Shown here in pieces: positions 1 through 64,000 of a DNA stretch of 64,000 nt. The stretch is taken from positions 25,030 to 89,029 of the forward strand of contig JALHOO010000002.1 of NCBI GenBank assembly GCA_022842945.1, written 5' to 3'. The notes beneath the pieces were generated by a model. That model was not told where the DNA came from, made no database searches, and saw only the letters and a program-made list of their open reading frames with translations. Each line of letters starts with the position of its first letter. Positions within the stretch are counted from its first letter, which is position 1. Both the position numbers and the translations under genes were made by a program. The DNA comes from Minisyncoccota bacterium. GTDB taxonomy: Bacteria; Patescibacteriota; Minisyncoccia; Phycocordibacterales; Phycocordibacteraceae.

Positions 1-337
1 TTCCTGTTGACGCACGGGTGTAGGTTAGGGTTGCGAGCGCCGCATTAAGCGCAGACACTGCACCACTCAGGCTTACTGACCCTGAACCGTTTCCACTCAT
101 CGTTACCCCATCAACACTAGAGAGACTCATCGTACCGGATGTAGTACGCAGCTTAACTGGGGTTGTAGACGCTGCTGGTCCCACAATCTGAAAACCACTA
201 ATAGAAGTAGCAACGTTTGGCGTTGTGGTGGCGTTGCTGCCCGCCGTAAGCGAGAGCGCAGCATGGACAGAATCGCCGAAAGAGAATGCGGCAACGCAGA
301 CCATGAATGTAAATGTGAGACCCCGGACCAACTTCAT
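1..337 (-). CDS. N-terminal part of a secreted Ser/Thr/Gly-rich repeat protein (signal peptide MKLVRGLTFTFMVCVAAFSFGDSVHA); ORF runs off the window edge
   Basis: Manual translation of the minus strand from ATG (complement 335-337). Hydrophobic signal peptide. No stop before coordinate 1. Confidence 0.4.
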   Translation of the reverse strand, partial: MKLVRGLTFTFMVCVAAFSFGDSVHAALSLTAGSNATTTPNVATSISGFQIVGPAASTTPVKLRTTSGTMSLSSVDGVTMSGNGSGSVSLSGAVSALNAALATLTYTRASTG

Positions 338-402
338 ACGTGAAGTATAGCAATGCCGTGAGCATTCGACATAGGGCACTTTGGGATAGAATCTTCTGCC
401 GA

Positions 403-431
403 ATAGTGAAAGCCCGGCATAAACCGGGCTT
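403..431 (-). terminator. GC-rich hairpin GTGAAAGCCCGG-CATAAA-CCGGGCTTTCAC downstream of the MBL/rhodanese/ArsR operon
   Basis: Perfect 12-bp stem seen in sequence. Weak U-tract. Confidence 0.4.
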
Positions 432-528
432 TCACGTACGTGTTGCTCTGGTAGGACAGGATTGGCACCAGGTTAGAGAATGGATTGGCCTGTTTTAGTG
501 CACTGACGTAACCAAGTTACGCGCAAGT

Positions 529-1449
529 CTACATTTTGCTCTTTGAAAAGACGCTATTGACCGGAATCTTGAGAAACTCCGCTCCGGTTTCCTGGTCCTT
601 AGGGATGTGTCCCGCTCGCATATTTACCTGAAGTGACGGGATGATGAGGCGAGGCATACCGAGTGTCTCATCGCGCTTCTTTCGAAGACTAGCGAAAGCT
701 TGTAAAGTTGTGTCTTTATTCAAGTGTACATTTGTACGCTTCTGCTCCCCAACAGTTGTCTCAAACAAGTAGTCTGTACGTCCTTCCGGTAGGTAGTCGT
801 GGCACATGAACATGCGCATAGATTCCGGTAGCGTGAACAACTTTTGTGCTGACGCGTGCATATCCTCTGCGCTCCCGCCCGGGAAATCAACCCGAGCAGT
901 GCCGTAGTCAGGCATGAAGAGAGTATCTCCTGCAAACACCGCATCCCCCACCACATACGTAATGTCTGCGGGTGTGTGACCCGGTGTCGCAATAACCAGG
1001 ACTGGAATATCGCCGATTGAAAACTCGTCCCCGTCCTTAAAGAGTCGGTCAAACTGACTACCGTCTCTCTCAAACTCTGTACCCTCGTTGAATACTTTGC
1101 CGAATGTTTCCTGCACATCGAGAATCTTCTCACTTATTGCAATCTTTCCCCCGAGCCGTTCTTGTATATACGGCGCAGCAGACAAATGGTCCGCATGTAC
1201 ATGTGTCTCAAGGATCCATTCAACATGATATGCGTTCTCTTCAATATGCTTTATTAACTGGTCTGCACTCTTACACGAGATAGTGGCGCTCTCTGGTTCG
1301 TAGTCGAGAACACTATCAATAACTGCGCACCTCTTTGATGCATCGTCCGCAACTACGTAGCTAATAGTGTTCGTTGCAGGGTCGAAGAACCCCTTAACGG
1401 AGGGGTGGTAGTTAAGCAGTGCTTCATAGTTAGACATGGCTCTATGCAA
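529..1449 (-). CDS. MBL-fold metallo-hydrolase, ETHE1/Blh-like persulfide dioxygenase candidate
   Basis: THVHADH metal-binding motif and glyoxalase-II-like fold. Operon context with rhodanese and an ArsR-type regulator. Confidence 0.7.
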   Translation of the reverse strand: MHRAMSNYEALLNYHPSVKGFFDPATNTISYVVADDASKRCAVIDSVLDYEPESATISCKSADQLIKHIEENAYHVEWILETHVHADHLSAAPYIQERLGGKIAISEKILDVQETFGKVFNEGTEFERDGSQFDRLFKDGDEFSIGDIPVLVIATPGHTPADITYVVGDAVFAGDTLFMPDYGTARVDFPGGSAEDMHASAQKLFTLPESMRMFMCHDYLPEGRTDYLFETTVGEQKRTNVHLNKDTTLQAFASLRKKRDETLGMPRLIIPSLQVNMRAGHIPKDQETGAEFLKIPVNSVFSKSKM

Positions 1450-1974
1450 TTACGCTCTATTCCATGGCATCTTAGCCAATAGCATGGTCATTCCGCACCA
1501 GCCAGTAAGTCCAGCTACAAGGAGTCCAACGCCCGCGACACCTGAAAGCACAAACCACAGAGGCGACACCATGAGTCCAAGAATATGTGCGATGACGATG
1601 AGTACACCGGCTGCAATAAACGTCTGCCGCATGAGCGATAGGCGCAACGAGATCTTGGCCGTGCCATACCCGGCTTCTTCCCAGGACAAGATTCCTCCTT
1701 CCACATTTACTAGCTCAGCCTTTATCCCAAGCGCAACTAGCTTCTCCATCGCCGCAACACCTCTACGACCGGAACGGCAATGCACGTAAATAGTTTTCTT
1801 GTCTTTAAACTCCTGCACATGGCGCTCGATATCATCAAGCGGAACGGAACGGACGCCACTGATGTGCTTTTCTTTATATTCAGCAGGCGTACAAACATTG
1901 ATGAAATCAACCGAGGAGTTACTCTTCTCTGCCTCTATTACTTCCTTGAACGACGAAACGGATATGTGCTTCAT
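1450..1974 (-). CDS. Membrane-anchored rhodanese (YgaP-like: rhodanese domain + C-terminal DUF2892 two-helix membrane anchor)
   Basis: Catalytic loop CRSGRRG. Hydrophobic C-terminal ~60 aa. 1-nt junction with the upstream MBL gene. Confidence 0.75.
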   Translation of the reverse strand: MKHISVSSFKEVIEAEKSNSSVDFINVCTPAEYKEKHISGVRSVPLDDIERHVQEFKDKKTIYVHCRSGRRGVAAMEKLVALGIKAELVNVEGGILSWEEAGYGTAKISLRLSLMRQTFIAAGVLIVIAHILGLMVSPLWFVLSGVAGVGLLVAGLTGWCGMTMLLAKMPWNRA

Positions 1975-2234
1975 TTTTGTTTGATTAGAACGAGTACCCT
2001 TCGCGCAAGGTCTGTATACTCTGGAGAAACGTTTTTATAATACACATGCCGGCCGCTTTCCCGCGTCTGCACGATGCCAGCATCCCGAAGCACCGCAAGA
2101 TGCTGAGACAACGCACTCTGGCTCAACGCACATTTTCGTAAGAGCTCACTTACCGTTACTTCCTTTGCAAGGCAAGCAATAAGCTGTACACGCTGAGAGT
2201 TGCCGAGCGCCCTGCATAGATCCTTGAGTTCCAT
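1971..2234 (-). CDS. ArsR/SmtB-family HTH repressor (BigR/YgaV-like sulfide-responsive type)
   Basis: 87 aa with a winged-HTH signature (SQSALSQHLAVLRDAGIV). Cys residues in alpha1/alpha2. 4-nt overlap with the rhodanese gene. Confidence 0.7.
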   Translation of the reverse strand: MELKDLCRALGNSQRVQLIACLAKEVTVSELLRKCALSQSALSQHLAVLRDAGIVQTRESGRHVYYKNVSPEYTDLARRVLVLIKQK

Positions 2235-2237
2235 ACC

Positions 2238-2263
2238 ATTATATTAGTATTTACTAATATAAT
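2238..2263. promoter_or_regulatory. Perfect 12-bp inverted repeat ATTATATTAGTA-TT-TACTAATATAAT, candidate ArsR-type operator overlapping the promoter/start of the regulator
   Basis: Seen directly, 4 nt upstream of the arsR-like start codon. Contains a TATAAT-like hexamer. Confidence 0.6.
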
Positions 2264-2353
2264 ATGCAAGCTTATCCCCGCTTGGTTCGTGCCCTACCAA
2301 CAGACCACTGATTTACCTACAAATCGTAACCAACCTAGTCTCGGCAGCAGTTT

Positions 2354-3085
2354 TCAGAGAACTCTACCTTCTTCTTCCCTTGAGCCCTCACCTCCTGCAG
2401 GACCAGTCTCTCTTGGCGAAGAGATTATAGTGTCGAACTCATCTTGTGTTATATATCGTGGCTTGTACACACTGCCGCGAGACTCAATCTGGGCAACAAA
2501 GGCTCTCAGGTGATTACGCGAGCCCTTTAAAAGATTTTGGTATACGAGTTTTATATCGTCATTGTCAGACTGAGCCAAGCGTTCTTGCAGATCTTTAATA
2601 TCGAGATCTTCGATGAGAGCACCAACCATAAGCGCATCCATTTCAGACCTTTGTCCTTTCGTAACAAGATCCGTATAGAGCTCTGCTAAATCTGAGTTAG
2701 CAAACTTCCCAGCAGTGTCGTCTAGAACAGGATCTGTAATGTTGTACTTAACAAGCACTGTTCTTACAGCCTCAGTATGGCTCTGTTCACTCTGTGAGAT
2801 GTTTTTAAAAATAGGAAATCCCCACTTTTCGTAAAGCATGGTGTACACATCGCGTGCAAGCTTCTCCTCCTCACGCATGAACAATAGACCCTCCTTCTCA
2901 TTTTCAGAAACACCTTGCACAGGCAGAGATGTAATCTGTGGACGTAAAGACAAGAAATCAGACGAGTCTGGCGTGTCGGAAACAAGTTCGCTTGTACCTC
3001 CTCGCAGCAGACTACCAACTACAACAGCACTCGTAAGACCTAGAGCGACTACTGCGACTGCAATGCCAACTGTTGTTTTTTTCAT
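2354..3085 (-). CDS. DUF2202 ferritin-like domain protein with N-terminal signal/TM anchor
   Basis: FMREEEKLARDVY-type DUF2202 motif. Hydrophobic N-terminus. Confidence 0.55.
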   Translation of the reverse strand: MKKTTVGIAVAVVALGLTSAVVVGSLLRGGTSELVSDTPDSSDFLSLRPQITSLPVQGVSENEKEGLLFMREEEKLARDVYTMLYEKWGFPIFKNISQSEQSHTEAVRTVLVKYNITDPVLDDTAGKFANSDLAELYTDLVTKGQRSEMDALMVGALIEDLDIKDLQERLAQSDNDDIKLVYQNLLKGSRNHLRAFVAQIESRGSVYKPRYITQDEFDTIISSPRETGPAGGEGSREEEGRVL

Positions 3086-3133
3086 ACTCTGCAGTATACC
3101 GGAGCAAAAAGTTACAAATTGATAATCCGCTAA

Positions 3134-3163
3134 TGGGAAACGGCGCCCTAAAGCGCCGTTTCC
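3134..3163. terminator. Perfect hairpin GGGAAACGGCGC-CCTAAA-GCGCCGTTTCCC between the DUF2202 gene start and the tRNA-like element
   Basis: 12-bp GC stem. T-rich run (TAAATTTGTT) on the plus side. Likely terminates the minus-strand RNA element at 3170-3200 and/or acts bidirectionally. Confidence 0.45.
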
Positions 3164-3169
3164 CTAAAT

Positions 3170-3200
3170 TTGTTGCGGGGGCCGGAATCGAACCGGCGTC
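3170..3200 (-). ncRNA. tRNA-like 3' module (T-stem GCCGG / loop TTCGATT / CCGGC, then acceptor strand CCCCGCA + A); no canonical 5' half within 100 nt; part of a ~400-bp ORF-free block
   Basis: Minus-strand read ...GACGCCGGTTCGATTCCGGCCCCCGCAACA. The only upstream match to the acceptor strand is GCGGGG near 3485 and TGCGGGA near 3582. Confidence 0.35.
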
Positions 3201-3571
3201 TGGAGGTTCTTTTACACTTACTGTTTCCAGCAAGAATGGACTATCCCATGATCCTGAACCAGGACCCTCCCATTATAGTCTCTGAACCTTTCCCGAATTA
3301 CTTCGAGACTTGGCTGCTGATTGCCGAATCTCCCTGTTTTTCGCGCATTCACGCTCATCCTTTCGGATCACGTTGTAGCACAAGGAGCTCTAACGGTATT
3401 CCAGCAATTTAGAGAGTTTTTCCACTACCCGTTACCGGATAGGGTCACGTTGTTCACATGAGCCTCCCGAGGTACCTCTCCTCTACCCCGCTATGCATTT
3501 CTTCACACAAGCGCACGAGCGCTATGTCCATAGAATACGCCACATCGCGTCTTTTGCAAGTCCTCTAGAAT

Positions 3572-4165
3572 CTAAATCTCCCCATGCTCCCGCATAACAA
3601 CTTCGTACATCGCAATAGTGCGGTGCGCCATATGTTCTGAAAGCTGGAACGCCTGTCCGCTATGCGCTATCTCGTTGCGCACTTTATGTGCGTCCCACGC
3701 ATGCTGGAGCGAACGGAACCTGCTGGGATCAACTGCCTTCAGTTTCTCCCCTACTGAGTTTCCTGGATAGCCCAACTGGCTCAACAAGTCGTCGAGCATG
3801 ATGTCGGCCTCGATAATAGCCTGGCGCCAATCACTCTCATGCGGACGCTCAACCAACTCTCGAATGTGTTCCCAGCGAGAATGGTCACGCTCCGTCTCTG
3901 CATGACTTGCGTGAATAGTTGCGTATAGCGGCTCCTCTTCCTTGCGTACCTGATGGAACCTAATGGTTGCGTGTATGAAAATAGCGAGCAGCGCTATAGA
4001 AGCGATAACTGCAAGGCCGGTAACCATAAGCCAAACACTTGAGGCAAGCTGAAGAAAGTTCGCCTGCAAAGAAAACCCTCCGGGGTTCGTGAGGAGCTCG
4101 TAGAGAAGCCTAAAGAAATACTCGACGTTTAGAAAGTGAACGGTTGGTTCTGACGTAGTACCCAT
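3572..4165 (-). CDS. Membrane-anchored protein with a C-terminal all-alpha domain carrying an R-x4-H (RNEIAH) HEPN-like motif
   Basis: One strong TM helix (residues ~40-65). C-terminal motif VRNEIAHSG. 9 nt downstream of gatA on the same strand. Confidence 0.35.
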   Translation of the reverse strand: MGTTSEPTVHFLNVEYFFRLLYELLTNPGGFSLQANFLQLASSVWLMVTGLAVIASIALLAIFIHATIRFHQVRKEEEPLYATIHASHAETERDHSRWEHIRELVERPHESDWRQAIIEADIMLDDLLSQLGYPGNSVGEKLKAVDPSRFRSLQHAWDAHKVRNEIAHSGQAFQLSEHMAHRTIAMYEVVMREHGEI

Positions 4166-4173
4166 CCCTCTGA

Positions 4174-5607
4174 TTATAGCGTCTCTCCCGTCACTTCTGC
4201 GCCCATAGTGAACAATAGGTCGTCAGCACCGTGCGCAGACGTGAAATGTATACCAACCGGAAGAGAAACGCCGTCTCTCTCAACCATTCCCATAGGTACC
4301 GAGATTGCGGGCATGCCGGTGAGGTTTGCGGTAACCGTAAACACGTCTTCAAGATACATAGAAACAGGGTCGCTCTTCTCGCCAAACCTGAATGCCGGAG
4401 ACGGTGTCGTTGGAAACGCAATCACGTCACAGGACCCAAACGCTGCATCATACTCAGCACGAAGTACATCACGCGCCTTATCTGCCTTGCGGTAGTACGC
4501 ATCAATATAGCCAGACGAAAGCACGAAGGTGCCCAAAAGAATACGGCGAATGGTCTCAGACCCGAAGCCTGAAGACTTGCTCTGTACATAGTCCTCAAGG
4601 AGAGACTCTCCGCGCTCTGCTAGCCCATACCGAATACCGTCATAGCGGGCAAGGTTCGCCGAGGCTTCGGCCGGCATAATCACGTAGTACGCAGATAGCG
4701 CATAGCCACTTGTTGGGAGAGATACATCAACGAGAGTGTGGCCCTTTTCGGTAAGAGCGGCAAGAGTGCGCTCAAAGCTCTCTAGCACATCCGCATCCAA
4801 GCCCTCAACGAGAAGATGCCTCGGCACCCCGATGCGAAGAGACTTCCCAACCTCTTTCACAGGATACGTATCGTCTGTAAGCGTAGTGGCATCAAGCGGA
4901 TCATGGCCCTTCATTACGTCATACAGGATCTTTGCGTCCGCAACAGACTTCGCGAGTGGACCAGCCTGATCTAGAGACGACCCAAGCGCAATAAGACCGC
5001 TTCGTGAAATGCGCCCGTAGGTAGGCTTCATACCTACGAGTCCAGTGTGTGCTGCTGGCTGGCGAATGGATCCTCCTGTATCTGTACCAAGAGCCGCGAG
5101 CGCCGTGTGCGCGGAAGCGGCCGCACTTGAACCTCCGGAAGAACCTCCCGGAACACGCGTGACATCTACAGGGTTCTTTGTCGGGCCGTATGCCGAGTGC
5201 TCGGTTGACGAACCCATAGCGAACTCGTCCATGTTGGTGCGTCCTACAAACAGCACTCCCGCTTCTTTCAGTTTCTTCGTAACCGTAGAGTCGTACGTTG
5301 CGGTGTAGTTCGCAAGCATCTTGCTGGCCGCGCTCGCCACATGTCCTTCTATAAGAATGTTGTCCTTCATCGCAAGCGGAATACCGCACAAGAGAGACGC
5401 ATTCTCCCCTTCCGCATCAATGCGTGCCTGAGCTCGCGCAATAGCATCAGCATCTGCAGGAAAGAGCTCAAGGTAAGCGTTCAGCTCAGGGTTTCGCCGT
5501 GCAGCTTCAGCACTACACGCGTCCCACAACTCCTGTACAGAAAAAGTCTTCGACCGCAGTCCTTTTGCGGCCTCAACAATAGTGAGCTCGTTGAGTGGTT
5601 TAGTCAT
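4174..5607 (-). CDS. gatA: Glu-tRNA(Gln)/Asp-tRNA(Asn) amidotransferase subunit A
   Basis: Amidase signature family, 477 aa from the internal Met (MTKPLNELTIVEAAKG). The 38-aa upstream extension in the ORF track is an Arg-rich overlap with gatC, so the start was moved to 5607. Confidence 0.85.
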   Translation of the reverse strand: MTKPLNELTIVEAAKGLRSKTFSVQELWDACSAEAARRNPELNAYLELFPADADAIARAQARIDAEGENASLLCGIPLAMKDNILIEGHVASAASKMLANYTATYDSTVTKKLKEAGVLFVGRTNMDEFAMGSSTEHSAYGPTKNPVDVTRVPGGSSGGSSAAASAHTALAALGTDTGGSIRQPAAHTGLVGMKPTYGRISRSGLIALGSSLDQAGPLAKSVADAKILYDVMKGHDPLDATTLTDDTYPVKEVGKSLRIGVPRHLLVEGLDADVLESFERTLAALTEKGHTLVDVSLPTSGYALSAYYVIMPAEASANLARYDGIRYGLAERGESLLEDYVQSKSSGFGSETIRRILLGTFVLSSGYIDAYYRKADKARDVLRAEYDAAFGSCDVIAFPTTPSPAFRFGEKSDPVSMYLEDVFTVTANLTGMPAISVPMGMVERDGVSLPVGIHFTSAHGADDLLFTMGAEVTGETL

Positions 5608-5902
5608 GGCTGATGATCTGCTTAACGGACAGCGAGTCTCCGCTCTTCTCTGGGAACTGCGCAACAATCTTCTCGGTCCAGGTACCCGATGCATACGGCT
5701 CCGTGTCTTCCCGCAATACATTACGCACTTCGCTCTGTACGCGTCCTGATTCAGGAAGCGTTAGCTCGTCGAGCTTGCCCACATACGCAAGAATGCTATC
5801 AAATTCAGTCGCAAAGCGTGCCAGGTCCGCTTCAGGGACCGTAACGCGAGCAAGACTCGCTAGGCGAGCAACATCTTCCGCTGAGGCTTTTGCAGTACTC
5901 AT
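5600..5902 (-). CDS. gatC: Glu-tRNA(Gln) amidotransferase subunit C
   Basis: 100 aa, GatC-like. 8-nt overlap with the gatA start. Confidence 0.75.
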   Translation of the reverse strand: MSTAKASAEDVARLASLARVTVPEADLARFATEFDSILAYVGKLDELTLPESGRVQSEVRNVLREDTEPYASGTWTEKIVAQFPEKSGDSLSVKQIISHD

Positions 5903-5914
5903 ACAGGCAATCTA

Positions 5915-7954
<2,040 letters not shown>

Positions 7955-7985
7955 CTACCCTATCGAACCCCTTGCCGCCCACTCC

Positions 7986-8447
7986 CTAATAGAAGACTTT
8001 GAGACCTCGCTCAACACGTCGGGGATCTGAAGAGGAGCACGAATTAAAACCGTTTGCGTAGATGTTTGTGACACCCGTCTGGTTCTTAAAGACCTGAACG
8101 GTGCCCTGTGTCCCTCCGGTTGCACACGGGATACTAAATTCAGACGTACGGACACCTCCAGACTGCGAGGTAGTAAATCCCGTAACAGGGGCACCAGCGC
8201 AGCGCACCTCGCCTGCCGCATTTCCCTGGTAGTCATAGCGAAACACGTTCATCTTCTGATCCCAGTAGAGCGCACATTCCATAGCAGAGTCTGCCGCATA
8301 GAACGCATACTGCGACTGCCGAGCTGTTGAGGAGAGGGTTACCTGCTTTAGCGCAATATCCAAAAGCGCGAGACCCACAGACAAAAGTACCGAGGTTAAA
8401 ATCATGGCAACAAGGAGCGTAAAGCCTCTGTGTGGAGTATGCATCAT
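7986..8447 (-). CDS. Pseudopilin/minor pilin-like protein (prepilin N-terminus RGFTLLVAM, lacks Glu5)
   Basis: Class-III signal-like N-terminus followed by a hydrophobic helix. Overlaps the upstream pseudopilin gene by 4 nt. Confidence 0.55.
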   Translation of the reverse strand: MMHTPHRGFTLLVAMILTSVLLSVGLALLDIALKQVTLSSTARQSQYAFYAADSAMECALYWDQKMNVFRYDYQGNAAGEVRCAGAPVTGFTTSQSGGVRTSEFSIPCATGGTQGTVQVFKNQTGVTNIYANGFNSCSSSDPRRVERGLKVFY

Positions 8448-8989
8448 AGCCAGTTGTAGAGACGCTCAGTAATAGTCACACTTCGTGCCTGCCCACGAGA
8501 CGTCCAGCTAACAACAACCGTGAGCATAATCTCAGTACTGGTACTTCCAAGTACCGGTGTGACACGAATGGTGCGTGTGTAGGGTGTCGCTGTTCCGCTA
8601 CCTGCCTGATTGTAGAGATTCCCTGAGCTTAGATAGAGCGGTGGATACGGAGTTGAGGTAACCCTACTAACCGTAAGCTGGGTTGGATCAACCACGCACG
8701 GAGCGGTGACACAGTTTGTAGAGCCTCCCGTGCCATCTACCCCAAACAACCATGAACGACCAGATTGTGTATTCATGAGTACATAGAGGTAGTTGCCGTC
8801 GCGAATACTGCGCACATACTCAACCCCCTCTTGCGCGAGCGAAGACGCGACAAGCTGCTCGCGTGCACTTCTGGACGCATTCAACGACTGCTGTACTGAG
8901 TACAGAGGACCAACCATTGCCGTTACCACCACCGTAACCGCAACGAGGGTCTCTATAAGCGTAAAGCCTTTGTGAGTGCGGTTGATCAT
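8444..8989 (-). CDS. Prepilin-type N-terminal cleavage/methylation domain pseudopilin
   Basis: KGFTLIETLVAV motif. Confidence 0.7.
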   Translation of the reverse strand: MINRTHKGFTLIETLVAVTVVVTAMVGPLYSVQQSLNASRSAREQLVASSLAQEGVEYVRSIRDGNYLYVLMNTQSGRSWLFGVDGTGGSTNCVTAPCVVDPTQLTVSRVTSTPYPPLYLSSGNLYNQAGSGTATPYTRTIRVTPVLGSTSTEIMLTVVVSWTSRGQARSVTITERLYNWL

Positions 8990-9594
8990 AGCTCTATGGC
9001 GCGCTGAGTGGCGCCTGTTTGTATCGAAAAGCTTGAGCTCTCACCTGCATCCGTAACCATAGTACCTGCCACAACAATAGTAACGCTTGGCTGAACAGTG
9101 TCGTTAGTAAGTGGATTACTGTCAGCATCAACACCGCGCACATAGAACCTAAGAGTAGTGATGTCTATTCTTGGATCGGTAAGCGGCACCGCGGTATCTT
9201 CTGTGCAGCTGAGTCCCGTACACTGCCCAATACTTCCATCGTTCTTCAGTATGTACGTGACACGATACTGCGAATCAGCGTCACCATCGCGGCACGTTAT
9301 ACCGTCAGGACAAAAGGATATGGAAGTCCCTCCGCCCACACAGTTCGGAGAACTTGCGTTTCCATTGCAGGCATACTCTCCTCCTGTGCGTATGGCACGT
9401 GCCATGCTCTCAAGAGCAAAGGATAGCGAGGAGGCGAGTTGGCCGTTCGCACGTGCCTGACGGTCAAGACTGATGAGCGTTACGTACGCACCCAGCACCA
9501 CAAGCATAACCATGCTGAATATGCCGAGCGATACAATGAGCTCGAGTAGGGTATATCCTCGTTTTACATTAGTGCGGTTCATTTTGTTGGACAT
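8986..9594 (-). CDS. Prepilin-type pseudopilin
   Basis: RGYTLLELIVSLGIF motif. Confidence 0.7.
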   Translation of the reverse strand: MSNKMNRTNVKRGYTLLELIVSLGIFSMVMLVVLGAYVTLISLDRQARANGQLASSLSFALESMARAIRTGGEYACNGNASSPNCVGGGTSISFCPDGITCRDGDADSQYRVTYILKNDGSIGQCTGLSCTEDTAVPLTDPRIDITTLRFYVRGVDADSNPLTNDTVQPSVTIVVAGTMVTDAGESSSFSIQTGATQRAIEL

Positions 9595-10307
9595 CCTGAT
9601 TCTCCCTCGGACAGTACGGACACCTGCCCTACCTTAGAGACCAGTACACACCGCTCTTCAACACCTCCTGGCGTTGAGACGCGGATAACGGCATTGGTAA
9701 GCACAACAACCGATCCGTTGGTGCGCGTACCGAGTATAACGGACTGCGTATTGGGTCGAAGATACGTTATGTCTATAGCCGAGAGGTAGTTTCCATTACA
9801 GCGTTCAACCCCAGCAGTGTCGTTCCCACAGAACCCACTTACTTTATAGTTGTTGTTCAGTGTATAGGTACGTACAATCTCTGACCCTTGCGTCTGCCTG
9901 CAGTCTCCTGGACGCGCCTCAGGCCCCGTACCCACCGTATGTCCAGGACACACGGATACGTTCTGTATGTTCCCTGTTCTTGTGGGATGCACATCTGCAA
10001 AGAGCACGTAGCTTCCTGCTGGAGCTGCGGCGAAGCGCACTCCGTATCCAGCATTCGTGGTTCCGTCAGTAAAGGCTCGACTTGAAATTCCTAGCGCCTG
10101 CGCTTCACGTATGGAGAACGCGACCGTGTACGCCGTGTCCGTAAGGATAAGACTGCGGTTAAACGAGGACTGCCCCACCAGAGTGATGACGGTAATGATA
10201 ACGATGATGGCGAGCACCACCATCATCTCTACGAGCGTAAACCCTCGAGAACCTTGTCGCACGAGGCGATTAAAGGTTTTTAGAATGTAAGCAGTAAGGG
10301 ATTCCAT
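9579..10307 (-). CDS. Prepilin-type pseudopilin
   Basis: RGFTLVEMMVVLAII motif. Confidence 0.7.
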   Translation of the reverse strand: MESLTAYILKTFNRLVRQGSRGFTLVEMMVVLAIIVIITVITLVGQSSFNRSLILTDTAYTVAFSIREAQALGISSRAFTDGTTNAGYGVRFAAAPAGSYVLFADVHPTRTGNIQNVSVCPGHTVGTGPEARPGDCRQTQGSEIVRTYTLNNNYKVSGFCGNDTAGVERCNGNYLSAIDITYLRPNTQSVILGTRTNGSVVVLTNAVIRVSTPGGVEERCVLVSKVGQVSVLSEGESGCPTK

Positions 10308-11035
10308 TGCGTAACGTAGGCGAGCAGATAGCCGGCCGCGAGAAAAGGCACGAACGGTACTTCAATACCTATTCTATGGCCTTTGGGCGCTCGCACCAAT
10401 ATACCAATGCCAACAACTGCACCTATCCAAAATGAGAACAAGAGTCCTGGAATCGCGAGCGTGCTGCCAACCAGTGTAGCGAGTGCAAACGCAACCGGCG
10501 CGTCCCCGAGCCCCATGGCACGCCCTCCAGAAAACGCATAGAGCAGAAAGAATCCAAGACCTATGAACCCTGCGATCATGAGTGTCGCACCGAGCAGTTG
10601 CACTGCACTTGAGGATAGAAGAGCGTAGAGCACTGCAAAGAGAATGAGAAGCAATGAACTTGCAGGTGGCACGATGGTATGACGCAGATCGTAGAGGACA
10701 ATGAACGTGAGCGTAGTAAGTGCAAGTAGAAATGGTATGAGAGCAAGAGTGAACCCTATCTTTACATAGGCAATCGCAAACAACGTACCGAGCACTGCTT
10801 CGCTTATGGTGTAGGACACGGGCACCTTTGCCTTACAGGTGCGACACCTCCCCCTTGATCCTATCCATGAGAACACCGGCACCAGGTCCAGCGCTGTTAG
10901 TTCCCTGCTACACGAGTTGCATTGAGATCTCCCTTTAATCCAAGACTGCCCCGTATACAAGCGCTCGGCAATAACTGCCATGAAGCTGGCGAGAATGGCA
11001 CCGAGAACAAAGAACGGTATGACGAAAAGATCCAT
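10280..11035 (-). CDS. pilD: Prepilin peptidase (A24 family)
   Basis: Polytopic membrane protein with a CNSC...CRTC zinc-binding tetracysteine, typical of PilD. Confidence 0.8.
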   Translation of the reverse strand: MDLFVIPFFVLGAILASFMAVIAERLYTGQSWIKGRSQCNSCSRELTALDLVPVFSWIGSRGRCRTCKAKVPVSYTISEAVLGTLFAIAYVKIGFTLALIPFLLALTTLTFIVLYDLRHTIVPPASSLLLILFAVLYALLSSSAVQLLGATLMIAGFIGLGFFLLYAFSGGRAMGLGDAPVAFALATLVGSTLAIPGLLFSFWIGAVVGIGILVRAPKGHRIGIEVPFVPFLAAGYLLAYVTQWNPLLLTF

Positions 11036-11074
11036 AATGCTTCTAGTATAACGTCCTTAATAGACATATACGCA

Positions 11075-11102
11075 AAAAGCTCCGACGTGCGGAGCTTTTT
11101 GC
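11075..11102 (-). terminator. Intrinsic terminator after the major pilin gene (GCTCCGCACGTCGGAGC + U-tract)
   Basis: Hairpin AAAAAGCTCCG-ACGTG-CGGAGCTTTTTGCG seen. The U-run is on the minus-strand RNA. Confidence 0.65.
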
Positions 11103-11117
11103 GCTTGTGTGTGCGAA

Positions 11118-11564
11118 CTAGTTCTGTGAAGTACACGTTCCACAGGCCCCTGCGCTCTGTGCGCCAGCCGTACCACACTTCTTGCCGGTTGAGTCAACGC
11201 ACCAGAAGGCTGTTGCCATACCTGAAGGGCGTGTTGAAGAAACAGCGTACGCGCCAGCTGCGCCAGTGCACGATACACCCGTTCCAGTACCGTTTGCATT
11301 CTCTGCAGAAGCAATAGCCTGTACAACAGACGCATCTGAACATACCGTTGCGTAGCTTGGAGACGCTGCACCGTCGTAGACGATCTCTGCCTGTGTTGCG
11401 ATAGAGGCAAGGTTCGACTTGATGGAAGCGTCGTTCCCTCGACTACGCGCCGTATTGAGGGATGCGAGTACGACGGAGGAGAGGATACCGATGATGGCAA
11501 TAACGACGAGGAGCTCGATGAGCGTAAAGCCGCGATCTGCCTTCTTAATGTGTCCGAGTGTCAT
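11118..11564 (-). CDS. pilA: Type IV major pilin (PilA-like) with C-terminal disulfide pairs
   Basis: RGFTLIELLVVIAIIGILSSVVLASLNTAR. Start moved to the internal Met (MTLGHIKKADRGFTL). Confidence 0.8.
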   Translation of the reverse strand: MTLGHIKKADRGFTLIELLVVIAIIGILSSVVLASLNTARSRGNDASIKSNLASIATQAEIVYDGAASPSYATVCSDASVVQAIASAENANGTGTGVSCTGAAGAYAVSSTRPSGMATAFWCVDSTGKKCGTAGAQSAGACGTCTSQN

Positions 11565-11668
11565 AGAGTCTATAAATGAATTAATGCGCATAATGGGTAA
11601 CTATCCGCTTCTCCACATTGTACGCCACCCTTCTCCCTGTCTCGGTGTCCATGGGGATAACGGGTGGT

Positions 11669-12877
11669 TTACGAAATCGAGCCGGCAAGGTTATAGATTG
11701 GAATAAGCACAGACGCAAGCAGGGTTCCCACACCAAGACCAAGGAGCACAATCATCATAGGCTCGATAAGGTCCACAAGGGTATCAACGGCCGTAGTAAC
11801 CTCGCGCTGGTAGAACTTGGCAAGGGTTGTAAGGATGTTCCCAAGCTCTCCGGTCTCCTCACCCACTCGCACCATTGCGGTCATAATGCCGGGAATTTCT
11901 GCATGCTGAGCTAAAGCATCAGAAATAGACGAACCTCCCTTCACCGCCTCCCCCACCTCAAGCAGAATAGTCTCGTAGGTAGCGCTCCCTACAACTGCAC
12001 CTGTTATCTCAACCGCCTCAACAACCGGCACACCCGACACAAGCATCGTTGCAAAGTTGTCCGCAATGCGCGAAAGGTAGAGCTTCTGATATAGATCGCC
12101 CACATAGGGCACCTCAAGCTTAAGCTTGTCGAAGAAGAGTTTTCCTGCCTCTGTCTGCAGAGAGCGATACACAAAGAATGCGCCAACGCCCATAGCAATG
12201 AGAAGAAGGAATCCGTAGTTAACTAAGAAATCAGATGCGGTAATAACTACCTGCGTATAGACCGGTATTGCCTGTCCTGAGTCCTTGAGGATGGAGGCGA
12301 TACGCGGGATAACCATCGTGAGCATGAGACCCATAACCACGAAGAACACACCGATAACGAACGCCGGGTAGATAAGCGCATTCTGCGCCTTCGACATAAC
12401 CTCGTACGTGCGATCGAGGTAATCAGCAAGATATCCAAAGGTCTCTGAAAGACGTCCCGACTCCTCGCCGGATCGCACCATGTTTACATAGAAGCTTGAG
12501 AATACTTTAGGGTGCCTTGAAAGCGCTTTTGAAATAGGACTTCCTCCCTGCAGATCGTCTGCAACCTGCGTCATAACCTCTGCAAGCGTCTTGTTATCAA
12601 CTTCGCTCGCAAGGAGACGGAAGATGCGAAGCGCTGATACTTGGGCCTCGAACAAAGTCGCTATCTGCCGAGAGAGGATAACCACTTCTTTATTCGACAC
12701 ATGCTTAAGGAAACTCAGCTCAACATTGAGAAGCGACTTCTTCTCAATAGGCTCAATGGAAGAAACGATAAGACCACGGCGCTGGAGCGTAGAGACTGCA
12801 ACATCTACCGACAGGGCTTCAACGGTACCTGCCCGTTCATGTCCATCCTTGTCGAGTGCGTGATAGGAAAAAAGCAT
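11669..12877 (-). CDS. pilC: Type IV pilus assembly platform protein (GspF/PilC family)
   Basis: 402 aa, duplicated T2SF domains, 3 TM segments. Confidence 0.85.
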   Translation of the reverse strand: MLFSYHALDKDGHERAGTVEALSVDVAVSTLQRRGLIVSSIEPIEKKSLLNVELSFLKHVSNKEVVILSRQIATLFEAQVSALRIFRLLASEVDNKTLAEVMTQVADDLQGGSPISKALSRHPKVFSSFYVNMVRSGEESGRLSETFGYLADYLDRTYEVMSKAQNALIYPAFVIGVFFVVMGLMLTMVIPRIASILKDSGQAIPVYTQVVITASDFLVNYGFLLLIAMGVGAFFVYRSLQTEAGKLFFDKLKLEVPYVGDLYQKLYLSRIADNFATMLVSGVPVVEAVEITGAVVGSATYETILLEVGEAVKGGSSISDALAQHAEIPGIMTAMVRVGEETGELGNILTTLAKFYQREVTTAVDTLVDLIEPMMIVLLGLGVGTLLASVLIPIYNLAGSIS

Positions 12878-12883
12878 AGGGCG

Positions 12884-13951
12884 TTATAGATACCGCTCGA
12901 AGGTCTTTGGATCGTTCGCACGCTCATACGCGTGCTCGATAGTAACTTCGCCTCGGCGAACAAGCTCCGCGAGAGAGCGGTCCATATCAATCATGCCCTC
13001 CTGGGAACTCGTCTGAATAACCGTTGTTATCTCGTGTGTACGTCCTTCACGAATAAGGTTTGAGACCGCACTGTTGTTTATGAGAAGCTCATACGCAGGC
13101 AACTGGCCTCCTGAGATGCGCGGAATAAGACGCTGGCTGAAGATACCCGCAAGAGACCCTGCAAGCTGCACACGTACCTGGTCCTGCTGGTTTGGCGGGA
13201 ACATGTCGATAATACGATCAATAGTCTGCGCGGCATTGTTGGTGTGAAGTGTAGAAAGCACCAAGTGTCCGGTCTCCGCTGCCGTAACCGCGCTTGAGAT
13301 AGTCTCCTGGTTACGCATCTCCCCCACCATGATTACGTTCACGTCCTCACGGAATGCTGAGTTAAGTGCTGAATGGAAGTCAGGCGTATCAATGTGCACT
13401 TCACGCTGATGAATAAGAGACTTCTTCTGCTCGAAGATGTACTCAACCGGATCCTCGATCGTCACAATATGCTCCGCACGCGTCTCATTAATGCGATCAA
13501 TGATGGTCGCAAGTGTCGTGGACTTTCCCTGCCCCACCGGACCCACAACCAAGAAGAATCCCTGGGACCTCTGACTGAACACTTCGAGGATGGGTGGAAG
13601 GTTCAAGCTCTCAAAGGAACGGATCTGATGCGGAATGAGACGCATGGCGATAGTAACCGCTCCCTGCACCATGTATCCGTTGATACGAAAGCGTGCCTTG
13701 GAAGTATGTGCGTATGAAAAGTCTATAGACTGCTCAGCAGCAAAACGCTCGAATCTACTGGCTGGCGCAATGCTCTTAAGGTACCCAAGAGTGACCTCTG
13801 GAGTGAGTACCGGATGCTGAAGAAGCGGTACGAGTGAACCGGAGATGCGCACAATTGGATTATTCCCTGCTGAAAGATGCAGGTCAGAGCCGCCTTCAGA
13901 CACTACGGTATCAAGCAGTGCTTTAAGTGTTGCATCTATCTGTTCATTCAT
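12884..13951 (-). CDS. pilT: Twitching-motility/retraction ATPase
   Basis: 355 aa. Walker A GPVGQGKSTT. PilT-length secretion ATPase. Confidence 0.8.
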   Translation of the reverse strand: MNEQIDATLKALLDTVVSEGGSDLHLSAGNNPIVRISGSLVPLLQHPVLTPEVTLGYLKSIAPASRFERFAAEQSIDFSYAHTSKARFRINGYMVQGAVTIAMRLIPHQIRSFESLNLPPILEVFSQRSQGFFLVVGPVGQGKSTTLATIIDRINETRAEHIVTIEDPVEYIFEQKKSLIHQREVHIDTPDFHSALNSAFREDVNVIMVGEMRNQETISSAVTAAETGHLVLSTLHTNNAAQTIDRIIDMFPPNQQDQVRVQLAGSLAGIFSQRLIPRISGGQLPAYELLINNSAVSNLIREGRTHEITTVIQTSSQEGMIDMDRSLAELVRRGEVTIEHAYERANDPKTFERYL

Positions 13952-13953
13952 GC

Positions 13954-14337
13954 TTAAGCCTCAATTATCTTTATGGTCTCTGCAAATACTTCGGACGGGA
14001 TAGCGGAAGCCTTGATGATGTAGCCGTGAGCGCCCAGTGCCTTCGCCTGTGCAATATCTGACTCCTGTCCCTGGTTTGAGAGAACAATCTTTTTCATCGC
14101 TCCTCCAAGATTCTCTTTCTTAATCGCTTCGAGAATTTCAAACCCGGTCATTTCGGGCATAACAATGTCTACAAGAAGCGCGTCCGGTGCAGAGTGCTCA
14201 CGGAGTGCTACGAGGAGATCGACGCCACCTGCAAATGCCGTTACCTCGTGCCCTGCCGCCTTGAACTTAACGGCATACATGTCCAACAGGAATCGGTCGT
14301 CATCAACAAGGTAGAGGCGGTAGGGTGCAGTAGGCAT
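13954..14337 (-). CDS. Single-domain CheY-like response regulator embedded between pilB and pilT (PilH/PilG-like)
   Basis: REC domain with DDD...D...K residues. Start moved to the internal Met (MPTAPYRLYLVDDD). Confidence 0.7.
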   Translation of the reverse strand: MPTAPYRLYLVDDDRFLLDMYAVKFKAAGHEVTAFAGGVDLLVALREHSAPDALLVDIVMPEMTGFEILEAIKKENLGGAMKKIVLSNQGQESDIAQAKALGAHGYIIKASAIPSEVFAETIKIIEA

Positions 14338-14344
14338 ACGTGAT

Positions 14345-16099
14345 CTATTTAGGTGCAGTCTCCCCTTCTTCGTCGAGAATGGTCTGGCCACCCAGCGCAT
14401 TCACCTCTTCGAAAGGAATCTGTCCTGCTAACGCTTTAATGATAGCATCCTCGCGCATGGTAAACATGCCCTTGGCGCGAGCGGCCGCATACACCGATTC
14501 CTCTGTAGGAGTGGTGAGCACTACGTGTTCTAGTTCCTTATCCATACGTAGGAACTCAAAGACTGCGAGGCGTCCACGGGTTCCGTTCGGACAGTCAGGG
14601 GTAGCCTGGGCGCTGTAGAACGTATCAAATGCCGGGAGGTTTTGACGATACTCCTCAGGAAGGTCGTTGAACTCACGCGTGAGAAGACCCTTCATACTCT
14701 CTGAAAGAGGCATGGGCTTCCCCGCCCCCGGACAGAGCTTGCGGACCAGTCGCTGACTAATAGCCGCAATGAGGGTTGGTGCAATGAGGTAGGGGTCGAC
14801 ACCCATATCAACCAAGCGAGGAATAACACCCGCGGCGGTGTTGGTGTGGATGGTTGAGAACACGAGGTGCCCGGTAAGCGCAGCCTGGATAGCAAGCTGT
14901 GCGGTCTCTTTGTCGCGAATCTCTCCCACCATAATAATGTCCGGGTCCTGGCGAAGAATAGAGCGGAGGCCCGATGCGAAGGTGTAGCCAATCTCCGGAC
15001 GCACCTGTGATTGCGACACGCCAGCAATCTCATACTCAACCGGATCCTCAACCGACACTACGTTTGCAGATTCCCGATCAAGCTCGGTAAGCATCGAAAA
15101 GAGCGTGGTCGACTTTCCAGAACCTGTAGGTCCCGCAATGAGAATAATGCCGTACGGCTTCTTGATAATCTCTCGCACCTGCGCAAGGTCCGTAGCAGAC
15201 AGACCGATGGTCTCAAGGGTTGCGACTGACTTTGCGCTATCAAGAATACGCATCACCACCTTCTCCCCTCCTTGGGTTGGGAACGTCGATACACGGAAAT
15301 CAATACGGCGCCCCTCAACCGTTGCTGAGAAGCGTCCGTCCTGTGGTTTTCGTTTCTCATCAAGGCGCATCTGCGAAAGAATCTTGATACGCGCCACAAC
15401 CGCAGGGTGCACCTTTGCCGGAAGCTCAAGAGACGTATGGAGCTCTCCATCCATGCGGAAGCGCACGCGTGTTTTCTCAGGCGTTGGCTCTACATGAATA
15501 TCTGAAGCCCCGCCTTCTACCGCGTAGCGTAGTATGGTTGCCACAATCTTTGTAACCGGCGCATCCGCCTTGATGTTGGTCTCCTGCACACCTTCGGCTG
15601 GAGCCGCTTCCTTACCCTCATCAAGATCTACCGGCGCGCCCTCGATTTCAGAGAGTGCCTCACCCACTTCTCCGGAGAGATTCTCGTATTCCTTAAGTAC
15701 ACGATCAAAGTCTGTCTGCGAGATTATGAAAAGCTTGTACGGCATACTCACCCGGCTCGATATGAACTGGAGTGCGTCGAGTGCCTCAATGTTGTCCGGG
15801 TCAAGAATACCTACGGACAGCGCACCGTCTGTTGCCTCTATAGGTACGAAGCCGTAATGCCGCGCGGACTCTTCTGGAATAAAGGAGAGGGTGTGCGTGT
15901 CTGAGAGCTCGGACGGCAGCTTACGATACGGAATCTGGTACTTCTGCGACACCGCCTCGTACGCAGTATCAAGTGCAATCTTGCGCTTCTCGAGCGCCAT
16001 ATCAACCGTTACCCCCTTTGAACGTACCTCTTCCTCAACGCTTGCAGCGTCTTCAGGTGTGAGGATTCCTTTTTCTGTTAGAAGAGCAACGAGATTCAT
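14345..16099 (-). CDS. pilB: Type IV pilus extension ATPase (GspE/PilB family)
   Basis: 584 aa. N-terminal T2SSE_N domain. Walker A GPTGSGKSTT. Confidence 0.85.
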   Translation of the reverse strand: MNLVALLTEKGILTPEDAASVEEEVRSKGVTVDMALEKRKIALDTAYEAVSQKYQIPYRKLPSELSDTHTLSFIPEESARHYGFVPIEATDGALSVGILDPDNIEALDALQFISSRVSMPYKLFIISQTDFDRVLKEYENLSGEVGEALSEIEGAPVDLDEGKEAAPAEGVQETNIKADAPVTKIVATILRYAVEGGASDIHVEPTPEKTRVRFRMDGELHTSLELPAKVHPAVVARIKILSQMRLDEKRKPQDGRFSATVEGRRIDFRVSTFPTQGGEKVVMRILDSAKSVATLETIGLSATDLAQVREIIKKPYGIILIAGPTGSGKSTTLFSMLTELDRESANVVSVEDPVEYEIAGVSQSQVRPEIGYTFASGLRSILRQDPDIIMVGEIRDKETAQLAIQAALTGHLVFSTIHTNTAAGVIPRLVDMGVDPYLIAPTLIAAISQRLVRKLCPGAGKPMPLSESMKGLLTREFNDLPEEYRQNLPAFDTFYSAQATPDCPNGTRGRLAVFEFLRMDKELEHVVLTTPTEESVYAAARAKGMFTMREDAIIKALAGQIPFEEVNALGGQTILDEEGETAPK

Positions 16100-16222
16100 C
16101 TAATGGGAGCCGAAGTTCAAGACCTCGAGATTATAAAACGGTCGATAATATACTGCCCTGCGACCCTGACTTCCCTAAGTGTACTACGTGCACGAACACT
16201 ACACGCAGTGCATGCGGGGAAA

Positions 16223-16528
16223 TCACTCTGCAGCCACACCGGGAAGTGGCGAAAACGGATCCGTACGTCCTTCTACTTCCGGCTGGATAACGGTCTTGAT
16301 GTCTACCAATGCCTCAAAGCGAGGATCGCGGAGTACCGTTACATCGAATGAGATCGAACCAAGCTGTGCGGCAAGCGTGAGGAAGGTAGCTTGTGCCGCG
16401 CTTGAGGCACCCACACTAGTGGTAATAGTGTCTTCAGCATTCGGACGCATCCAAAGGAAGTACGCAATAACACCGAGCACCACAATAGCGGCCGCAATAG
16501 TTATGGAAGTGTTCTTTGAAAGTGCCAT
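16223..16528 (-). CDS. Small single-pass membrane protein in the pilus cluster (possible PilP-analog)
   Basis: 101 aa, one TM helix. Located between pilO and pilB. Confidence 0.35.
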   Translation of the reverse strand: MALSKNTSITIAAAIVVLGVIAYFLWMRPNAEDTITTSVGASSAAQATFLTLAAQLGSISFDVTVLRDPRFEALVDIKTVIQPEVEGRTDPFSPLPGVAAE

Positions 16529-16532
16529 AGAG

Positions 16533-17117
16533 TTATTTGAGCCAGTAAAGACGGAACGTAATGTCGTAGGTGTAAATACCGGTCTGAGAGTCAGTAACGG
16601 AAATCTCTACCACGTCGATATGACGAAGACTGTTCTCAACACCCAGAAGGAATGTCTGGAACGCCGCATAACTACCGGTTGCTGCTACAGAAAGGTCGAG
16701 AGACTCGGTGGGTTCTCCAGCACTCAGCGCAAGCGCACCACTACCCCCTCCTCCAAGTGGCGCCGTGCCCTGGGTGCTAGAGGCCTCAGTGTTGCTTTCA
16801 ATACTAAACTCGGACAGCTGTACTCCTGAGCGCGCCGCAAGCGAGTTCAGGTCAACAATGAGTCTAACGTTGTCTACGTTATCTGGAAGAAACGACTCGA
16901 GACGTATGATCTGTTCGTCCGTAATAGCAGCGCGATCACGTGTAAGCTGAATCTCTTTCTCCTTGAAGTCTGTGGCGGCCGCAAGCGCCGTATCAAGGTC
17001 TCGTATCTCTGTCGTGAGATCAACAATAGAACCGCTATACGTAGGCTGCACATACCCAATAAAGAGGCCGGCAGCGCCGATAATCATGAGGAGCGGGATG
17101 ATGCGAGTGAATATCAT
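16533..17117 (-). CDS. pilO: Type IV pilus biogenesis protein PilO-like
   Basis: N-terminal TM plus coiled coil and PilO-like periplasmic domain. 4-nt overlap with pilN. Confidence 0.6.
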   Translation of the reverse strand: MIFTRIIPLLMIIGAAGLFIGYVQPTYSGSIVDLTTEIRDLDTALAAATDFKEKEIQLTRDRAAITDEQIIRLESFLPDNVDNVRLIVDLNSLAARSGVQLSEFSIESNTEASSTQGTAPLGGGGSGALALSAGEPTESLDLSVAATGSYAAFQTFLLGVENSLRHIDVVEISVTDSQTGIYTYDITFRLYWLK

Positions 17118-17836
17118 GGTTGTGGAGTGCTAGTGGCACGCGTACTTGAGGCAGTGGTTGTGCCGGGTGTCGTTGCTGGCTGCAGATTTGGAGCCACGGG
17201 CTCGTTCACAACAGGAGGGGGTACTGTACCTGAAGACGGCTCAGAAATACCAGGGAACGCTTCTGCTGAGGTAATGAGTCTCGGGTCCAGAGTTGCCGTC
17301 ACCGAGAATCCAACGGTGCCATTTGTGTTTACTGAAATGTCAGAAAAGATTGCACTCTTGATGCGCTTCTCACTTGCTATAGCGGTGGTCTGCGCCGCAA
17401 GCGCATTAAAGCTACGGGCAACACCCTCCATAGTCACTTCTGCGGAACGGTCTTCGTTTACCGAAAGCGAAAGCGTATTGAAACGAACGGTCTGCAAAGT
17501 CTTTGCTTCAAGGACCGTAAAGAACTTTGTAAGCTCGATGTGATCGTTCAGCATTCGCTCCACCTCAACTAGGCGGTTCTTAAGTCGAATGAAACCTTCC
17601 ACCACATCAAGGTTAACTGATCGCTGTGCCTGAAGGAGTTCTGCAGACTTCGCATCGCGTGCACTCTTCAGGTAGAGTTCGTACCCAAAGACTCCAGCCG
17701 CAACAAGTGCACTAATACCCGCAACGGCAATAGCAATCAAAAGAAGCACGCTACGTCCGCTCTTTTGAGAACGTGCGTGCGTTGATACCGGTTGTTTTGG
17801 TACGAACGAGGTTGGAATGGTCGGAGGTAATGCCAC
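17114..17836 (-). CDS. pilN: Type IV pilus biogenesis protein PilN-like
   Basis: Single TM then coiled-coil region. Operon position between pilM and pilO. Confidence 0.6.
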   Translation of the reverse strand: MALPPTIPTSFVPKQPVSTHARSQKSGRSVLLLIAIAVAGISALVAAGVFGYELYLKSARDAKSAELLQAQRSVNLDVVEGFIRLKNRLVEVERMLNDHIELTKFFTVLEAKTLQTVRFNTLSLSVNEDRSAEVTMEGVARSFNALAAQTTAIASEKRIKSAIFSDISVNTNGTVGFSVTATLDPRLITSAEAFPGISEPSSGTVPPPVVNEPVAPNLQPATTPGTTTASSTRATSTPQP

Positions 17837-17904
17837 AGTGGTGTTAAGTATACGGGAGAATGTGCGCTATAGAGGCTTCTTATGCACAGAGACCATGAAG
17901 ATGC

Positions 17905-18993
17905 CTACTCCTCTTCTTCAAGCTTGCGCAGTGCAAGACCTACCGCAACCGCGAACTCTGGACCAATAGCCTGCAGTACCGGACGCATGAACTCAGGAGC
18001 CTGTGTCTTGCTGAAAGGATCGGCGACACGCACATCTACAGAGAAGAATCCCTTTGCGTACGCCTCGAGCTCTTTGGTTACGCCCCCTCCCCCCGTAAGA
18101 ACCAAGCAGGAGACTTTCGCATTCTTCGCCATTTCATACTGCGTAAGCGCACGCTTCGCCTCTTCAAAGATGCGCGAGAACACGAGCTCAATAGAACGAT
18201 GGTCGTAGGTCCCTGCTTCCTGCGTAAAGCCATGCGCTTTCTTAAGGGTCTCAGCATCTCCCACCGTAATACCTTGTGAGGTGGCGATGGTGCGTGTCAC
18301 GTCCTGCCCGCCACTTGGAATGTTGTGCGAGAACGCAACCACGCCGTGCTCAACCACATACACCTTCGTAGCACTTGCACCAATATCAAGGACAAGCACT
18401 GGCTTAACCGGCTCATCAACTACAGAACGAATGGTGCTGAATATCTCAATCTCATAGAAGGTTGCCGAAAGCTCGGACCCTCGTACCACACCCTCAAGCA
18501 AAGAGAGCTCGTCGTTATGCACGGCCACAAGCAGCACCTGCACCTTAGGAGGAGGTGCTGCTCCTTCAGGAATAGCTTCCGGAAGAATAAACCAGTCGAG
18601 CTGCACCTCCGTTACGGGTACGGGAATATACTTTCTCGCCTCGAGCTCAATTACCGTCTTTTGCTCCTCCGGACTATCTCTCCGAGGAAGCTCAACGAGT
18701 GTAAGTAGAGTACGAGAGAACGGGATAGAAATCCCCGCGTCTTTCGTAGTTACATTAGCTTCACGTAGGAGGTCGTTGAGTGTCTCTGCAATCTTTGCCG
18801 CAGGAAGATTGGTTGCCTGTCCCACCTCAACGCCCGCGTACGGACCCAGGGCGAGCTCGCCATAGGTCTCAAGCACCGCAGTGCCTCCCTGGCGACGCAG
18901 CTGCACCACTTTCAAAGACGAGGAGCCTATGTCCACGCCGATTACGCTCTTCGACTTCTTTGTGTCACCGAAAAGTTTTGTGAGGAACCCCAT
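17905..18993 (-). CDS. pilM: Type IV pilus assembly ATPase-like actin-fold protein
   Basis: VIGVDIGSSSLKVVQL actin-like N-terminus. 362 aa. Confidence 0.8.
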   Translation of the reverse strand: MGFLTKLFGDTKKSKSVIGVDIGSSSLKVVQLRRQGGTAVLETYGELALGPYAGVEVGQATNLPAAKIAETLNDLLREANVTTKDAGISIPFSRTLLTLVELPRRDSPEEQKTVIELEARKYIPVPVTEVQLDWFILPEAIPEGAAPPPKVQVLLVAVHNDELSLLEGVVRGSELSATFYEIEIFSTIRSVVDEPVKPVLVLDIGASATKVYVVEHGVVAFSHNIPSGGQDVTRTIATSQGITVGDAETLKKAHGFTQEAGTYDHRSIELVFSRIFEEAKRALTQYEMAKNAKVSCLVLTGGGGVTKELEAYAKGFFSVDVRVADPFSKTQAPEFMRPVLQAIGPEFAVAVGLALRKLEEEE

Positions 18994-19015
18994 AACGGGA
19001 TTGTATCATGCAGGC

Positions 19016-19642
19016 ATGAAGCTCCTCCGTGCATTGTTTACGCTATTGTTCCCAGAGCGCCCCTCGGAAACTATCGTTGCGGATCTCACCCCTGAATCCC
19101 TAGGCACCCTCGCAGAACCTACGCAAGGAGAAAGGAACATCGTCTCCCTTCTCCCCTATCGCGCACCTCTCGTGAGAGCGTGCATACGCGAAGCTAAGTT
19201 CCATGCAAACCCAAAGGCATGGACGCTCCTAGGGAGCATACTTGCGGACTATGTACGGGAACTAGAGTCTGATTGGAATACGTTCGAAGACCACCAGATT
19301 ATTCTTGTTCCTATACCTCTTTCTAGAAGGCGTATGAAAGATCGAGGATATAACCAGGTGGAGCGGATTGCAGAGAGTGCTCGCACCTCATACGCACACC
19401 TTCGCATTAAGAATACTCTTCTGGTGCGCGTGCGAGATACCCTTCCCCAGACCGGCCTTAGGGGTCATGCAAGGAGACACAATCTTAAGGGTGCTTTTGA
19501 GGTGCACGGTGCACTCAACTCTACACATACCTATATAGTGTTAGACGACGTAACCACCACCGGCACAACCCTCGCCACTGCCTGTAGGACCCTTGTTTCA
19601 TCTGGCGCCATCCGTGTTTTAGGCCTTTCATTGGCGCATTAG
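19016..19642 (+). CDS. comFC: ComF family phosphoribosyltransferase-domain competence protein
   Basis: YIVLDDVTTTGTTL PRTase motif. Divergent from pilM. Confidence 0.7.
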   Translation: MKLLRALFTLLFPERPSETIVADLTPESLGTLAEPTQGERNIVSLLPYRAPLVRACIREAKFHANPKAWTLLGSILADYVRELESDWNTFEDHQIILVPIPLSRRRMKDRGYNQVERIAESARTSYAHLRIKNTLLVRVRDTLPQTGLRGHARRHNLKGAFEVHGALNSTHTYIVLDDVTTTGTTLATACRTLVSSGAIRVLGLSLAH

Positions 19643-19668
19643 GCCGGAAGTGTTATTTTTGGAATACT

Positions 19669-19758
19669 GGAGACGTGGCTGAGTGGTCGAAAGTACCTCA
19701 CTGCTAACGAGGCGAGCTGTAAAAGGCTCCGAGGGTTCGAATCCCTCCGTCTCCGCCA
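19669..19758 (+). tRNA. tRNA-Ser (anticodon GCU), long variable arm, encoded CCA
   Basis: Hand-folded: acceptor GGAGACG/CGTCTCC, anticodon loop CTGCTAA, T-arm GGGTTCGAATCCC. Confidence 0.8.
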
Positions 19759-19822
19759 AACACTATTTCTCACCACGGTTCTCTATGCGCCGGACGGAGT
19801 AATAGCTGGTATACACACAAGA

Positions 19823-20686
19823 ATGCACAAGAATCTCAAGATAGCTCTTTTAAGCATACTCGTTATCTTTGCGGGTATAGGTCTCCTGTTTACAGGCGTG
19901 TTTGTGGCCATGCAGTTCGGGCTTTTGAACGTGCGCGGTTCCATACTCGAGCGCAACAGTTTCTTTACGGAAACTACTTCAGCTGAAGCGGGTGTTGCTT
20001 CCGCGTCCTGCGTGGATCAAGGCAGCACAACCTGTACCTGGAGCGAGACACCAGAATGGCTCGTTGTTGCTGGAGGCCTTGAGAAGGATGCGCAGGTTAT
20101 CGCACGCGTCGCACAGGAGACCGGCGTTGATGCGCGTCTTATAGCAGCGGTAGTAGTGCCGGAGCAGATTCGTTTCTTTACCGCAGAGCGCGAGGTCTTT
20201 AAGCGATACTTTGAACCGCTCAAGATTCTTGGATCTCTTTCCAAGTTCTCTCTTGGTGTGTCAGGTATCAAGCAGGACACCGCACGTCTAGTTGAGATCT
20301 ATGCAAACGACCCCGCTTCCCCGTTCTACCCAGGACCCGGAGCGAGCGAACTGCTCGCATACTCTCCCGATGTCCGTGACCAGGACGCGGAGCTCTTCCT
20401 TCGCCTTACCAATGAGAAGGATCACTACTACTCCTATCTCTATACTGCGCTTTATCTCAAAGAGGTTATGGCGCAATGGGAGCGCGCAGGGTTTCCGTTA
20501 GATACGGAAACTGATACAGATGTACTTGTGACGCTCTTTAATATTGGATTTACTAACTCCGTTCCTAAAGAGAACCCAGGTCCGGGCGGCGCAAGTATCA
20601 CTGTCGGCGACACGTCCTATCTATTCGGTACCCTTGGTGCTGCGTTCTACCACTCAGACGAACTCGTATCAGTATTTGCACGCTAA
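19823..20686 (+). CDS. Hypothetical N-terminally membrane-anchored exported protein
   Basis: TM helix at residues 7-30. No recognisable motif. Confidence 0.4.
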   Translation: MHKNLKIALLSILVIFAGIGLLFTGVFVAMQFGLLNVRGSILERNSFFTETTSAEAGVASASCVDQGSTTCTWSETPEWLVVAGGLEKDAQVIARVAQETGVDARLIAAVVVPEQIRFFTAEREVFKRYFEPLKILGSLSKFSLGVSGIKQDTARLVEIYANDPASPFYPGPGASELLAYSPDVRDQDAELFLRLTNEKDHYYSYLYTALYLKEVMAQWERAGFPLDTETDTDVLVTLFNIGFTNSVPKENPGPGGASITVGDTSYLFGTLGAAFYHSDELVSVFAR

Positions 20687-20961
20687 CCTTCACACACCTC
20701 TCATGCGTGGGTTTGTATAGTGCACGCATATGCACACACCGAGCATAGAATCCATTTTCATCCGCAAGCAGGAAGAGCGCTCCTACCCCATAGCAAAGCA
20801 CCTCTACGAGATGCCCTTTGTAGGCTCTCTTGCACGTGCATGGGTACATGCAACGCGCTCCACAGGACCCCAGACACTGTGGGCTACCCTTCCACCTCTT
20901 TCTGCCTAACGTAGGCGGTGTAGAATGGACGCACTCAGGTCCGTGATACACACCACAAAAC

Positions 20962-21405
20962 ATGGCACAGCATAACGCGCGATGTGCGGGCGGCATTGTC
21001 CTTGGAGACAGCGGTACCGTGGTACTCGTACAAAGAACCGGCGGAGATGGCGCATGGCTCTTTCCTAAAGGGCATATAGACGAAGGCGAGGATGACGAAG
21101 CGGCTGCACGCCGTGAGATAGAAGAAGAGACGGGCCTTACGAACCTAGAACTCATCGATGACCTTGGCACGTACACGAGACACGGCATACACAAAGACGG
21201 CACCCCGAACCTTGAGAACGTTAAAGAGATTCATATGTTCCTCTTTGCTGCAGAGCCGCATTCTAGTCTCAATCCTTCTCACGAAATAGAAGAAGCACAA
21301 TGGGTATCGCTCTCTCGCCTTATCCACGAGATTGGGAACGCGAAAGACAAAGCATGGTTTACCACCGTCTTTGAGCGTGTGCGTCACGCCATTCAACGAG
21401 ACTAG
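20962..21405 (+). CDS. NUDIX hydrolase
   Basis: NUDIX box GHIDEGEDDEAAARREIEEETGL. Confidence 0.8.
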   Translation: MAQHNARCAGGIVLGDSGTVVLVQRTGGDGAWLFPKGHIDEGEDDEAAARREIEEETGLTNLELIDDLGTYTRHGIHKDGTPNLENVKEIHMFLFAAEPHSSLNPSHEIEEAQWVSLSRLIHEIGNAKDKAWFTTVFERVRHAIQRD

Positions 21406-22559
21406 CGAATAGCGCGCGCAATCGCAGGCACTACCCGCGCATCAAGCACATCAGGGATTATCTTGGTTGCCGTAGGGATGGGCACAAGCGCCGCAAGCGC
21501 GTGTGCCGCACGGAGCTTTGATGCTTCGGTTATCTCTGTAACCTGCTTATCAAGCGCTCCGCGGAATACACCTGGAAACACCAGTGCGTTGTTAATCTGA
21601 TTCGGGAAATCAGATCGTCCCGTTGCAATAACCATAGCCCCACCCTTCTTCGCTTGCTCGGGCATAATCTCAGGCACAGGGTTTGAAAGCGCAAAGACAA
21701 TAGCGCGTGGAGCCATACACGTAATATCTTCAGCGGTAAGTAGATTTGGACCCGAGACACCAATAAAGGCGTCGCTTCCGTGAAGTGCGTCTCGCATGCT
21801 TCCTGAAACCTGGCGAGGATTCGTGAGACTCGCTATCTCTTGTTTGCTCGCATTCAAGTCCTTGCGCCCCTTGTGTATAGCTCCTCCGCGATCAATAAGT
21901 ATGAGGTCATCTATGCCTGATGCTTTAAGGAGCTTCGCGATGGCGACACCCGCAGCTCCTGCGCCACTAATAACAACGTTCAGCTTCTTGAATGGTTTCT
22001 TCACCACCTTCGCGGCATTCATGAGCCCAGCCAGCACCACCATAGCGGTACCATGCTGGTCGTCATGCATAACGGGAATATCGAGTGCCTCGATAAGCCG
22101 CCGCTCGATTTCAAAACACTCCGGAGCTTTAATGTCCTCGAGGTTAATACCTCCCCACCCCGGTGCAATAGCAATAATGGTACGCACTATTTCGTCAGGG
22201 TCCTGTGTGTTTAGAACAATAGGCCACGCGTCTATACCTGCAAACTCTCGAAAGATAAGTGCTTTCCCTTCCATAACAGGAAGCGCGCCATAGGGGCCAA
22301 TGTTCCCAAGTCCAAGCACGGCCGAGCCGTCGCTAATAACCGCAACACTATTCTTCTTAACGGAAAACTTCCGTGCGTCCTCAGGATACTTCGCAAGATG
22401 GAGAGACGCGGTCCCGACGCCAGGAGTGTAATAGAGCGCGAGCGCTTCCTTCTTCTTTAGGGGGACTCTTCCCTTGGTTTCAATACGAGCGCCCGTCTTC
22501 TTAAATGCCGATAACACCTGGGCAGGCGTAGGCGGGAGAGATTTCTTGCGTAGAGACAT
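21402..22559 (-). CDS. NAD(P)-dependent malic enzyme (short form)
   Basis: Malic-enzyme N-terminal and NAD-binding domains (YTPGVG..., VISGAGAAGVAIA). Convergent 4-nt overlap with the NUDIX gene. Confidence 0.8.
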   Translation of the reverse strand: MSLRKKSLPPTPAQVLSAFKKTGARIETKGRVPLKKKEALALYYTPGVGTASLHLAKYPEDARKFSVKKNSVAVISDGSAVLGLGNIGPYGALPVMEGKALIFREFAGIDAWPIVLNTQDPDEIVRTIIAIAPGWGGINLEDIKAPECFEIERRLIEALDIPVMHDDQHGTAMVVLAGLMNAAKVVKKPFKKLNVVISGAGAAGVAIAKLLKASGIDDLILIDRGGAIHKGRKDLNASKQEIASLTNPRQVSGSMRDALHGSDAFIGVSGPNLLTAEDITCMAPRAIVFALSNPVPEIMPEQAKKGGAMVIATGRSDFPNQINNALVFPGVFRGALDKQVTEITEASKLRAAHALAALVPIPTATKIIPDVLDARVVPAIARAIR

Positions 22560-22598
22560 GTAGATACTAGTGAACGATTGCTCGCAGAGTATCGCAGT

Positions 22599-24170
22599 CT
22601 AGCTCGCGGTTGTCGAACACGTCTTTAGAAGTGCTGCGCGCGTTGCCGGTCCCACAATGCCGTACGCCGTGGAACTCGGTGAGACAATCTTTTCCTGTAC
22701 TTGGAACCGCTTCACGGCTGCAAGCGTAGCGGGTCCAAAATACCCCGTTACCTTCCCTTCTGGAAACATCGTAGGATTCTTTGCAAGGAGCGTCTGCAGT
22801 CGCGTAACCTCTCCCTTGGTTGAGGCGTCGTCTGCACTAGGTATCAGCTCACTCGTGAACGCAGCGCAGACAGTACCGGGGGTTGGTGTCGGGGCTTGCA
22901 GTACTGGCGCCTGAAGTACTTCTGCAAGAACCGGAGTTGAGAGACCAAACGCAGTATTAAGGGCTTGCCGTGTTGAAGGCCCAAGGAGTCCCGTTTGCTC
23001 AATACCCTTCTGTGCCTGGAATGCCTTGAGTGCAAGTGTGGTGCACTCGTTTAGAATGCCCGATACCGGACACTCAGCCAAAGAGGCCTCGGTTCCTGGA
23101 TACAAGCCGAGACTTCGAAGAGATGCCTGGAGCGCGTAGATTGCGCGAGGGTTTGCAGCGGTTGTAGTCGCGAGCACGTCACTTCCAAACTGGAACGGAA
23201 GCGCACGTGAGGCGTACGGTGCGCGTTCGGTTGAGCCAAAGAAGTCCTTCACGCCGAGTGCGGTTTGATACGCAAAGTCCATAAAGACTTCGTTGCGTGC
23301 ACCGTCTCCCGTTATGCGCGGCTCATAGATATATCCGTACTCAATAAGGAGGCTCGGTGGCTTGGCGGTGTTGTACGCACCAATGGCGATGAGCTCTCGG
23401 GACTCGAGAATACCTGTTACCTCCTGTCCAAACGTAGAGGTTGCTGTGGTGGTATTGAGCCGGTCGAATATAGGCTCTGCAATAGCTCGGGAAGTCTTTC
23501 CGTTTCCGTACAAACGCTCAGGGATGTAAATAGAGGCTCCTGAGTGTATGCCACGAACGTTCTCTTCGTGTCCCGTCTCGTCATTCAAATGGAGATGGAG
23601 GACAAGATCCACATCGTTCTCGTTGGACCATTTGTTTATGCCATACAGACGAAGTGCCACATCGCTTCTGGCAGCGTTGTGTGCTGCATGTGCATACGTC
23701 TCTTCGAGTCGTCCACGTTTCTCGAGTTTCTTCATAGCCTCCTTCTGCTTCTCGACAAAGCGCTCAATCTTTTTTCCCTGCCTGTCAAAGTAGTACTCAA
23801 AATCATCGTTCCATCCCTGGGTTCCGCGCGCGACAAATACTTCAAAGTTTGGGTCAGTTCTAAGCTCCTGTGCCAGCTGCTCGGCAATAGCAACCACGAA
23901 CTCACGCTCGTAATACCCCATGAACTCGGTGCCTCCATAGTTGTGCTCATGCCCCGGCATGATGAGAATACGGACCTTCTCTCCACCCGCACTCGCTTCA
24001 GCATATGCCTCACTCAAATCATCAACACTCATCGCCTCTTCAAAGGAGACCGTACGTTTCTTTGAAGCTGCCTCAAGATGCGGGGCGCCACTTATGAACA
24101 CAACCGCAAGAATCAGGGTGAAAGAGAGGGAGGTTGGAAAGAATGTACGCATATGTATGTACCCTAGCAT
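22599..24170 (-). CDS. Secreted N-acetylmuramoyl-L-alanine amidase-like cell-wall hydrolase with two C-terminal PG_binding_1 domains
   Basis: Signal peptide. Amidase_3-like core. Two LxxxQxxxGL...G..T peptidoglycan-binding repeats. Confidence 0.6.
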   Translation of the reverse strand: MLGYIHMRTFFPTSLSFTLILAVVFISGAPHLEAASKKRTVSFEEAMSVDDLSEAYAEASAGGEKVRILIMPGHEHNYGGTEFMGYYEREFVVAIAEQLAQELRTDPNFEVFVARGTQGWNDDFEYYFDRQGKKIERFVEKQKEAMKKLEKRGRLEETYAHAAHNAARSDVALRLYGINKWSNENDVDLVLHLHLNDETGHEENVRGIHSGASIYIPERLYGNGKTSRAIAEPIFDRLNTTTATSTFGQEVTGILESRELIAIGAYNTAKPPSLLIEYGYIYEPRITGDGARNEVFMDFAYQTALGVKDFFGSTERAPYASRALPFQFGSDVLATTTAANPRAIYALQASLRSLGLYPGTEASLAECPVSGILNECTTLALKAFQAQKGIEQTGLLGPSTRQALNTAFGLSTPVLAEVLQAPVLQAPTPTPGTVCAAFTSELIPSADDASTKGEVTRLQTLLAKNPTMFPEGKVTGYFGPATLAAVKRFQVQEKIVSPSSTAYGIVGPATRAALLKTCSTTAS

Positions 24171-24225
24171 GAGGACTATATCCCCATACTGGCGTACTAC
24201 CTATGACGTAGGCGTGAAGCCTGTC

Positions 24226-24597
24226 TTACTTCTTTGCGTGCACAAATACCTTGGCCGTACAGGTCGAGGTCGCGCCACTCTTTGACGTAAACGTCATCGG
24301 GAACTCATGCTTGCCGAGAACTGCTATAGAAATACGCTGCCTGCCCTTTGTTGCCCACTCTTTATCTCCTTTCACCATTCCCGTAACAGTCTCTGCATTT
24401 CGACTCTTCCACACAATATCAACCGATCCTCCTGAACGGATGACACGCTTGGTTGCACGCACCTCACAGGTTGGCGGGAGCGGAACCATAGTTATGTTCG
24501 CGACACGCAGTTCAAGGTCTGCGGCACGTGCGGGCATCGGTACGAACGCACCAAGGAGAACAGGAATAACAAGGAATGCGGCAAGTCGGTAGGTCAT
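24226..24597 (-). CDS. Small secreted protein, unknown function
   Basis: Signal peptide MTYRLAAFLVIPVLLGAFVPMPARA then ~100 aa. Confidence 0.4.
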   Translation of the reverse strand: MTYRLAAFLVIPVLLGAFVPMPARAADLELRVANITMVPLPPTCEVRATKRVIRSGGSVDIVWKSRNAETVTGMVKGDKEWATKGRQRISIAVLGKHEFPMTFTSKSGATSTCTAKVFVHAKK

Positions 24598-24633
24598 ACC
24601 TCTATGAGAACATGGTCGAGGAGATTGCACCAG

Positions 24634-26850
24634 ATGTCCCCTTTGATACAGGGACGTATACTGAGAGACATGAAGCCTACGGACGTGGTATCACAGCACT
24701 TCACCCGATTGAAGCCCGACCAGAAGAAAGCACTCGAGAAACTGGGTATTCGCACCATTCTCGACCTTCTCTACCACTTCCCTGCGCGATACGAAGCAGG
24801 AGGTCCCACCGGCACCATAGGAAGTGCCACGGCCGGGAGCGAGGTAACGCTGTACGGCACCATACGTAAGCCTGAGGCGAAGAAGGCATGGAAGTCGAAG
24901 CGTCCTATGGGAGAAGCGTGGCTTGAGGACGCGTCAGGACGCATGAAACTGCGGTGGTTCTCTCAGCCCTATATTGCAAAGTCTCTAACCGACGGCATGG
25001 TGGTGAAAGCAAGCGGAAAGATTGCTGGAACAGGAGACAAAATATATCTCGCAAACCCTGAGATAGATCGTTCAGTCGTGAACCCAGAAGACATACACGA
25101 CAGCCTCTTCTCGGCCGTGGACGAGCTTGGCACCACAATTCTCGAGGACACGCTCTACGCCATATACCCCGAATCTAAGGGTGTCTCGTCACTCTGGTTC
25201 CTGCACGCACTGAAGCGTGTGTTTGAAGCCGGCGTACACGAACACCTTGTAGACCCTTTACCTAAAGACATGCTCGAGCGGTACAACCTCCCCACCCTCG
25301 GCACCGCACTCATATGGATGCATGCGCCAAGAAAGCTTCCGGACGCTCAATCTGCAAAGAAGCGTTTCGCCTTCCAAGAAGTGCTCGCTATTCAGCTCAC
25401 CACACAGCGTCGCCGACTTGAAGCAACGAAAGAACGTGCGCTGCCGGTACACGCAGACCGCACATCGCTTCAAGCATTCATGGACTCCTTTCCGTTTCCA
25501 CCAACCGAGGCCCAAGCCCGCTCTATTGAGAGCATCGTAGCGGACTTCGAGAAGCCACATCCTATGAGAAGACTTCTTGAAGGAGACGTGGGTAGCGGAA
25601 AGACGGCGGTAGCGGCAGCAACGGCGTACATGGTTGCGACATCGCGTCCTCCGGGAAGAGTGGCGGGTACCCTCCAGGTTGCGTACATGTGCCCTACCGA
25701 GATTCTTGCGAAGCAACACTTCTCAACCTTCGTCTCGTACTTCAAGGAACACCCCATTCCCATTGGCCTCATAACGGGCAACGAATGCAGGAAGTTCCCC
25801 TCTAAAGTTTCGTACGAGGAGTCTGCGAAGGTGTCTCGTGCGCAGTTTGCGAAGTGGGTAGCCAATGGCGAGATTCCTATTGTTATAGGTACGCACGCGC
25901 TCGTATACAAGTCGCTGAAGTTTCAGAACCTCGCATACGCCATTATCGACGAGCAGCACCGCTTCGGGAAAGCGCACCGCCAAAAGCTCACGAAGAAGGA
26001 TGGTTCTCTGTCTCCGCACCTTCTTTCTATGACAGCGACACCTATTCCCCGCACGCTCGCCCTCTCTATATATGGAGACCTTGATTTATCTCTGCTCGAT
26101 CAGATGCCTCTTGGAAGAAAGCCCATTATTTCTGAAGTGCTCGGCCCCGAGAAGCGAGAAAAGGCCTATGAGCGCGTACGCTCGGAACTCGCACTCGGAC
26201 ACCAGGCGTATGTTATCTGTCCCCGCATAGACGAGCCGGACCCGCAGAAGGAGTTCGCAGTGCAAGCGAAGTCTGTTAAGGCTGAGGCAGAGAGACTCAA
26301 ATTGAACGTGTTCCCGGACGCTGAGATAGACATCCTACACAGCAAAATGACGCCGAAGGATAAGGAAGCGGTTATGAAACGATTCGAGAACGGCGAGGTA
26401 CAGATTCTCGTAGCGACGTCCGTTGTTGAGGTTGGTGTGAACGTGCCCAACGCTACTGTTATCCTCATTGAAGGCGCAGAGCGCTTTGGTCTCGCCCAGC
26501 TACATCAGTTACGCGGACGCGTTATTCGCTCAAGCAACCAAGCGTACTGCTTCGCACTTCCAAACTCCTACGGACCCGCCACCAAAGAACGGTTGAAAGC
26601 ACTCATAACCGCGAAGAACGGCTTTGAGCTCGCTGAGTACGATCTCGCGCTTCGAGGAGCCGGAGAGCTCTATGGCGCACGCCAGTGGGGCGTGTCGGAC
26701 ATGGCTATGGAGGCACTCAAGAACATCAAGATGGTTGAGGCAGCGAGAACTGAAGCACAGGACCTTATTAAGAAAGACCCGGAATTGAAGAAGCACCCCC
26801 TTCTTGCAGAGCTCGCCAAGGAAGCAGACGAAGAGGTGCATCCTGAATAA
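24634..26850 (+). CDS. recG: ATP-dependent DNA helicase RecG
   Basis: Wedge domain plus DEQH helicase core (DVGSGKTAVAA, DEQHRFG). ~738 aa. The exact start is uncertain (alternatives at 24604 or 24670). Confidence 0.85.
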   Translation: MSPLIQGRILRDMKPTDVVSQHFTRLKPDQKKALEKLGIRTILDLLYHFPARYEAGGPTGTIGSATAGSEVTLYGTIRKPEAKKAWKSKRPMGEAWLEDASGRMKLRWFSQPYIAKSLTDGMVVKASGKIAGTGDKIYLANPEIDRSVVNPEDIHDSLFSAVDELGTTILEDTLYAIYPESKGVSSLWFLHALKRVFEAGVHEHLVDPLPKDMLERYNLPTLGTALIWMHAPRKLPDAQSAKKRFAFQEVLAIQLTTQRRRLEATKERALPVHADRTSLQAFMDSFPFPPTEAQARSIESIVADFEKPHPMRRLLEGDVGSGKTAVAAATAYMVATSRPPGRVAGTLQVAYMCPTEILAKQHFSTFVSYFKEHPIPIGLITGNECRKFPSKVSYEESAKVSRAQFAKWVANGEIPIVIGTHALVYKSLKFQNLAYAIIDEQHRFGKAHRQKLTKKDGSLSPHLLSMTATPIPRTLALSIYGDLDLSLLDQMPLGRKPIISEVLGPEKREKAYERVRSELALGHQAYVICPRIDEPDPQKEFAVQAKSVKAEAERLKLNVFPDAEIDILHSKMTPKDKEAVMKRFENGEVQILVATSVVEVGVNVPNATVILIEGAERFGLAQLHQLRGRVIRSSNQAYCFALPNSYGPATKERLKALITAKNGFELAEYDLALRGAGELYGARQWGVSDMAMEALKNIKMVEAARTEAQDLIKKDPELKKHPLLAELAKEADEEVHPE

Positions 26851-26897
26851 AACTGCTGACACGTGCGCCAATAAACCAGATACGCTACAGTATGTGG

Positions 26898-26974
26898 GCA
26901 CCCTTAGCTCAGTTGGTTAGAGCACCTAGCTTATACCTAGGCGGTCCTTGGTTCGAGTCCAAGAGGGTGCACCA
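26898..26974 (+). tRNA. tRNA with anticodon loop CTTATAC (anticodon UAU), a candidate tRNA-Ile2(UAU) reading AUA
   Basis: Hand-folded cloverleaf: acceptor GCACCCT/AGGGTGC (7/7 Watson-Crick), D-stem GCTC/GAGC, anticodon stem CCTAG/CTAGG, T-arm CTTGG-TTCGAGT-CCAAG, encoded CCA. Confidence 0.7.
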
Positions 26975-27037
26975 GACGTGCGCGGAGAACGAGATTTTGA
27001 TATGGTGCATTTTAGAACGCCTGAAAGGAGGTCAGCT

Positions 27038-27319
27038 ATGCTGATGAACGCGTTGCTCATTTTCGTCATATGGGGACCATGGGCCATCTGGGATTGGCGT
27101 CGGTGTGGAATATTTCCCTACCTCACCTGCATCTATATAGCGGCAATGGCATTCGGGGTTTGGAGCGCACTGAACGGTACTCCGGGCTTCGGCATCCCGT
27201 TTGCAGGAGGCGCCTACGGCCTCTATGCCGTCACTGGTGGCTTCTTCTGGTTCAGACACCAGGGAAACCCTGCCATCTCTCACATCACCCTCGACGAGGT
27301 GCTGGGCAAGTCCCACTGA
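27038..27319 (+). CDS. Small hydrophobic membrane protein (Trp/Gly-rich), unknown function
   Basis: Perfect SD AAAGGAGG 8 nt upstream of ATG at 27038. 2-3 TM helices. The ORF-track start at 26948 overlaps the tRNA and was rejected. Confidence 0.5.
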   Translation: MLMNALLIFVIWGPWAIWDWRRCGIFPYLTCIYIAAMAFGVWSALNGTPGFGIPFAGGAYGLYAVTGGFFWFRHQGNPAISHITLDEVLGKSH

Positions 27320-27324
27320 ACGAA

Positions 27325-27352
27325 GAACGGCGACTCCTCTCGGAGTCGCCGT
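27325..27352. terminator. Bidirectional hairpin AACGGCGACTCC-TCTC-GGAGTCGCCGTT between the small gene and the ftsH 3' end
   Basis: 12-bp stem. TTCCTTTTG follows on the plus strand. Confidence 0.6.
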
Positions 27353-27368
27353 TTTCCTTTTGCGTGCC

Positions 27369-29300
27369 CTAGATCGACACGTCTTCCTCTTCCTTCTTCT
27401 TTGGTGTAATGCCGTTTGCAATAAGGATAGTTTCAAACTCCTCACGCTCAAGCGTCTCCACCTCAGTAAGACGGTCTGCAATCGCGTCCAGTGCCTTGCG
27501 GTTCTCTTCGAGCACCTGGCGTGCGCGAGTCTTGCCTTCGTCTATGATGCGGGCAACTTCTGCATCAATCTTTGCCGCTATATCCTGCGAGTATGTAGCG
27601 TCGCCATATGCACGGTCTCCCGCGTACGCAACAGGCCCGAGTACGTCACTCATGCCGTAACGAGACACCATGTCGCGCGCGAGGGCTGCGATAACCGCAA
27701 GATCGTTTGAGGGGCCCGTTGTAAGGTCGCCGTAAATCATCTCCTCTGCTACGTATCCGCCAAGCGTAGTAGCGATGTCGTCGAGGAAGGTCTTCCGGGA
27801 GTGCATGCGCTTGTCGTCAAACGGAAGCTTGAGGGTGTAGCCTGCAGCGCGTCCGCGACTGATAATCGAGATCTTGTGAATCGGGTCTGAGTGCTCAAGT
27901 ACGGAGCCCACGAGTGCGTGTCCTGCCTCGTGATACGCGGTAAGGCGCTTCTCCTTCTTTCCAAGCAGATGGCTCTTTCGTTCCGGACCGAGCATAACCT
28001 TCTCAATAGAGCGCACGAGATCGTACTGCGTAATCTCCTTGCGGTTCTCGCGGGCAGCCAAGATTGCTCCCTCGTTCATGAGCGAATAGAGCTCGGCTCC
28101 AGAGAAGCCTGGAGTGCGCTCCGCGATAACCTCAAGGTTAACGTCAGGACCAAACGGCTTCTTGCGTGCGTGCACCGTAAGAATCTCAAGACGATCTTTT
28201 CGGTCTGGGAGGTCGATAGTTACACGACGGTCGAAGCGTCCTGGGCGAAGAAGTGCCGGGTCAAGGACGTCAGGACGGTTGGTTGCCGCCATAACGATAA
28301 CCTTCTCAGTCGGATCAAATCCGTCCATCTCAACGAGGATCTGGTTAAGCGTCTGCTCGCGTTCGTCGTTCCCTCCTCCCACACCCGTACCACGCACGCG
28401 CCCAACGGCATCAATCTCGTCGATGAAGATGATGGACGGCGATGTCTTCTTCGCAAGAAGGAAGAGATCGCGTACACGTGACGCTCCCACACCCACAAAC
28501 ATCTCAACGAACTCAGAGCCTGAGATGGAGAAGAATGGTACGCCCGCTTCTCCCGCAACGGCGCGCGCAAGAAGAGTCTTTCCCGTTCCTGGTGCACCCA
28601 TAAGAAGGATTCCCTTTGGAATACGTGCACCGATATCAAGAAACTTCTTCGGGTTCTTCAAGAAGTCCACAATCTCAAGAAGCTCTTCCTTGGCTTCCTT
28701 GGCACCAGCAACGTCAGAGAAGAGTACACGCTGGGAGGTGTCCGCAGGATCAATCATGCGGGCCTTGGACTGGCCGAATGAGAATGCCTGCATGCCGGAC
28801 CCGCGCACCTGGCGCGTAAGGAACCAGAAGAGTACGCCCAGGAAGAGTATCGGGAGAAGAATAGGTGCAAGGCTCAAGAACCAATACTTGAATCCAGACT
28901 CGCTCTCAACCGTTACGTTAACGGCAGTGAGCTGTTCAGGGGTAACACCATATGCAGCGAGCGTCTCTGGAAGCGATGCCTCTGGATCTTTCATTGCCTC
29001 GCGCTCGGTGCCGTCCGCGTACGCGAGCACGAGACCGTTGCCCTCGATATGGATAGACGAGATAACTCCTGCCCTCACGTCAGCAGCAACCTGGGAAAGA
29101 GACACAGGCTCTTCCTTGTCTCCTTGGTTGGTTATAAGCGAGTAGCCACTCGTGAGGATAATAAGGATAAGGACAGTTGAGATGAGATTCGCCATGAATC
29201 CGCCACCTCCCGGGAGAAAGCCTCCCTTCCCTACCTGCTTCTTGTCTGTCTTCTTTGGGCCGGACTTCTCTGACCCGGCTGGTTTCTTTTTTGGTGCCAT
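27369..29300 (-). CDS. ftsH: ATP-dependent zinc metalloprotease FtsH
   Basis: AAA Walker [12 protein letters not shown] region, zinc motif HEAGHA. 643 aa. Confidence 0.95.
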
Positions 29301-29383
29301 AATCTCTCGATTATACGTCAGAGCAAGACGAAGTGCGACGGTAGAGGCGTTTTAGGTAAAAGCCTGGTACCCTTTATATATCC

Positions 29384-29830
29384 ATGACGACACTTATAGA
29401 GAACAAAAAAGCACGCCTTAGGTTTGAGGTGCTTGAGACCTTCCAAGCAGGTCTTGAGCTCCACGGATACGAGGTTAAATCTATCCGCGCGAAGCTCGGC
29501 AGTTTTGAAGGTTCCCGCGTTATTGTGCGCGGCGGCGAAGCCTTTATTGTTGGCATGACGATACCTCCCTTCCAGATTGCGAACGCACCGAAGACCTATG
29601 ATCCGGAGCGTCCGCGCAGACTGCTTCTGAAGCGCTCCGAGATAGTCGAACTCCTCGAAGCAGAAGCGAAGAAAGGATTGACACTAGTACCATTAGAGAT
29701 GTATAATGCGGGGAGATACCTGAAGGTGCGAGTAGCTATTGTCCGCGGAAAAGGCAAAGCGGATAAGCGCGAAGATATGAAGCGCTTAGAAGCCAAGAAA
29801 GAAGCGGATAGAGCCATGCGCCAGAAATAG
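29384..29830 (+). CDS. smpB: SsrA-binding protein
   Basis: 148 aa, typical SmpB sequence (KARLRFEVLETFQAGLELHGYEVKSIR...). Confidence 0.85.
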   Translation: MTTLIENKKARLRFEVLETFQAGLELHGYEVKSIRAKLGSFEGSRVIVRGGEAFIVGMTIPPFQIANAPKTYDPERPRRLLLKRSEIVELLEAEAKKGLTLVPLEMYNAGRYLKVRVAIVRGKGKADKREDMKRLEAKKEADRAMRQK

Positions 29831-29872
29831 TCGATCGGTCCCGTTCTCTATTCCTCTTGAGGAATAGAGAAC

Positions 29873-30280
29873 GGGGGTGACCGGCTTTGACGGTCCAGTA
29901 CTTTGAGAGACGTGCGACGCGGTGGAAGGATACTGACCACCTAAAAACGTATTCAACCAAACTTGCCAAGAACACTCTTGCAAGCGTAAAGTCGCCTTAC
30001 TTCGGTAAGTCCGATTTTGCGTTCGCTTACGCGTAAAAGCTTCGCGCTTTCGCCTAAGCGACGTTCATACCTCTAGGGTCTCGTAGCTAGGAGTATGGGC
30101 GGAATTCTCTACGAGATCGGTGCCCGCATGCCCAGGCGATGTACTTAAACAACGGGCGTAGGCAGGAACGTTTTCGCTAGCGTTCATACGCTTCTGCTGA
30201 AATCTAAACGTTAGCTACGCGTCGTAGACTCGCTCTTAAAGCTGGATTCGGACGGGAGTTCAACTCTCCCCACCTCCACC
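29873..30280 (+). ncRNA. ssrA: tmRNA (ssrA), one-piece, ~408 nt
   Basis: 5' GGGGGUGACCGGCUUUGACGG. 3' GGACGGGAGUUCAACUCUCCC-CACCUCC-A-CC. G3:U70 wobble in the acceptor. Candidate tag ORF ends ...GKSDFAFAYA* with TAA at 30033-30035. Immediately follows smpB. Confidence 0.85.
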
Positions 30281-30358
30281 GATATAGAACTATGTAGAAA
30301 TACATGGAACAGTAGAAAACCGCCCTGAGGCGGTTTTCTACTCGATACACAGTACTGA

Positions 30359-31018
30359 TTAGCTCTTACTCATTCTTGAGGCTCGCAAAGTCTCCATTCT
30401 AGCAACGAGTTTCTTTTCGTTGAAAGCACGCAAGCCATCGACTTGCATGAAGAACGGTGTGTCGAAAACACCGTCGTGGAGATACGTGAGTGGGTTATCT
30501 TCTGACATCGTATCCCCTAGGATAGTTTTGTAGCGCTCTAGAGAAGAAGAATCCAGGTTGAAGCAAAGATGTTTCGAATCAAAGTGTACGCCCATAACTT
30601 CAACTGGCTGTGTAATTTTTTTCAACTCTATCGAACTAACTCCAGACCAAGGAAGGAATATCAAACGATCCTTTACATAAGAAGTGGGGCGGAAATAGAA
30701 GCCTGATTCAAACGCCACGAACGCTGGATATGTTCTACGTGCTGATCTTAAGGCAGACTTGCAGGAAAATACTCCGGCTACAACAAAAAGTACCCCTAAA
30801 AGACCGAGGAACAAAAGGACGGGCGAGAACGTGTCTGTTGTAAGAATTAGGTAAAGAAGAAATCCACCTATTCCAAGCATAAGGACTCCAAAAATTGCCT
30901 TGGGCAATGCAGAGTACCGCAAGACATACAATGCTTCTTTGGTACTAAAGTCTGCGTGTGTTCCGTACAAGACCGGCAACTGCTCATTCCGTAAGTGTGG
31001 AGGGATTGTGGTTTCCAT
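30359..31018 (-). CDS. Two-TM membrane protein with C-terminal bacterial PH-like (YdbT/DUF304-like) domain
   Basis: Two adjacent hydrophobic helices then a ~120-aa soluble domain. Family assignment tentative. Confidence 0.35.
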   Translation of the reverse strand: METTIPPHLRNEQLPVLYGTHADFSTKEALYVLRYSALPKAIFGVLMLGIGGFLLYLILTTDTFSPVLLFLGLLGVLFVVAGVFSCKSALRSARRTYPAFVAFESGFYFRPTSYVKDRLIFLPWSGVSSIELKKITQPVEVMGVHFDSKHLCFNLDSSSLERYKTILGDTMSEDNPLTYLHDGVFDTPFFMQVDGLRAFNEKKLVARMETLRASRMSKS

Positions 31019-31128
31019 AATGAAATCATATCACTTTTGACTGTCCCATGAATCTACTACCCGAAGGAGAAGTGAGGAGCTCGTTTGTATCAAAGAGGTT
31101 CTAACTCGGGTAAGTCACTTCCACCTAA

Positions 31129-31155
31129 TTTCAAAAGGACCCGAAAGGGTCCTTT
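31129..31155. terminator. Hairpin AAAAGGACCC-GAAA-GGGTCCTTTT after the second pilin gene
   Basis: 10-bp stem with U-tracts on both strands. Confidence 0.65.
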
Positions 31156-31178
31156 TGTGTTGGTGAGATGTCTAACAC

Positions 31179-31622
31179 CTATCTACATGTCGACTGGCTT
31201 CCTCCACGAAGGTACACTCCCCACCCACAGGGCGATCCTGAGCCTTTCCCACACCACCCTGCAACCGTTTCCGTGTACGCAAGCGTGATCTGTCCCGATG
31301 CGTCACTGCAGTATCGATATTCAGTGTCTGAAGGACTCCTTGGACTCTGCGGATCCCTCGGAAGCGCACTTATGTAGGTTGGGACAAGTGCTGTGAGATT
31401 GGTTGCAACAAACGAAGTGGTATACGCCGGGTATGCATTGTTTGCATTGTGGTAGAGCTCAAGCGCAAGCTGCAGTTGATTCATGTCAGCTATTCGCTTT
31501 GTATCACGTGCCTTGATGCGTGCTGTGTTGAGTGACGCGAGCACAACGGAAGAGAGAACGCCGATAATGGCAATAACCACCAAGAGCTCTATGAGAGTGA
31601 ATCCTCGAGTGTTACGGAACAT
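31179..31622 (-). CDS. Second type IV pilin paralog (N-terminus near-identical to pilA, divergent Cys-containing C-terminus)
   Basis: MFRNTRGFTLIELLVVIAIIGVLSSVVLASLNTAR. Start moved to the internal Met. Confidence 0.75.
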   Translation of the reverse strand: MFRNTRGFTLIELLVVIAIIGVLSSVVLASLNTARIKARDTKRIADMNQLQLALELYHNANNAYPAYTTSFVATNLTALVPTYISALPRDPQSPRSPSDTEYRYCSDASGQITLAYTETVAGWCGKGSGSPCGWGVYLRGGSQSTCR

Positions 31623-31869
31623 ACACTTGTGTTGATGGCGGAACCGGGGGTAACTCAACCGGTTCGTCACTGCCGCCGAATGACGCCCACACAACACCAA
31701 TGGCTACGAGCACGGCGATGCCTATTATCCACACAAGAACTATCTCTGCCTCCTTGGTAGTCTTTGCGAGACCCGCCTTCTTTACGTAGGTAATGAATGC
31801 ACTGTCACCCGCAACATTCCCCGGTGTTGTGCCGTAGCTTTTTTCTTCTTCGAACAGTACGTTTCCCAT
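31612..31869 (-). CDS. Small single-TM protein upstream of the pilin paralog
   Basis: ~85 aa from the internal Met. One TM helix. Pro-rich C-terminal tail. Confidence 0.3.
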   Translation of the reverse strand: MGNVLFEEEKSYGTTPGNVAGDSAFITYVKKAGLAKTTKEAEIVLVWIIGIAVLVAIGVVWASFGGSDEPVELPPVPPSTQVYVP

Positions 31870-32064
31870 GGAATTAAGTATACCAGCCTCTGAAGTACGG
31901 ACGAGGCATGAATACCGCGCGCCCACGAGGTGTCGCCACGATAGAACGGCTCGAATATGTGGATCGAGTAGCGTAGGTTAGTCATAGACGGTGGAACTTA
32001 CGAAATAGTTTCCTAAGGCTGGCACAAGCAAAAGGCCCTTTTCGGGGCCTTTTGCTTGTTATGT

Positions 32065-32316
32065 CTACGCCCTGCGTACCATCTTCACGATCGCAAGGAG
32101 CACTACGGCTCCAAGAATCGCAACGAGGAAACTGTAGAGGTTGAATCCCTCGACTCCCTGAGCCCCAAGCATGTTCATAATCCAGCCGCCGAGTACCGCA
32201 CCAACGATACCAACAACGATATCAAGGAGAAGTCCCTGCTGACCGTTGGTTTTCATAATCATAGAGGCAATCCATCCTGCGAGAGCACCGAATACAATCC
32301 AAATGAGAAATTCCAT
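32065..32316 (-). CDS. GlsB/YeaQ/YmgE family (transglycosylase-associated) stress membrane protein
   Basis: 83 aa with a characteristic Gly-rich 3-TM pattern (GALAGWIAS..., GIVGAVLGGWI). Confidence 0.7.
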   Translation of the reverse strand: MEFLIWIVFGALAGWIASMIMKTNGQQGLLLDIVVGIVGAVLGGWIMNMLGAQGVEGFNLYSFLVAILGAVVLLAIVKMVRRA

Positions 32317-32525
32317 ACGTGTTTGTTTAGTTAGTTAGATAGGCAGGCCATTTCCTACTGAGAATGTGCGCTATACACAACAGTTGCCATGTATCTAGTT
32401 GTTTACGGGTACCCAGCTAACTATACGCACGCAGCATGAAGTGTTCATTAACAGACCTTCTTCATGAAAGCCTTAGATACTCCTGTGTATGGTTCTCGGT
32501 ACTAGTAACTAACGAACCTGACACT

Positions 32526-32972
32526 ATGAGTAGAGCAACGACACTGTGGGTGCTATTAGGAATAGTAGTACTCGCCATCTTGGCCCTCATGGCCTTTGGT
32601 GCAAACCGTACTGCCGTTGAAGACATGGACAACAATCCGCCAGGCACCATGACGGCAACCGATAACTCTGCTATGGAGCGTGGTGCGGTCCGTACACAAG
32701 CAGCTATTGAGCTCTCTGCTCTTAAGGCACGTGCGCAGGCTGGCGAGACATATGATGCGCTTGCTGCAGACTTCGCAGATATCCGTGCACGTCTAGCCGC
32801 CTCATATGAGAACACAGAGAGTGCTGCAGCTGAGGAATGGGCACGACTTGCTGCAGACTTTGACGCTCTTGAAGCGGATGCGCGCGCAGGCACGAGCACC
32901 TTCCTCGATTCCCTCTCAAGCCTCCTCAGCCGATTCTCAGCTGACGTACGTGTTGAGACAACGAACGAATAG
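32526..32972 (+). CDS. Membrane-anchored Ala-rich alpha-helical protein, unknown function
   Basis: TM helix then an Ala/Asp/Glu-rich repeat-like region. Start moved to the internal Met (MSRATTLWVLLG). Confidence 0.35.
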   Translation: MSRATTLWVLLGIVVLAILALMAFGANRTAVEDMDNNPPGTMTATDNSAMERGAVRTQAAIELSALKARAQAGETYDALAADFADIRARLAASYENTESAAAEEWARLAADFDALEADARAGTSTFLDSLSSLLSRFSADVRVETTNE

Positions 32973-33935
32973 CTAGTCTCCCGCGAAGTGCGCGACAGCA
33001 ACCAGTTGCGCAACAACGAACAGAACGTAGAACCCAAGAAGCACAATGCCCTCTCCTCTGGAGACGCGGCATTTTGTGCGTGCAAAGAAGTACAAGCAGA
33101 CAAGGCCCGTACTCATAAGAATGGCTGTGGCGATAAACTGTGCAGGCTCAATAAAGAAGGTACCGCCCCAGAGCGCGAGACCTGCAAAGATAAGCGTGTT
33201 CATGGCCGCAGAGCCGAGATAGTTTCCAAAGGCTACCTCCGTCTGCTTCTTAGCGATACTGCGAAGCGCGATAACTAGTTCAGGTAGGTTCGTACCAACC
33301 GAAAGAAGGATAAGTCCTATAAGGGACGGCGGCACACTCAATGCATCCGCAAAGTATGACGCCTGCTCAACGAGAAAGCGGGCGGCAAGGAATATTGCAG
33401 CTCCTGCAACAAGAATGCGCCACACATCCGCACGAGGTTTCTCTTCCTCTTCGGGGCGTTTCTCAATAGCGAATGTGGTCTTTGCACGATCGCGGTAGAG
33501 CGAGTACACCACCGTCCCGTACGCAAGAAGCGCGAGACCGCCCTCAGTCTTCGTTACATCTCCATCAAGTACCAAAAGCACCGGCAGGAGCGTTAAGAGA
33601 AGCATGAACAACAGGTTCTTGTCTGAAAGCGCTCCCTTAAGCGCCACACCCCTTCCAGCAACCGCAAGTAGCGGAACAATAAAGAGAAGGAGTACGAAGG
33701 ATGCACCAATAAGGTTTCCAACAGAGACTCCCGGAACGTTTGTCAGTCCCGAGTTTATGGCAACCGATATCTCGCCAATGGAGGTGAGGAGTCCGAGCAC
33801 AAAGAAGGCGGTGATGAATCCCGTCTTCTGATACCGGCGTGCAAGGCGCACAACCGCATCAACCAGCACCCCTGCAAAGAACCAAACGATAGCAATCGAC
33901 AGTATAAATATAACGATGTGGACGAAGGCATTCAT
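32973..33935 (-). CDS. CaCA-family cation/H+ (Na+/Ca2+) exchanger (YrbG-like)
   Basis: ~10 TM segments with two alpha-repeats (GNYLGSAAMNTLIF-like). Confidence 0.65.
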   Translation of the reverse strand: MNAFVHIVIFILSIAIVWFFAGVLVDAVVRLARRYQKTGFITAFFVLGLLTSIGEISVAINSGLTNVPGVSVGNLIGASFVLLLFIVPLLAVAGRGVALKGALSDKNLLFMLLLTLLPVLLVLDGDVTKTEGGLALLAYGTVVYSLYRDRAKTTFAIEKRPEEEEKPRADVWRILVAGAAIFLAARFLVEQASYFADALSVPPSLIGLILLSVGTNLPELVIALRSIAKKQTEVAFGNYLGSAAMNTLIFAGLALWGGTFFIEPAQFIATAILMSTGLVCLYFFARTKCRVSRGEGIVLLGFYVLFVVAQLVAVAHFAGD

Positions 33936-33951
33936 GGTTGTATTCTAGCGC

Positions 33952-34500
33952 CTACCCAGTAAGCAACACCTTAAACGCAAGCAGGATAATAATAGCGGCG
34001 CCAACCAGCTCTACCCGGTTCCCAAGAAGGTGCTTCCCCTTCTTGCCTATATAGACTCCAAGAAGCGCCATAAGGAACGTAACCACACCAATGGTGGTAA
34101 GCGCGAGAAGAAGATCTATATCTATGAAGTTGAAGGTAACGCCAACAACAAAAGCATCGATGCTCGTAGCGAACGCAAGAAAGAGAAGAGTCTTGGTGTG
34201 CGCAATATCCTTCTCATGCTCCGTGTCCTCCTTCTCAAAGGCCTCAAGCACCATCTTCCCGCCAACCAGCATAAGGAGCACAAACCCAATAATGTGGCCG
34301 TAGGCTAGAAGAGGCTCCCGGAACCCAGTACCGAGCAAAAAGCCCGCGAACGGCATAAGCACCTGGAACCCTCCAAAGAACCCCGCAATCTTTAGCGTAC
34401 GCATCCACCCCACCCGAGCAAGCACCCCTGCCCCAACCGCCACTATGGCAGCATCGAGCGCGACACTGATGGCCACAAGGAGAATCTCGGGGAACGACAT
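33952..34500 (-). CDS. mntP: Manganese efflux pump MntP family
   Basis: 182 aa, six TM helices, duplicated DUF204 halves. Confidence 0.6.
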   Translation of the reverse strand: MSFPEILLVAISVALDAAIVAVGAGVLARVGWMRTLKIAGFFGGFQVLMPFAGFLLGTGFREPLLAYGHIIGFVLLMLVGGKMVLEAFEKEDTEHEKDIAHTKTLLFLAFATSIDAFVVGVTFNFIDIDLLLALTTIGVVTFLMALLGVYIGKKGKHLLGNRVELVGAAIIILLAFKVLLTG

Positions 34501-34536
34501 TACCGTGCCAGCATACCATTTAGACCCTCCGCTACC

Positions 34537-34565
34537 TTGTTTATGGCCTATTTACGTGCTAGAAT
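34537..34565 (+). promoter_or_regulatory. Sigma-70-type promoter for infC: -35 TTGTTT, 17-nt spacer, -10 TAGAAT
   Basis: Hexamers and spacing read directly. ~17 nt upstream of the infC AUU start. Confidence 0.55.
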
Positions 34566-34582
34566 GCAGATACGCACGAGAC

Positions 34583-35164
34583 ATTTTGAGTACCAACACT
34601 GATCGAATCCGCATAAACCGCGAAATCCGGGCACCCAAGCTTCGGGTTATAGGCGCTGAGGGAGAAAACCTCGGCGTTCTCGACACGGACGATGCCCTCG
34701 GAAGGGCGCAAACACTAGGTCTAGACCTCATTGAGATCTCGCCGAACGCTGCCCCTCCCGTTGCGAAAATCATGGATTATGGTAAATTCGAGTACGAGCG
34801 GAGCAAGAAAGAAAGTGCGGCACGATCGAAGGTAAAGGTCTCAGAAACCAAGGAAGTCCAAATCAAAGTAGGGACCGGAGACAATGACATGCGCCTCAAG
34901 GCCAAGAAGGCAGCCGAATGGCTCGCCGACGGGCACCGAGTGCGCATGGAGCTGTTTTTGAAGGGTCGCTACAAGGGTATGGACGAAGCCTTCCTGAAGA
35001 CCCGCCTCGAAAAGTTCATGCTCATGATCCCGTACGCCTACAAGATAGCTGAGCCCGTGACCCGCGCACCGAAAGGATTCGCCGCGATAATCGAGCGAGA
35101 CGCTAAGGCAGCCGTTCCAACGAAGAAGCCCGAGAGTCCTGAAACAGAAACAACCCCAGCATGA
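34583..35164 (+). CDS. infC: Translation initiation factor IF-3, non-canonical ATT (or adjacent TTG) start
   Basis: IF-3 N- and C-domains (RINREIRAPKLRVIGAEGENLGV...). No in-frame ATG near the conserved N-terminus. In-frame ATT at 34583. Upstream ORF-track residues overlap mntP and are not IF-3. Confidence 0.8.
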   Translation: MLSTNTDRIRINREIRAPKLRVIGAEGENLGVLDTDDALGRAQTLGLDLIEISPNAAPPVAKIMDYGKFEYERSKKESAARSKVKVSETKEVQIKVGTGDNDMRLKAKKAAEWLADGHRVRMELFLKGRYKGMDEAFLKTRLEKFMLMIPYAYKIAEPVTRAPKGFAAIIERDAKAAVPTKKPESPETETTPA

Positions 35165-35352
35165 AAACAAACAAGTCATACACCAAGCGCATAAAAGTGA
35201 CCCGTAACGGGACGCTTATTGCTCGCAAGCCGGGTCAGGACCACTTCAACGCAAAGGAGCGTGGCCGCACCAAGGGCGTAAAGCGTCGCTCGAACCTCCT
35301 TACGGTTCCAAAGCGCATCGTCCGCCAGTTCCTCAGCAAGACAACCGCATAA
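35161..35352 (+). CDS. rpmI: 50S ribosomal protein L35
   Basis: 63 aa, Lys/Arg-rich. 4-nt overlap with infC. Confidence 0.85.
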   Translation: MKTNKSYTKRIKVTRNGTLIARKPGQDHFNAKERGRTKGVKRRSNLLTVPKRIVRQFLSKTTA

Positions 35353-35372
35353 TTTCAGTAATTACTTAACGT

Positions 35373-35723
35373 ATGGCACGAGTAAAAGGAGGAGTCGCAT
35401 CGGCAAAGCGCCGCCGAAACATATTGGTACGCGCCAAGGGCTATCGCCATGGCCGTTCTACGAAGGTGCGTCTCGCGAAGGAGTCCCTCGTACACGCAGG
35501 CAAGAACGCCTTCAACCACCGCCGCGACAAGAAGACGGACTTCCGCCAGCTTTGGATCGTACGCTTGAACGCTGCTATCCGCGACCTCGGCTACAAGTCA
35601 TACAGCACCTTCATTGCTGCTAAGGCAAAGGCTGGTATTGAGCTCGACCGCAAGGTGCTCGCAACCCTCGCTGCACAGGAGCCAGAAGTGTTCGCACGCG
35701 TTGCCGCAAAGATTCAGGGCTAA
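35373..35723 (+). CDS. rplT: 50S ribosomal protein L20
   Basis: MARVKGGVASAKRRRNILVRAKGYRHGRS. Confidence 0.9.
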   Translation: MARVKGGVASAKRRRNILVRAKGYRHGRSTKVRLAKESLVHAGKNAFNHRRDKKTDFRQLWIVRLNAAIRDLGYKSYSTFIAAKAKAGIELDRKVLATLAAQEPEVFARVAAKIQG

Positions 35724-35739
35724 TACCCTCCCCTATTTC

Positions 35740-35780
35740 GCAAAGCAAAAGCCCCGCACATGCGGGGCTTTTGCTTTGCA
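35740..35780. terminator. Strong bidirectional intrinsic terminator GCAAAGCAAAAGCCCCGCA-CA-TGCGGGGCTTTTGCTTTGC
   Basis: 19-bp perfect stem with flanking A/T runs. Follows rplT and the convergent EamA gene. Confidence 0.8.
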
Positions 35781-35815
35781 TTGCACTGCCCGTGAGTATG
35801 AATGCGTTCTCTGTA

Positions 35816-36229
35816 CTAGATAAGCAAGATGGCGCCGAGCGCTATGAGGAGTGCACCAAGCAGGGCCTTCCAGGTGAACTGAGTACCGAGGAATAGTATC
35901 GAGAACACCAGTACGAATAGGACACTAGTGCGATCAATCGCGGACACACTCGGCGCGGGACCGAGCTTCAAAGCAGCGAACATACAGAGCCAGGAGAGTG
36001 CTCCGGCGATACCCGAGAGTGCGATAAAGAGAAGTGCTTTATTCGGCGGAAGGTTCCCTAAATCAAACTTCCCCACCGATAGTGCGACAACAATTAAGAA
36101 TGCCGCCATGATAATGGCACGCAGTGTCGTAGCGAACGTTGTATCCACGTCCTGCAAGCCAATCTTTGCAAAGATAGTTACCAGACCAGCAAAGGCAGCG
36201 CCAGCGAGCGCGAAGAGTATCCAGGGCAT
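35816..36229 (-). CDS. EamA/DMT-family small membrane transporter
   Basis: ~137 aa, 4 TM helices. Start moved to the internal Met to avoid a 40-nt overlap. Confidence 0.55.
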   Translation of the reverse strand: MPWILFALAGAAFAGLVTIFAKIGLQDVDTTFATTLRAIIMAAFLIVVALSVGKFDLGNLPPNKALLFIALSGIAGALSWLCMFAALKLGPAPSVSAIDRTSVLFVLVFSILFLGTQFTWKALLGALLIALGAILLI

Positions 36230-36258
36230 AGGTGAGGAGATGATGGTTGTTCTAAAAA

Positions 36259-37647
36259 CTATGATAGCTTCGTAGCTCCCTCCTTCGTTATCTCCCATAC
36301 CTCATCCTTGCTCGGTACGATTGCCTTGGCACCAAGGAAATCATGGATCCTCTGTGCAAGGAATCTCTGTGCAGACGGTTCGCCGATAGAAACAAAGATA
36401 GCTTTAGCGCGCGGAAGCGTCCCTTCTGCGAACTTGAGGAGTCCTTCCCTGTCCGCATGCGCAGACCAGCTTGTAAGGCTCTCAACCGTTGCCTTGACCT
36501 TAACTTCCCTGCCGTCGAGCTTAACCTTCGGAGAGCCGTCCTGCAGAAGTCTTCCGGGGCTCCCTGGAGCCTGGTATCCAACAATGAAGAGGGTTGTCTT
36601 AGGGTCTGGAAGATACTTCGCTTCCCATTTGCCGATGCGTCCCCCATGACTCATGCCTGCTCCTGCAATAATGAGTTTTGGATTGGGCTCTCCGGCAATA
36701 GTCTCCGAATCTTCTCGCGAAGGCGTCATGGTGAGGAACGGGAACCTAAAGATACTTCCCTCCTTCCGGGTCTCTGCCTTCGCCTCGTCATTAAAATACT
36801 CTCCCGCATGCTTCTCATAGATATCCGTCACACCAATAGCAAGCGGTGAGTCGAGGAACACCGGGAACTTCGGAATCTCCCCTGCCTCCATGAGGTTCGA
36901 GATCTCGTAGAGCATGAGCTGGGTGCGCTCCATGGAGAACGCGGGCATGAGAATCGTTCCGCCACGAGCAAGCGCTCTTTTTAGCGCATCGCGTAGCTGG
37001 GGAACCCTTTGGTCCACATGCTCATGCAAGCGATCTCCATAAACCGCCTCCATGATTACGGCATCCGCATCAGGCACCATCTCCGTCTCGCGTAGGTACG
37101 GATTCGGAGAATTCCCAAGATCTCCCGTAAAGGCAACGGTGGTGCCGTCTGCGTCCTTGATGCGTACACTTGCGGCACCAAGGATGTGTCCCGTATCGCG
37201 AAGATAAATAGAGAGTCCTGGAGCAACGGTACGTTCTTCGTGGTACGGAATAGTCTCTACGAGCTCTAATAGACGCTCAACGTCAGCCTCCTGGTACAGA
37301 GGGTCCCTGCCATAGCGCTTCGCTTCTTGCGCGAGCAGGCTCACGCTATCTGAGAGCATAAGCGCCATAAGGTCGCGCGTCGCTTCCGTCATGTACACCT
37401 TACCCCCAAAGCCTTCGCGCACGAGCTTTGGGGCACGACCTATATGGTCGAGGTGCGCATGCGTAATAACAAGGGCGTCTATAGAACTCGCATCGAACGG
37501 GAACGGCGCATACATGCACTCCACACAAAAGTCCCTTCCCTGCTCAAGCCCGGCATCAACAAGGAGAATCCCCTCAGACCCCTCTACAAGGAAATTCGAG
37601 CCCGTAACGGAGCCTGCACCCCCATGGAACGTTATGCGGAATGCCAT
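36259..37647 (-). CDS. MBL-fold metallo-hydrolase of the beta-CASP RNA-metabolising family (RNase J/CPSF-like)
   Basis: HAHLDH motif (VITHAHLDHIG). 462 aa with a beta-CASP/RMMBL-like C-terminal half. Confidence 0.7.
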   Translation of the reverse strand: MAFRITFHGGAGSVTGSNFLVEGSEGILLVDAGLEQGRDFCVECMYAPFPFDASSIDALVITHAHLDHIGRAPKLVREGFGGKVYMTEATRDLMALMLSDSVSLLAQEAKRYGRDPLYQEADVERLLELVETIPYHEERTVAPGLSIYLRDTGHILGAASVRIKDADGTTVAFTGDLGNSPNPYLRETEMVPDADAVIMEAVYGDRLHEHVDQRVPQLRDALKRALARGGTILMPAFSMERTQLMLYEISNLMEAGEIPKFPVFLDSPLAIGVTDIYEKHAGEYFNDEAKAETRKEGSIFRFPFLTMTPSREDSETIAGEPNPKLIIAGAGMSHGGRIGKWEAKYLPDPKTTLFIVGYQAPGSPGRLLQDGSPKVKLDGREVKVKATVESLTSWSAHADREGLLKFAEGTLPRAKAIFVSIGEPSAQRFLAQRIHDFLGAKAIVPSKDEVWEITKEGATKLS

Positions 37648-37991
37648 ATGGTAAAGCGAGCTAGGACGTACGCACTGCTCATGCCAAGCGCATCCATGAG
37701 TAAATCAAGCGAGGTATCGAAGACAAAGTTCAATTCCCTCTGTGCGTTAATAGAGAGTTCAAACAACTCCCATCCAACCGCAATAGCGAGCATGCCTCCA
37801 AGGAACACCAGGGCACGCTTCTTCTTAAGAAGCGCGATGCCAAACACCCCAACCGTAAGACCGCCAACAAAATGCATCAAGGTATCGAACCAAGGGTAAT
37901 ACCAGTACCACAGATTCGCCAGCGCATTGTGCTGGAGGTAGGTGAGGAGCGAAGCTAAGACAAGAGCGGCAAGGAGCCAGTACAAACGCAT
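37632..37991 (-). CDS. Hypothetical Trp/Tyr-rich membrane protein
   Basis: 119 aa, 3-4 TM helices. Confidence 0.4.
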   Translation of the reverse strand: MRLYWLLAALVLASLLTYLQHNALANLWYWYYPWFDTLMHFVGGLTVGVFGIALLKKKRALVFLGGMLAIAVGWELFELSINAQRELNFVFDTSLDLLMDALGMSSAYVLARFTIWHSA

Positions 37992-38232
37992 AGTCCCTAA
38001 ACTGTAGCATGGCCTCTAAAGAGAAATCCCCTAGCGTAGTGCTAGAGGATTTCTATAGAACCGCCCCTGTGTGGCAACTTTTTGAAGCCACGTGGGTGCC
38101 CGCATCGCGCGACGTCGAGCGTCCGAAGACGCGTACCGGAAACGCGGGATATAAGGCTCCCGAGATTGATTCAAGTTGCGTTTTAGGAGCGGCTCCACAA
38201 GAAGTATATCGCTCCTAGAATGGAGAGGCAAA

Positions 38233-38264
38233 AACAAAGGCCCGAGAGTCTCGGGCCTTTGTTT
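38233..38264. terminator. Hairpin AAACAAAGGCCCGAGA-GTC-TCGGGCCTTTGTTT downstream of ndk
   Basis: Perfect stem with U-runs on both strands. Confidence 0.65.
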
Positions 38265-38277
38265 AAGCAAGAATGGA

Positions 38278-38886
38278 TTATTCCATTATCCCGTCGAGGT
38301 TCACGTCGTAGAGAATCTGGTCATCTACAAGGCGGTAGGAGATGAGTTCTTCCGGAGTGAACCAGAGGTTGATTTCAGCCTCAGCGTTCTCAGGTGTATC
38401 TGAGCAGTGGATGAGGTTGCGCACCGCACGGTCATCAACCGCAGCAATGTTGTACGAGTCGATGGTGTAATCGCCACGGATCGTACCCACGTCAGACGTT
38501 GCTGGCTCAGTACCACCCACAAGCTTTGTAACAACCGCCACCGCTGAGTTTCCTTCCCACGCCATCATAACAACCGGACCGCTCGTCATGAATTTCTCAA
38601 GCGCGCGAATAATGTCCTTTCCGTACTCGATAGGCTCCTTCTCAGCAGAAAGACCCGCTGCCGCACGGTCCTCGGCAATCTTGGTACCCTTCTTTATGAA
38701 CCACGCATCATCCTTACTGTAGTGCTTCCAGATGCGGTCGCTATCAAGAACGGTAAGCTTCATACCTACAAGCTTGAGTCCTGTACGTTCAAAGCGCTTA
38801 ATAATCTCTCCGATGAGGGAGCGCTGTACGCCATCAGGCTTCACAATAACGAAGGTGCGCTCGAGCTTTGGGTGTGGAATTGGCAT
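38278..38886 (-). CDS. ndk: Nucleoside diphosphate kinase (long form with insertion)
   Basis: ERTFVIVKPDGVQR and catalytic-His region NLIHCSD. Confidence 0.75.
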   Translation of the reverse strand: MPIPHPKLERTFVIVKPDGVQRSLIGEIIKRFERTGLKLVGMKLTVLDSDRIWKHYSKDDAWFIKKGTKIAEDRAAAGLSAEKEPIEYGKDIIRALEKFMTSGPVVMMAWEGNSAVAVVTKLVGGTEPATSDVGTIRGDYTIDSYNIAAVDDRAVRNLIHCSDTPENAEAEINLWFTPEELISYRLVDDQILYDVNLDGIME

Positions 38887-38962
38887 AAGAATAATTGAAA
38901 GTGCGCCTCTGGCGCTTGATATACGGGCACTATACTACAGCGACAAAAGCCTGTCAGCTTGG

Positions 38963-39265
38963 CTATTTCTCTCCCTTGAGAATTACCCTGCTCTCAAACC
39001 CTCCGCGTTCTTCGCGCTTAGCAAGGCGTACTGCCTCAACATCTGCGTACTCAGGCAGCAGTTTAAGAGCTGCAATAACCTCAAGCACATCACCTAGTTC
39101 TTCAACAGACGTTACTTCGGAAAACTCTCCTGCTTCCTCAACGAGCTTCTTAACAAGCTCGATCTTATACTCGTCAGGGTCAGCGATACGTTTTTCGTAC
39201 GCAACACCTTTTGCGTCCAGCAGCTCAGGAATCCCGTCCCGAACCAGCTTCTCGTAATGAGTCAT
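38963..39265 (-). CDS. MazG-like nucleotide pyrophosphohydrolase (small all-alpha NTP-PPase)
   Basis: Internal-Met product MTHYEKLVRDGIPELL... with EExxE-type metal-binding helices. ORF-track N-terminus overlaps map and was rejected. Confidence 0.55.
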   Translation of the reverse strand: MTHYEKLVRDGIPELLDAKGVAYEKRIADPDEYKIELVKKLVEEAGEFSEVTSVEELGDVLEVIAALKLLPEYADVEAVRLAKREERGGFESRVILKGEK

Positions 39266-39269
39266 GAGT

Positions 39270-40055
39270 CTATCGTACCACCTCGCTCGGACGCCTCGTA
39301 ACAACAATAGTCTCCTTGTCCTCAATAAGGATAGTGTGCTCTGAATGCGAGGAGATGGATCCGTCACGGGTGCGGTAGGTATGTCCGTCCGGAGAGAGGA
39401 TAATAGAACCCTTCCCTGCGTTCGCAATAGGCTCTAGTGCAAGCACCATGCCAGCCACAATTTCCTCGCCGGTACCTGCGTGCCCGAAGTTGGAGATGTA
39501 TGGCTCCTCATGCACTTTGCGTCCAACCGCGTGTCCCCCAAGCACCTTAACTATAGAAAAGCCGGTACCTTTAAAGGCGCGCTCTATGGCGTTTGAAATG
39601 TCGCCCGTGCGAGCACCTGGACGCGCAGCTTTCATGCCTTCTTCGAGTGCAAATTCCGTAGCAGCTATAAGTGCCTGGGCTTGCTTGCTTATCTTTCCAA
39701 CCGGCACCGTAACGGCAGAGTCTGTATAGAGGCCCTTATGGATAATGCCGAAGTCGAGCGATACGATATCTCCTTCCTTTAGAGTTCGAGGGTTCTCGTT
39801 GGGTATCCCATGCACAACCTCCTCGTTAACCGATACACAGAGTGCCGCCGGAAACGGACGACGTGCACCTTCAGGCGTATAGCCCTTAAACGCCGGGAGG
39901 TCTCCCCCTTCGAGGATGAGGCGGAGTGCCTCGTTCTCCAGATCGTTCGTAGACACGCCGGGAGCAACCATGCCCTCGAGCTTCTCGAGAATAACGCCCA
40001 GGCGTCTGCCTGACTCTATGATGCCTTCGCGCTCTTCTGGGGTGCGTACAATCAT
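39270..40055 (-). CDS. map: Methionine aminopeptidase type I
   Basis: 261 aa, pita-bread fold metal ligands (D, D, H, E, E). Confidence 0.9.
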   Translation of the reverse strand: MIVRTPEEREGIIESGRRLGVILEKLEGMVAPGVSTNDLENEALRLILEGGDLPAFKGYTPEGARRPFPAALCVSVNEEVVHGIPNENPRTLKEGDIVSLDFGIIHKGLYTDSAVTVPVGKISKQAQALIAATEFALEEGMKAARPGARTGDISNAIERAFKGTGFSIVKVLGGHAVGRKVHEEPYISNFGHAGTGEEIVAGMVLALEPIANAGKGSIILSPDGHTYRTRDGSISSHSEHTILIEDKETIVVTRRPSEVVR

Positions 40056-40057
40056 AA

Positions 40058-40636
40058 TTATGAAAGGATGCTAGCAATTGCCGCCTCAACCTCCTCTGGC
40101 GTCTTGGAGCCGTCGATAACACGCAGAGCGCCCTTTTCCTCAAGATAGGAAAGCACGGGCTGCGTGTGCTCGTCATAGACCCTAAGGCGTGCCTGTATCT
40201 GCTCAACGGTTCCGCTATCCGGACGGTGCTCAATCTCCGCACGAGAAAGCATGCGCTTGGTTACCTCTTCGTCTGAGACCGCGAGGTCTATAGCGACATA
40301 CGGACGCCCAAGCCAGCTCATCACGCTATCAAACACCTCTGCCTGTGCACGAGAGCGGGGGTATCCGTCAAACACGACACCTCTCTCAGGAGAGAGGGAA
40401 AGCATCTCATGCTCAAAGAGATAGCTTGCGAACCAGTCAGGAAGCAGACGTCCTGCATCAAACTCGGTGCGCACGCGCTCCGCGAGCTCTCCCTCGCCTT
40501 CGCGAAGATTCTTGAACAGTTCTCCGGTTGAGAAATGCGTCCACCCGTACTTCTCTGAGAGAAGCTTTGCTTGGGTTCCCTTTCCAGAACCGGGGCGTCC
40601 TGTTAGGAGGACACTGCGAATAGCGGGTTGTTCCAT
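40058..40636 (-). CDS. adk: Adenylate kinase
   Basis: P-loop GRPGSGKGTQA with LID and NMP-binding regions. Confidence 0.9.
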   Translation of the reverse strand: MEQPAIRSVLLTGRPGSGKGTQAKLLSEKYGWTHFSTGELFKNLREGEGELAERVRTEFDAGRLLPDWFASYLFEHEMLSLSPERGVVFDGYPRSRAQAEVFDSVMSWLGRPYVAIDLAVSDEEVTKRMLSRAEIEHRPDSGTVEQIQARLRVYDEHTQPVLSYLEEKGALRVIDGSKTPEEVEAAIASILS

Positions 40637-40668
40637 GTATGAATCGTATCAGGTAATAAAACGTCGTC

Positions 40669-41241
40669 CTACTCTCCAATCTTTCGCACAACGGCAATGA
40701 ACTCCTGTATCGCTTCGTCGAGCTTGCCGTCATGATTCTCTACAACATAATCAGCCTCGGCCATAAAGCTCGCCTCATCCAGATAGCGCTGGTGTCGCTT
40801 CTCAAGATCTTCGGCGCTCATGTGTCCACGTGCAAGGATGCGCGGTACCAAATTCTCCCAGGAACCCGCATCGACATAGACAACCGCATACTCCTCTCTT
40901 GGGAGTTTCTCACGGATGAGGCGCACGCCCTGCACCTCTATGTCTGAAAGGATGAGGTTTCCCTTGCTGAGTGCTGTTTCAATTTCAGAACGTAGCGTGC
41001 CGTAGCAATTACCTCCGTACTCAGCCCACTCCAGAAACTCGTCCGCCTCAACGCGCCGCATAAACTCCTCGCGAGTGATGTAGTGGTAGTTCACCCCATC
41101 CACCTCTCCCTCACGCATGGGACGCGTTGTCGCTGAAACGGCAAACGCGAGACCCGGGACGGCCTCGCGTGCGGCGTTTATGAGCGTGTTCTTTCCGCTG
41201 CCCGTAGGACCAACAACGAGGATGTAGGTGCCTCGCTTCAT
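40669..41241 (-). CDS. gmk: Guanylate kinase
   Basis: GPTGSGKNTL P-loop. Internal Met start 5 nt after the secY stop. The upstream extension in the ORF track was rejected. Confidence 0.8.
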   Translation of the reverse strand: MKRGTYILVVGPTGSGKNTLINAAREAVPGLAFAVSATTRPMREGEVDGVNYHYITREEFMRRVEADEFLEWAEYGGNCYGTLRSEIETALSKGNLILSDIEVQGVRLIREKLPREEYAVVYVDAGSWENLVPRILARGHMSAEDLEKRHQRYLDEASFMAEADYVVENHDGKLDEAIQEFIAVVRKIGE

Positions 41242-41245
41242 CGGT

Positions 41246-42514
41246 CTAATACTCGCGAAGAGATGCCTGCGCGTCAATCTTGCGAATGAGGTCGAGCACC
41301 ACGTTAACCACGATGAGGAGTGCGGTTCCTCCAATGAGGACGGCGGTGATACCCGTGAGGCCCTGGATGATGAACGGGATAACCGCCACAAGTCCGAGGA
41401 AGAGTGCGCCCGGGAGCGTTACGCGCGTAACTACGCTTCCAATGAAGTTCTCGGTCTCGCGTCCTGGACGAACACCTGGAACAAAGGCTCCGGACTTCTG
41501 GAGATTGTCTGCAACGCGCTTTGGCTCAAACGTAATCGAGGTGTAGAAGTACGTGAACATAACCACGAGCACGAAGTAGAAGGCGCCGTATGCAAACGGA
41601 TTCGCTGAGAATGCCGTATACCCCGCAAGAAGTCCTGCAGACCCCGCAACCCCAACCGCTGCGAGTCCCGTAAGGACCATCTGCGGAAGGAGAAGAAGGG
41701 AGAGAGCGAAGATAATCGGCATAACACCCGCCTGAAGAAGACGAATCGGAAGGTAGGTAGGTGCAACTCCTCCCCCGCCACGTGTGGCACGTGCGTAATG
41801 AATCGGGATAGAGCGCTCAGCCTCAGACACGAGCACAACTGCGAAGATAACGGCGAGGCCAATAGCAACGAAGCCTAGGTATGCCGGAATGTTTGCGGCG
41901 GTAGCCGTAAAGAGAAGCTGGGAAAGACCGGCAGGAAGTGCTGCTACGATACCTGCAAAGATAATGAGAGAGACACCGTTGCCAATACCGAACTCCGTGA
42001 TAAGCTCGCCAATCCACATAAGGAGCATAGAGCCCGCTGCAATGAGGAAGACGTTAACCGCGAAATCGAATGGGGTGATGGTACGAACAATACCCTGGCT
42101 CTCAAGGAGCGAGAGGAACGCCACACCCTGAAGTACCGCGAGCGGGATAGTAAGCGCTCGAGCGATAGACGTGAACTTGGTGCGTCCAGCCTCCCCTTCC
42201 TCGCTGTACATAGCCTTAACCTTAGGCACAAGCACGGTAGCGAGCTGCATGATAATAGAGGCCGTGATGTACGGACCCACACCGAGCATAACTATGGAAA
42301 GGTTCGAGAGACCGCCTCCCGAGAAGATATTCAAGAGTCCGAGGAACTGGTTGTTCGTGAAGAACTGCTCGAGTGCAATACGATCAACGCCTGGAATCGG
42401 AACAGCTGCGAGGAAGCGGAATACAACAAAGGCACCCAGGATGAAGAGTATCCGGTTTCGTATAACCCGATCCGAGAAGATTGTCTTTACCTTGTGAATC
42501 GCCTTGCCGAACAT
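41246..42514 (-). CDS. secY: Preprotein translocase subunit SecY
   Basis: 422 aa, 10 TM segments. Confidence 0.95.
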   Translation of the reverse strand: MFGKAIHKVKTIFSDRVIRNRILFILGAFVVFRFLAAVPIPGVDRIALEQFFTNNQFLGLLNIFSGGGLSNLSIVMLGVGPYITASIIMQLATVLVPKVKAMYSEEGEAGRTKFTSIARALTIPLAVLQGVAFLSLLESQGIVRTITPFDFAVNVFLIAAGSMLLMWIGELITEFGIGNGVSLIIFAGIVAALPAGLSQLLFTATAANIPAYLGFVAIGLAVIFAVVLVSEAERSIPIHYARATRGGGGVAPTYLPIRLLQAGVMPIIFALSLLLLPQMVLTGLAAVGVAGSAGLLAGYTAFSANPFAYGAFYFVLVVMFTYFYTSITFEPKRVADNLQKSGAFVPGVRPGRETENFIGSVVTRVTLPGALFLGLVAVIPFIIQGLTGITAVLIGGTALLIVVNVVLDLIRKIDAQASLREY

Positions 42515-42517
42515 AGG

Positions 42518-42970
42518 CTAGACGATTATCGAACCTCCTGCCTTTTCAATGGCCGCCTTTGCGACATCCGAAGCAGTGCAGTTCGAGATCTTAAGGGCCT
42601 TAGTAAGGGAGCCGGTTCCGAGGATCTTTACGTAGGAAAGCTTTCCTCCGCGAGCGCGGACGAGTCCCTTCACGTAGAGAGTCTCTGGTGTTACGGTCTC
42701 CCCTGCCTCAAACGCAGCCTCAAGGGTTGCGAGGTTCACTGGCTCGTACTCGTGGCGCTTAGCGCGAACAGTACGCGCACGGTTCTTTCCGTGTCCGCGA
42801 AGCTTCGGGAGCTTCTTAAGGATGTCACGCATCTCAGGACGCTTCTTGTGTCCTGCACGTGCGTTCTGTCCCTTGGTACCACGGCCCGAGGTCTTACCAC
42901 GCTTGCCGCCACGACCAACACGAGGTGTTGTGATGCGAGGGGTCTTTGGAGCGAGAGTGTTGGACTGCAT
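42518..42970 (-). CDS. rplO: 50S ribosomal protein L15
   Basis: Gly/Arg-rich N-terminus. 150 aa. Confidence 0.9.
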   Translation of the reverse strand: MQSNTLAPKTPRITTPRVGRGGKRGKTSGRGTKGQNARAGHKKRPEMRDILKKLPKLRGHGKNRARTVRAKRHEYEPVNLATLEAAFEAGETVTPETLYVKGLVRARGGKLSYVKILGTGSLTKALKISNCTASDVAKAAIEKAGGSIIV

Positions 42971-42981
42971 ATATATAAAGG

Positions 42982-43608
42982 TTAGCGGGAACCAGCGGCA
43001 GCGAGTGCTGCAACCGTTGCGCGAGCGATAGTGAGCTTGTTCTTGGTGCGCGTAAGGATCTTCGCGATCACGTTGGTGACGCCAGCGTGCTCAAGCACGG
43101 TGCGCATAGCGCTTCCGGCAACCACACCGCGACCCGGGCTAGGGATGATAGTAACAATAGACGATGAGTTCTTGATGGACACGTCGTGCGCGATAGATCC
43201 CTCAGGCGTGCGCTTCACGGTGATGAGGTGCTTCTTTGCGTCACGTACCGCCTTATCGATAGCGAGTGCGGTGTCCGCTCCCTTTCCAAGACCTACACCA
43301 ACGCGTCCCTTCTTGTCGCCGATAACAACAGTAACCGAGAAGGAGAAGCGACGTCCTCCCGCCATAACGCGGGCTACGCGGCGAACCTCAAGGGTAGCCT
43401 GCTCGAACTCAGAGCGCTCGCGTGGAGCACGTGGGCGGCCACGACCTCCGTCACGTCCACCTGGACGTCCTCCGCGACCAGCAGGACCGCGAGAGTTCCT
43501 GTAGTCAGGGCGCGCTGGAGCAGCTTCCGTTGCCGGAGCCTCAACAACAGCCTCTGTTGGAGCAACAGGAGCGTCGGTATTGGTTTCGAGGGTAGTAGTG
43601 TCAGTCAT
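42982..43608 (-). CDS. rpsE: 30S ribosomal protein S5 (N-terminally extended)
   Basis: S5 dsRBD and C-domain. No rpmD between rpsE and rplO. Confidence 0.9.
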   Translation of the reverse strand: MTDTTTLETNTDAPVAPTEAVVEAPATEAAPARPDYRNSRGPAGRGGRPGGRDGGRGRPRAPRERSEFEQATLEVRRVARVMAGGRRFSFSVTVVIGDKKGRVGVGLGKGADTALAIDKAVRDAKKHLITVKRTPEGSIAHDVSIKNSSSIVTIIPSPGRGVVAGSAMRTVLEHAGVTNVIAKILTRTKNKLTIARATVAALAAAGSR

Positions 43609-43611
43609 GTA

Positions 43612-43956
43612 TTAGAAAGTGAGGCCGTTCTCGCGAGCGGTGTCAGCAACTGCCTTGATCTGGCCGCCGTACTCAAAGCCGCCGCGATCAAAGACAACAG
43701 TGGTAACACCTGCCTTCTTGCCCGCCTCTGCGATTGCCTTGCCTACGCCAACTGCCTGAACCGTAAGAGAACCAGGAGTCTTGCTTCCGTGCGCGGCTGC
43801 AACGGTCTTCTGTGCCTCGTCGTCGATGAGCTGAGCTGAGATGAACTTGTTCGATTTGTAGACTGCAAGGCGAGGACGCTCTGCAGTGCCAGAGATCTTT
43901 GCGCGGACACGGTTGTGGCGTCGGTCGCGGAGTTCTTTTTTGTTGAGTGTAGCCAT
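43612..43956 (-). CDS. rplR: 50S ribosomal protein L18
   Basis: 114 aa. Confidence 0.9.
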   Translation of the reverse strand: MATLNKKELRDRRHNRVRAKISGTAERPRLAVYKSNKFISAQLIDDEAQKTVAAAHGSKTPGSLTVQAVGVGKAIAEAGKKAGVTTVVFDRGGFEYGGQIKAVADTARENGLTF

Positions 43957-43965
43957 ACGTAAATA

Positions 43966-44499
43966 TTACACAGCCTTCTTACCCTGCTTGCGGCGAATAA
44001 CCTCGTTATCGTACGCGATACCCTTTCCAAGGTATGGCTCCGGTGGCTTGATTGCACGAACCTCAGCTGCGAACTGTCCAACCTTCTGCTTGTCAGCACC
44101 TTCAATAGTGATGGTGAGCTTCTCAACTTTAGCCTCAAGTCCCTCAGGAACCGTAAGCGTAACCTGGTGTGAGAAGCCGACGTTGAAAACGAGGTCACGT
44201 CCCTTAAGCTCTGCCTTGTATCCCACACCCTTCATGATGAGGACCTTCTTGAACGGTGTCTCAACGCCAGACATCATTGCGCGAGCGTGTGCGGCGAAGG
44301 TTCCGGTGAGGGCGCGGGCAAGCTTAGAAGAGTTTGCCGGAGCAATCTGGATACCCTCTGACGTCACGTCCATGGTGATTGCAGAGTGGATAGGCATTGC
44401 GAGTGTTGCAACGGGTCCCTTTACAGAAAACACGCCTCCGTCTGTAGAGACAGTTACCTTTGAAGGGATAGCGATAGGCTTTTTAGCAAGACGGGACAT
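43966..44499 (-). CDS. rplF: 50S ribosomal protein L6
   Basis: 177 aa. Confidence 0.9.
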   Translation of the reverse strand: MSRLAKKPIAIPSKVTVSTDGGVFSVKGPVATLAMPIHSAITMDVTSEGIQIAPANSSKLARALTGTFAAHARAMMSGVETPFKKVLIMKGVGYKAELKGRDLVFNVGFSHQVTLTVPEGLEAKVEKLTITIEGADKQKVGQFAAEVRAIKPPEPYLGKGIAYDNEVIRRKQGKKAV

Positions 44500-44511
44500 A
44501 TACGTAAATGA

Positions 44512-44901
44512 TTACCAGATCTCAAAGAGATTCTCTCCTCCTACACGAACCTTGCGAGCTTCAGCGTCAGTGAGCACACCCTTCGGTGTTGAGATAAGGC
44601 GGCTACCCATGCCGTTCTTAACGCTGTGTGCCTCCGCAGACGGAGTGTAGAGACGACGTCCAGGCTTTGATACACGCTTTACGCCGTGGATCTTGTGGTT
44701 GCCGCGCTCGTCGTAGGCAAGAGATACCTCGAACTCGTACGGGCCCTTCCCCTTCGAAACCTCCTTCACGTAGCCTAGAGACTTAAGCTTGTACGCGATT
44801 TCCTCTACGTGCTTCGAAAAAGGCACAGACACCGTCTGCTTGTTGATTGCGCCTGCATTCTTGAGGCGGATGATGAAATCTCCTACGCGGTCAGATACCA
44901 T
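44512..44901 (-). CDS. rpsH: 30S ribosomal protein S8
   Basis: Internal Met start avoids overlap with rpsN. Confidence 0.85.
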   Translation of the reverse strand: MVSDRVGDFIIRLKNAGAINKQTVSVPFSKHVEEIAYKLKSLGYVKEVSKGKGPYEFEVSLAYDERGNHKIHGVKRVSKPGRRLYTPSAEAHSVKNGMGSRLISTPKGVLTDAEARKVRVGGENLFEIW

Positions 44902-44908
44902 ACGAAAA

Positions 44909-45178
44909 TTACCAGGAAGCTTTTTTAACACCCGGAACCTTACCCTCGCGGGCTAGTTCACGGAACACAATGCGAGAGAGGCCGAATGGGCGCATGTAGC
45001 CGCGTCCGCGACCAGATACCGCGCAGCGGTTCTTCACACGGGTAGGGCTTGAGTTCTTTGGGAGCTTCTGAAGGCCTTCCCAATCGCCAGCAGCTTTAAG
45101 AGCCGCACGCTTTTCAGCGAAACGAGCAACGAGCTTAATGCGCTTTTCGTTGCGGGCGAGTTGGGATGCTTTAGCCAT
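44909..45178 (-). CDS. rpsN: 30S ribosomal protein S14
   Basis: 89 aa, C-terminal [17 protein letters not shown]. Confidence 0.9.
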
Positions 45179-45318
45179 AAGAAAAAATAGCTCCGGGGAG
45201 CCGTAAAGACAATCTATCAGCTAGGAAGTAGGCTGTCAAATTGACGAGGGCGGTTCTATGAAGCGTCGCTTAAATCTCTCCAGACCTAGTACCAGCCCTC
45301 TATATTTTATACAGCGAT

Positions 45319-45344
45319 CGGCCAGAAACCTTGGTTTCTGGCCG
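45319..45344 (-). terminator. Hairpin GGCCAGAAACC-TT-GGTTTCTGGCC after the inserted MIF-like gene
   Basis: 11-bp stem with an A/T-rich flank. Confidence 0.55.
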
Positions 45345-45352
45345 ATTAATGC

Positions 45353-45715
45353 TCAAATCTTCGCGAAGACGGTGTCGACGGGCAAAACCCACACGAAACC
45401 CTTGGCTCCCTTCCCGTTCTCTTGGTGGTGATTGTCGAGGAAAGTCCTCACACCCTGACGGATCTTTTCGACGCGATCTGGCAGATTTTCCATACGATCT
45501 GGGAATGCGTGGAGAACGATGTAGATTTCGAACTCCTTCCCATTCAGGGTTCGATCATGCGGCGGGTAGTGTTTGGCAGTTGAGACGATGATGTCTTTAT
45601 CCCTGACACCAAGAGCTGGCGCGATGATTCCAGGTAAGGCCGCGATGAGATCGTCCCTGAACCAGCCGACCCTGTTGGAACTGTCGTGTTCAGAACGAAA
45701 GATGACCAATGGCAT
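45353..45715 (-). CDS. Putative tautomerase-superfamily (MIF/D-dopachrome-tautomerase-like) protein inserted between rplE and rpsN
   Basis: Pro at position 2 (MPLVIFRSEH...), ~120 aa. The beta-alpha-beta pattern resembles MIF. Assignment tentative. Confidence 0.3.
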   Translation of the reverse strand: MPLVIFRSEHDSSNRVGWFRDDLIAALPGIIAPALGVRDKDIIVSTAKHYPPHDRTLNGKEFEIYIVLHAFPDRMENLPDRVEKIRQGVRTFLDNHHQENGKGAKGFVWVLPVDTVFAKI

Positions 45716-45771
45716 TTCTGCCTCCTTTTCTAATCCGTTCTGACCCTATCATAAGCGTATGTAATAAGAAA

Positions 45772-45794
45772 ACAGCCCGCGCTCTGCGGGCTGT
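45772..45794 (-). terminator. Intrinsic terminator after rplE (ACAGCCCGC-GCTCT-GCGGGCTGT + U-tract)
   Basis: 9-bp stem seen. UUUUCUUAUU on the minus RNA. Confidence 0.7.
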
Positions 45795-45812
45795 TTTCTC
45801 TCCTAAACCTGA

Positions 45813-46355
45813 TTATTCAGCGTCCTTCTTGAACGGAATCCCGAGGTGGCGGAAGAATGCATCTGCCTCCTCCTTGGTCTTCGCGGTGGTAACAAGCGTA
45901 ATAGCGAGTCCGAACACGTCCTTAAGGTCCTCGTCTGCGGTCTCAGGGAAGATAGTGTGGTCCTTGATGCCGATAGTGAGGTTACCCATCTCGTCGATAG
46001 CGGTGGCGTTAAGGCCGCGGAAGTCACGAGTACGAGGAAGGGTGATGTGGATGAGCTTCTCGAGGAACTCGTTCATACGAGCGCCGCGAAGCGTAACCTG
46101 GTATCCCACGATGTCGCCTTCGCGCATCTTGAACTGTGCGATGGACTGCTTTGCCGCGCGAGGAGATGCCTTCTGACCCGTGATGCGAGCAAGACGAGTC
46201 TCGACGAAGGCCTTCTTTGCCTTGTCTGCCTTTCCAACGCCGGAAGATACGGTGATCTTCATGAGGCGAGGAGACGCGTTAACGTTGGTGTAGCCGAACG
46301 CTCCCTTAAGGGTCTCAAATGCGCTAGCCTGCTTTTCTTTAGTGATCATATACAA
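45813..46355 (-). CDS. rplE: 50S ribosomal protein L5
   Basis: 180 aa. Confidence 0.9.
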   Translation of the reverse strand: MYMITKEKQASAFETLKGAFGYTNVNASPRLMKITVSSGVGKADKAKKAFVETRLARITGQKASPRAAKQSIAQFKMREGDIVGYQVTLRGARMNEFLEKLIHITLPRTRDFRGLNATAIDEMGNLTIGIKDHTIFPETADEDLKDVFGLAITLVTTAKTKEEADAFFRHLGIPFKKDAE

Positions 46356-46360
46356 AGAGG

Positions 46361-46705
46361 TTATGCGAGGGTGGTGCCACTCTTAACCGTAACGCGGACA
46401 TTCTTGCCGTCCTTGTTCGTCTCGCGCTTTACACGAGTTCCCCTCTTGTCCTTAGGGTCCTGGAGCATGACGTTTGAGATAGCGATAGCCGCTGGCTTCT
46501 CAACGATGCGTCCGGTCTGACCACGAAGTCCGCGGTTGTGGCGCTTCACGAGAGCGATGCCTTCAACGACGATCTTCGCGTCTTCGCGGAGGATCTTCTC
46601 AACGACACCGGTCTTGCCCTTGTCCTTGCCTGAGATAACGACAACAGTGTCGCCCTTCTTGAGCTTGAACTTAGCGGTCTGCTTTCCTTGGGTTGCCTTG
46701 GACAT
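46361..46705 (-). CDS. rplX: 50S ribosomal protein L24
   Basis: KOW domain. Confidence 0.9.
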   Translation of the reverse strand: MSKATQGKQTAKFKLKKGDTVVVISGKDKGKTGVVEKILREDAKIVVEGIALVKRHNRGLRGQTGRIVEKPAAIAISNVMLQDPKDKRGTRVKRETNKDGKNVRVTVKSGTTLA

Positions 46706-46734
46706 ATGCGAAAGGGTTAATAATTAAATAGAGG

Positions 46735-47112
46735 TTATACGACTTCAGGTGCGATAGACGCAATGTTCTGCCATCCGCGCTCAACAAGGTCGCGAGGAAC
46801 GGGTCCGAATACACGGTTACCCTTTGGTCCCATCTCCTTACCCTGCTTCTCGATGAGAACAACTGCGTTGTCATCAAAACGTACGTAGATACCTGACGCG
46901 CGGCGGAATGCCTTACGCTGGCGAACCACAACGGCCTTGAAGATATCCTTCTTCTTAACGGCCTTGCGGGGCTCCGCAGACTGGATGGATACGATAACCA
47001 CGTCCCCAATCTCTGCATAGCGGCGCTTTGATCCTCCGAGCACCTTGAACACACGGGCGATCCTTCCGCCTGAGTTGTCTGTGACCGTTACGATTGACTG
47101 GGGCTGTACCAT
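46735..47112 (-). CDS. rplN: 50S ribosomal protein L14
   Basis: 125 aa. Confidence 0.9.
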   Translation of the reverse strand: MVQPQSIVTVTDNSGGRIARVFKVLGGSKRRYAEIGDVVIVSIQSAEPRKAVKKKDIFKAVVVRQRKAFRRASGIYVRFDDNAVVLIEKQGKEMGPKGNRVFGPVPRDLVERGWQNIASIAPEVV

Positions 47113-47122
47113 AAATAAGAGA

Positions 47123-47371
47123 TTACTTTACGAGCGTGAATGACTTACGCTTCGACATCGGCGCGCATCCAACAATCGTTACCTGGTCCCCCACCTTAGC
47201 AGTGTTGCCCTCGTCGTGTACGAGGAACTTCTTGGTGCGGGTCTGGTACTTCTTGTACTTTGGGTGCTTCACGTACCGAGAGACGGCAACGGTGATTGTG
47301 TCCGTCATGGCCGTCTTAACGACGGTTCCCTTGAAGGACTGGGGCTTAGTTGTTGGTGTAGGTGTTTCCAT
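47123..47371 (-). CDS. rpsQ: 30S ribosomal protein S17
   Basis: 82 aa. Confidence 0.9.
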   Translation of the reverse strand: METPTPTTKPQSFKGTVVKTAMTDTITVAVSRYVKHPKYKKYQTRTKKFLVHDEGNTAKVGDQVTIVGCAPMSKRKSFTLVK

Positions 47372-47376
47372 AATAC

Positions 47377-47580
47377 TTATGCGGTTGGGGCGTTCTTGCG
47401 TGCGGTCTGTTCGGTAAGAATGCGAGCGATGTCCTTGCGGGCCTTTCCAGCTAGGCTTGCGTCCTTAACGCGTCCTCCCGCTGCAGAGAAACGTAGGGTG
47501 CGAAGCTCTTCGCGCTTCTCTCCGAGCATCTTTACGAGGTCCTCGCTCTTTGCGTCCTTGAATGAAGTTTTCTTAGCCAT
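47377..47580 (-). CDS. rpmC: 50S ribosomal protein L29
   Basis: 67 aa. Confidence 0.85.
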   Translation of the reverse strand: MAKKTSFKDAKSEDLVKMLGEKREELRTLRFSAAGGRVKDASLAGKARKDIARILTEQTARKNAPTA

Positions 47581-47583
47581 ACA

Positions 47584-48003
47584 TTAACGGGTTATGACCG
47601 TAGTCTTAAGCGGAAGCTTCGATCCTGCGCGGCGCATAGCGTCGCGAGCCTTCGCATCATCAATACCATCGAGCTCGAAGAGGATGCGTCCTGGACGAAC
47701 CTCGAACACAAAGTGCTTCGGATCTCCCTTACCCTTACCCATGCCCACCTCAGCTGGCTTGTTCGTGATAGGACGATCCGGGAAGATGCGGATCCAGAGC
47801 TTACCTCCCTTTCCCGTTGCGCGGGAGAGTACCTTACGAGCGGCCTCAATCTGGTTTGAGGTTACGCGAGACGGCGTAGTAGCACGAAGGCCGTACGAAC
47901 CGAACGACACGGTGATACCGCGAGTATCAGGACGTGCAAGACGCTCCGGGGACTTACGTCCGGTCTGCCACTTGCGGTGCTTAACTTTCTTAGGGAATAG
48001 CAT
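47584..48003 (-). CDS. rplP: 50S ribosomal protein L16
   Basis: 139 aa. Confidence 0.9.
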   Translation of the reverse strand: MLFPKKVKHRKWQTGRKSPERLARPDTRGITVSFGSYGLRATTPSRVTSNQIEAARKVLSRATGKGGKLWIRIFPDRPITNKPAEVGMGKGKGDPKHFVFEVRPGRILFELDGIDDAKARDAMRRAGSKLPLKTTVITR

Positions 48004-48014
48004 AGTACTAAATG

Positions 48015-48734
48015 TTAGCGGCGAGGACCGTTAGACGACGTAGACGGGCGCTCAGACGCTGGACGAGTTCCGCTCTCAGCGTTGAAGGTCTCGCCGAGGT
48101 AGATCCAAACCTTGATACCAAGGAGACCGTACGGAAGAAGAGCCTCTACGTGTGCGTAATCAATGTTTGCACGGAAAGTCTGAAGCGGGATACGGCCACG
48201 CTTGATCTGCTCAGTGCGGCTCATGTCAGCACCGCCAAGACGTCCAGAAAGGACGATGCGAACACCCACAACCTCGCGAACTGACATAACCTTCTCAACG
48301 GTCTGCTTAAGGACACGGCGGAACGGCATGCGCTTCTCGAGTCCCTCAGCAACCATGTACCCAACAACAGAGGCCGAAGTCTCAGGCTGGCGGATCTCCA
48401 TGATGTCGAGCTTAACGGCGCGCTTGGCACCTGTTGCCTTCGAGTTAATGAGGGTGGTTATCTCGTTGCGGAGTTTGGTTGCGTTCTCTCCAGAGCGACC
48501 GATAACAATACCGGGACGTGCCGTGTGGAGGATAACGCGCACCTCGCCCTGTGAGCGCTCAATCTCAAGGTCTGCGATGTGCATGCTCTTTGCACGCTTC
48601 TTGAAGTAGCCACGGATGGCCGCGTCCACCGCGATGTTCTCGCGGTACGACTTCTTGTCGCCAGCAAACCAGCGACTCTTCCAGTCACGGATGATGCCAA
48701 GGCGATGTGCGTACGGATGGACGGTGTGAGTCAT
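48015..48734 (-). CDS. rpsC: 30S ribosomal protein S3
   Basis: KH domain plus C-terminal Arg/Pro-rich tail. Confidence 0.9.
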   Translation of the reverse strand: MTHTVHPYAHRLGIIRDWKSRWFAGDKKSYRENIAVDAAIRGYFKKRAKSMHIADLEIERSQGEVRVILHTARPGIVIGRSGENATKLRNEITTLINSKATGAKRAVKLDIMEIRQPETSASVVGYMVAEGLEKRMPFRRVLKQTVEKVMSVREVVGVRIVLSGRLGGADMSRTEQIKRGRIPLQTFRANIDYAHVEALLPYGLLGIKVWIYLGETFNAESGTRPASERPSTSSNGPRR

Positions 48735-48739
48735 GGTAA

Positions 48740-49132
48740 TTACTTAGTGTCAGATGAAAGACGTACGAAAACCTGTGAACGGCGGCGGCGAATAGGTGCT
48801 GAACGACCCATAGCACGTGGCATAGCGCGCACAATCATGCCTGCTGAGTCTACGCGGATCTCAGCAACCTTAAGAGTAGCCATGTCCTCGCCGCGAGCCT
48901 TTGCCGTAGCTGCCGCTGACTCAATGAGCTTCTTGATAGGAAGAGCTGCGCGCTTTGGGAGGAATGAGAGTGCTGCAACGGCCTCGGACACCTTCTTGCC
49001 CTTGATCATCTCCGTAACGAGACGCACCTTGCGGGGCGACTGGTTGTACGTGTCGATAGACGCGCGGATAGCCTTCTTTGCTTCCTCCTTGCGAAGTGCA
49101 GCTGGCTGCTTGTGTGTTCCGGTAGAGGCCAT
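48740..49132 (-). CDS. rplV: 50S ribosomal protein L22
   Basis: 130 aa. Confidence 0.9.
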   Translation of the reverse strand: MASTGTHKQPAALRKEEAKKAIRASIDTYNQSPRKVRLVTEMIKGKKVSEAVAALSFLPKRAALPIKKLIESAAATAKARGEDMATLKVAEIRVDSAGMIVRAMPRAMGRSAPIRRRRSQVFVRLSSDTK

Positions 49133-49134
49133 GA

Positions 49135-49482
49135 TTATTTCTTCTTAGGTGCTGCAGGGGCAGCCTTAGCAGCCTTAGCCGCTGCAATCTCAGCCTGCTG
49201 CTTCTTCTGCTCAAGCTGCTTCTGCATCTTTCCTCCGTGACGGATGAACTTCTTCGTTGGGGAGAACTCTCCAAGGCGGTGACCTACCATTTCCTCAGTA
49301 ACGAGGACGTCTACGTGTGTCTTCCCGTTATGGACACCGAATGTGAATCCGATGAACTCAGGGGAGATCTGGCTGTTGCGTGCCCACGTCTTAATAGCCG
49401 GCGTAGAAGACGGCTTCTTATCCTGAACCTTCTTCAGGAGATTTACATCAACGTATGGGCCTTTTTTAAGGGAGCGGGACAT
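49135..49482 (-). CDS. rpsS: 30S ribosomal protein S19 with Lys/Ala-rich C-terminal extension
   Basis: 115 aa, tail [23 protein letters not shown]. Confidence 0.9.
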
Positions 49483-49562
49483 AGATAGACAATGGAAAGC
49501 CCGCCAGGCGGGATAGATAGAATCTATAGGAAACGAGGGGAAGTGTCAAATTAAGGGCTCGC

Positions 49563-50042
49563 GTGCTAGGGTTCTGCCAGACGTTCAACACAAACCAGGA
49601 GGCTCCCGTGGAACGTGCAGTAGTTGCCGTATGGTTCAACCACAGTACTCCCGGGAGATTTCCGGGTGAAAGGGGCGTATACAACACCTATGTCCTTAGG
49701 ATCGAAGATCCTGCAGGTGAACTTCAAAACCTGACAGAGAAATACCTGAAATCTTGGGACCGGTTACATGAAAGACCCGAAAGCTGGTGGCGCAGGGTCA
49801 GATGCAAGGGTCTGAAGCAGAAGGCGCTGAAGCGTGCTCTTGCCTGTCTCAAGGCGAGACCACGGCCGAATGTCACTGTCAGCGTTTCTAGCAGCGATGA
49901 ACACGTTCCTTCTTCCCCTTGGCCCTACATTGGCAAGCTTCGGGAAATGATTCTTTTTGGAGGAACGTCTCAATTCTGGATCCTAAAGGATCAGCAACTC
50001 AAGGACTTCAGAGAGGCCGTTAAGGCCGACAAACAGGACTGA
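49563..50042 (+). CDS. Hypothetical protein (159 aa) on the opposite strand inside the S10 cluster
   Basis: Divergent from rpsS. Followed by a strong terminator. No motif recognised. Confidence 0.4.
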   Translation: MLGFCQTFNTNQEAPVERAVVAVWFNHSTPGRFPGERGVYNTYVLRIEDPAGELQNLTEKYLKSWDRLHERPESWWRRVRCKGLKQKALKRALACLKARPRPNVTVSVSSSDEHVPSSPWPYIGKLREMILFGGTSQFWILKDQQLKDFREAVKADKQD

Positions 50043-50051
50043 AAGAGTTCA

Positions 50052-50084
50052 GGGGCTCCGCAACCGCGGAGCCCTTTCTTTTTG
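50052..50084 (+). terminator. Intrinsic terminator GGGGCTCCGC-AACC-GCGGAGCCC + TTTCTTTTTG
   Basis: 10-bp GC stem and T-tract. Confidence 0.75.
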
Positions 50085-50101
50085 CGCGCTATACTATTCC
50101 C

Positions 50102-50920
50102 ATGATTGACCTCACCACCCCGAACGCTCGCCGCATGGAGATCCTGGGCGTTGTTATCCTCGTTAGCATCGTTCTCATCTTTACCCTCTGGTACATGGCC
50201 ACACACGAGGCTCCACGGCCCTACACAGGCGCCCCTGAGGTTGCTACAACGACGCCTGAGGCACTTCCCCCGCAAATAGTTGAGGAACACGGCCAGTACT
50301 ACGATATAGAGGCCTCGTACCCAGGAGAAACCCTCATTAAAGCCTCTGCAGGCGCTGAGGCTGACATTGAAGCTGTAGCACTCATGGAGGACTTCGTAGA
50401 GGACACTATCAAGGATTTCAAGACCCAAGGACGTTTCGATACCCTCACCCCTGAGGACATCCAAATAATGGGTCTCTCAGACACCCGCAAGGAGAGCATC
50501 CAGATAACGTACGAAGAGAAAGAAGGACCCAAGACGGTGTCGTACGTATATACCCTCTTCGTTGATACCCTTGGCGCGCACCCCAACGCCTTCTACCGCA
50601 CCTTCACCTTCGATCGCACAACCGGCGAAGAGCTCAAGATAGAAGATCTCTTCATTCCCCGTGCCGCGTACCTTACGCGCCTTTCCGCTATCGCTGAGTT
50701 CGAGCTCTCAAAGTCCCTCGGAGATTTCGTTGATGTAGACTATATCCAACAAGGCACTGCTCCTGAGTCTCAGAACTTCCAGAGCTACAGTATCGAAGGC
50801 AACAACCTCGTACTTATATTCCCACCGTACCAGGTGGCACCCTATGCAGCAGGCACGCAGACAGTGTCCATTCCGCTCTCGCAGCTATCAGAGATTCTGA
50901 AGCCTGAGTACCAGCCATAG
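50102..50920 (+). CDS. Membrane-anchored DUF4163/DUF3298 (RsiV/PdaC C-terminal-like) domain protein
   Basis: N-terminal TM. YYDIEASYP and later motifs reminiscent of DUF4163+DUF3298. Tentative. Confidence 0.4.
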   Translation: MIDLTTPNARRMEILGVVILVSIVLIFTLWYMATHEAPRPYTGAPEVATTTPEALPPQIVEEHGQYYDIEASYPGETLIKASAGAEADIEAVALMEDFVEDTIKDFKTQGRFDTLTPEDIQIMGLSDTRKESIQITYEEKEGPKTVSYVYTLFVDTLGAHPNAFYRTFTFDRTTGEELKIEDLFIPRAAYLTRLSAIAEFELSKSLGDFVDVDYIQQGTAPESQNFQSYSIEGNNLVLIFPPYQVAPYAAGTQTVSIPLSQLSEILKPEYQP

Positions 50921-50948
50921 AACAGAGGTCTTTTCGAAGACCTCTTTC

Positions 50949-51242
50949 TTACGCCTTCTCTTCAAGCTCTGCTATGCGCCGTTCATGACCGAGCACCGTA
51001 ACCGAGTCCGTATCAATCGCGGCAAGCGCTGAAGTAAGATCGTCCTGTACGTCAGCAATGGAAGCTTTAATCTTCTCTGTATTGCGTTCAAGGGTGCTCA
51101 GGCGAACCTCCACAGAATCGACCCGCTGGTTAACCGTTAAGACCGCATCTTTCACACCGTCTATCTTCTGATTGGTTAGCGCCAGCACCTCAAGCACATC
51201 GTGAAGCGTTGGTTCGAGCTCTGAAGAAGCATCCTTAGACAT
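50949..51242 (-). CDS. Small coiled-coil protein
   Basis: 97 aa, heptad-like Leu/Val spacing. Lies right after the rplB terminator. Confidence 0.35.
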   Translation of the reverse strand: MSKDASSELEPTLHDVLEVLALTNQKIDGVKDAVLTVNQRVDSVEVRLSTLERNTEKIKASIADVQDDLTSALAAIDTDSVTVLGHERRIAELEEKA

Positions 51243-51276
51243 GGACTAATAATACACCCATCCGGAGGACAAGAAG

Positions 51277-51300
51277 AAAACCCCGCTTTCGCGGGGCTTT
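51277..51300 (-). terminator. Intrinsic terminator directly after rplB (GCCCCGC-GAAA-GCGGGGC + UUUUCUUCUUG)
   Basis: Seen in sequence. Also T-rich on the plus side. Confidence 0.7.
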
Positions 51301-51309
51301 CTCTTGTCT

Positions 51310-52155
51310 TTAGCGCTTCTTTCCAACCTTTCGGCGAGAAACAATAAACTTGTTGGAGTACTTCTTCGGTGTACGGGTCTTCTGTCCCTTTCCGGTTGGC
51401 TTACCCCACATGCTCTTCGCACGACGGAGACCACGTCCCTGCTTACCCTCACCACCTCCATGAGGATGGTCTACCGGGTTCATAGCCGTACCACGAACAG
51501 TTGGGCGGATACCCTTCCATCGGCTCTTTCCAGCCTTTCCGTAGTTCTGGAGGCGCTGCTCCTCGTTACCTACAGCACCAATAGATGCCCATGCAGACTC
51601 GATAACCTTACGGATCTCAGATGATGGCATCTTGATCTGTGCGTATCCAGCGTCATGCGCCACAATCTCAGCGTAGTTTCCAGCAGAGCGTGCAATGCGT
51701 GCACCTGCTCCTGGACGAAGCTCAACGTTGTAGATGAAGGTTCCAGAAGGAATCTTTCCAAGAGGAAGACGGTTACCAGTCTTAATTGGTGCCTTCTCAG
51801 AGACGATGAATGTGTCCCCTACCTTCATGTCCTTAGGAACCGTTACGTAGCGACGCTCTCCGTCTGCGAACACCACGAGTGCGATGAACGCGGTGCGGTA
51901 TGGGTCGTACTCGATAGTCTCAACACGTGCTGGGATGTCGTGCTTGTTGTACTTAAAGTCGACATCACGAAGACGCTTCTTGTGACCTCCACCCTGATGA
52001 CGCGTAGTGATACGTCCCGCATTGTTGCGACCTGCCTGGTTCTTCTTTGAAGAAAGAAGCGCCTTGTGCGGCTTAACGCCCGGAGTCAGTACGCCACGGT
52101 ACGTGACGACGGTCATGCTGCGACGAGATGCGGATGTTGGCTTGAATGACTTCAT
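51310..52155 (-). CDS. rplB: 50S ribosomal protein L2
   Basis: Start moved to MKSFKPTSASRR. Conserved C-terminal His. Confidence 0.9.
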   Translation of the reverse strand: MKSFKPTSASRRSMTVVTYRGVLTPGVKPHKALLSSKKNQAGRNNAGRITTRHQGGGHKKRLRDVDFKYNKHDIPARVETIEYDPYRTAFIALVVFADGERRYVTVPKDMKVGDTFIVSEKAPIKTGNRLPLGKIPSGTFIYNVELRPGAGARIARSAGNYAEIVAHDAGYAQIKMPSSEIRKVIESAWASIGAVGNEEQRLQNYGKAGKSRWKGIRPTVRGTAMNPVDHPHGGGEGKQGRGLRRAKSMWGKPTGKGQKTRTPKKYSNKFIVSRRKVGKKR

Positions 52156-52165
52156 ACTAATCAGG

Positions 52166-52543
52166 TTATGCGAAGGTGATGGTATCACCTGCCTTTAGGT
52201 ACACGTATGCCTTGTGGCGACGTGCGCGAGTTCCTACACCGCGGCGAGTGCGGAGCGCCACCTTCTTTGCCGGAAGGTTAACCATACGGACCTTCATAGG
52301 TGTCACCTTGTACGCGTTGATGATCGCGTTCGCCACATCAATCTTGGTTGCTGAAGGAGATACCTCGAAGACGTATACGCCGTTCTCAGAAGAGATAAGT
52401 GCCTTCTCAGAGAACCATGGGCGCTTCAAGACGTTCGCAAGACGCGCGTCGTCAGCTGGAAGAATCCCGCGACCCCAGTTACGGGTCTCAGACTTAGCCT
52501 TCTTGGCCTTAGTTGTCTTCTTGTCGTTAGAGAAAAGTGCCAT
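52166..52543 (-). CDS. rplW: 50S ribosomal protein L23
   Basis: 125 aa. Confidence 0.85.
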   Translation of the reverse strand: MALFSNDKKTTKAKKAKSETRNWGRGILPADDARLANVLKRPWFSEKALISSENGVYVFEVSPSATKIDVANAIINAYKVTPMKVRMVNLPAKKVALRTRRGVGTRARRHKAYVYLKAGDTITFA

Positions 52544-52553
52544 ACAAGTAGTG

Positions 52554-53321
52554 TTATGCCTTCTTTGTTAGGCGGCTAGAGAGGATCGGAAGCGCCTCAG
52601 CAGGATTCTCGATAACAAGGAACTTCTTGTTTACGAGATCAACTGGGTTCAAGTTGCGCACCTCCTCAAGCGTAAGGCTTCCGATGTTGCGGAAGGACTT
52701 CTCGCTCGTTGAGTCCTTCTTTGCGAAGGCAAAGACAGCTGCGTTCTTGCGCTTGGTTGCGAGCTCAGACACGTTAGCGCCCTTTGCAACAGCAACGAGC
52801 ATCGCCTTAGCGTCTGCAGTCTTTGGCGTTGCGAATGCGAAGGAATCTACAAAGAGAACCTGTCCGTCACGATGCTTGCGCGAGAGCACCACAGCGAGCG
52901 CTGCAGCACGCATCTTGCGGTTGATCTTAACGGAGTAGTCCTTCTCAGCGCGTGGACCATGAGTCACACCTCCACCCTTCCAAATAGGAGAGCGGGTCGA
53001 TCCGTGACGAGCGCGTCCCGTTCCCTTCTGCTTCCACGGCTTCTTGCCTCCTCCGGATACTTCTCCACGGAACTTGGTGTGTGCCGTTGTTGGGCGAGCG
53101 TTTGCCTGCATACCAACCACCACCTGGTGTACGAGGTCTGAGTTCCACGCGACGTTGAAGAGCTCTGCAGGAAGCGTTACCGATCCAGCGTTCTCTCCCT
53201 TGGCGTTCCAAATAGTTGCCTCTAGAGACACTTCCTTCTTAGCGCTCTTAGGCACGATTACAGCCGCCTCCTTCTTTACAGGAGCCTTCTTTGCGACAGT
53301 GTTCTTTGCAGGGGTAGCCAT
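52554..53321 (-). CDS. rplD: 50S ribosomal protein L4
   Basis: 255 aa. Confidence 0.9.
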   Translation of the reverse strand: MATPAKNTVAKKAPVKKEAAVIVPKSAKKEVSLEATIWNAKGENAGSVTLPAELFNVAWNSDLVHQVVVGMQANARPTTAHTKFRGEVSGGGKKPWKQKGTGRARHGSTRSPIWKGGGVTHGPRAEKDYSVKINRKMRAAALAVVLSRKHRDGQVLFVDSFAFATPKTADAKAMLVAVAKGANVSELATKRKNAAVFAFAKKDSTSEKSFRNIGSLTLEEVRNLNPVDLVNKKFLVIENPAEALPILSSRLTKKA

Positions 53322-53332
53322 AGTACTAAAAA

Positions 53333-53947
53333 TTACATCGAACGAATCTCGACGAGTGCACCAGGAGCTCCTGGAATAGCACCCGAGATGATCATCTCGC
53401 CGGTAGCAGCGTTTACCTTAAGCACCTTAAGGTTCTGTACGGTTACGCGGTCTGAACCCATGCGGCCGGCCATCTTCATGCCCTTAGCCACGCGACCTCC
53501 AGCGCGACCTCCACCACCAATCGAACCCGCCTCACGCTCAGAGTGCTTCTGACCGTGCGAGCGGCGGCCTCCATGGAACCCATGGCGCTTCACCACTCCT
53601 GCGAAGCCCTTACCCTTAGAGGTTGAGGCAACTACAACCACGTCGCCCTCTGCGAAGATGTCCGCAGAAATCTCAGCACCAACCGTAAGGTCAGTTGAGT
53701 CAACGCGGAACTCCTTCATGGCCTTGTATGCCTTGCCCTTGGTGTGGCCGAGCTGAGCCTTATTTACGCGAGCTTCCTTCTGATCCTGGAACGCGACCTG
53801 TACGGCCGAGTACTTATCAGCCCCGTCCGCTGTCTTTACCTGGGTAACGACAACCGGTCCCGCGTTAACCACGGTACCGGCGAACACCTCACCCTTGTCA
53901 TTGAAGACCTGGGTCATGCGTCCTTTGCGGGCGAGAATGAATTTCAT
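53333..53947 (-). CDS. rplC: 50S ribosomal protein L3
   Basis: Start moved to MKFILARKGRMTQVF. Confidence 0.9.
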   Translation of the reverse strand: MKFILARKGRMTQVFNDKGEVFAGTVVNAGPVVVTQVKTADGADKYSAVQVAFQDQKEARVNKAQLGHTKGKAYKAMKEFRVDSTDLTVGAEISADIFAEGDVVVVASTSKGKGFAGVVKRHGFHGGRRSHGQKHSEREAGSIGGGGRAGGRVAKGMKMAGRMGSDRVTVQNLKVLKVNAATGEMIISGAIPGAPGALVEIRSM

Positions 53948-54282
53948 AGACAAAAGAAAATCGCGCTTCAACAGCGCGTCGGCCCACAAAGGGGCTTTCG
54001 GCTGGAGGTCCGGGGTCCGAAGACGCCGTACATAGCAACTCAGGGACTATACCTGATTCTATTCCGGGATGCAAATCCTGTGCTAAAGTGCCCTCACCAT
54101 AGCTTCGTATGGAAGGGAGATCTTTTATGAGTGTCCAGGAAACTCAACACCAAGCCGAAACAACGGAAAGCCCTGAGCCGCCCGGATTCAACGAAACCGG
54201 ACCGGCGAGCTACTACGCTCCGGAAGGATTCGGCGACCCTGCCGAGCATTCCTCCGGGTATGCAGACGGCCGCATCTAGGAA

Positions 54283-54350
54283 GCCGGGCCCGGCGCAAAT
54301 GCGTGCCGGGCCCTTTCGATACAGAAAAGCGCCCCGCAAGGCGGGACGCT
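54283..54350 (-). terminator. Two tandem hairpins (GGCCCGGC-GCAAATGCGT-GCCGGGCC and AGCGCCCCGC-AAG-GCGGGACGCT + U-tract) after the 91-aa ORF
   Basis: Seen in sequence. Minus-RNA UUUUCUGUAUCG follows the proximal hairpin. Confidence 0.55.
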
Positions 54351-54625
54351 CATTTCTTCCTCCGCTTCCGATCTGCGGGAGCATCATCAGGAGCGGTCGT
54401 GAATCTTCCTCCGACCTTTTCTCCGGCGATAACAATCCCCTTCTCGTAGCGATATCTCCTCGCCTTCTTGTTCCAGAGCTTGTCCTTGAGCGGAGCCAGC
54501 CTGGTGACTCCCGTTTCCGGAGGTCGTGCGTCATGCATAGCCTTCAGGACTACTCCGACTGCGGCATTGCGTCTGTAGACGCGGAGAGTGCTCTCAAGAG
54601 GCTTGGTCTTAATCCCGTCGACCAT
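54350..54625 (-). CDS. Small basic hypothetical protein (91 aa) between rpsJ and rplC
   Basis: Own terminators on both sides. KGIVIAGEKVGGRFT motif. Lys/Arg-rich tail. Confidence 0.4.
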   Translation of the reverse strand: MVDGIKTKPLESTLRVYRRNAAVGVVLKAMHDARPPETGVTRLAPLKDKLWNKKARRYRYEKGIVIAGEKVGGRFTTAPDDAPADRKRRKK

Positions 54626-54684
54626 GATTCGAACCTTTCAAACAACGAACAGAAGAAGAGCATACACCCGTATACACAAAAGCA

Positions 54685-54708
54685 AAACCGCCCTCTCGGG
54701 CGGTTTTG
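54685..54708 (-). terminator. Intrinsic terminator after rpsJ (AAAACCGCCC-TCTC-GGGCGGTTTT)
   Basis: 10-bp stem. UUUUGCUUUUGUGU on the minus RNA. Confidence 0.75.
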
Positions 54709-54723
54709 CTTCTCCCTTTCGGG

Positions 54724-55080
54724 TTAGACCATCTTCACATCAATCGTCACGCCTGAAGGCAGGGTGAGGTTCGTGAGAGCCTCGATAACCTTAGGGTTTG
54801 GACTGAGGATGTCGATCAAACGCTTGTGGATGCGCATTTCGAACTGCTCACGTGCGTCCTTGTGGACGAAGGTTGAGCGGTTCACGGTCCAGCGCTTGAT
54901 TTCGGTTGGAAGAGGCACAGGTCCTACGGTCTTCGCATCAAAGCGAGACGCGGTGTCCATGATCTGCTTCACCGAGAGGTCCAGGATCTTGTGCTCGTAG
55001 GCACGAACGCGGATCCGGAGCTTCGGCTCGCTTGGTGCCTCGGCAACCTTCTTGACGGTCTTCTTCGCGGTTGTAGCCAT
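54724..55080 (-). CDS. rpsJ: 30S ribosomal protein S10
   Basis: 118 aa. Confidence 0.9.
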   Translation of the reverse strand: MATTAKKTVKKVAEAPSEPKLRIRVRAYEHKILDLSVKQIMDTASRFDAKTVGPVPLPTEIKRWTVNRSTFVHKDAREQFEMRIHKRLIDILSPNPKVIEALTNLTLPSGVTIDVKMV

Positions 55081-55102
55081 ACGAGTAAGAAGTTAAAGCG
55101 GA

Positions 55103-56308
55103 TTAGGCGACGATCTTTGTGACCACACCAGCACCCACCGTCTTGCCACCCTCGCGAACCGAGAAGCGGAAGTTGTCCTCAAGCGCGATTGGCGCTGTGA
55201 GCTTTACCTTGAAGGTAACGGTGTCGCCTGGCATAACCATCTCCTTTCCTTCTGGAAGCGTAACCTCGCCCGTAACGTCCGTTGTACGAACGTAGAACTG
55301 TGGCTTGTAACCAGAGAAGAATGGGGTGTGGCGGCCTCCCTCGTCCTTGGAGAGGATGTACACCTCAGCCTCGAACTCAGTGTGTGGCTTTACGGAGCCG
55401 AGCTTCGCAAGCACCTGTCCGCGATGGACGTCCTCCTTCTTCGTACCGCGAAGAAGGATACCAGCGTTGTCGCCAGCCTGTCCCTCCTGGAGCTGCTTGT
55501 TGAACATCTCGATACCGGTGACGGTTGTCTTGACCGTGTCCTTAAGACCAACGATCTCGATTTCCTCGCCCACCTTGATAACACCGCGCTCGATGCGTCC
55601 GGTGATAACGGTACCGCGTCCTTCAATCGAGAAGATGTCCTCGATAGGCATGAGGAACGGCTTGTCGAGCTCGCGCTCAGGCTGTGGGAAGTACGTGTCC
55701 ATAGTGTCCACGAGCTCCTTAACCTTAAGTGCCCACTCGTCGTTCGCGTCAGTTGCGTTAAGCGCGCGAAGTCCAGAACCGCGAATGATCGGGGTAGCTG
55801 CACCGTCGTAGCCCTGCTTGGTAAGAAGCTCGCGCATCTCTTCCTCAACGAGGTCGAGCATGTCTACGTCCTCCACCATGTCCGTCTTGTTGAGGAACAC
55901 GATGAGACGTGGAACACCCACCTGCTTTGCAAGGAGAATGTGCTCACGAGTCTGTGGCATCGCACCGTCTGTTGCCGCAACCACGAGTACTGCGCCGTCC
56001 ATCTGGGCAGCTCCCGTAATCATGTTCTTGATGTAGTCGGCGTGGCCTGGAGCGTCGATGTGCGCGTAGTGGCGGTTCGGGCTCTCGTACTCAGAGTGGT
56101 GAAGGGCGATGGTAATACCACGAGCCTTCTCCTCAGGAGCGTTGTCGATGTTGTCGACGTTCTCCGCGCGGGCCTTGTAGCCTGCAGCGGTGTTGAGGTT
56201 GAGCACATTGAGAATACCGGCGGTGAGCGTGGTCTTTCCGTGGTCCACGTGACCGATGGTACCCACGTTCATGTGCGGCTTGCTTCGGTCGAATGCTTCT
56301 GCTGCCAT
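55103..56308 (-). CDS. tuf: Elongation factor Tu
   Basis: [15 protein letters not shown], NKxD. 401 aa. Confidence 0.97.
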
Positions 56309-56944
56309 ACGATTGGTAGGTTATTGGTAGCTAAAAATAAATTTTTGCCGCCGCGCCTGCCTGTTTGAAGACAGGCGACCAAGGCGAAGGTCGGACTAAC
56401 CCGCGCAACGCCTTTCAGCCATCCCGACCTCCGTAAGGAGAGGAACATTGAAAAGAGCGCCGTATTTCGCGTTACTTCTTAAACTACCGGAGCTGGGGCC
56501 CTCGGTCAAGCGCAAAAGATAGAGGCGACCCTAAGGCCGCCTCCTTTTCCTCCCCCAGAGCCGCTTCAAGGGAGAGCCCACCAGGTCCCTGTTCTCATAG
56601 AGGAGAGCACTAACGACCAGTATGGCCACCACGGTGCGTAGGGGCCATGTGGCGAGTGTCGAACCGAGTGACACGGATTTGCCCGTATTCTGAGCGTTCT
56701 TGGTCATATTCCCCTCCCAGGGTTACCCGTTCATGATAGTCAAAACCGTTCGGATACAAAGACATGAGCCCTGCATCCACGGCGCCGTACCAGGATTCTT
56801 CAGTAGCTACCGCAGGCAGCATATCCAAAGACAGCATAGTGCTCCCAAGAAGGAGATTCTTTCTGGATGTTCTCATTACAATGCCCTTCGTGTGCGTCTA
56901 CTTGCACGATACGTGACTAACAAAAAACAGCAAACCAGTAGGAG

Positions 56945-57601
56945 CTACTGGAACTTAAAGGACGAAACGATGCGATCGTATACCGCTTCCTGGCCCATGG
57001 CGACGGCAATAGTGTAGACCTGCATATCATGCAGGAATACGCTTGCGCGGGTCTCATTCTCCGCACCTGCCGGATAGTTAGCGACGCGAATCTGTGTCGC
57101 CTTCTCCCCTCCTATCGTGCGGGAAGATTCAGTGATGCGACCTGCTCGATACTCAGTACGAAGCGCATCGAGTGTCTTATCAAGGCTCACATTCACATTC
57201 TCCTTCTCGAAGACTACGGTTGCCAAACAGTCCCCCGTTGAATCCTTAAGCTTCATGCAGATGGTTGTCTGTGGGTCTACAGACGTTGCTGAGGCAATCC
57301 AGTTGTCTGGATACGAGAAGCTAAAGCCGAACTCTGAGTTCTCATAAGTCTGATATGTCTGCGACGCAGGTACTTCCTCTCCAGGAGCGGCCGGGGCTCC
57401 AGGCTCAACTGGCTGGGGACGAATAACCGCGTCAGACGCGCTCTGAGACGCATCACGAAGCGCCGGTACTGAGTCGAGGTACCCATGGTCTGGTGTGCGA
57501 CTCCACCAGTACAAATACGCATATGCGCCCAGGGCAACTACCACGAGCACAGCGAGCATTATCTTCGTTCTTTTGGTGATCATATATACGAACCGTAGCA
57601 C
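56945..57601 (-). CDS. Secreted/membrane-anchored hypothetical protein between fusA and tuf
   Basis: N-terminal TM/signal. Pro/Ala-rich linker. ~120-aa C-terminal beta-rich domain. Confidence 0.45.
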   Translation of the reverse strand: MLRFVYMITKRTKIMLAVLVVVALGAYAYLYWWSRTPDHGYLDSVPALRDASQSASDAVIRPQPVEPGAPAAPGEEVPASQTYQTYENSEFGFSFSYPDNWIASATSVDPQTTICMKLKDSTGDCLATVVFEKENVNVSLDKTLDALRTEYRAGRITESSRTIGGEKATQIRVANYPAGAENETRASVFLHDMQVYTIAVAMGQEAVYDRIVSSFKFQ

Positions 57602-57649
57602 AAGAGCCGCCCCAGACGGGACGGCTCTGTGTACAGCACAGCGAATGAA

Positions 57650-59797
<2,148 letters not shown>

Positions 59798-59871
59798 TTT
59801 GTAAGAGATATAAAGTAAAAAGCCGCCTGGGCGTTACCTACAAGATACGTTTTAGAGACCCAAAAGGCAAG

Positions 59872-59900
59872 AAAAGGGGTCGCGAGCATGCGACCCCTTT
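59872..59900 (-). terminator. Intrinsic terminator after the KGG gene and before the fusA promoter region (GGGGTCGC-GAGCAT-GCGACCCC + UUUUCUUGCC)
   Basis: Seen in sequence. Confidence 0.7.
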
Positions 59901-59917
59901 CACATAGTTCCCGAGAC

Positions 59918-60178
59918 CTACTTCATCGGATGGATGCCGAAGTCGTCCTGGGGCCGAACTGGCTCCGCAGCCGGCTTCTTCCTCCTGGACCCGTGGCTGT
60001 TTTCGCCGCCCTTCCTGCCGGCCTTAGCCGCAAGGGCTCGATCCTGGCTGAACGACCGCTTGTCGCCTGGAACCGATGCGCCGCCCTTGCGAGCGAGCTC
60101 GCGCTGGCGCTCAGGGTCCATCGACGCGAACCCGCGCCGGCTTGTTCCAGGAATCTTCTCTTCAGGCGCGTTGGCCAT
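59918..60178 (-). CDS. KGG-repeat stress-induced protein (YciG-like)
   Basis: ARKGGASVPG and AGRKGGENSHG repeats. 86 aa. Confidence 0.6.
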   Translation of the reverse strand: MANAPEEKIPGTSRRGFASMDPERQRELARKGGASVPGDKRSFSQDRALAAKAGRKGGENSHGSRRKKPAAEPVRPQDDFGIHPMK

Positions 60179-60272
60179 GACCTTCTCCTCCTCTATCCAG
60201 CTTGAGTGCTGGTCTGTGGCCGAGTATACGCCTCAAAGATTAGAGGTAAAGAATAGGGTGCGTCTCTTATGT

Positions 60273-60905
60273 CTACACTTTCTCAAAGTGCTGATAATCC
60301 TTGTAGTTCTCCCTATCACCCAACCATGTCCACCCTCGCTCCTTGAAGAGGGTGACGTTATCGCTATCCGCAAAGAGCGTACCGGGTACTGAAGAATCAT
60401 GTACAGCATGTGGCGGATAAGTATTCCCATTCCGTGCGTGATACGGGTTCTGCAGTGGATTTATATCTATTGCTCTGCCTAACGAATGGTTAGATAGGAC
60501 ATCAGAGTCAACAATGCACCGGTAGTTAAAGGCGGAGGTGTTGTTGTGAGCCATAGAAGCTTCGTCATCCCAGTTATACGCTGCCACGGGAACCATCTTA
60601 TGTATCGGGAACTTCCGTATATAGAGCTCCTCGAACAAAAGACCTACTTCTTTAGCAAGATTGGTATGGATAACGAGCTGTCCCATGCACTTCTCTCCGT
60701 CAAAAGAAACATAGGGCACATCAATAAGCGCGAGCATACCGCGTATCTCAGACGGGATACTGAGTCCGCTAAGCGCTTCATCAAGGGAGGAGAATACCGT
60801 TTCCATATAGATGCTCAATAGATCGAGATAACTATACAGACAAGAAACCAATTTCCTATAAAAAGTTTGGACCCGGTCGCTCATGGCGATCGGGTCCAAA
60901 GTCAT
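60273..60905 (-). CDS. Peptidase M15 family (LAS metallopeptidase; VanX/CwlK-like D-Ala-D-Ala or L-Ala-D-Glu peptidase), no signal peptide
   Basis: Motifs SNHSLGRAIDI and DYQHFE. Confidence 0.65.
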   Translation of the reverse strand: MTLDPIAMSDRVQTFYRKLVSCLYSYLDLLSIYMETVFSSLDEALSGLSIPSEIRGMLALIDVPYVSFDGEKCMGQLVIHTNLAKEVGLLFEELYIRKFPIHKMVPVAAYNWDDEASMAHNNTSAFNYRCIVDSDVLSNHSLGRAIDINPLQNPYHARNGNTYPPHAVHDSSVPGTLFADSDNVTLFKERGWTWLGDRENYKDYQHFEKV

Positions 60906-61762
60906 GTAGGGCGATAGTCGTGCAATCGTCGTACGATGGTTATCTGGCCGTTTCCGTTTCTCTGCTGGTCGAAGATAACCTGCGCCAACGGCTGAACGAT
61001 AGCCCTGCCGTAAGGTTCAGCGACGGTAACGTTGAAGCAGTTCTTACTGTCCACCATAACCACCACGTGGCGTCCTTTGAGTTCCGTCCAGAACAGCAGG
61101 TCGCCTCGGCGAAGGTCCGAGTAGTCAACGGCAACCGTTACCGGTTTCCCCAACATCTTCGACTGCGGCATGGAATCGCGCGGACACGGGATACCTGCGG
61201 CGATACAGGCAGATTGAACAGCTGAAGAACAGTCGAACAGACTGCTTCTCCATCCCCAGCCGTACTCGACGCCCTGTTCTGCATCTCCAAGCTTTAGAAG
61301 TTCAGATACGAAGTCAGGAGCCTTGTATCCGATCGGCACGAGCCGGCGCGCAAACACCCACCCCAAACCATGTACTTCGCACATGGGTCCTTCAGGGGTT
61401 TTAACCGTCCGAACTACCGTTACAAGAGAGTTGAGGTAGAGCGTACCGGTGATGCGCTTCTTGAAGTCCGATTGATTGTAGATCCCCGCGGTACGTTCAC
61501 TGACTCGATGTGTCGCGGCTTCTGACAGGCCTTGTATAACATCGCTCGTCTTCATGTACCCGCTGTACTCATCGAGATCCGTAACGACCTGTAGCCAATC
61601 TTGACTGGTCTTCACGATGGCAAGGGACTCTCCGAAGAGCGCCTGCGTCTCAAGCGCCGAATCGATTGAAGGGTCGCGGTAGATGCCAGTGAAGCTGACA
61701 CCGACCCGACCTCTTATCTGTGTAGGTGTCTTGAACATGGCGTGTTCCTTCTTTGTGACCAC
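60902..61762 (-). CDS. NlpC/P60 cysteine peptidase with N-terminal SH3b-like domain (YkfC-like gamma-D-Glu-L-diamino-acid endopeptidase), cytoplasmic
   Basis: YGWGWRSSLFDCSSAVQ catalytic Cys and GDLLFW...GRHVVVMVD His region. No signal peptide. 4-nt overlap with the M15 gene. Confidence 0.7.
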   Translation of the reverse strand: MVTKKEHAMFKTPTQIRGRVGVSFTGIYRDPSIDSALETQALFGESLAIVKTSQDWLQVVTDLDEYSGYMKTSDVIQGLSEAATHRVSERTAGIYNQSDFKKRITGTLYLNSLVTVVRTVKTPEGPMCEVHGLGWVFARRLVPIGYKAPDFVSELLKLGDAEQGVEYGWGWRSSLFDCSSAVQSACIAAGIPCPRDSMPQSKMLGKPVTVAVDYSDLRRGDLLFWTELKGRHVVVMVDSKNCFNVTVAEPYGRAIVQPLAQVIFDQQRNGNGQITIVRRLHDYRPT

Positions 61763-61816
61763 AATACGACATTACGTCGTTCCGCTATTGAGCCTACACC
61801 TCTACCTAAAAGAAGA

Positions 61817-61839
61817 AAAGCCCGCATCTGCGGGCTTTC
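61817..61839 (-). terminator. Intrinsic terminator after rpsG (AAAGCCCGC-ATCT-GCGGGCTTT + UUUUCUUCUUUU)
   Basis: Seen in sequence. Confidence 0.75.
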
Positions 61840-61855
61840 TCTCTACAAAACGTGC

Positions 61856-62320
61856 TTACCAAGCGAAGTGTGCGAAGGCCTTGTTCGCGTCTGCCATGCG
61901 GTGCATGTCGTCCTTCTTCTTGATAGCCGAACCTTCGTTCTTTGCGGCCATGAGGATCTCGGATGCGAGACGCTCTGCCATTGGCTTGCCCTTCTGAGCG
62001 CGCGCAGCATTGATGAGCCAGCGGTACGCGAGTGCGATGCGGCGCTGCTGCGGAACCTCGCGAGGAACCTGGTAGTTAGCACCTCCCACACGGCGAGAGC
62101 GGACCTCCATGAGTGGAGCCACGTTGCGGATAGCAGTCTCGAAGGTCTCGAGCGGGTCGAGTTCCTGTGCCTTGATCAAATCAAGTGCGCCGTATACGAG
62201 CTTGCGGGCGGTGTCCTTCTTTCCGTCCCACATAACAGTGTTAATGAAACGAGAGATAGCCTCCGAGTTGTATACGAGGTCAGGGCGGCGAGGGTACTTG
62301 TTCTTTAGGGGATGTCGCAT
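61856..62320 (-). CDS. rpsG: 30S ribosomal protein S7
   Basis: 154 aa. Confidence 0.9.
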   Translation of the reverse strand: MRHPLKNKYPRRPDLVYNSEAISRFINTVMWDGKKDTARKLVYGALDLIKAQELDPLETFETAIRNVAPLMEVRSRRVGGANYQVPREVPQQRRIALAYRWLINAARAQKGKPMAERLASEILMAAKNEGSAIKKKDDMHRMADANKAFAHFAW

Positions 62321-62337
62321 GGTATCTGTACGTAAAA

Positions 62338-62748
62338 CTACGCCTTAGGCTTCTTAGCACCGTACTTCGAGCGTCCACGGCGGCGCTTATCAAGGCCAGC
62401 GGTGTCGAGGCGTCCACGAACGATGGTGTACTGCACACCGATGTCCTTCACGCGTCCACCACGGAGCATAACCACGGAGTGCTCCTGGAGGTTGTGTCCC
62501 TCTCCTGGGATGTAGGCGGTTACCTCCATCTGGTTGGTGAGCTTCACACGAGCGATCTTACGAATAGCCGAGTTCGGCTTGCGGGGAGTCTTAGTTGTTA
62601 CTTTCACACACACGCCACGCTTGAACGGCGCCGGGTAGAACGTAGGGCGGTTCTTAAGCGTGTTGAACCCACGTCCAAGAGCCACGACCTTGGTCTTGCG
62701 ACTGGTGGTCTTGCGGGCCTTCTTTGTGAGCTGGTTGATAGTCGACAT
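62338..62748 (-). CDS. rpsL: 30S ribosomal protein S12
   Basis: PNSAIRK motif region. 136 aa. Confidence 0.9.
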
Positions 62749-62762
62749 GTGTGAAGTAAAAA

Positions 62763-62783
62763 CTCCCCGGGGGAGTCAAAAGC
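62763..62783 (-). promoter_or_regulatory. Terminator-like hairpin ACTCCCC-G-GGGGAGT + UUUUU located 15 nt upstream of the rpsL start codon (leader attenuator candidate)
   Basis: Palindrome and U-run seen on the minus-strand RNA. No upstream minus-strand gene in the window for it to terminate. Confidence 0.35.
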
Positions 62784-62887
62784 ACTATATAAGAGAGCCC
62801 TTATAAATGCAAACCAGCAGGCAGACTTTATCGTTCTCCTTCCTTTTCTAGAGGTTTTTCCTATCCTTTGGTGCGTATGGTACGAGC

Positions 62888-64000
62888 ATGCCAAAAACCA
62901 TAGCCTTTCTTTTGTCTTTTACGCTCGCAGGCCTGCTTCCAGTCCCCCTACAGGCCGATTTCGTCCCTGAAGCGCCTATATACGCCACATTTGAGAATCA
63001 GCAGAACCTGCTCCTATATATAGGTACAGATGCAGGACCGCTCGCCACCTCAAGCATTGCCAGCAGGACCCCATTACATCTTTCCTACACGCTCGAATAC
63101 GGACCTAATCTGTTCACGCATCCAGATTACACAGAGACAATGAAAGAAGCGTATTTTCTCGCCATGCTCGAGGACTACGAAACCTACCTTGAGATCTGGA
63201 GCGGCGAACCTTTTACGTCTAGCGCGTCTGTTCTACAGACTATTCCTCTCCCCTCCACTCCCTCAGGTTCTACTACCCTAGACCCACTTAGTCCCGGAAC
63301 ATACTTCCTTGTGCTGTACCAGACAAATAACCTAAGGAATAAGACGCTGTACTGCGAACGAAATGACATATCTCCTGAGGGATGCGCCGAGGAGGATCGT
63401 TTCCCTGAATATCCTCTTTCTGAGACACGGGCATACTTTGCACGCTCCCTAGACTCTGAGGAGCCGTTCTCAAACGCGTTCCCCAGCACCTACGCAGGCA
63501 CCCGACTTACCGTACCGGCGCCCCAAGGGGCTTCTAATGTTCTTTTTCTACCAGGCATCAAGGGGAGCCGACTATACGACAGCGAGGGAAAGAAAGTATG
63601 GGAGCCCTTTGGCAATCACGATATCGAGTCGCTCATGCTTTCGCCGCTTGGAAAGAGTGTTTCTGACGGCATACATACAACTCCTAATGGCATTATCGAC
63701 ACCGTTGCGCTATTCACGGACATCTACGGGTCCTTTAGTCGAGTAATGGACGAATTGGTTACGGACGACATTATCTCCGCCTGGCGCGCGCTTCCCTATG
63801 ACTGGCGCCTTTCTCTTCCGGATATCGTACAGGGAGGCACCTATGTAGACGAACGTCTTTCCTATATAGGTGCGTCTACTCTGCCGGCAATACGCACAAA
63901 TCTCGAGGAGCTCGCTCGCTCCTCAAAAAGCGGAAAGGTCACTATCGTCGCACACAGCAATGGCGGACTCGTTGCGAAGGAACTCATGCGCACACTCGGA
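62888..64000 (+). CDS. Secreted alpha/beta-hydrolase, lipase/esterase (PGAP1/LCAT-like lipase class 2) with N-terminal domain; ORF continues past the window end
   Basis: Manual translation with no stop through 64000. Signal peptide MPKTIAFLLSFTLAGLLPVPLQA. Motifs LFLPGIKGSRLY and nucleophile elbow VAHSNGG. Confidence 0.55.
   Translation, partial: MPKTIAFLLSFTLAGLLPVPLQADFVPEAPIYATFENQQNLLLYIGTDAGPLATSSIASRTPLHLSYTLEYGPNLFTHPDYTETMKEAYFLAMLEDYETYLEIWSGEPFTSSASVLQTIPLPSTPSGSTTLDPLSPGTYFLVLYQTNNLRNKTLYCERNDISPEGCAEEDRFPEYPLSETRAYFARSLDSEEPFSNAFPSTYAGTRLTVPAPQGASNVLFLPGIKGSRLYDSEGKKVWEPFGNHDIESLMLSPLGKSVSDGIHTTPNGIIDTVALFTDIYGSFSRVMDELVTDDIISAWRALPYDWRLSLPDIVQGGTYVDERLSYIGASTLPAIRTNLEELARSSKSGKVTIVAHSNGGLVAKELMRTLG

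Follow-up and report, generated by a model that had tools for sequence, protein, structure and literature searches.

Few gene neighbourhoods in prokaryotes are as conserved as that of rplB and rpsS. In the 64,000-nucleotide stretch of DNA analysed here (the window), the two genes are separated by 1827 bp, which hold an orphan gene, a gene for a DUF3298 membrane protein and a gene for a coiled-coil protein. An initial annotation had read this interval as a single 1.8-kb three-gene insertion into the S10 cluster. Is the interruption an assembly error, a recent arrival or an old trait of the lineage, and does the position of the inserted genes have a function?

Gene content and conservation of the rplB–rpsS interval

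The interval and its borders comprise the following genes.

49135 to 49482, minus strand: rpsS (S19), an open reading frame and the first gene of the predicted rpsS...rplE unit
49608 to 50042, plus strand: hyp144, the orphan gene, 144 aa, preceded by AGGAGG at 49597–49602; the reading frame extends to a GTG at 49563 (159 aa)
50102 to 50920, plus strand: the DUF3298 gene, 272 aa, assigned by Pfam DUF3298, an AF2 model, Foldseek and synteny
50949 to 51242, minus strand: cc97, 97 aa, an open reading frame with weak coiled-coil matches
51310 to 52188, minus strand: rplB (L2), an open reading frame and the last gene of the predicted rplC-rplD-rplW-rplB unit

All reading frames described in the initial annotation were present where it had placed them, and its account of gene content and orientation, including the membrane-anchored DUF4163/DUF3298 protein, was borne out by the reading frames and by Pfam DUF3298. 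Because each of the three genes in the interval has homologues elsewhere, they are real genes rather than chance reading frames. The rplB product is 68–99% identical to L2 of 80 related genomes.

The orphan had been described as a 159-aa hypothetical protein. The corresponding plus-strand frame exists (49563–50042), but a start at GTG 49608, behind the AGGAGG, is more likely, and the resulting length of 144 aa is also that given by gene callers in public data (P0001). A single distant homologue (P0133) was found among 1.8e9 representatives, and there were no matches in Pfam, NCBIfam or PHROG. Weak homologues occupy the same position and strand in relatives L003 and L068 and, after iteration, also in L004, L006, L012 and L041. 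The orphan is a fast-evolving gene, the member of a narrower family found in this position in a subset of relatives. Its AF2 model (pLDDT 53) was unusable. For cc97, ten homologues were found in 5.8e9 proteins, while Pfam, NCBIfam and PHROGs yielded only sub-threshold coiled-coil noise; its presence in the slot is patchy (L004, L006, L043, L057 and L067).

We compared the interval across the best 80 of 253 rplB relatives, a Kaiserbacteria-like clade of Paceibacteria. Comparative synteny, the check that the initial annotation had suggested, showed that 57 of 67 related species-level genomes carry a DUF3298 homologue on the opposite strand in the rplB–rpsS interval, with protein identities of 33–74%. 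Among these best 80 relatives, three have a canonical rplB–rpsS gap of 50–82 bp. The DUF3298 protein has 615 homologues. When metagenomes were sampled by this protein, 35 of 44 informative loci had a divergent rpsS upstream of the gene, and 30 of 38 had a convergent rplB downstream; about 80% of the informative loci carried the gene in this slot, and about 20% of homologues lay elsewhere. Gene calls with Pfam labels on the metagenome contigs agree with this synteny.

In a neighbour-joining tree of seven concatenated ribosomal proteins, the slot gene spans nearly the whole ingroup, with scattered absences. Because this tree is crude and was drawn from the best 80 of 253 rplB relatives, it gives only an approximate idea of where the gene arose and how often it was lost. 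Two of the relatives with a canonical gap (L062 and L075) are nested within the DUF3298 clade, which needs either clean excisions or tree errors. Across the clade, divergence of the DUF3298 protein tracks that of the ribosomal proteins. Elsewhere the slot holds other passengers (2OG oxygenase, HIT, HD, purC/purE and pyrF), and its content varies even between relatives whose L2 is 99% identical.

These comparisons show that the interruption is composite, an old fixed DUF3298 resident accompanied by passengers that turn over. The notion of one three-gene insertion had to be given up, since the DUF3298 gene is an ancient resident, the orphan family is narrower and cc97 is patchy. The remark that opposite-strand genes in the S10 operon are very rare in bacteria is correct in general but not within this clade, where the break is the rule. 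Clade-wide, the cluster is broken at rplB/rpsS, rpsJ/rplC and rplE/rpsN, with the gaps widened in most relatives. The rpsJ/rplC gap of the window (735 bp) contains terminators and promoter-like sites. Two long reading frames in it, 54094–54534 (minus strand) and 54131–54727 (plus strand), were rejected as shadows of a minus-strand 91-aa gene.

Predicted transcription units and the position of the slot

Promoters, terminators and the leaderless start were recognized by consensus matches and conservation, and the transcription units are predictions. The signals are listed in order of position.

45776 to 45790: terminator closing the predicted rpsS...rplE unit, the basis for the end of that unit
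49500 to 49512, minus strand: predicted rpsS 5' leader hairpin CCCGCCUGGCGGG, followed by a CUUUCC tail, 1–2 nt past the predicted transcription start
49521 to 49549, minus strand: predicted rpsS promoter of near-consensus sigma-70 type, TTGACA (49549–49544), a 17-nt spacer and TAGATT (49526–49521)
49564 to 49572, plus strand: candidate extended -10 element (TGcTAGGGT) for the orphan, read from the sequence, back-to-back with the rpsS promoter
50051 to 50076, plus strand: putative intrinsic terminator after the orphan, with an 11-bp stem, 8 GC pairs and a T-run (-23.7 kcal/mol, z -3.6)
50090 to 50095, plus strand: putative -10 box TATACT of the DUF3298 gene, 6 nt upstream of its ATG
50919 to 50949, both strands: putative bidirectional hairpin terminator common to the convergent DUF3298 and cc97 genes
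51268 to 51308, minus strand: putative intrinsic terminator after rplB, with an A-tract, the stem CCCCGC/GCGGGG (core 51281–51296) and a U-tract

Each of the hairpins at 51268–51308, 50051–50076 and 50919–50949 combines a GC-rich stem with a U-tract, as expected for an intrinsic (Rho-independent) terminator. As initially proposed, rplB is followed by a terminator signal with the minus-strand coiled-coil gene beyond it. The predicted rplB terminator is strong (-31.1 kcal/mol, z -6.7), and of the relatives with a widened gap, 60 of 72 have a strict terminator within 130 nt after rplB, versus none of the three with a canonical gap. The two plus-strand genes had been described as a pair ending in a terminator. 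A hairpin does follow them at 50919–50949 (-14.6 kcal/mol, z -3.9 on the plus strand; -16.3 kcal/mol, z -3.2 on the minus strand), but the pair would not form a single unit, as each gene has its own hairpin. That of the orphan, at 50051–50076, stands between it and the DUF3298 gene, and relatives have equivalents upstream of the TATACT box.

The promoter region expected ahead of rpsS could be located. The TTGACA-17-TAGATT site matches 10 of 12 consensus positions and is one of four TTGACn-N16-18-TAnnnT sites in the whole 64 kb; a TTGACn-17-TAnnTT site lies 33–39 nt upstream of the rpsS ATG in 59 of 68 sequences. Since this promoter also occurs in relatives whose rplB–rpsS gap is just 78–82 bp, it need not result from the insertion. 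The rpsS leader hairpin has a predicted energy of -7.5 kcal/mol, and 60 of 68 relatives have a GC hairpin with a T-rich tail. Covariation analysis of this hairpin found 96.6% of cells paired and 0 compensatory pairs, a test made uninformative by the invariance of the stem. Variants of the form CGCGC...GCGCG, considered as compensatory changes, turned out on alignment to retain the five pairs, with a U-G wobble and an extended stem. Rfam gave no match at the gathering score over the whole window and only terminator-like chance matches at E ≤ 1 over 44800–56600.

A -10-like hexamer 4–9 nt ahead of the DUF3298 start was found in 39 of 54 relatives, in 28 of them exactly TATACT. The mRNA of this gene is probably leaderless, and the layout of a box just before the start is common in the window. 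A TATTAT (51249–51254) 6 nt upstream of the cc97 ATG likewise implies that its mRNA would be leaderless. At the other end of the interval, the block GTGCTAGGGTTC is kept in L002, L003, L004, L006, L009 and L013 despite a differing downstream gene, and the TGcTAGGGT element may serve as the promoter of the orphan. Together these signals would act as promoters and terminators that give separate transcription units. The proposed split of the S10 cluster into rplC–rplB and rpsS–rplE holds at the level of such signals, which are conserved in relatives.

The DUF3298 gene stays beside rpsS as its neighbours turn over; in many relatives the two are divergent and 90–250 bp apart, and about 80% of family members lie in the slot when sampled from the protein side. 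This raises the question of whether the position is functional, either because a gene back-to-back with the rpsS promoter couples a surface protein to ribosomal protein synthesis or because an antisense gene and its hairpins insulate the units. We consider such a function unlikely, if not negligibly so. In the window, as in many relatives, the DUF3298 gene is separated from the rpsS promoter by a further gene and a terminator, and it has a -10 box of its own. The slot gene was moreover lost in 7–10 lineages that keep the rpsS promoter and hairpin, and linkage inside a rearrangement-poor cluster is expected even without selection on position.

Somewhat more doubtful still is a specific form of this idea, in which the slot would be a regulatory module. 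Here the rpsS promoter and the 13-nt CCCGC-loop-GCGGG leader would make up an autoregulatory or stabilising S19–L5 operator, with the DUF3298 gene kept by its coupling to ribosome synthesis. Leader hairpins of the same design but with other stem sequences precede rplC and rpsN. Were this true, a cell-envelope or host-contact factor, for example, would be matched to growth.

The DUF3298 membrane protein

The 272-aa protein matches Pfam DUF3298 (PF11738) over residues 181–260 (55.2 bits versus a cutoff of 24.1, E = 1.4e-14). Its predicted layout comprises a short cytoplasmic tail, a transmembrane helix (residues 7–34), a Pro/Thr-rich linker and a DUF4163+DUF3298 ectodomain modelled by AF2 at pLDDT 93. 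For DUF4163/PdaC (PF13739), Pfam gave no match to the window protein at E ≤ 1 and a weak match in homologue P0106. Foldseek matched the AF2 model to 3cyg, 3s5t, 5jen (RsiV), 4e72 and 2hhi (MPT64) with E values of 3e-12 to 2e-7, aligning it with the two-domain structures 3cyg, 5jen and 4e72 over 212–246 columns. As modelled, the product is a single-pass type-II membrane protein with the MPT64/RsiV-ectodomain fold.

In Bacillus, Clostridioides and Enterococcus, RsiV (PDB 5JEN; PMC5014341, PMC4183432) acts both as anti-sigma-V factor and as the receptor for lysozyme. The label 'RsiV family protein' that NCBI gives to a homologue (P0027) suggests the same role here, as an RsiV-type anti-sigma factor or lysozyme sensor. 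The likeness is real in several respects: like RsiV, the protein is predicted to have one transmembrane helix with the N-terminus inside and an extracytoplasmic DUF4163+DUF3298 pair, a two-domain fold in common with lysozyme-bound RsiV (5jen, Foldseek E 7e-10, 225 columns). The NCBIfam RsiV equivalog NF052658, however, scored 19 bits against a cutoff of 250. In the AF2 model the transmembrane helix starts at residue 7, and about 6–15 residues precede it in the family alignment; with a cytoplasmic part of about 6–12 residues, the sigma-binding domain of RsiV is missing. No ECF sigma (sigV) gene lies beside the DUF3298 gene, whose neighbours are hyp144, cc97, rplB and rpsS, and the same is true in relatives. 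The juxtamembrane WYMATH sequence would also lack the small residue at -3 needed for a signal-peptidase site.

Nor can a ligand be assumed from RsiV, because MPT64 fails to bind lysozyme despite sharing the fold (PMC5014341). The window protein is no anti-sigma factor of the RsiV kind, and an RsiV-type role as a whole is very unlikely. We infer instead that the protein is a surface ligand-binding module, with a cell-wall or hydrolase-type ligand, and not a regulator. The equivalog for Rv3036c-type esterases (NF043047) gave 50.9 bits, below its cutoff of 200.

Origin of the break and comparison with known systems

The interruption could also be read as a recent horizontally acquired or mobile island in the operon of this one organism. 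The orphan is almost without homologues, the coiled-coil gene has only ten and its product gives faint matches to phage families, and slot content differs among relatives even at 99% L2 identity. These points make the passengers at most younger or faster evolving, and for the interruption as a whole this origin is, by a small step, even less credible than the RsiV role. A repeat search found no flanking direct or inverted repeats, including target-site duplications and terminal inverted repeats, and none of the three reading frames matched an integrase or transposase family in Pfam, NCBIfam or PHROG. GC content does not shift (0.49–0.57 inside versus 0.52–0.57 in the flanks). Across the clade the DUF3298 core has kept its place, diverging along with the ribosomal proteins, and even the orphan has its positional homologues in the six relatives named above.

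A mis-assembly or binning chimera joining three genes to a ribosomal cluster, which the initial annotation had set as the refuter of its own claim, can be practically dismissed: six independent assemblies (Logan contigs of separate runs) share 100% identity with 49477–51850 of the window and span the rplB junction fully and the entire 49483–49607 intergenic region, and the order rplB, opposite-strand DUF3298 gene, rpsS recurs across 57 independent genomes as well as in dozens of metagenome contigs, of which some exceed 500 kb. All six contigs begin exactly at 49477, 6 nt inside rpsS, and so do not cross the left junction far; this shared end reflects assembly-graph behaviour where co-occurring strains have near-identical rpsS leader and coding sequences.

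The rplB–rpsS break is a real and old trait of the lineage, neither an assembly error nor a recent insertion. With gene content, fold, synteny and signal conservation established, we hold with good confidence that it represents a genuine, evolutionarily old break of the S10 operon in a Kaiserbacteria-like clade of Paceibacteria, with the architecture and history proposed below. The rplC–rplB unit would stop at its intrinsic terminator and the rpsS–rplE unit would restart from a sigma-70-type promoter of its own, its short leader opening with a hairpin; the space between the two units would serve as a gene slot. Its constant resident would be the opposite-strand, independently transcribed and probably leaderless DUF3298 gene, encoding a type-II membrane protein with its N-terminus inside, one transmembrane helix, a flexible Pro/Thr linker and the extracytoplasmic DUF4163+DUF3298 pair. 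Passengers would come and go around it, in the window the orphan upstream and the small coiled-coil gene downstream. The DUF3298 gene likely became fixed a single time, close to the root of the clade and at a junction with a promoter of its own; several losses would have followed. Its persistence may be explained by purifying selection on the gene and the low rate of rearrangement tolerated in the ribosomal cluster.

A rplB–rpsS junction broken clade-wide by a fixed opposite-strand membrane-protein gene provides a simple synteny marker, and pipelines that expect a contiguous, co-directional ribosomal block should not call such interruptions mis-assemblies. The locus also offers a natural example of a ribosomal super-operon fragmenting at junctions with their own promoters. 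It singles out a conserved, confidently modelled predicted surface protein in organisms with an almost unstudied cell surface.

The E. coli S10 operon is read from rpsJ to rpsQ as one transcript, with L4 control at the leader. Here the same genes occur in the same order, but unlike in E. coli they fall into apparent units, rpsJ, rplC–rplB, rpsS–rplE and rpsN onwards, each with a predicted promoter-like site, short hairpin leader and terminator of its own. Instead of a classical single-transcript layout, we found the gaps of 735 bp (rpsJ/rplC) and 1827 bp (rplB/rpsS) and predicted internal terminators and promoter-like sites. If the predicted units hold, ribosomal proteins in these ultra-small bacteria cannot be regulated as in E. 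coli, through one S10 transcript under the control of L4.

Both in structure and in sequence, the resident protein is closest to PDB 3CYG, a DUF3298 protein from Fervidobacterium nodosum that is itself uncharacterised (Foldseek E 3e-12, TM 0.78 on the target; phmmer E 9e-8) and for which we know of no link to a ribosomal cluster. With MPT64 (Rv1980c; phmmer E 2.5e-7) and the Rv3036c esterase of Mycobacterium tuberculosis the resident protein has in common the beta-grasp/DUF3298 fold and the motifs GAHP... and FPPY..P.AAG. Unlike the mycobacterial proteins, which are secreted and soluble, the protein described here keeps its transmembrane anchor; the genomic contexts are unrelated.

A literature search yielded no described rplB/rpsS break or S10-operon interruption in Patescibacteria; the AGNOSTOS paper concerns a different locus, rpsF–rpsR in Pseudomonadales. 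Insertions into ribosomal clusters have nevertheless been described, and they resemble the present one in that a few unrelated genes enter at a junction, are inherited and sometimes lost, and the junction is later widened or disconnected. Those analysed in detail lie mostly between operons (rpoBC/str and str/S10), with nrdHEF inside the rpoBC operon. Here, in contrast, it is the classical S10 operon itself that is interrupted, by an opposite-strand resident that is fixed in at least 57 species, and the rpsJ/rplC and rplE/rpsN junctions are broken as well.

Gene content and assembly of the rplB-rpsS gap

The minus-strand series tuf, rpsJ, rplC, rplD, rplW, rplB is separated by 1827 bp from rpsS, after which the cluster runs through rplV and rpsC to rplE and then rpsN. 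Three ORFs lie in the gap, at the coordinates reported in the initial annotation.

Features of the rplB-rpsS region
49135-49482, minus strand: rpsS
49563-50042, plus strand: orphan ORF, first ORF in the gap
50102-50920, plus strand: DUF3298 gene, with a Pfam DUF3298 match above threshold
50949-51242, minus strand: coiled-coil gene (ORF call)
51310-52188, minus strand: rplB
55103-56308, minus strand: tuf, start of the series

Neither the orphan nor the coiled-coil ORF matched any curated family. The orphan, first described as 159 aa, is better read from its sequence as 144 aa, starting at GTG 49608 behind an AGGAGG (49597-49602). Gene callers applied to public assemblies also give 144 aa (protein record P0001). 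Base composition was even throughout the region, and no flanking repeats were found around it.

An assembly error was rejected: positions 49477-51850 were 100% identical to six contigs, the products of separate assemblies of six different runs, that span the rplB junction and the full intergenic region to the rpsS start codon. These Logan contigs (L081-L086) share an identical start at 49477, 6 nt within rpsS, probably a graph branch where the rpsS leader and coding sequence of co-occurring strains are almost identical.

The rplB-rpsS slot in related genomes

We compared loci found via rplB, using one genome per species and taking the best 80 of 253 relatives. The source MAGs were all Patescibacteria, under the labels Paceibacterota, Parcubacteria or Kaiserbacteria, and their L2 shared 68-99% identity with that of the window. 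Within this set, comparative synteny bore out the opposite-strand arrangement: a DUF3298 homologue lay between rplB and rpsS in 57 of the 67 loci containing both genes, on the opposite strand in every case and with 33-74% protein identity. A canonical gap of 50-82 bp was seen in three loci (L062, L075 and L080). In a crude neighbour-joining tree of seven concatenated ribosomal proteins from the same set, DUF3298-bearing loci covered almost the whole ingroup, the gene being missing from the two outgroups and a few scattered lineages; the simplest reading of this distribution is a single old gain, with the gene lost several times since. In L029 (5606-6900) and L054 (11412-12485) the slot gene was broken into two or three ORFs, possibly pseudogenes or frameshift errors.

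Searching metagenomes with the DUF3298 family alignment gave 80 further loci. Among the 44 with 1.5 kb or more of sequence upstream, 35 had rpsS there in divergent orientation; among the 38 with 2.5 kb or more downstream, 30 had convergent rplB on that side. Two look-ups of precomputed gene calls and Pfam labels returned the order L3-L4-L23-L2, variable genes, opposite-strand DUF3298, S19-L22. About one-fifth of the metagenomic homologues had no rplB or rpsS flank (L143, L149, L151, L157-L159, L163, L164 and L168). Homologues outside the slot were mostly more divergent (33-48% identity), and their contexts might reveal the source of the gene.

The other residents vary. Among 1.8 billion representative proteins the orphan had a single distant homologue. 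Weak homologues share its position and strand in L003 and L068, and profile iteration added others in L004, L006, L012 and L041. The coiled-coil gene had ten homologues in a large protein collection and occupied the slot in five loci. A 2OG-Fe(II) oxygenase did so in ten, and further relatives carried HIT, HD, purC plus purE, pyrF or an AAA_18 protein, possibly a P-loop kinase. Since these passengers vary while DUF3298 stays constant, the slot is a gene-turnover site surrounding one fixed resident. The 1.8-kb segment, initially taken for a single three-gene insertion, is thus a composite in which the DUF3298 gene alone is constant across relatives.

A second unannotated family (153-233 aa), with no Pfam match, occupied the orphan's position between DUF3298 and rpsS in L002, L014, L026, L040 and L065. 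Its motif is G-W-[WHL]-R-N-C; the window orphan has a faintly similar SWWRRVRC stretch.

Transcription signals at the slot and other junctions

The proposed split of the S10 cluster into transcription units was supported by conserved terminator and promoter signals. The hairpin after rplB (-31.1 kcal/mol, z -6.7) agrees with the rplB terminator described initially; of 72 widened-gap loci, 60 had a strict terminator no more than 130 nt past rplB, versus 0 of 3 canonical loci. The plus-strand genes, described as ending in one terminator, instead have separate flanking hairpins, one per gene: one follows the orphan (-23.7 kcal/mol, z -3.6), and another, where the DUF3298 and coiled-coil genes converge, folds on either strand.

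Before rpsS, TTGACA-17-TAGATT (49549..49521) matches the sigma-70 consensus at 10 of 12 positions; sites of this kind occur only four times in the 64 kb. TTGACn-17-TAnnTT was found 33-39 nt upstream of the rpsS ATG in 59 of 68 sequences, and a GC hairpin with a T-rich tail downstream of the motif in 60 of 68. Both were present in L075 despite its 78-bp gap, which argues that the predicted promoter is not a consequence of insertion; it may instead have rendered the junction permissive for insertion. In L062 (82-bp gap) the hairpin was detected and the motif was not.

The rpsS leader hairpin begins 1-2 nt past the predicted transcription start, and 96.6% of cells in its alignment were paired. 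The alignment contained no compensatory change, so covariation is uninformative on an RNA role. The stem is the one that this organism's terminators usually have, with 7 copies in the window versus 0.23 expected. By analogy with what is generally known of Gram-positive mRNA decay, we prefer to read it as a putative 5'-terminal stabilising stem-loop. The rpsS, rpsN and rplC units (49500-49512, 45189-45202 and 53962-53978, minus strand) have one leader design in common, namely a promoter, a short GC hairpin close to where the transcript is predicted to begin, a U-rich stretch and an ATG without Shine-Dalgarno. Over about 60 species the sequence of the rpsS version hardly varies.

TATACT lies 6 nt upstream of the DUF3298 ATG, which predicts a leaderless mRNA; an equivalent -10-like box stands 4-9 nt before the start in 39 of 54 relatives. 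In a crude scan of the window, a TAnAnT box preceded the ATG by 5-8 nt in several first-in-unit genes (e.g. 3085, 4165, 7945 and 18993, minus strand; 24604, plus strand) and few genes had a recognisable Shine-Dalgarno, so leaderless mRNAs seem common in this genome.

The rpsJ-rplC and rplE-rpsN junctions are likewise widened in most relatives. In the window both have a terminator, then a promoter-like site, then a short hairpin leader.

Features elsewhere in the window
54350-54625, minus strand: basic 91-aa ORF in the 735-bp rpsJ-rplC gap, co-oriented with the ribosomal genes
45179-45812: rplE-rpsN junction break, with a terminator at 45776-45790
45353-45715, minus strand: 120-aa ORF in the rplE-rpsN gap, behind AGGAGG
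45239..45211: second TTGACA-17-TAGATT promoter, before rpsN
45202..45189: rpsN leader hairpin, between promoter and rpsN
26898-26974, plus strand: tRNA-Ile, anticodon TAT (UAU), from a tRNA scan
3172-3492, minus strand: tRNA-Met(CAT), anticodon loop interrupted by a 249-nt group I intron

The very basic 91-aa ORF lies between two terminators (about 54670-54700, and 54327-54351) and has no Pfam match; its counterparts in L001 and L002 were 77-83% identical, and the one in L009 55%. Longer overlapping ORFs on either strand of this gap were rejected as its shadows. The 120-aa ORF had no homologue among the 80 loci. The intron-bearing tRNA-Met(CAT) was missed by the default tRNA scan and found by aragorn with introns allowed (Rfam RF00028 at 3217-3448, 67 bits). 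AUA, the codon of the tRNA-Ile(UAU), is in most bacteria decoded by a lysidine-modified CAU tRNA.

The DUF3298 protein and comparison with known systems

The confident AlphaFold model of the 272-aa protein (pLDDT 93) predicts a transmembrane helix (residues 7-34) joined through a Pro/Thr-rich linker to an ectodomain of two domains. Foldseek matched it to 3cyg, 3s5t, 4e72, MPT64 and lysozyme-bound RsiV (5jen), with E-values of 3e-12 to 2e-7, and a PDB sequence search to 3cyg and MPT64. We rejected an RsiV anti-sigma factor: the equivalog score was 19 bits (cutoff 250), the protein has no cytoplasmic sigma-binding domain, and no sigma gene lies nearby. The Rv3036c esterase model scored far under its cutoff. 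Because lysozyme binding is absent in MPT64 (PMC5014341), the fold gives no guide to the ligand. With 69-74% identity at an L2 identity of 99%, the protein has changed more quickly than the ribosomal proteins encoded beside it, which is unremarkable for an envelope protein.

We conclude with high confidence that the S10 operon carries an old, lineage-wide break in which a membrane-protein gene is fixed on the opposite strand. The gene content and the predicted transcription-unit split first proposed stand; the single insertion does not, nor is the arrangement unusual within its own clade. Structural and evolutionary statements on the slot carry high confidence, and any statement on the protein's role or its reason for staying there low confidence. 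The searchable literature, whose incomplete coverage makes this weak evidence, held no description of the rplB-rpsS break or its DUF3298 resident. For Gammaproteobacteria and Bacilli, published work describes how the conserved transcription-translation cluster has taken in a few genes at a time; the insertions analysed in detail lie mostly between operons, and such insertions pass to descendants and sometimes disappear again (PMC8046335).

Follow-up and report, generated by a model that had tools for sequence, protein, structure and literature searches.

A conserved pair of leaderless predicted peptidases between rpsG and fusA in a clade of Patescibacteria and its possible role in peptidoglycan-peptide salvage

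Known murein-peptide recycling enzymes and the rpsG-fusA locus

The closest described systems are B. subtilis YkfA-D, the YkfC of B. cereus (BcYkfC, 3H41) and DPP VI of L. sphaericus, in which two SH3b domains are combined with an NlpC/P60 domain. Enzymes of the YkfC/DPP-VI type cut the gamma-D-Glu–diamino acid bond only in free murein peptides initiated by L-Ala (PMC2954226). Two residues of BcYkfC, Tyr118 and Asp256, define the subfamily and its need for a free L-Ala N-terminus, Tyr118 being located in strand beta-D of SH3b1, where it contacts the L-Ala amine (PMC2954226). The leaderless YkfC proteins of B. subtilis and C. trachomatis are cytoplasmic; their substrates are tripeptides and tetrapeptides in free form, and neither sacculi nor MurNAc-peptides are attacked (PMC2954226, PMC9928106). 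In C. trachomatis, a reduced-genome bacterium, the cytoplasmic enzyme cleaves the free tri-/tetrapeptide, spares precursors as well as sacculi and is proposed to serve mDAP recovery (PMC9928106). In Bacillus, YkfC is paired with YkfB, an L-Ala-D/L-Glu epimerase of the enolase superfamily. [quoted passage not shown]

Most biosynthetic pathways are missing in Patescibacteria, yet these bacteria build peptidoglycan. We analysed a stretch of 64,000 nucleotides (the window) from a Paceibacterota (Patescibacteria) bacterium, in which the gap between rpsG and fusA holds, on the minus strand, the genes of an NlpC/P60 peptidase, an M15 peptidase and a KGG protein. The features of the locus, and the one distant gene considered with it, are the following.

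62338-62748, minus strand: rpsL gene
61856-62320, minus strand: rpsG (ribosomal protein S7), which flanks the insertion upstream (Pfam Ribosomal_S7, 2.2e-56)
61816-61839, minus strand: hairpin and T-run resembling an intrinsic terminator, directly after rpsG (terminator scan; -20.1 kcal/mol, z -5.3)
60902-61738, minus strand: SH3b1-SH3b2-NlpC/P60 peptidase, 278 aa, ATG start (Pfam SH3_16, 1.8e-12; NLPC_P60, 2.2e-9)
60860-60900, minus strand: stable hairpin (60900-60866) and TTTTT (60864-60860) in the NlpC/P60-M15 spacer (-23.3 kcal/mol, z -5.6)
60273-60806, minus strand: M15/LAS zinc peptidase, 177 aa from the ATG at 60806; longest ORF of 210 aa from 60905 (Pfam Peptidase_M15_4, 4.4e-16)
60223-60250, minus strand: TTTACC-16-TATACT, resembling a promoter, ahead of the KGG gene (consensus scan only, weak)
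59918-60178, minus strand: small hydrophilic KGG protein, 86 aa, two repeats (Pfam KGG, PF10685, 4.6e-14; 52.8 bits against a cutoff of 20.4)
59872-59901, minus strand: hairpin and T-run resembling an intrinsic terminator, between the KGG gene and fusA (terminator scan; -21.6 kcal/mol, z -4.9)
57650-59797, minus strand: fusA (EF-G), downstream flank (five EF-G Pfam domains)
22599-24170, minus strand: secreted N-acetylmuramoyl-L-alanine amidase (Pfam Amidase_3 and two PG_binding_1; N-terminal signal peptide)

The identities that the original prediction had given to the three genes at 59798-61855 were borne out by the Pfam matches, and its terminators after rpsG and before fusA were both found by the terminator scan, with folding z values well below zero; the secreted amidase with two PG-binding domains was also recovered. 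In NCBIfam, neither the M15 nor the KGG protein had a specific model, and the matches to the NlpC/P60 protein were far below threshold. Rfam and tRNA scans of 54000-64000 gave no match. The order of the str genes was kept, with a distance of 2.06 kb between rpsG and fusA that contains three strong hairpins. Compared with the Bacillus Ykf system, the partner here is an M15 zinc peptidase, also a potential handler of L-Ala-D-Glu, and no gene for YkfA (LD-carboxypeptidase) or for a peptide ABC transporter adjoins the pair. The NlpC/P60 protein and C. trachomatis YkfC are both leaderless and of YkfC type; the chlamydial enzyme is backed by experiments, its Opp importer is known, and the consulted passages of its account describe neither an M15 partner nor the fate of the dipeptide (PMC9928106).

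Properties of the two predicted peptidases

The Pfam layout of the NlpC/P60 protein, with SH3_16 at residues 27-74 and NLPC_P60 at 164-245, corresponds to the SH3b1-SH3b2-NlpC/P60 order of the YkfC subfamily, in which SH3b1 packs against the active site. Its best sequence match in the PDB was BcYkfC (3h41), over residues 28-227, covering both the SH3b and the catalytic domains. The AlphaFold model had a pLDDT of 93.8, and in Foldseek the full-length protein gave TM scores of 0.74-0.76 to DPP-VI (3npf/4r0k) and 0.70 to YkfC (3h41), at about 20% identity in the alignment. The Cys-His core, the S1 residues for gamma-D-Glu and the Tyr/Asp pair are common to this protein and to the described enzymes. 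Of the S1/S2 and catalytic residues of BcYkfC, Tyr226, Trp228, Asp237-Cys238-Ser239, Arg255, Ser257 and His291 correspond to Y159, W161, D169-C170-S171, R187, S189 and H224; Tyr226, Trp228, Asp237, Ser239 and Ser257 are the S1 residues for gamma-D-Glu. The DCSS...H motif read earlier is real. Tyr118 and Asp256, the acidic residue next to the Arg of the P-R-D motif, align with Y58 and D188, the latter within R187-D188-S189. The codons of C170, Y58 and D188 are located at 61231-61229, 61567-61565 and 61177-61175, respectively. The protein differs from the YkfC/DPP-VI enzymes in its site between rpsG and fusA and in the third residue of their Cys-His-His triad, which is N236 in the window and His in six aligned syntenic relatives. 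The triad of papain is Cys-His-Asn, so an Asn in this position is probably tolerated. Considering the full-length fold match and the presence of both subfamily-defining residues, the proposed YkfC-like identity is correct, and the window protein can be described as an enzyme of YkfC/DPP-VI type whose activity is predicted from family evidence.

The diagnostic residues varied within the clade. The position of Y58 was Tyr in the window, L006 and P0002-P0006, Lys in L009, L011, L013 and L097, and Arg in L012, so that the diagnostic Tyr was replaced in five of the seven syntenic lineages; D188 was invariant in 34 homologues, with Asn in L012 only. Taking these replacements together, the free-L-Ala rule may not hold clade-wide.

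Both peptidases had been predicted to lack signal peptides, and the hydrophobicity test agreed. Within the N-terminal 50 aa, the highest Kyte-Doolittle mean over 12 residues was 1.15 for the NlpC/P60 protein and 1.65 for the M15 protein, against 2.9-3.2 for three positive controls in the same window (the amidase, a pilin and a PsbP-like protein). No N-terminal extension of either ORF yielded a hydrophobic N-terminus, and a cell-wall-binding module was absent from both proteins. The YkfC of B. subtilis is likewise without a signal peptide.

The M15 protein showed the motifs S105-x-H107-x-x-G-x-A-x-D114 and D170-x-x-H173, together with R96, and all six named residues were invariant in 41 homologues and the seven syntenic loci. 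The SxHxxGxAxD and DxxHxE motifs noticed earlier are thus real, and the LAS catalytic set, including the zinc ligands of MEROPS M15, is complete; the protein also has the LAS (hedgehog/DD-peptidase) fold. With Ply500, LysB4, B. subtilis CwlK and Serratia ChiX it shares the zinc triad H-x6-D...H, the SxHxxGxAxD motif and a catalytic Asp three residues before the last His, and its KDYQHFE is KDYPHFE in Ply500 and LysB4. Of the enzymes described in the literature, the L-Ala–D-Glu peptidases Ply500 (Asp130) and ChiX (Asp120) use Asp as catalytic acid, and LdcB (Glu204), VanXY and VanX (Glu181) use Glu (PMC5778951, PMC4087270). When the family profile was compared with the whole PDB, only the L-Ala–D-Glu endopeptidases Ply500 (1.1e-5) and LysB4 (4.9e-4) were found, the alignment covering only the last 27-36 profile positions; the single-sequence search gave one marginal match, and significance was reached by the profile only. 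The BFVD fold search returned weak matches (TM <= 0.56). The family comprised more than 1000 clusters in the search, from many phyla and mostly without a signal peptide, and IMG annotates many of the homologues as CwlK. The M15 protein thus belongs to a large, structurally uncharted and uncharacterised family and carries the Asp-x-x-His signature of L-Ala–D-Glu peptidases.

The fold score of the M15 protein against L-Ala–D-Glu peptidases was no better than against VanY-type enzymes. It is conceivable, although unlikely, that within the same salvage pathway it acts at another step, as an LdcB-like L,D-carboxypeptidase, a VanY/VanXY-like D,D-carboxypeptidase or a D-Ala-D-Ala dipeptidase, trimming penta- and tetrapeptides or splitting X-D-Ala or D-Ala-D-Ala. 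The invariant Asp (D170) in the place of the Glu of LdcB, VanXY and VanX argues against such an activity, and so does the restriction of the profile matches to Ply500 and LysB4. Moreover, trimming would be needless, since the one YkfC-type enzyme tested on both takes tri- and tetrapeptides (PMC9928106).

Conservation, spacing and transcription of the pair

Syntenic copies were drawn from NCBI, JGI, ENA and Logan. In seven lineages of the clade the NlpC/P60 and M15 genes were adjacent, co-oriented and located between rpsG and fusA; the EF-G of these lineages was 80-95% identical to that of the window (87% where the sequence was partial). The same arrangement was present in at least five independent assemblies. 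Within the group of close relatives L009, L011 and L013, dN/dS was 0.10-0.14 for both peptidase genes, and both are under purifying selection; the ratio was calculated in this group only, because for both genes dS was saturated when the window was compared with the L009 group. The original prediction had named absence of the insertion from all relatives as a sign of misassembly, and its conservation in seven lineages, together with the selection on both genes, indicates that it is not one. The GC content of the M15 region (0.47-0.48 against about 0.55 around it) would fit an assembly artefact or a prophage remnant; both are effectively refuted by the independent assemblies, the synteny and the purifying selection, and phage genes were absent nearby.

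The sequence of the NlpC/P60 protein was unusually divergent between close relatives, down to 37% identity, with order and orientation of the genes kept, and a neighbour-joining tree was compatible both with a replacement and with fast divergence of the L009-type copy. In L099 the NlpC/P60 gene was directly followed by fusA, with no M15 gene. The KGG gene was found in two of the seven lineages, with a copy of 50% identity at the same place in L011 only; it is an optional neighbour, unrelated to the pair. Apart from the pair, the rpsG-fusA gap contained, depending on the lineage, the KGG gene, a PsbP-like ORF or small ORFs for membrane proteins. Between fusA and tuf there was one further ORF in the window; across the clade this gap was occupied by a PsbP-like ORF, by a gene for a HicA toxin next to a small ORF, or by other ORFs; the PsbP-like ORFs of the window and of L097 showed marginal similarity only.

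This variety, the hairpins between all genes and the occurrence of either gene by itself (M15 in most other taxa, NlpC/P60 in L099) would be expected if the gap were a tolerated insertion hotspot in which two independent peptidases happened to be adjacent. We consider such a meaningless adjacency improbable, given that the order NlpC/P60 then M15 and the common orientation were kept in seven lineages despite the divergence to 37%, and that both enzyme families act on the same stem peptide. The str cluster of the clade is, at any rate, generally interrupted by assorted accessory genes, so that location says little on function; a normally rigid cluster split in this way by terminators and accessory genes calls for caution in reading function from position.

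In three relatives, small membrane proteins were encoded directly ahead of the pair: a conserved 80-aa protein with two TM segments, behind a strong promoter-like site, in L009 and L013, and an unrelated 86-aa TM protein in L012. Considering these ORFs, the two proteins could be leaderless wall hydrolases exported non-classically, for example by a holin-like protein as with Serratia ChiW/ChiX, that open the cell's own wall for pili or secretion or attack the wall of a host. The fast divergence of the NlpC/P60 gene and its varying S2 residue are what might be expected of a host-interaction gene, and a large cluster of type IV pilus genes is present in the window. Such an export is nevertheless rather improbable. 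No membrane ORF accompanied the pair in the window, L006 or L011, and no small multi-TM ORF of a holin-endolysin (ChiWX-like) cassette was present in 59798-61855. The small TM ORFs matched no phage family, PHROG or Pfam holin model; the window NlpC/P60 protein has the occluded S2 residues of the YkfC type, of which the characterised enzymes leave sacculi undigested; and neither protein has a module for binding to the wall. Relatives of the M15 protein, which had no PHROG match, occurred on 7 of 50,697 phage records and on 11 IMG/VR contigs, and the NlpC/P60 protein had no match in phage records. With M15 rare and NlpC/P60 absent in these collections, a phage-lysin origin was rejected.

The two genes had been described as overlapping by 4 nt, but this overlap is not supported as a sign of coupling. 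The ATGA overlap needs the longest M15 ORF (210 aa, start at 60905), of which the homologues, about 170-185 aa long, cover only 81-84%. In six related loci the spacing between the genes was 57-100 nt, and the 33-codon extension contains the spacer hairpin with its TTTTT, which overlaps the NlpC/P60 stop codon. These three observations point to the ATG at 60806 as the likely start, with a spacer of 95 nt, and the overlap is probably an artefact of ORF extension. A GC-rich hairpin in the position of the spacer hairpin was present in every relative checked (L006, L009, L011, L012, L013 and L099), the stem of L012 closely resembling that of the window in sequence. The hairpin and T-run after rpsG were conserved in all six loci examined, L006, L009, L011, L012 and L013 among them.

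Expression of the pair together with the translation machinery, as proposed at first, is not supported, because rpsG, the NlpC/P60 gene and the KGG gene each end in a strong hairpin, so that hairpins bracket every gene; they also argue against tight co-translation. The str operon of the window, with these putative internal terminators, does not look like a single transcription unit, and the peptidase pair is probably transcribed on its own or by read-through.

A putative salvage route for stem peptides

Taking into account the gene identities, the YkfC type of the first protein, the M15 residue set, the lack of leaders and the conservation of the pair, cytoplasmic salvage is the best reading of the locus, and the leaderless YkfC of C. 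trachomatis is a direct experimental precedent for it (PMC9928106). This part of the original prediction stands, without the co-expression with the str operon that had been attached to it. We give a probability of roughly 55% to the proposal that the two peptidases work in succession in the cytoplasm to take apart free stem peptides of peptidoglycan, with activities predicted from sequence, models and analogy. As evidence for a functional link we counted the adjacency in seven lineages, the dN/dS values, the M17 pairing of a sister clade described below and the presence of the amidase in the window.

In the proposed route, the NlpC/P60 enzyme would bind a stem peptide whose N-terminal L-Ala is free, for example one released by a MurNAc-L-Ala amidase, and would cut the gamma-D-Glu–diamino-acid bond to give L-Ala-D-Glu and Lys or mDAP, or X-D-Ala if the substrate is a tetrapeptide. 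For this step the family evidence is strong. The M15 enzyme might then hydrolyse the leftover L,D-dipeptide, most likely L-Ala–D-Glu and alternatively X–D-Ala, a step that we infer less firmly. All characterised Asp-type M15 relatives are endopeptidases on MurNAc-linked peptides, and none is known as a dipeptidase. The second cut would leave single amino acids for re-use, D-Glu and the diamino acid among them, and M15 would take the place of the YkfB epimerase of Bacillus. The secreted amidase is a candidate supplier of free stem peptides initiated by L-Ala, a candidate link only, as its gene is distant. No Opp/Dpp, Mpl or LdcA genes were detected among the 33 window ORFs scanned (529-33935 and 56945-62320).

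It is plausible that the pair is a modest variation on the known murein-peptide recycling pathway. If the proposal is true, it describes a concrete and testable route by which Patescibacteria could salvage wall building blocks through a leaderless pair that dismantles stem peptides, and an M15 family that is widespread and uncharacterised would receive its first function. A broader and tentative generalisation, which we regard as possible but doubtful, is that this large leaderless LAS family hydrolyses murein L,D-dipeptides such as L-Ala-D-Glu inside the cell and that, with a YkfC-type enzyme, two enzymes could suffice to turn a stem peptide into free amino acids; in this manner, an episymbiont with auxotrophies could harvest D-Glu and the diamino acid from fragments of the host wall, and the variable S2 residue (Tyr, Lys or Arg) might track substrate chemistry.

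The wider surroundings of each gene were also inspected. Among 79 more distant M15 homologues no NlpC/P60 neighbour was found; the recurrent neighbours at 79 GTDB M15 loci reflected Ignavibacteria synteny only, with no functional signal, and 11 other M15 loci of Patescibacteria had no common context. In a sister clade of the NlpC/P60 protein (high-GC, alphaproteobacteria-like), 63 of 79 metagenome loci had an M17 gene as the immediate upstream neighbour, and the same pairing was present in all three contigs looked up. The NlpC/P60 proteins of this clade are 29-38% identical to that of the window, are also leaderless and are also fixed beside a second peptidase gene; in contrast to the window, the partner is a cytosolic M17 aminopeptidase encoded upstream, and the pair is outside any ribosomal gene cluster. 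As a guess, these proteobacterial relatives may use the M17 aminopeptidase at the step proposed here for M15. If the salvage route is true, direct L,D-hydrolysis would be a third solution for the L-Ala-D-Glu produced by YkfC-type enzymes, beside the epimerase and dipeptidase of the known pathways, and the M17 partner possibly a further one.

Gene layout and conservation of the pair

The gap between rpsG and fusA (59798-61855) holds three genes, all on the minus strand.

Features of the interval (window coordinates)
61856-62320, minus: rpsG, flank of the interval
61839-61816, minus: hairpin and T-run after rpsG (folding z -5.3)
60902-61738, minus: NlpC/P60 peptidase, 278 aa, SH3_16 and NLPC_P60 domains; ATG start with AAGGA 5' of it
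60900-60860, minus: hairpin then TTTTT (-23.3 kcal/mol, z -5.6)
end 60273, likely ATG 60806, minus: M15 peptidase (Peptidase_M15_4), 177 aa
59918-60178, minus: KGG protein, 86 aa, two KGG repeats
59901-59872, minus: hairpin and T-run after the KGG gene (folding z -4.9)
57650-59797, minus: fusA, flank of the interval

Judged by domain matches and hairpin folding, the original prediction of a peptidase pair, a KGG gene and hairpins after rpsG and the KGG gene was accurate. The GC content of the M15 gene region (window 60200-61000) was 0.47-0.48, markedly below its surroundings (about 0.55).

The two leaderless peptidases form a pair that is conserved within, and specific to, the clade. The common order, rpsL - rpsG - (optional small ORF) - NlpC/P60 - M15 - (optional KGG) - fusA, was found in seven lineages (the window and the related loci L006-8, L009-10, L011, L012, L013 and L096-97) with EF-G identities to the window of 80-95%, so the insertion is not absent from relatives. 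Among named genomes, Candidatus Paceibacterota / Patescibacteria MAGs come closest. Misassembly and pseudogenes were excluded by this synteny, by recovery of the identical locus in at least five independent assemblies and by a dN/dS of 0.10-0.14 for both peptidase genes within the L009/L011/L013 group. Within 6 kb of M15 in the loci of 79 more distant homologues (Ignavibacteria, Bacteroidota, Syntrophia, Saccharibacteria, Amycolatopsis and others), no NlpC/P60, rpsG or true fusA was found; a single one had a distant EF-G-family match (27% identity).

Partial arrangements were also observed. In another Patescibacteria genome (L098:3549-4797) an M15 homologue with 58% identity lies 6 nt downstream of rplI and adjoins rpmA, again a ribosomal-protein neighbourhood, without NlpC/P60. 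At L099:104-1870 an NlpC/P60 gene (51% identity) is followed by a hairpin and directly by fusA, with no M15 at the locus. Full-length M15 relatives occur in unannotated records of two uncultured phages of about 635 kb (H1, LR756504.1:320129-320644, 39% identity; H3, LR745206.1:373479-373949, 28% identity).

Identity of the two peptidases

The top PDB sequence match of the NlpC/P60 protein was B. cereus YkfC (3h41), with an alignment spanning the SH3b and catalytic parts. The predicted model was confident (pLDDT 93.8), and its full-length superposition gave a TM of 0.74-0.76 with DPP-VI and 0.70 with YkfC; further gamma-D-Glu-L-diamino acid endopeptidases were among the structural matches. The markers of the YkfC subfamily are Tyr118 in SH3b1 and Asp256 in the catalytic domain (PMC2954226). 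By sequence alignment these correspond to Y58 (61565-61567) and D188 (61175-61177) of the window protein, and the counterparts of the S1 and catalytic residues are Y159, W161, D169-C170-S171, R187, S189 and H224. The third triad residue is Asn236, while it is His in most relatives; because the papain triad is Cys-His-Asn, Asn236 is probably tolerated. The fold, both markers and these S1 and catalytic residues bear out the YkfC-like call, and assignment as a putative YkfC-type enzyme is well founded.

The 4-nt overlap proposed for the two genes is present, as ATGA, for the longest possible M15 ORF (210 aa), but the true protein is likely shorter. Its homologues (more than 1000) are typically 170-185 aa long and their alignment begins at residue 34 of that ORF, the NlpC/P60-M15 spacing is 57-100 nt in six related loci, and the 33 extra codons contain the hairpin at 60900-60860. 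A GC-rich hairpin occupies the same position in every relative examined, with a stem near-identical in sequence in L012. The most likely start is ATG 60806, leaving a spacer of 95 nt.

The M15 model was very confident (pLDDT 97.1); no close solved relative was found in the PDB. In the homologue alignment the catalytic set R96, S105-x-H107, D114 and D170-x-x-H173 was invariant. The catalytic acid is Asp, as in the L-Ala–D-Glu endopeptidases Ply500 (Asp130) and ChiX (Asp120), whereas it is Glu in LdcB, VanXY and VanX (PMC5778951, PMC4087270). The family profile, run against the entire PDB, matched only Ply500 and LysB4, via the motif KDYQHFE / KDYPHFE; both are L-Ala–D-Glu endopeptidases, kin of CwlK, and IMG labels M15 homologues 'LD-endopeptidase CwlK'. 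Taking into account the Asp acid, these exclusive matches and the labels, the sequence evidence favours the L-Ala–D-Glu bond as the inferred target of this Asp-type LAS peptidase.

Cellular location and proposed route

No extension of either peptidase ORF reached a hydrophobic N-terminus, in agreement with the predicted lack of signal peptides. The same measure detected clear signal or anchor segments in three window proteins: a pilin, the PsbP-like protein and the amidase used as positive control (22599-24170, minus; Amidase_3, two PG_binding_1 domains, evident signal peptide). About 12 of the best 120 M15 homologues are longer (194-230 aa) and have signal-like N-termini, as does an Ignavibacteria copy, which argues that the lack of a leader is genuine in most of the closest homologues.

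Most plausibly, the pair forms a cytoplasmic route of murein-peptide disassembly. A MurNAc-L-Ala amidase, possibly the secreted window amidase, would free stem peptides, and inside the cell the YkfC-type enzyme would cut them at gamma-D-Glu–X. The leaderless YkfC of Chlamydia trachomatis cuts tri- and tetrapeptides in this manner and spares precursors and sacculi (PMC9928106). The expected products would be L-Ala-D-Glu and, if a tetrapeptide were the substrate, X-D-Ala; for these L,D-dipeptides M15 would be the obvious candidate hydrolase. Such a route is a variation on an already known pathway type, with a YkfC-type step and a LAS peptidase; in Bacillus the position equivalent to the second peptidase is held by the YkfB epimerase instead of M15 (PMC2954226). 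The 33 window ORFs scanned included no gene for a peptide importer, Mpl or LdcA.

The sister group of this NlpC/P60 consists of high-GC (58-75%), alphaproteobacteria-like homologues, whose gene has a co-oriented Peptidase_M17 (leucyl aminopeptidase) gene as its direct upstream neighbour in 63 of 79 metagenome loci and all three contigs looked up (L093-L095 and L100-L178, e.g. L093:3644-5861). This supports the idea that a second peptidase acts alongside enzymes of this NlpC/P60 lineage. The M17 and NlpC/P60 genes are apparently a strong pair not described before, which may supply the missing step of stem-peptide degradation in bacteria without LdcA and Mpl.

Divergence of NlpC/P60 and the str cluster

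Amino-acid identity between the window and L009 was 95% for EF-G, 69% for M15 and 37% for NlpC/P60; with L006 the values were 81, 59 and 49%. NlpC/P60 is out of step with the other two, which implies replacement or very fast divergence in some lineages; a neighbour-joining tree of NlpC/P60 did not separate the two. The Tyr58 position is Lys in L009, L011, L013 and L097; L012 has Arg there, together with Asn in place of Asp188. Specificity may vary within the clade, and the substitutions together with the identities point to a discordant history or a quick change of the S2 site.

NlpC/P60 genes with variant Tyr58
L009:4089-4943
L011:4061-4915
L012:4082-4921
L097:3109-3927

In three of these variant lineages, rpsG and NlpC/P60 are separated by a small membrane ORF.

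Small membrane ORFs
L009:3557-3879 and L013:~4345-4589: conserved 80-aa protein with 2 TM, common to both
L012:3617-3951: 86-aa TM protein, unrelated to the former

A near-consensus promoter-like site (TTGACA-18-TG-TATGAT) precedes the L009 ORF. These ORFs, just upstream of the pair, are possibly holin-like, and the leaderless M15 endopeptidase ChiX offers a parallel of holin-dependent export, by which the pair would be secreted wall hydrolases. The parallel keeps secretion in play as a less likely reading, although no such ORF lies beside the pair in the window and family searches matched the ORFs to no holin or other family.

The leaderless pair and its YkfC-type member agree with the salvage reading, but the proposed co-expression with the translation machinery found no support: the rpsG terminator is kept in all six loci examined and hairpins flank each gene inserted in the rpsG-fusA gap. 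This clade has an unusually interrupted str cluster, with fusA-tuf cargo that differs by lineage.

Other inserted ORFs
Window 56945-57601, minus, between fusA and tuf: PsbP_2-like protein, N-terminal anchor, weak Pfam match
L009:7835-8334, fusA-tuf gap: 90-aa ORF without family match, then a HicA-toxin gene
L012:7911-8216, fusA-tuf gap: 101-aa ORF
L097:2421-3029, between rpsG and NlpC/P60 (L096/L097): another PsbP_2-like ORF, only marginally like that of the window

Considering the kept terminator, the flanking hairpins and this varied cargo, the location of the pair suggests a tolerated insertion site more than co-regulation with translation genes.

Just upstream of rpsL (window 62761-62813, minus) a promoter-like TTTGCA-18-TATAGT precedes a short hairpin, GACTCCCCCGGGGAGTT-TTT. 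L006, L009 and L012 also have a promoter-like site there, each with a similar short C/G-rich hairpin after it, identical between the window and L009. The element, which had no Rfam match, may act as a leader or in regulation. T2SSE/T2SSF genes lie directly upstream of rpsL in L006 and L007. In the window a large type IV pilus cluster (7986-18993, minus) includes several prepilin-like genes, a prepilin peptidase, a PilC-like T2SSF, two T2SSE ATPases, a response-regulator gene and PilM.
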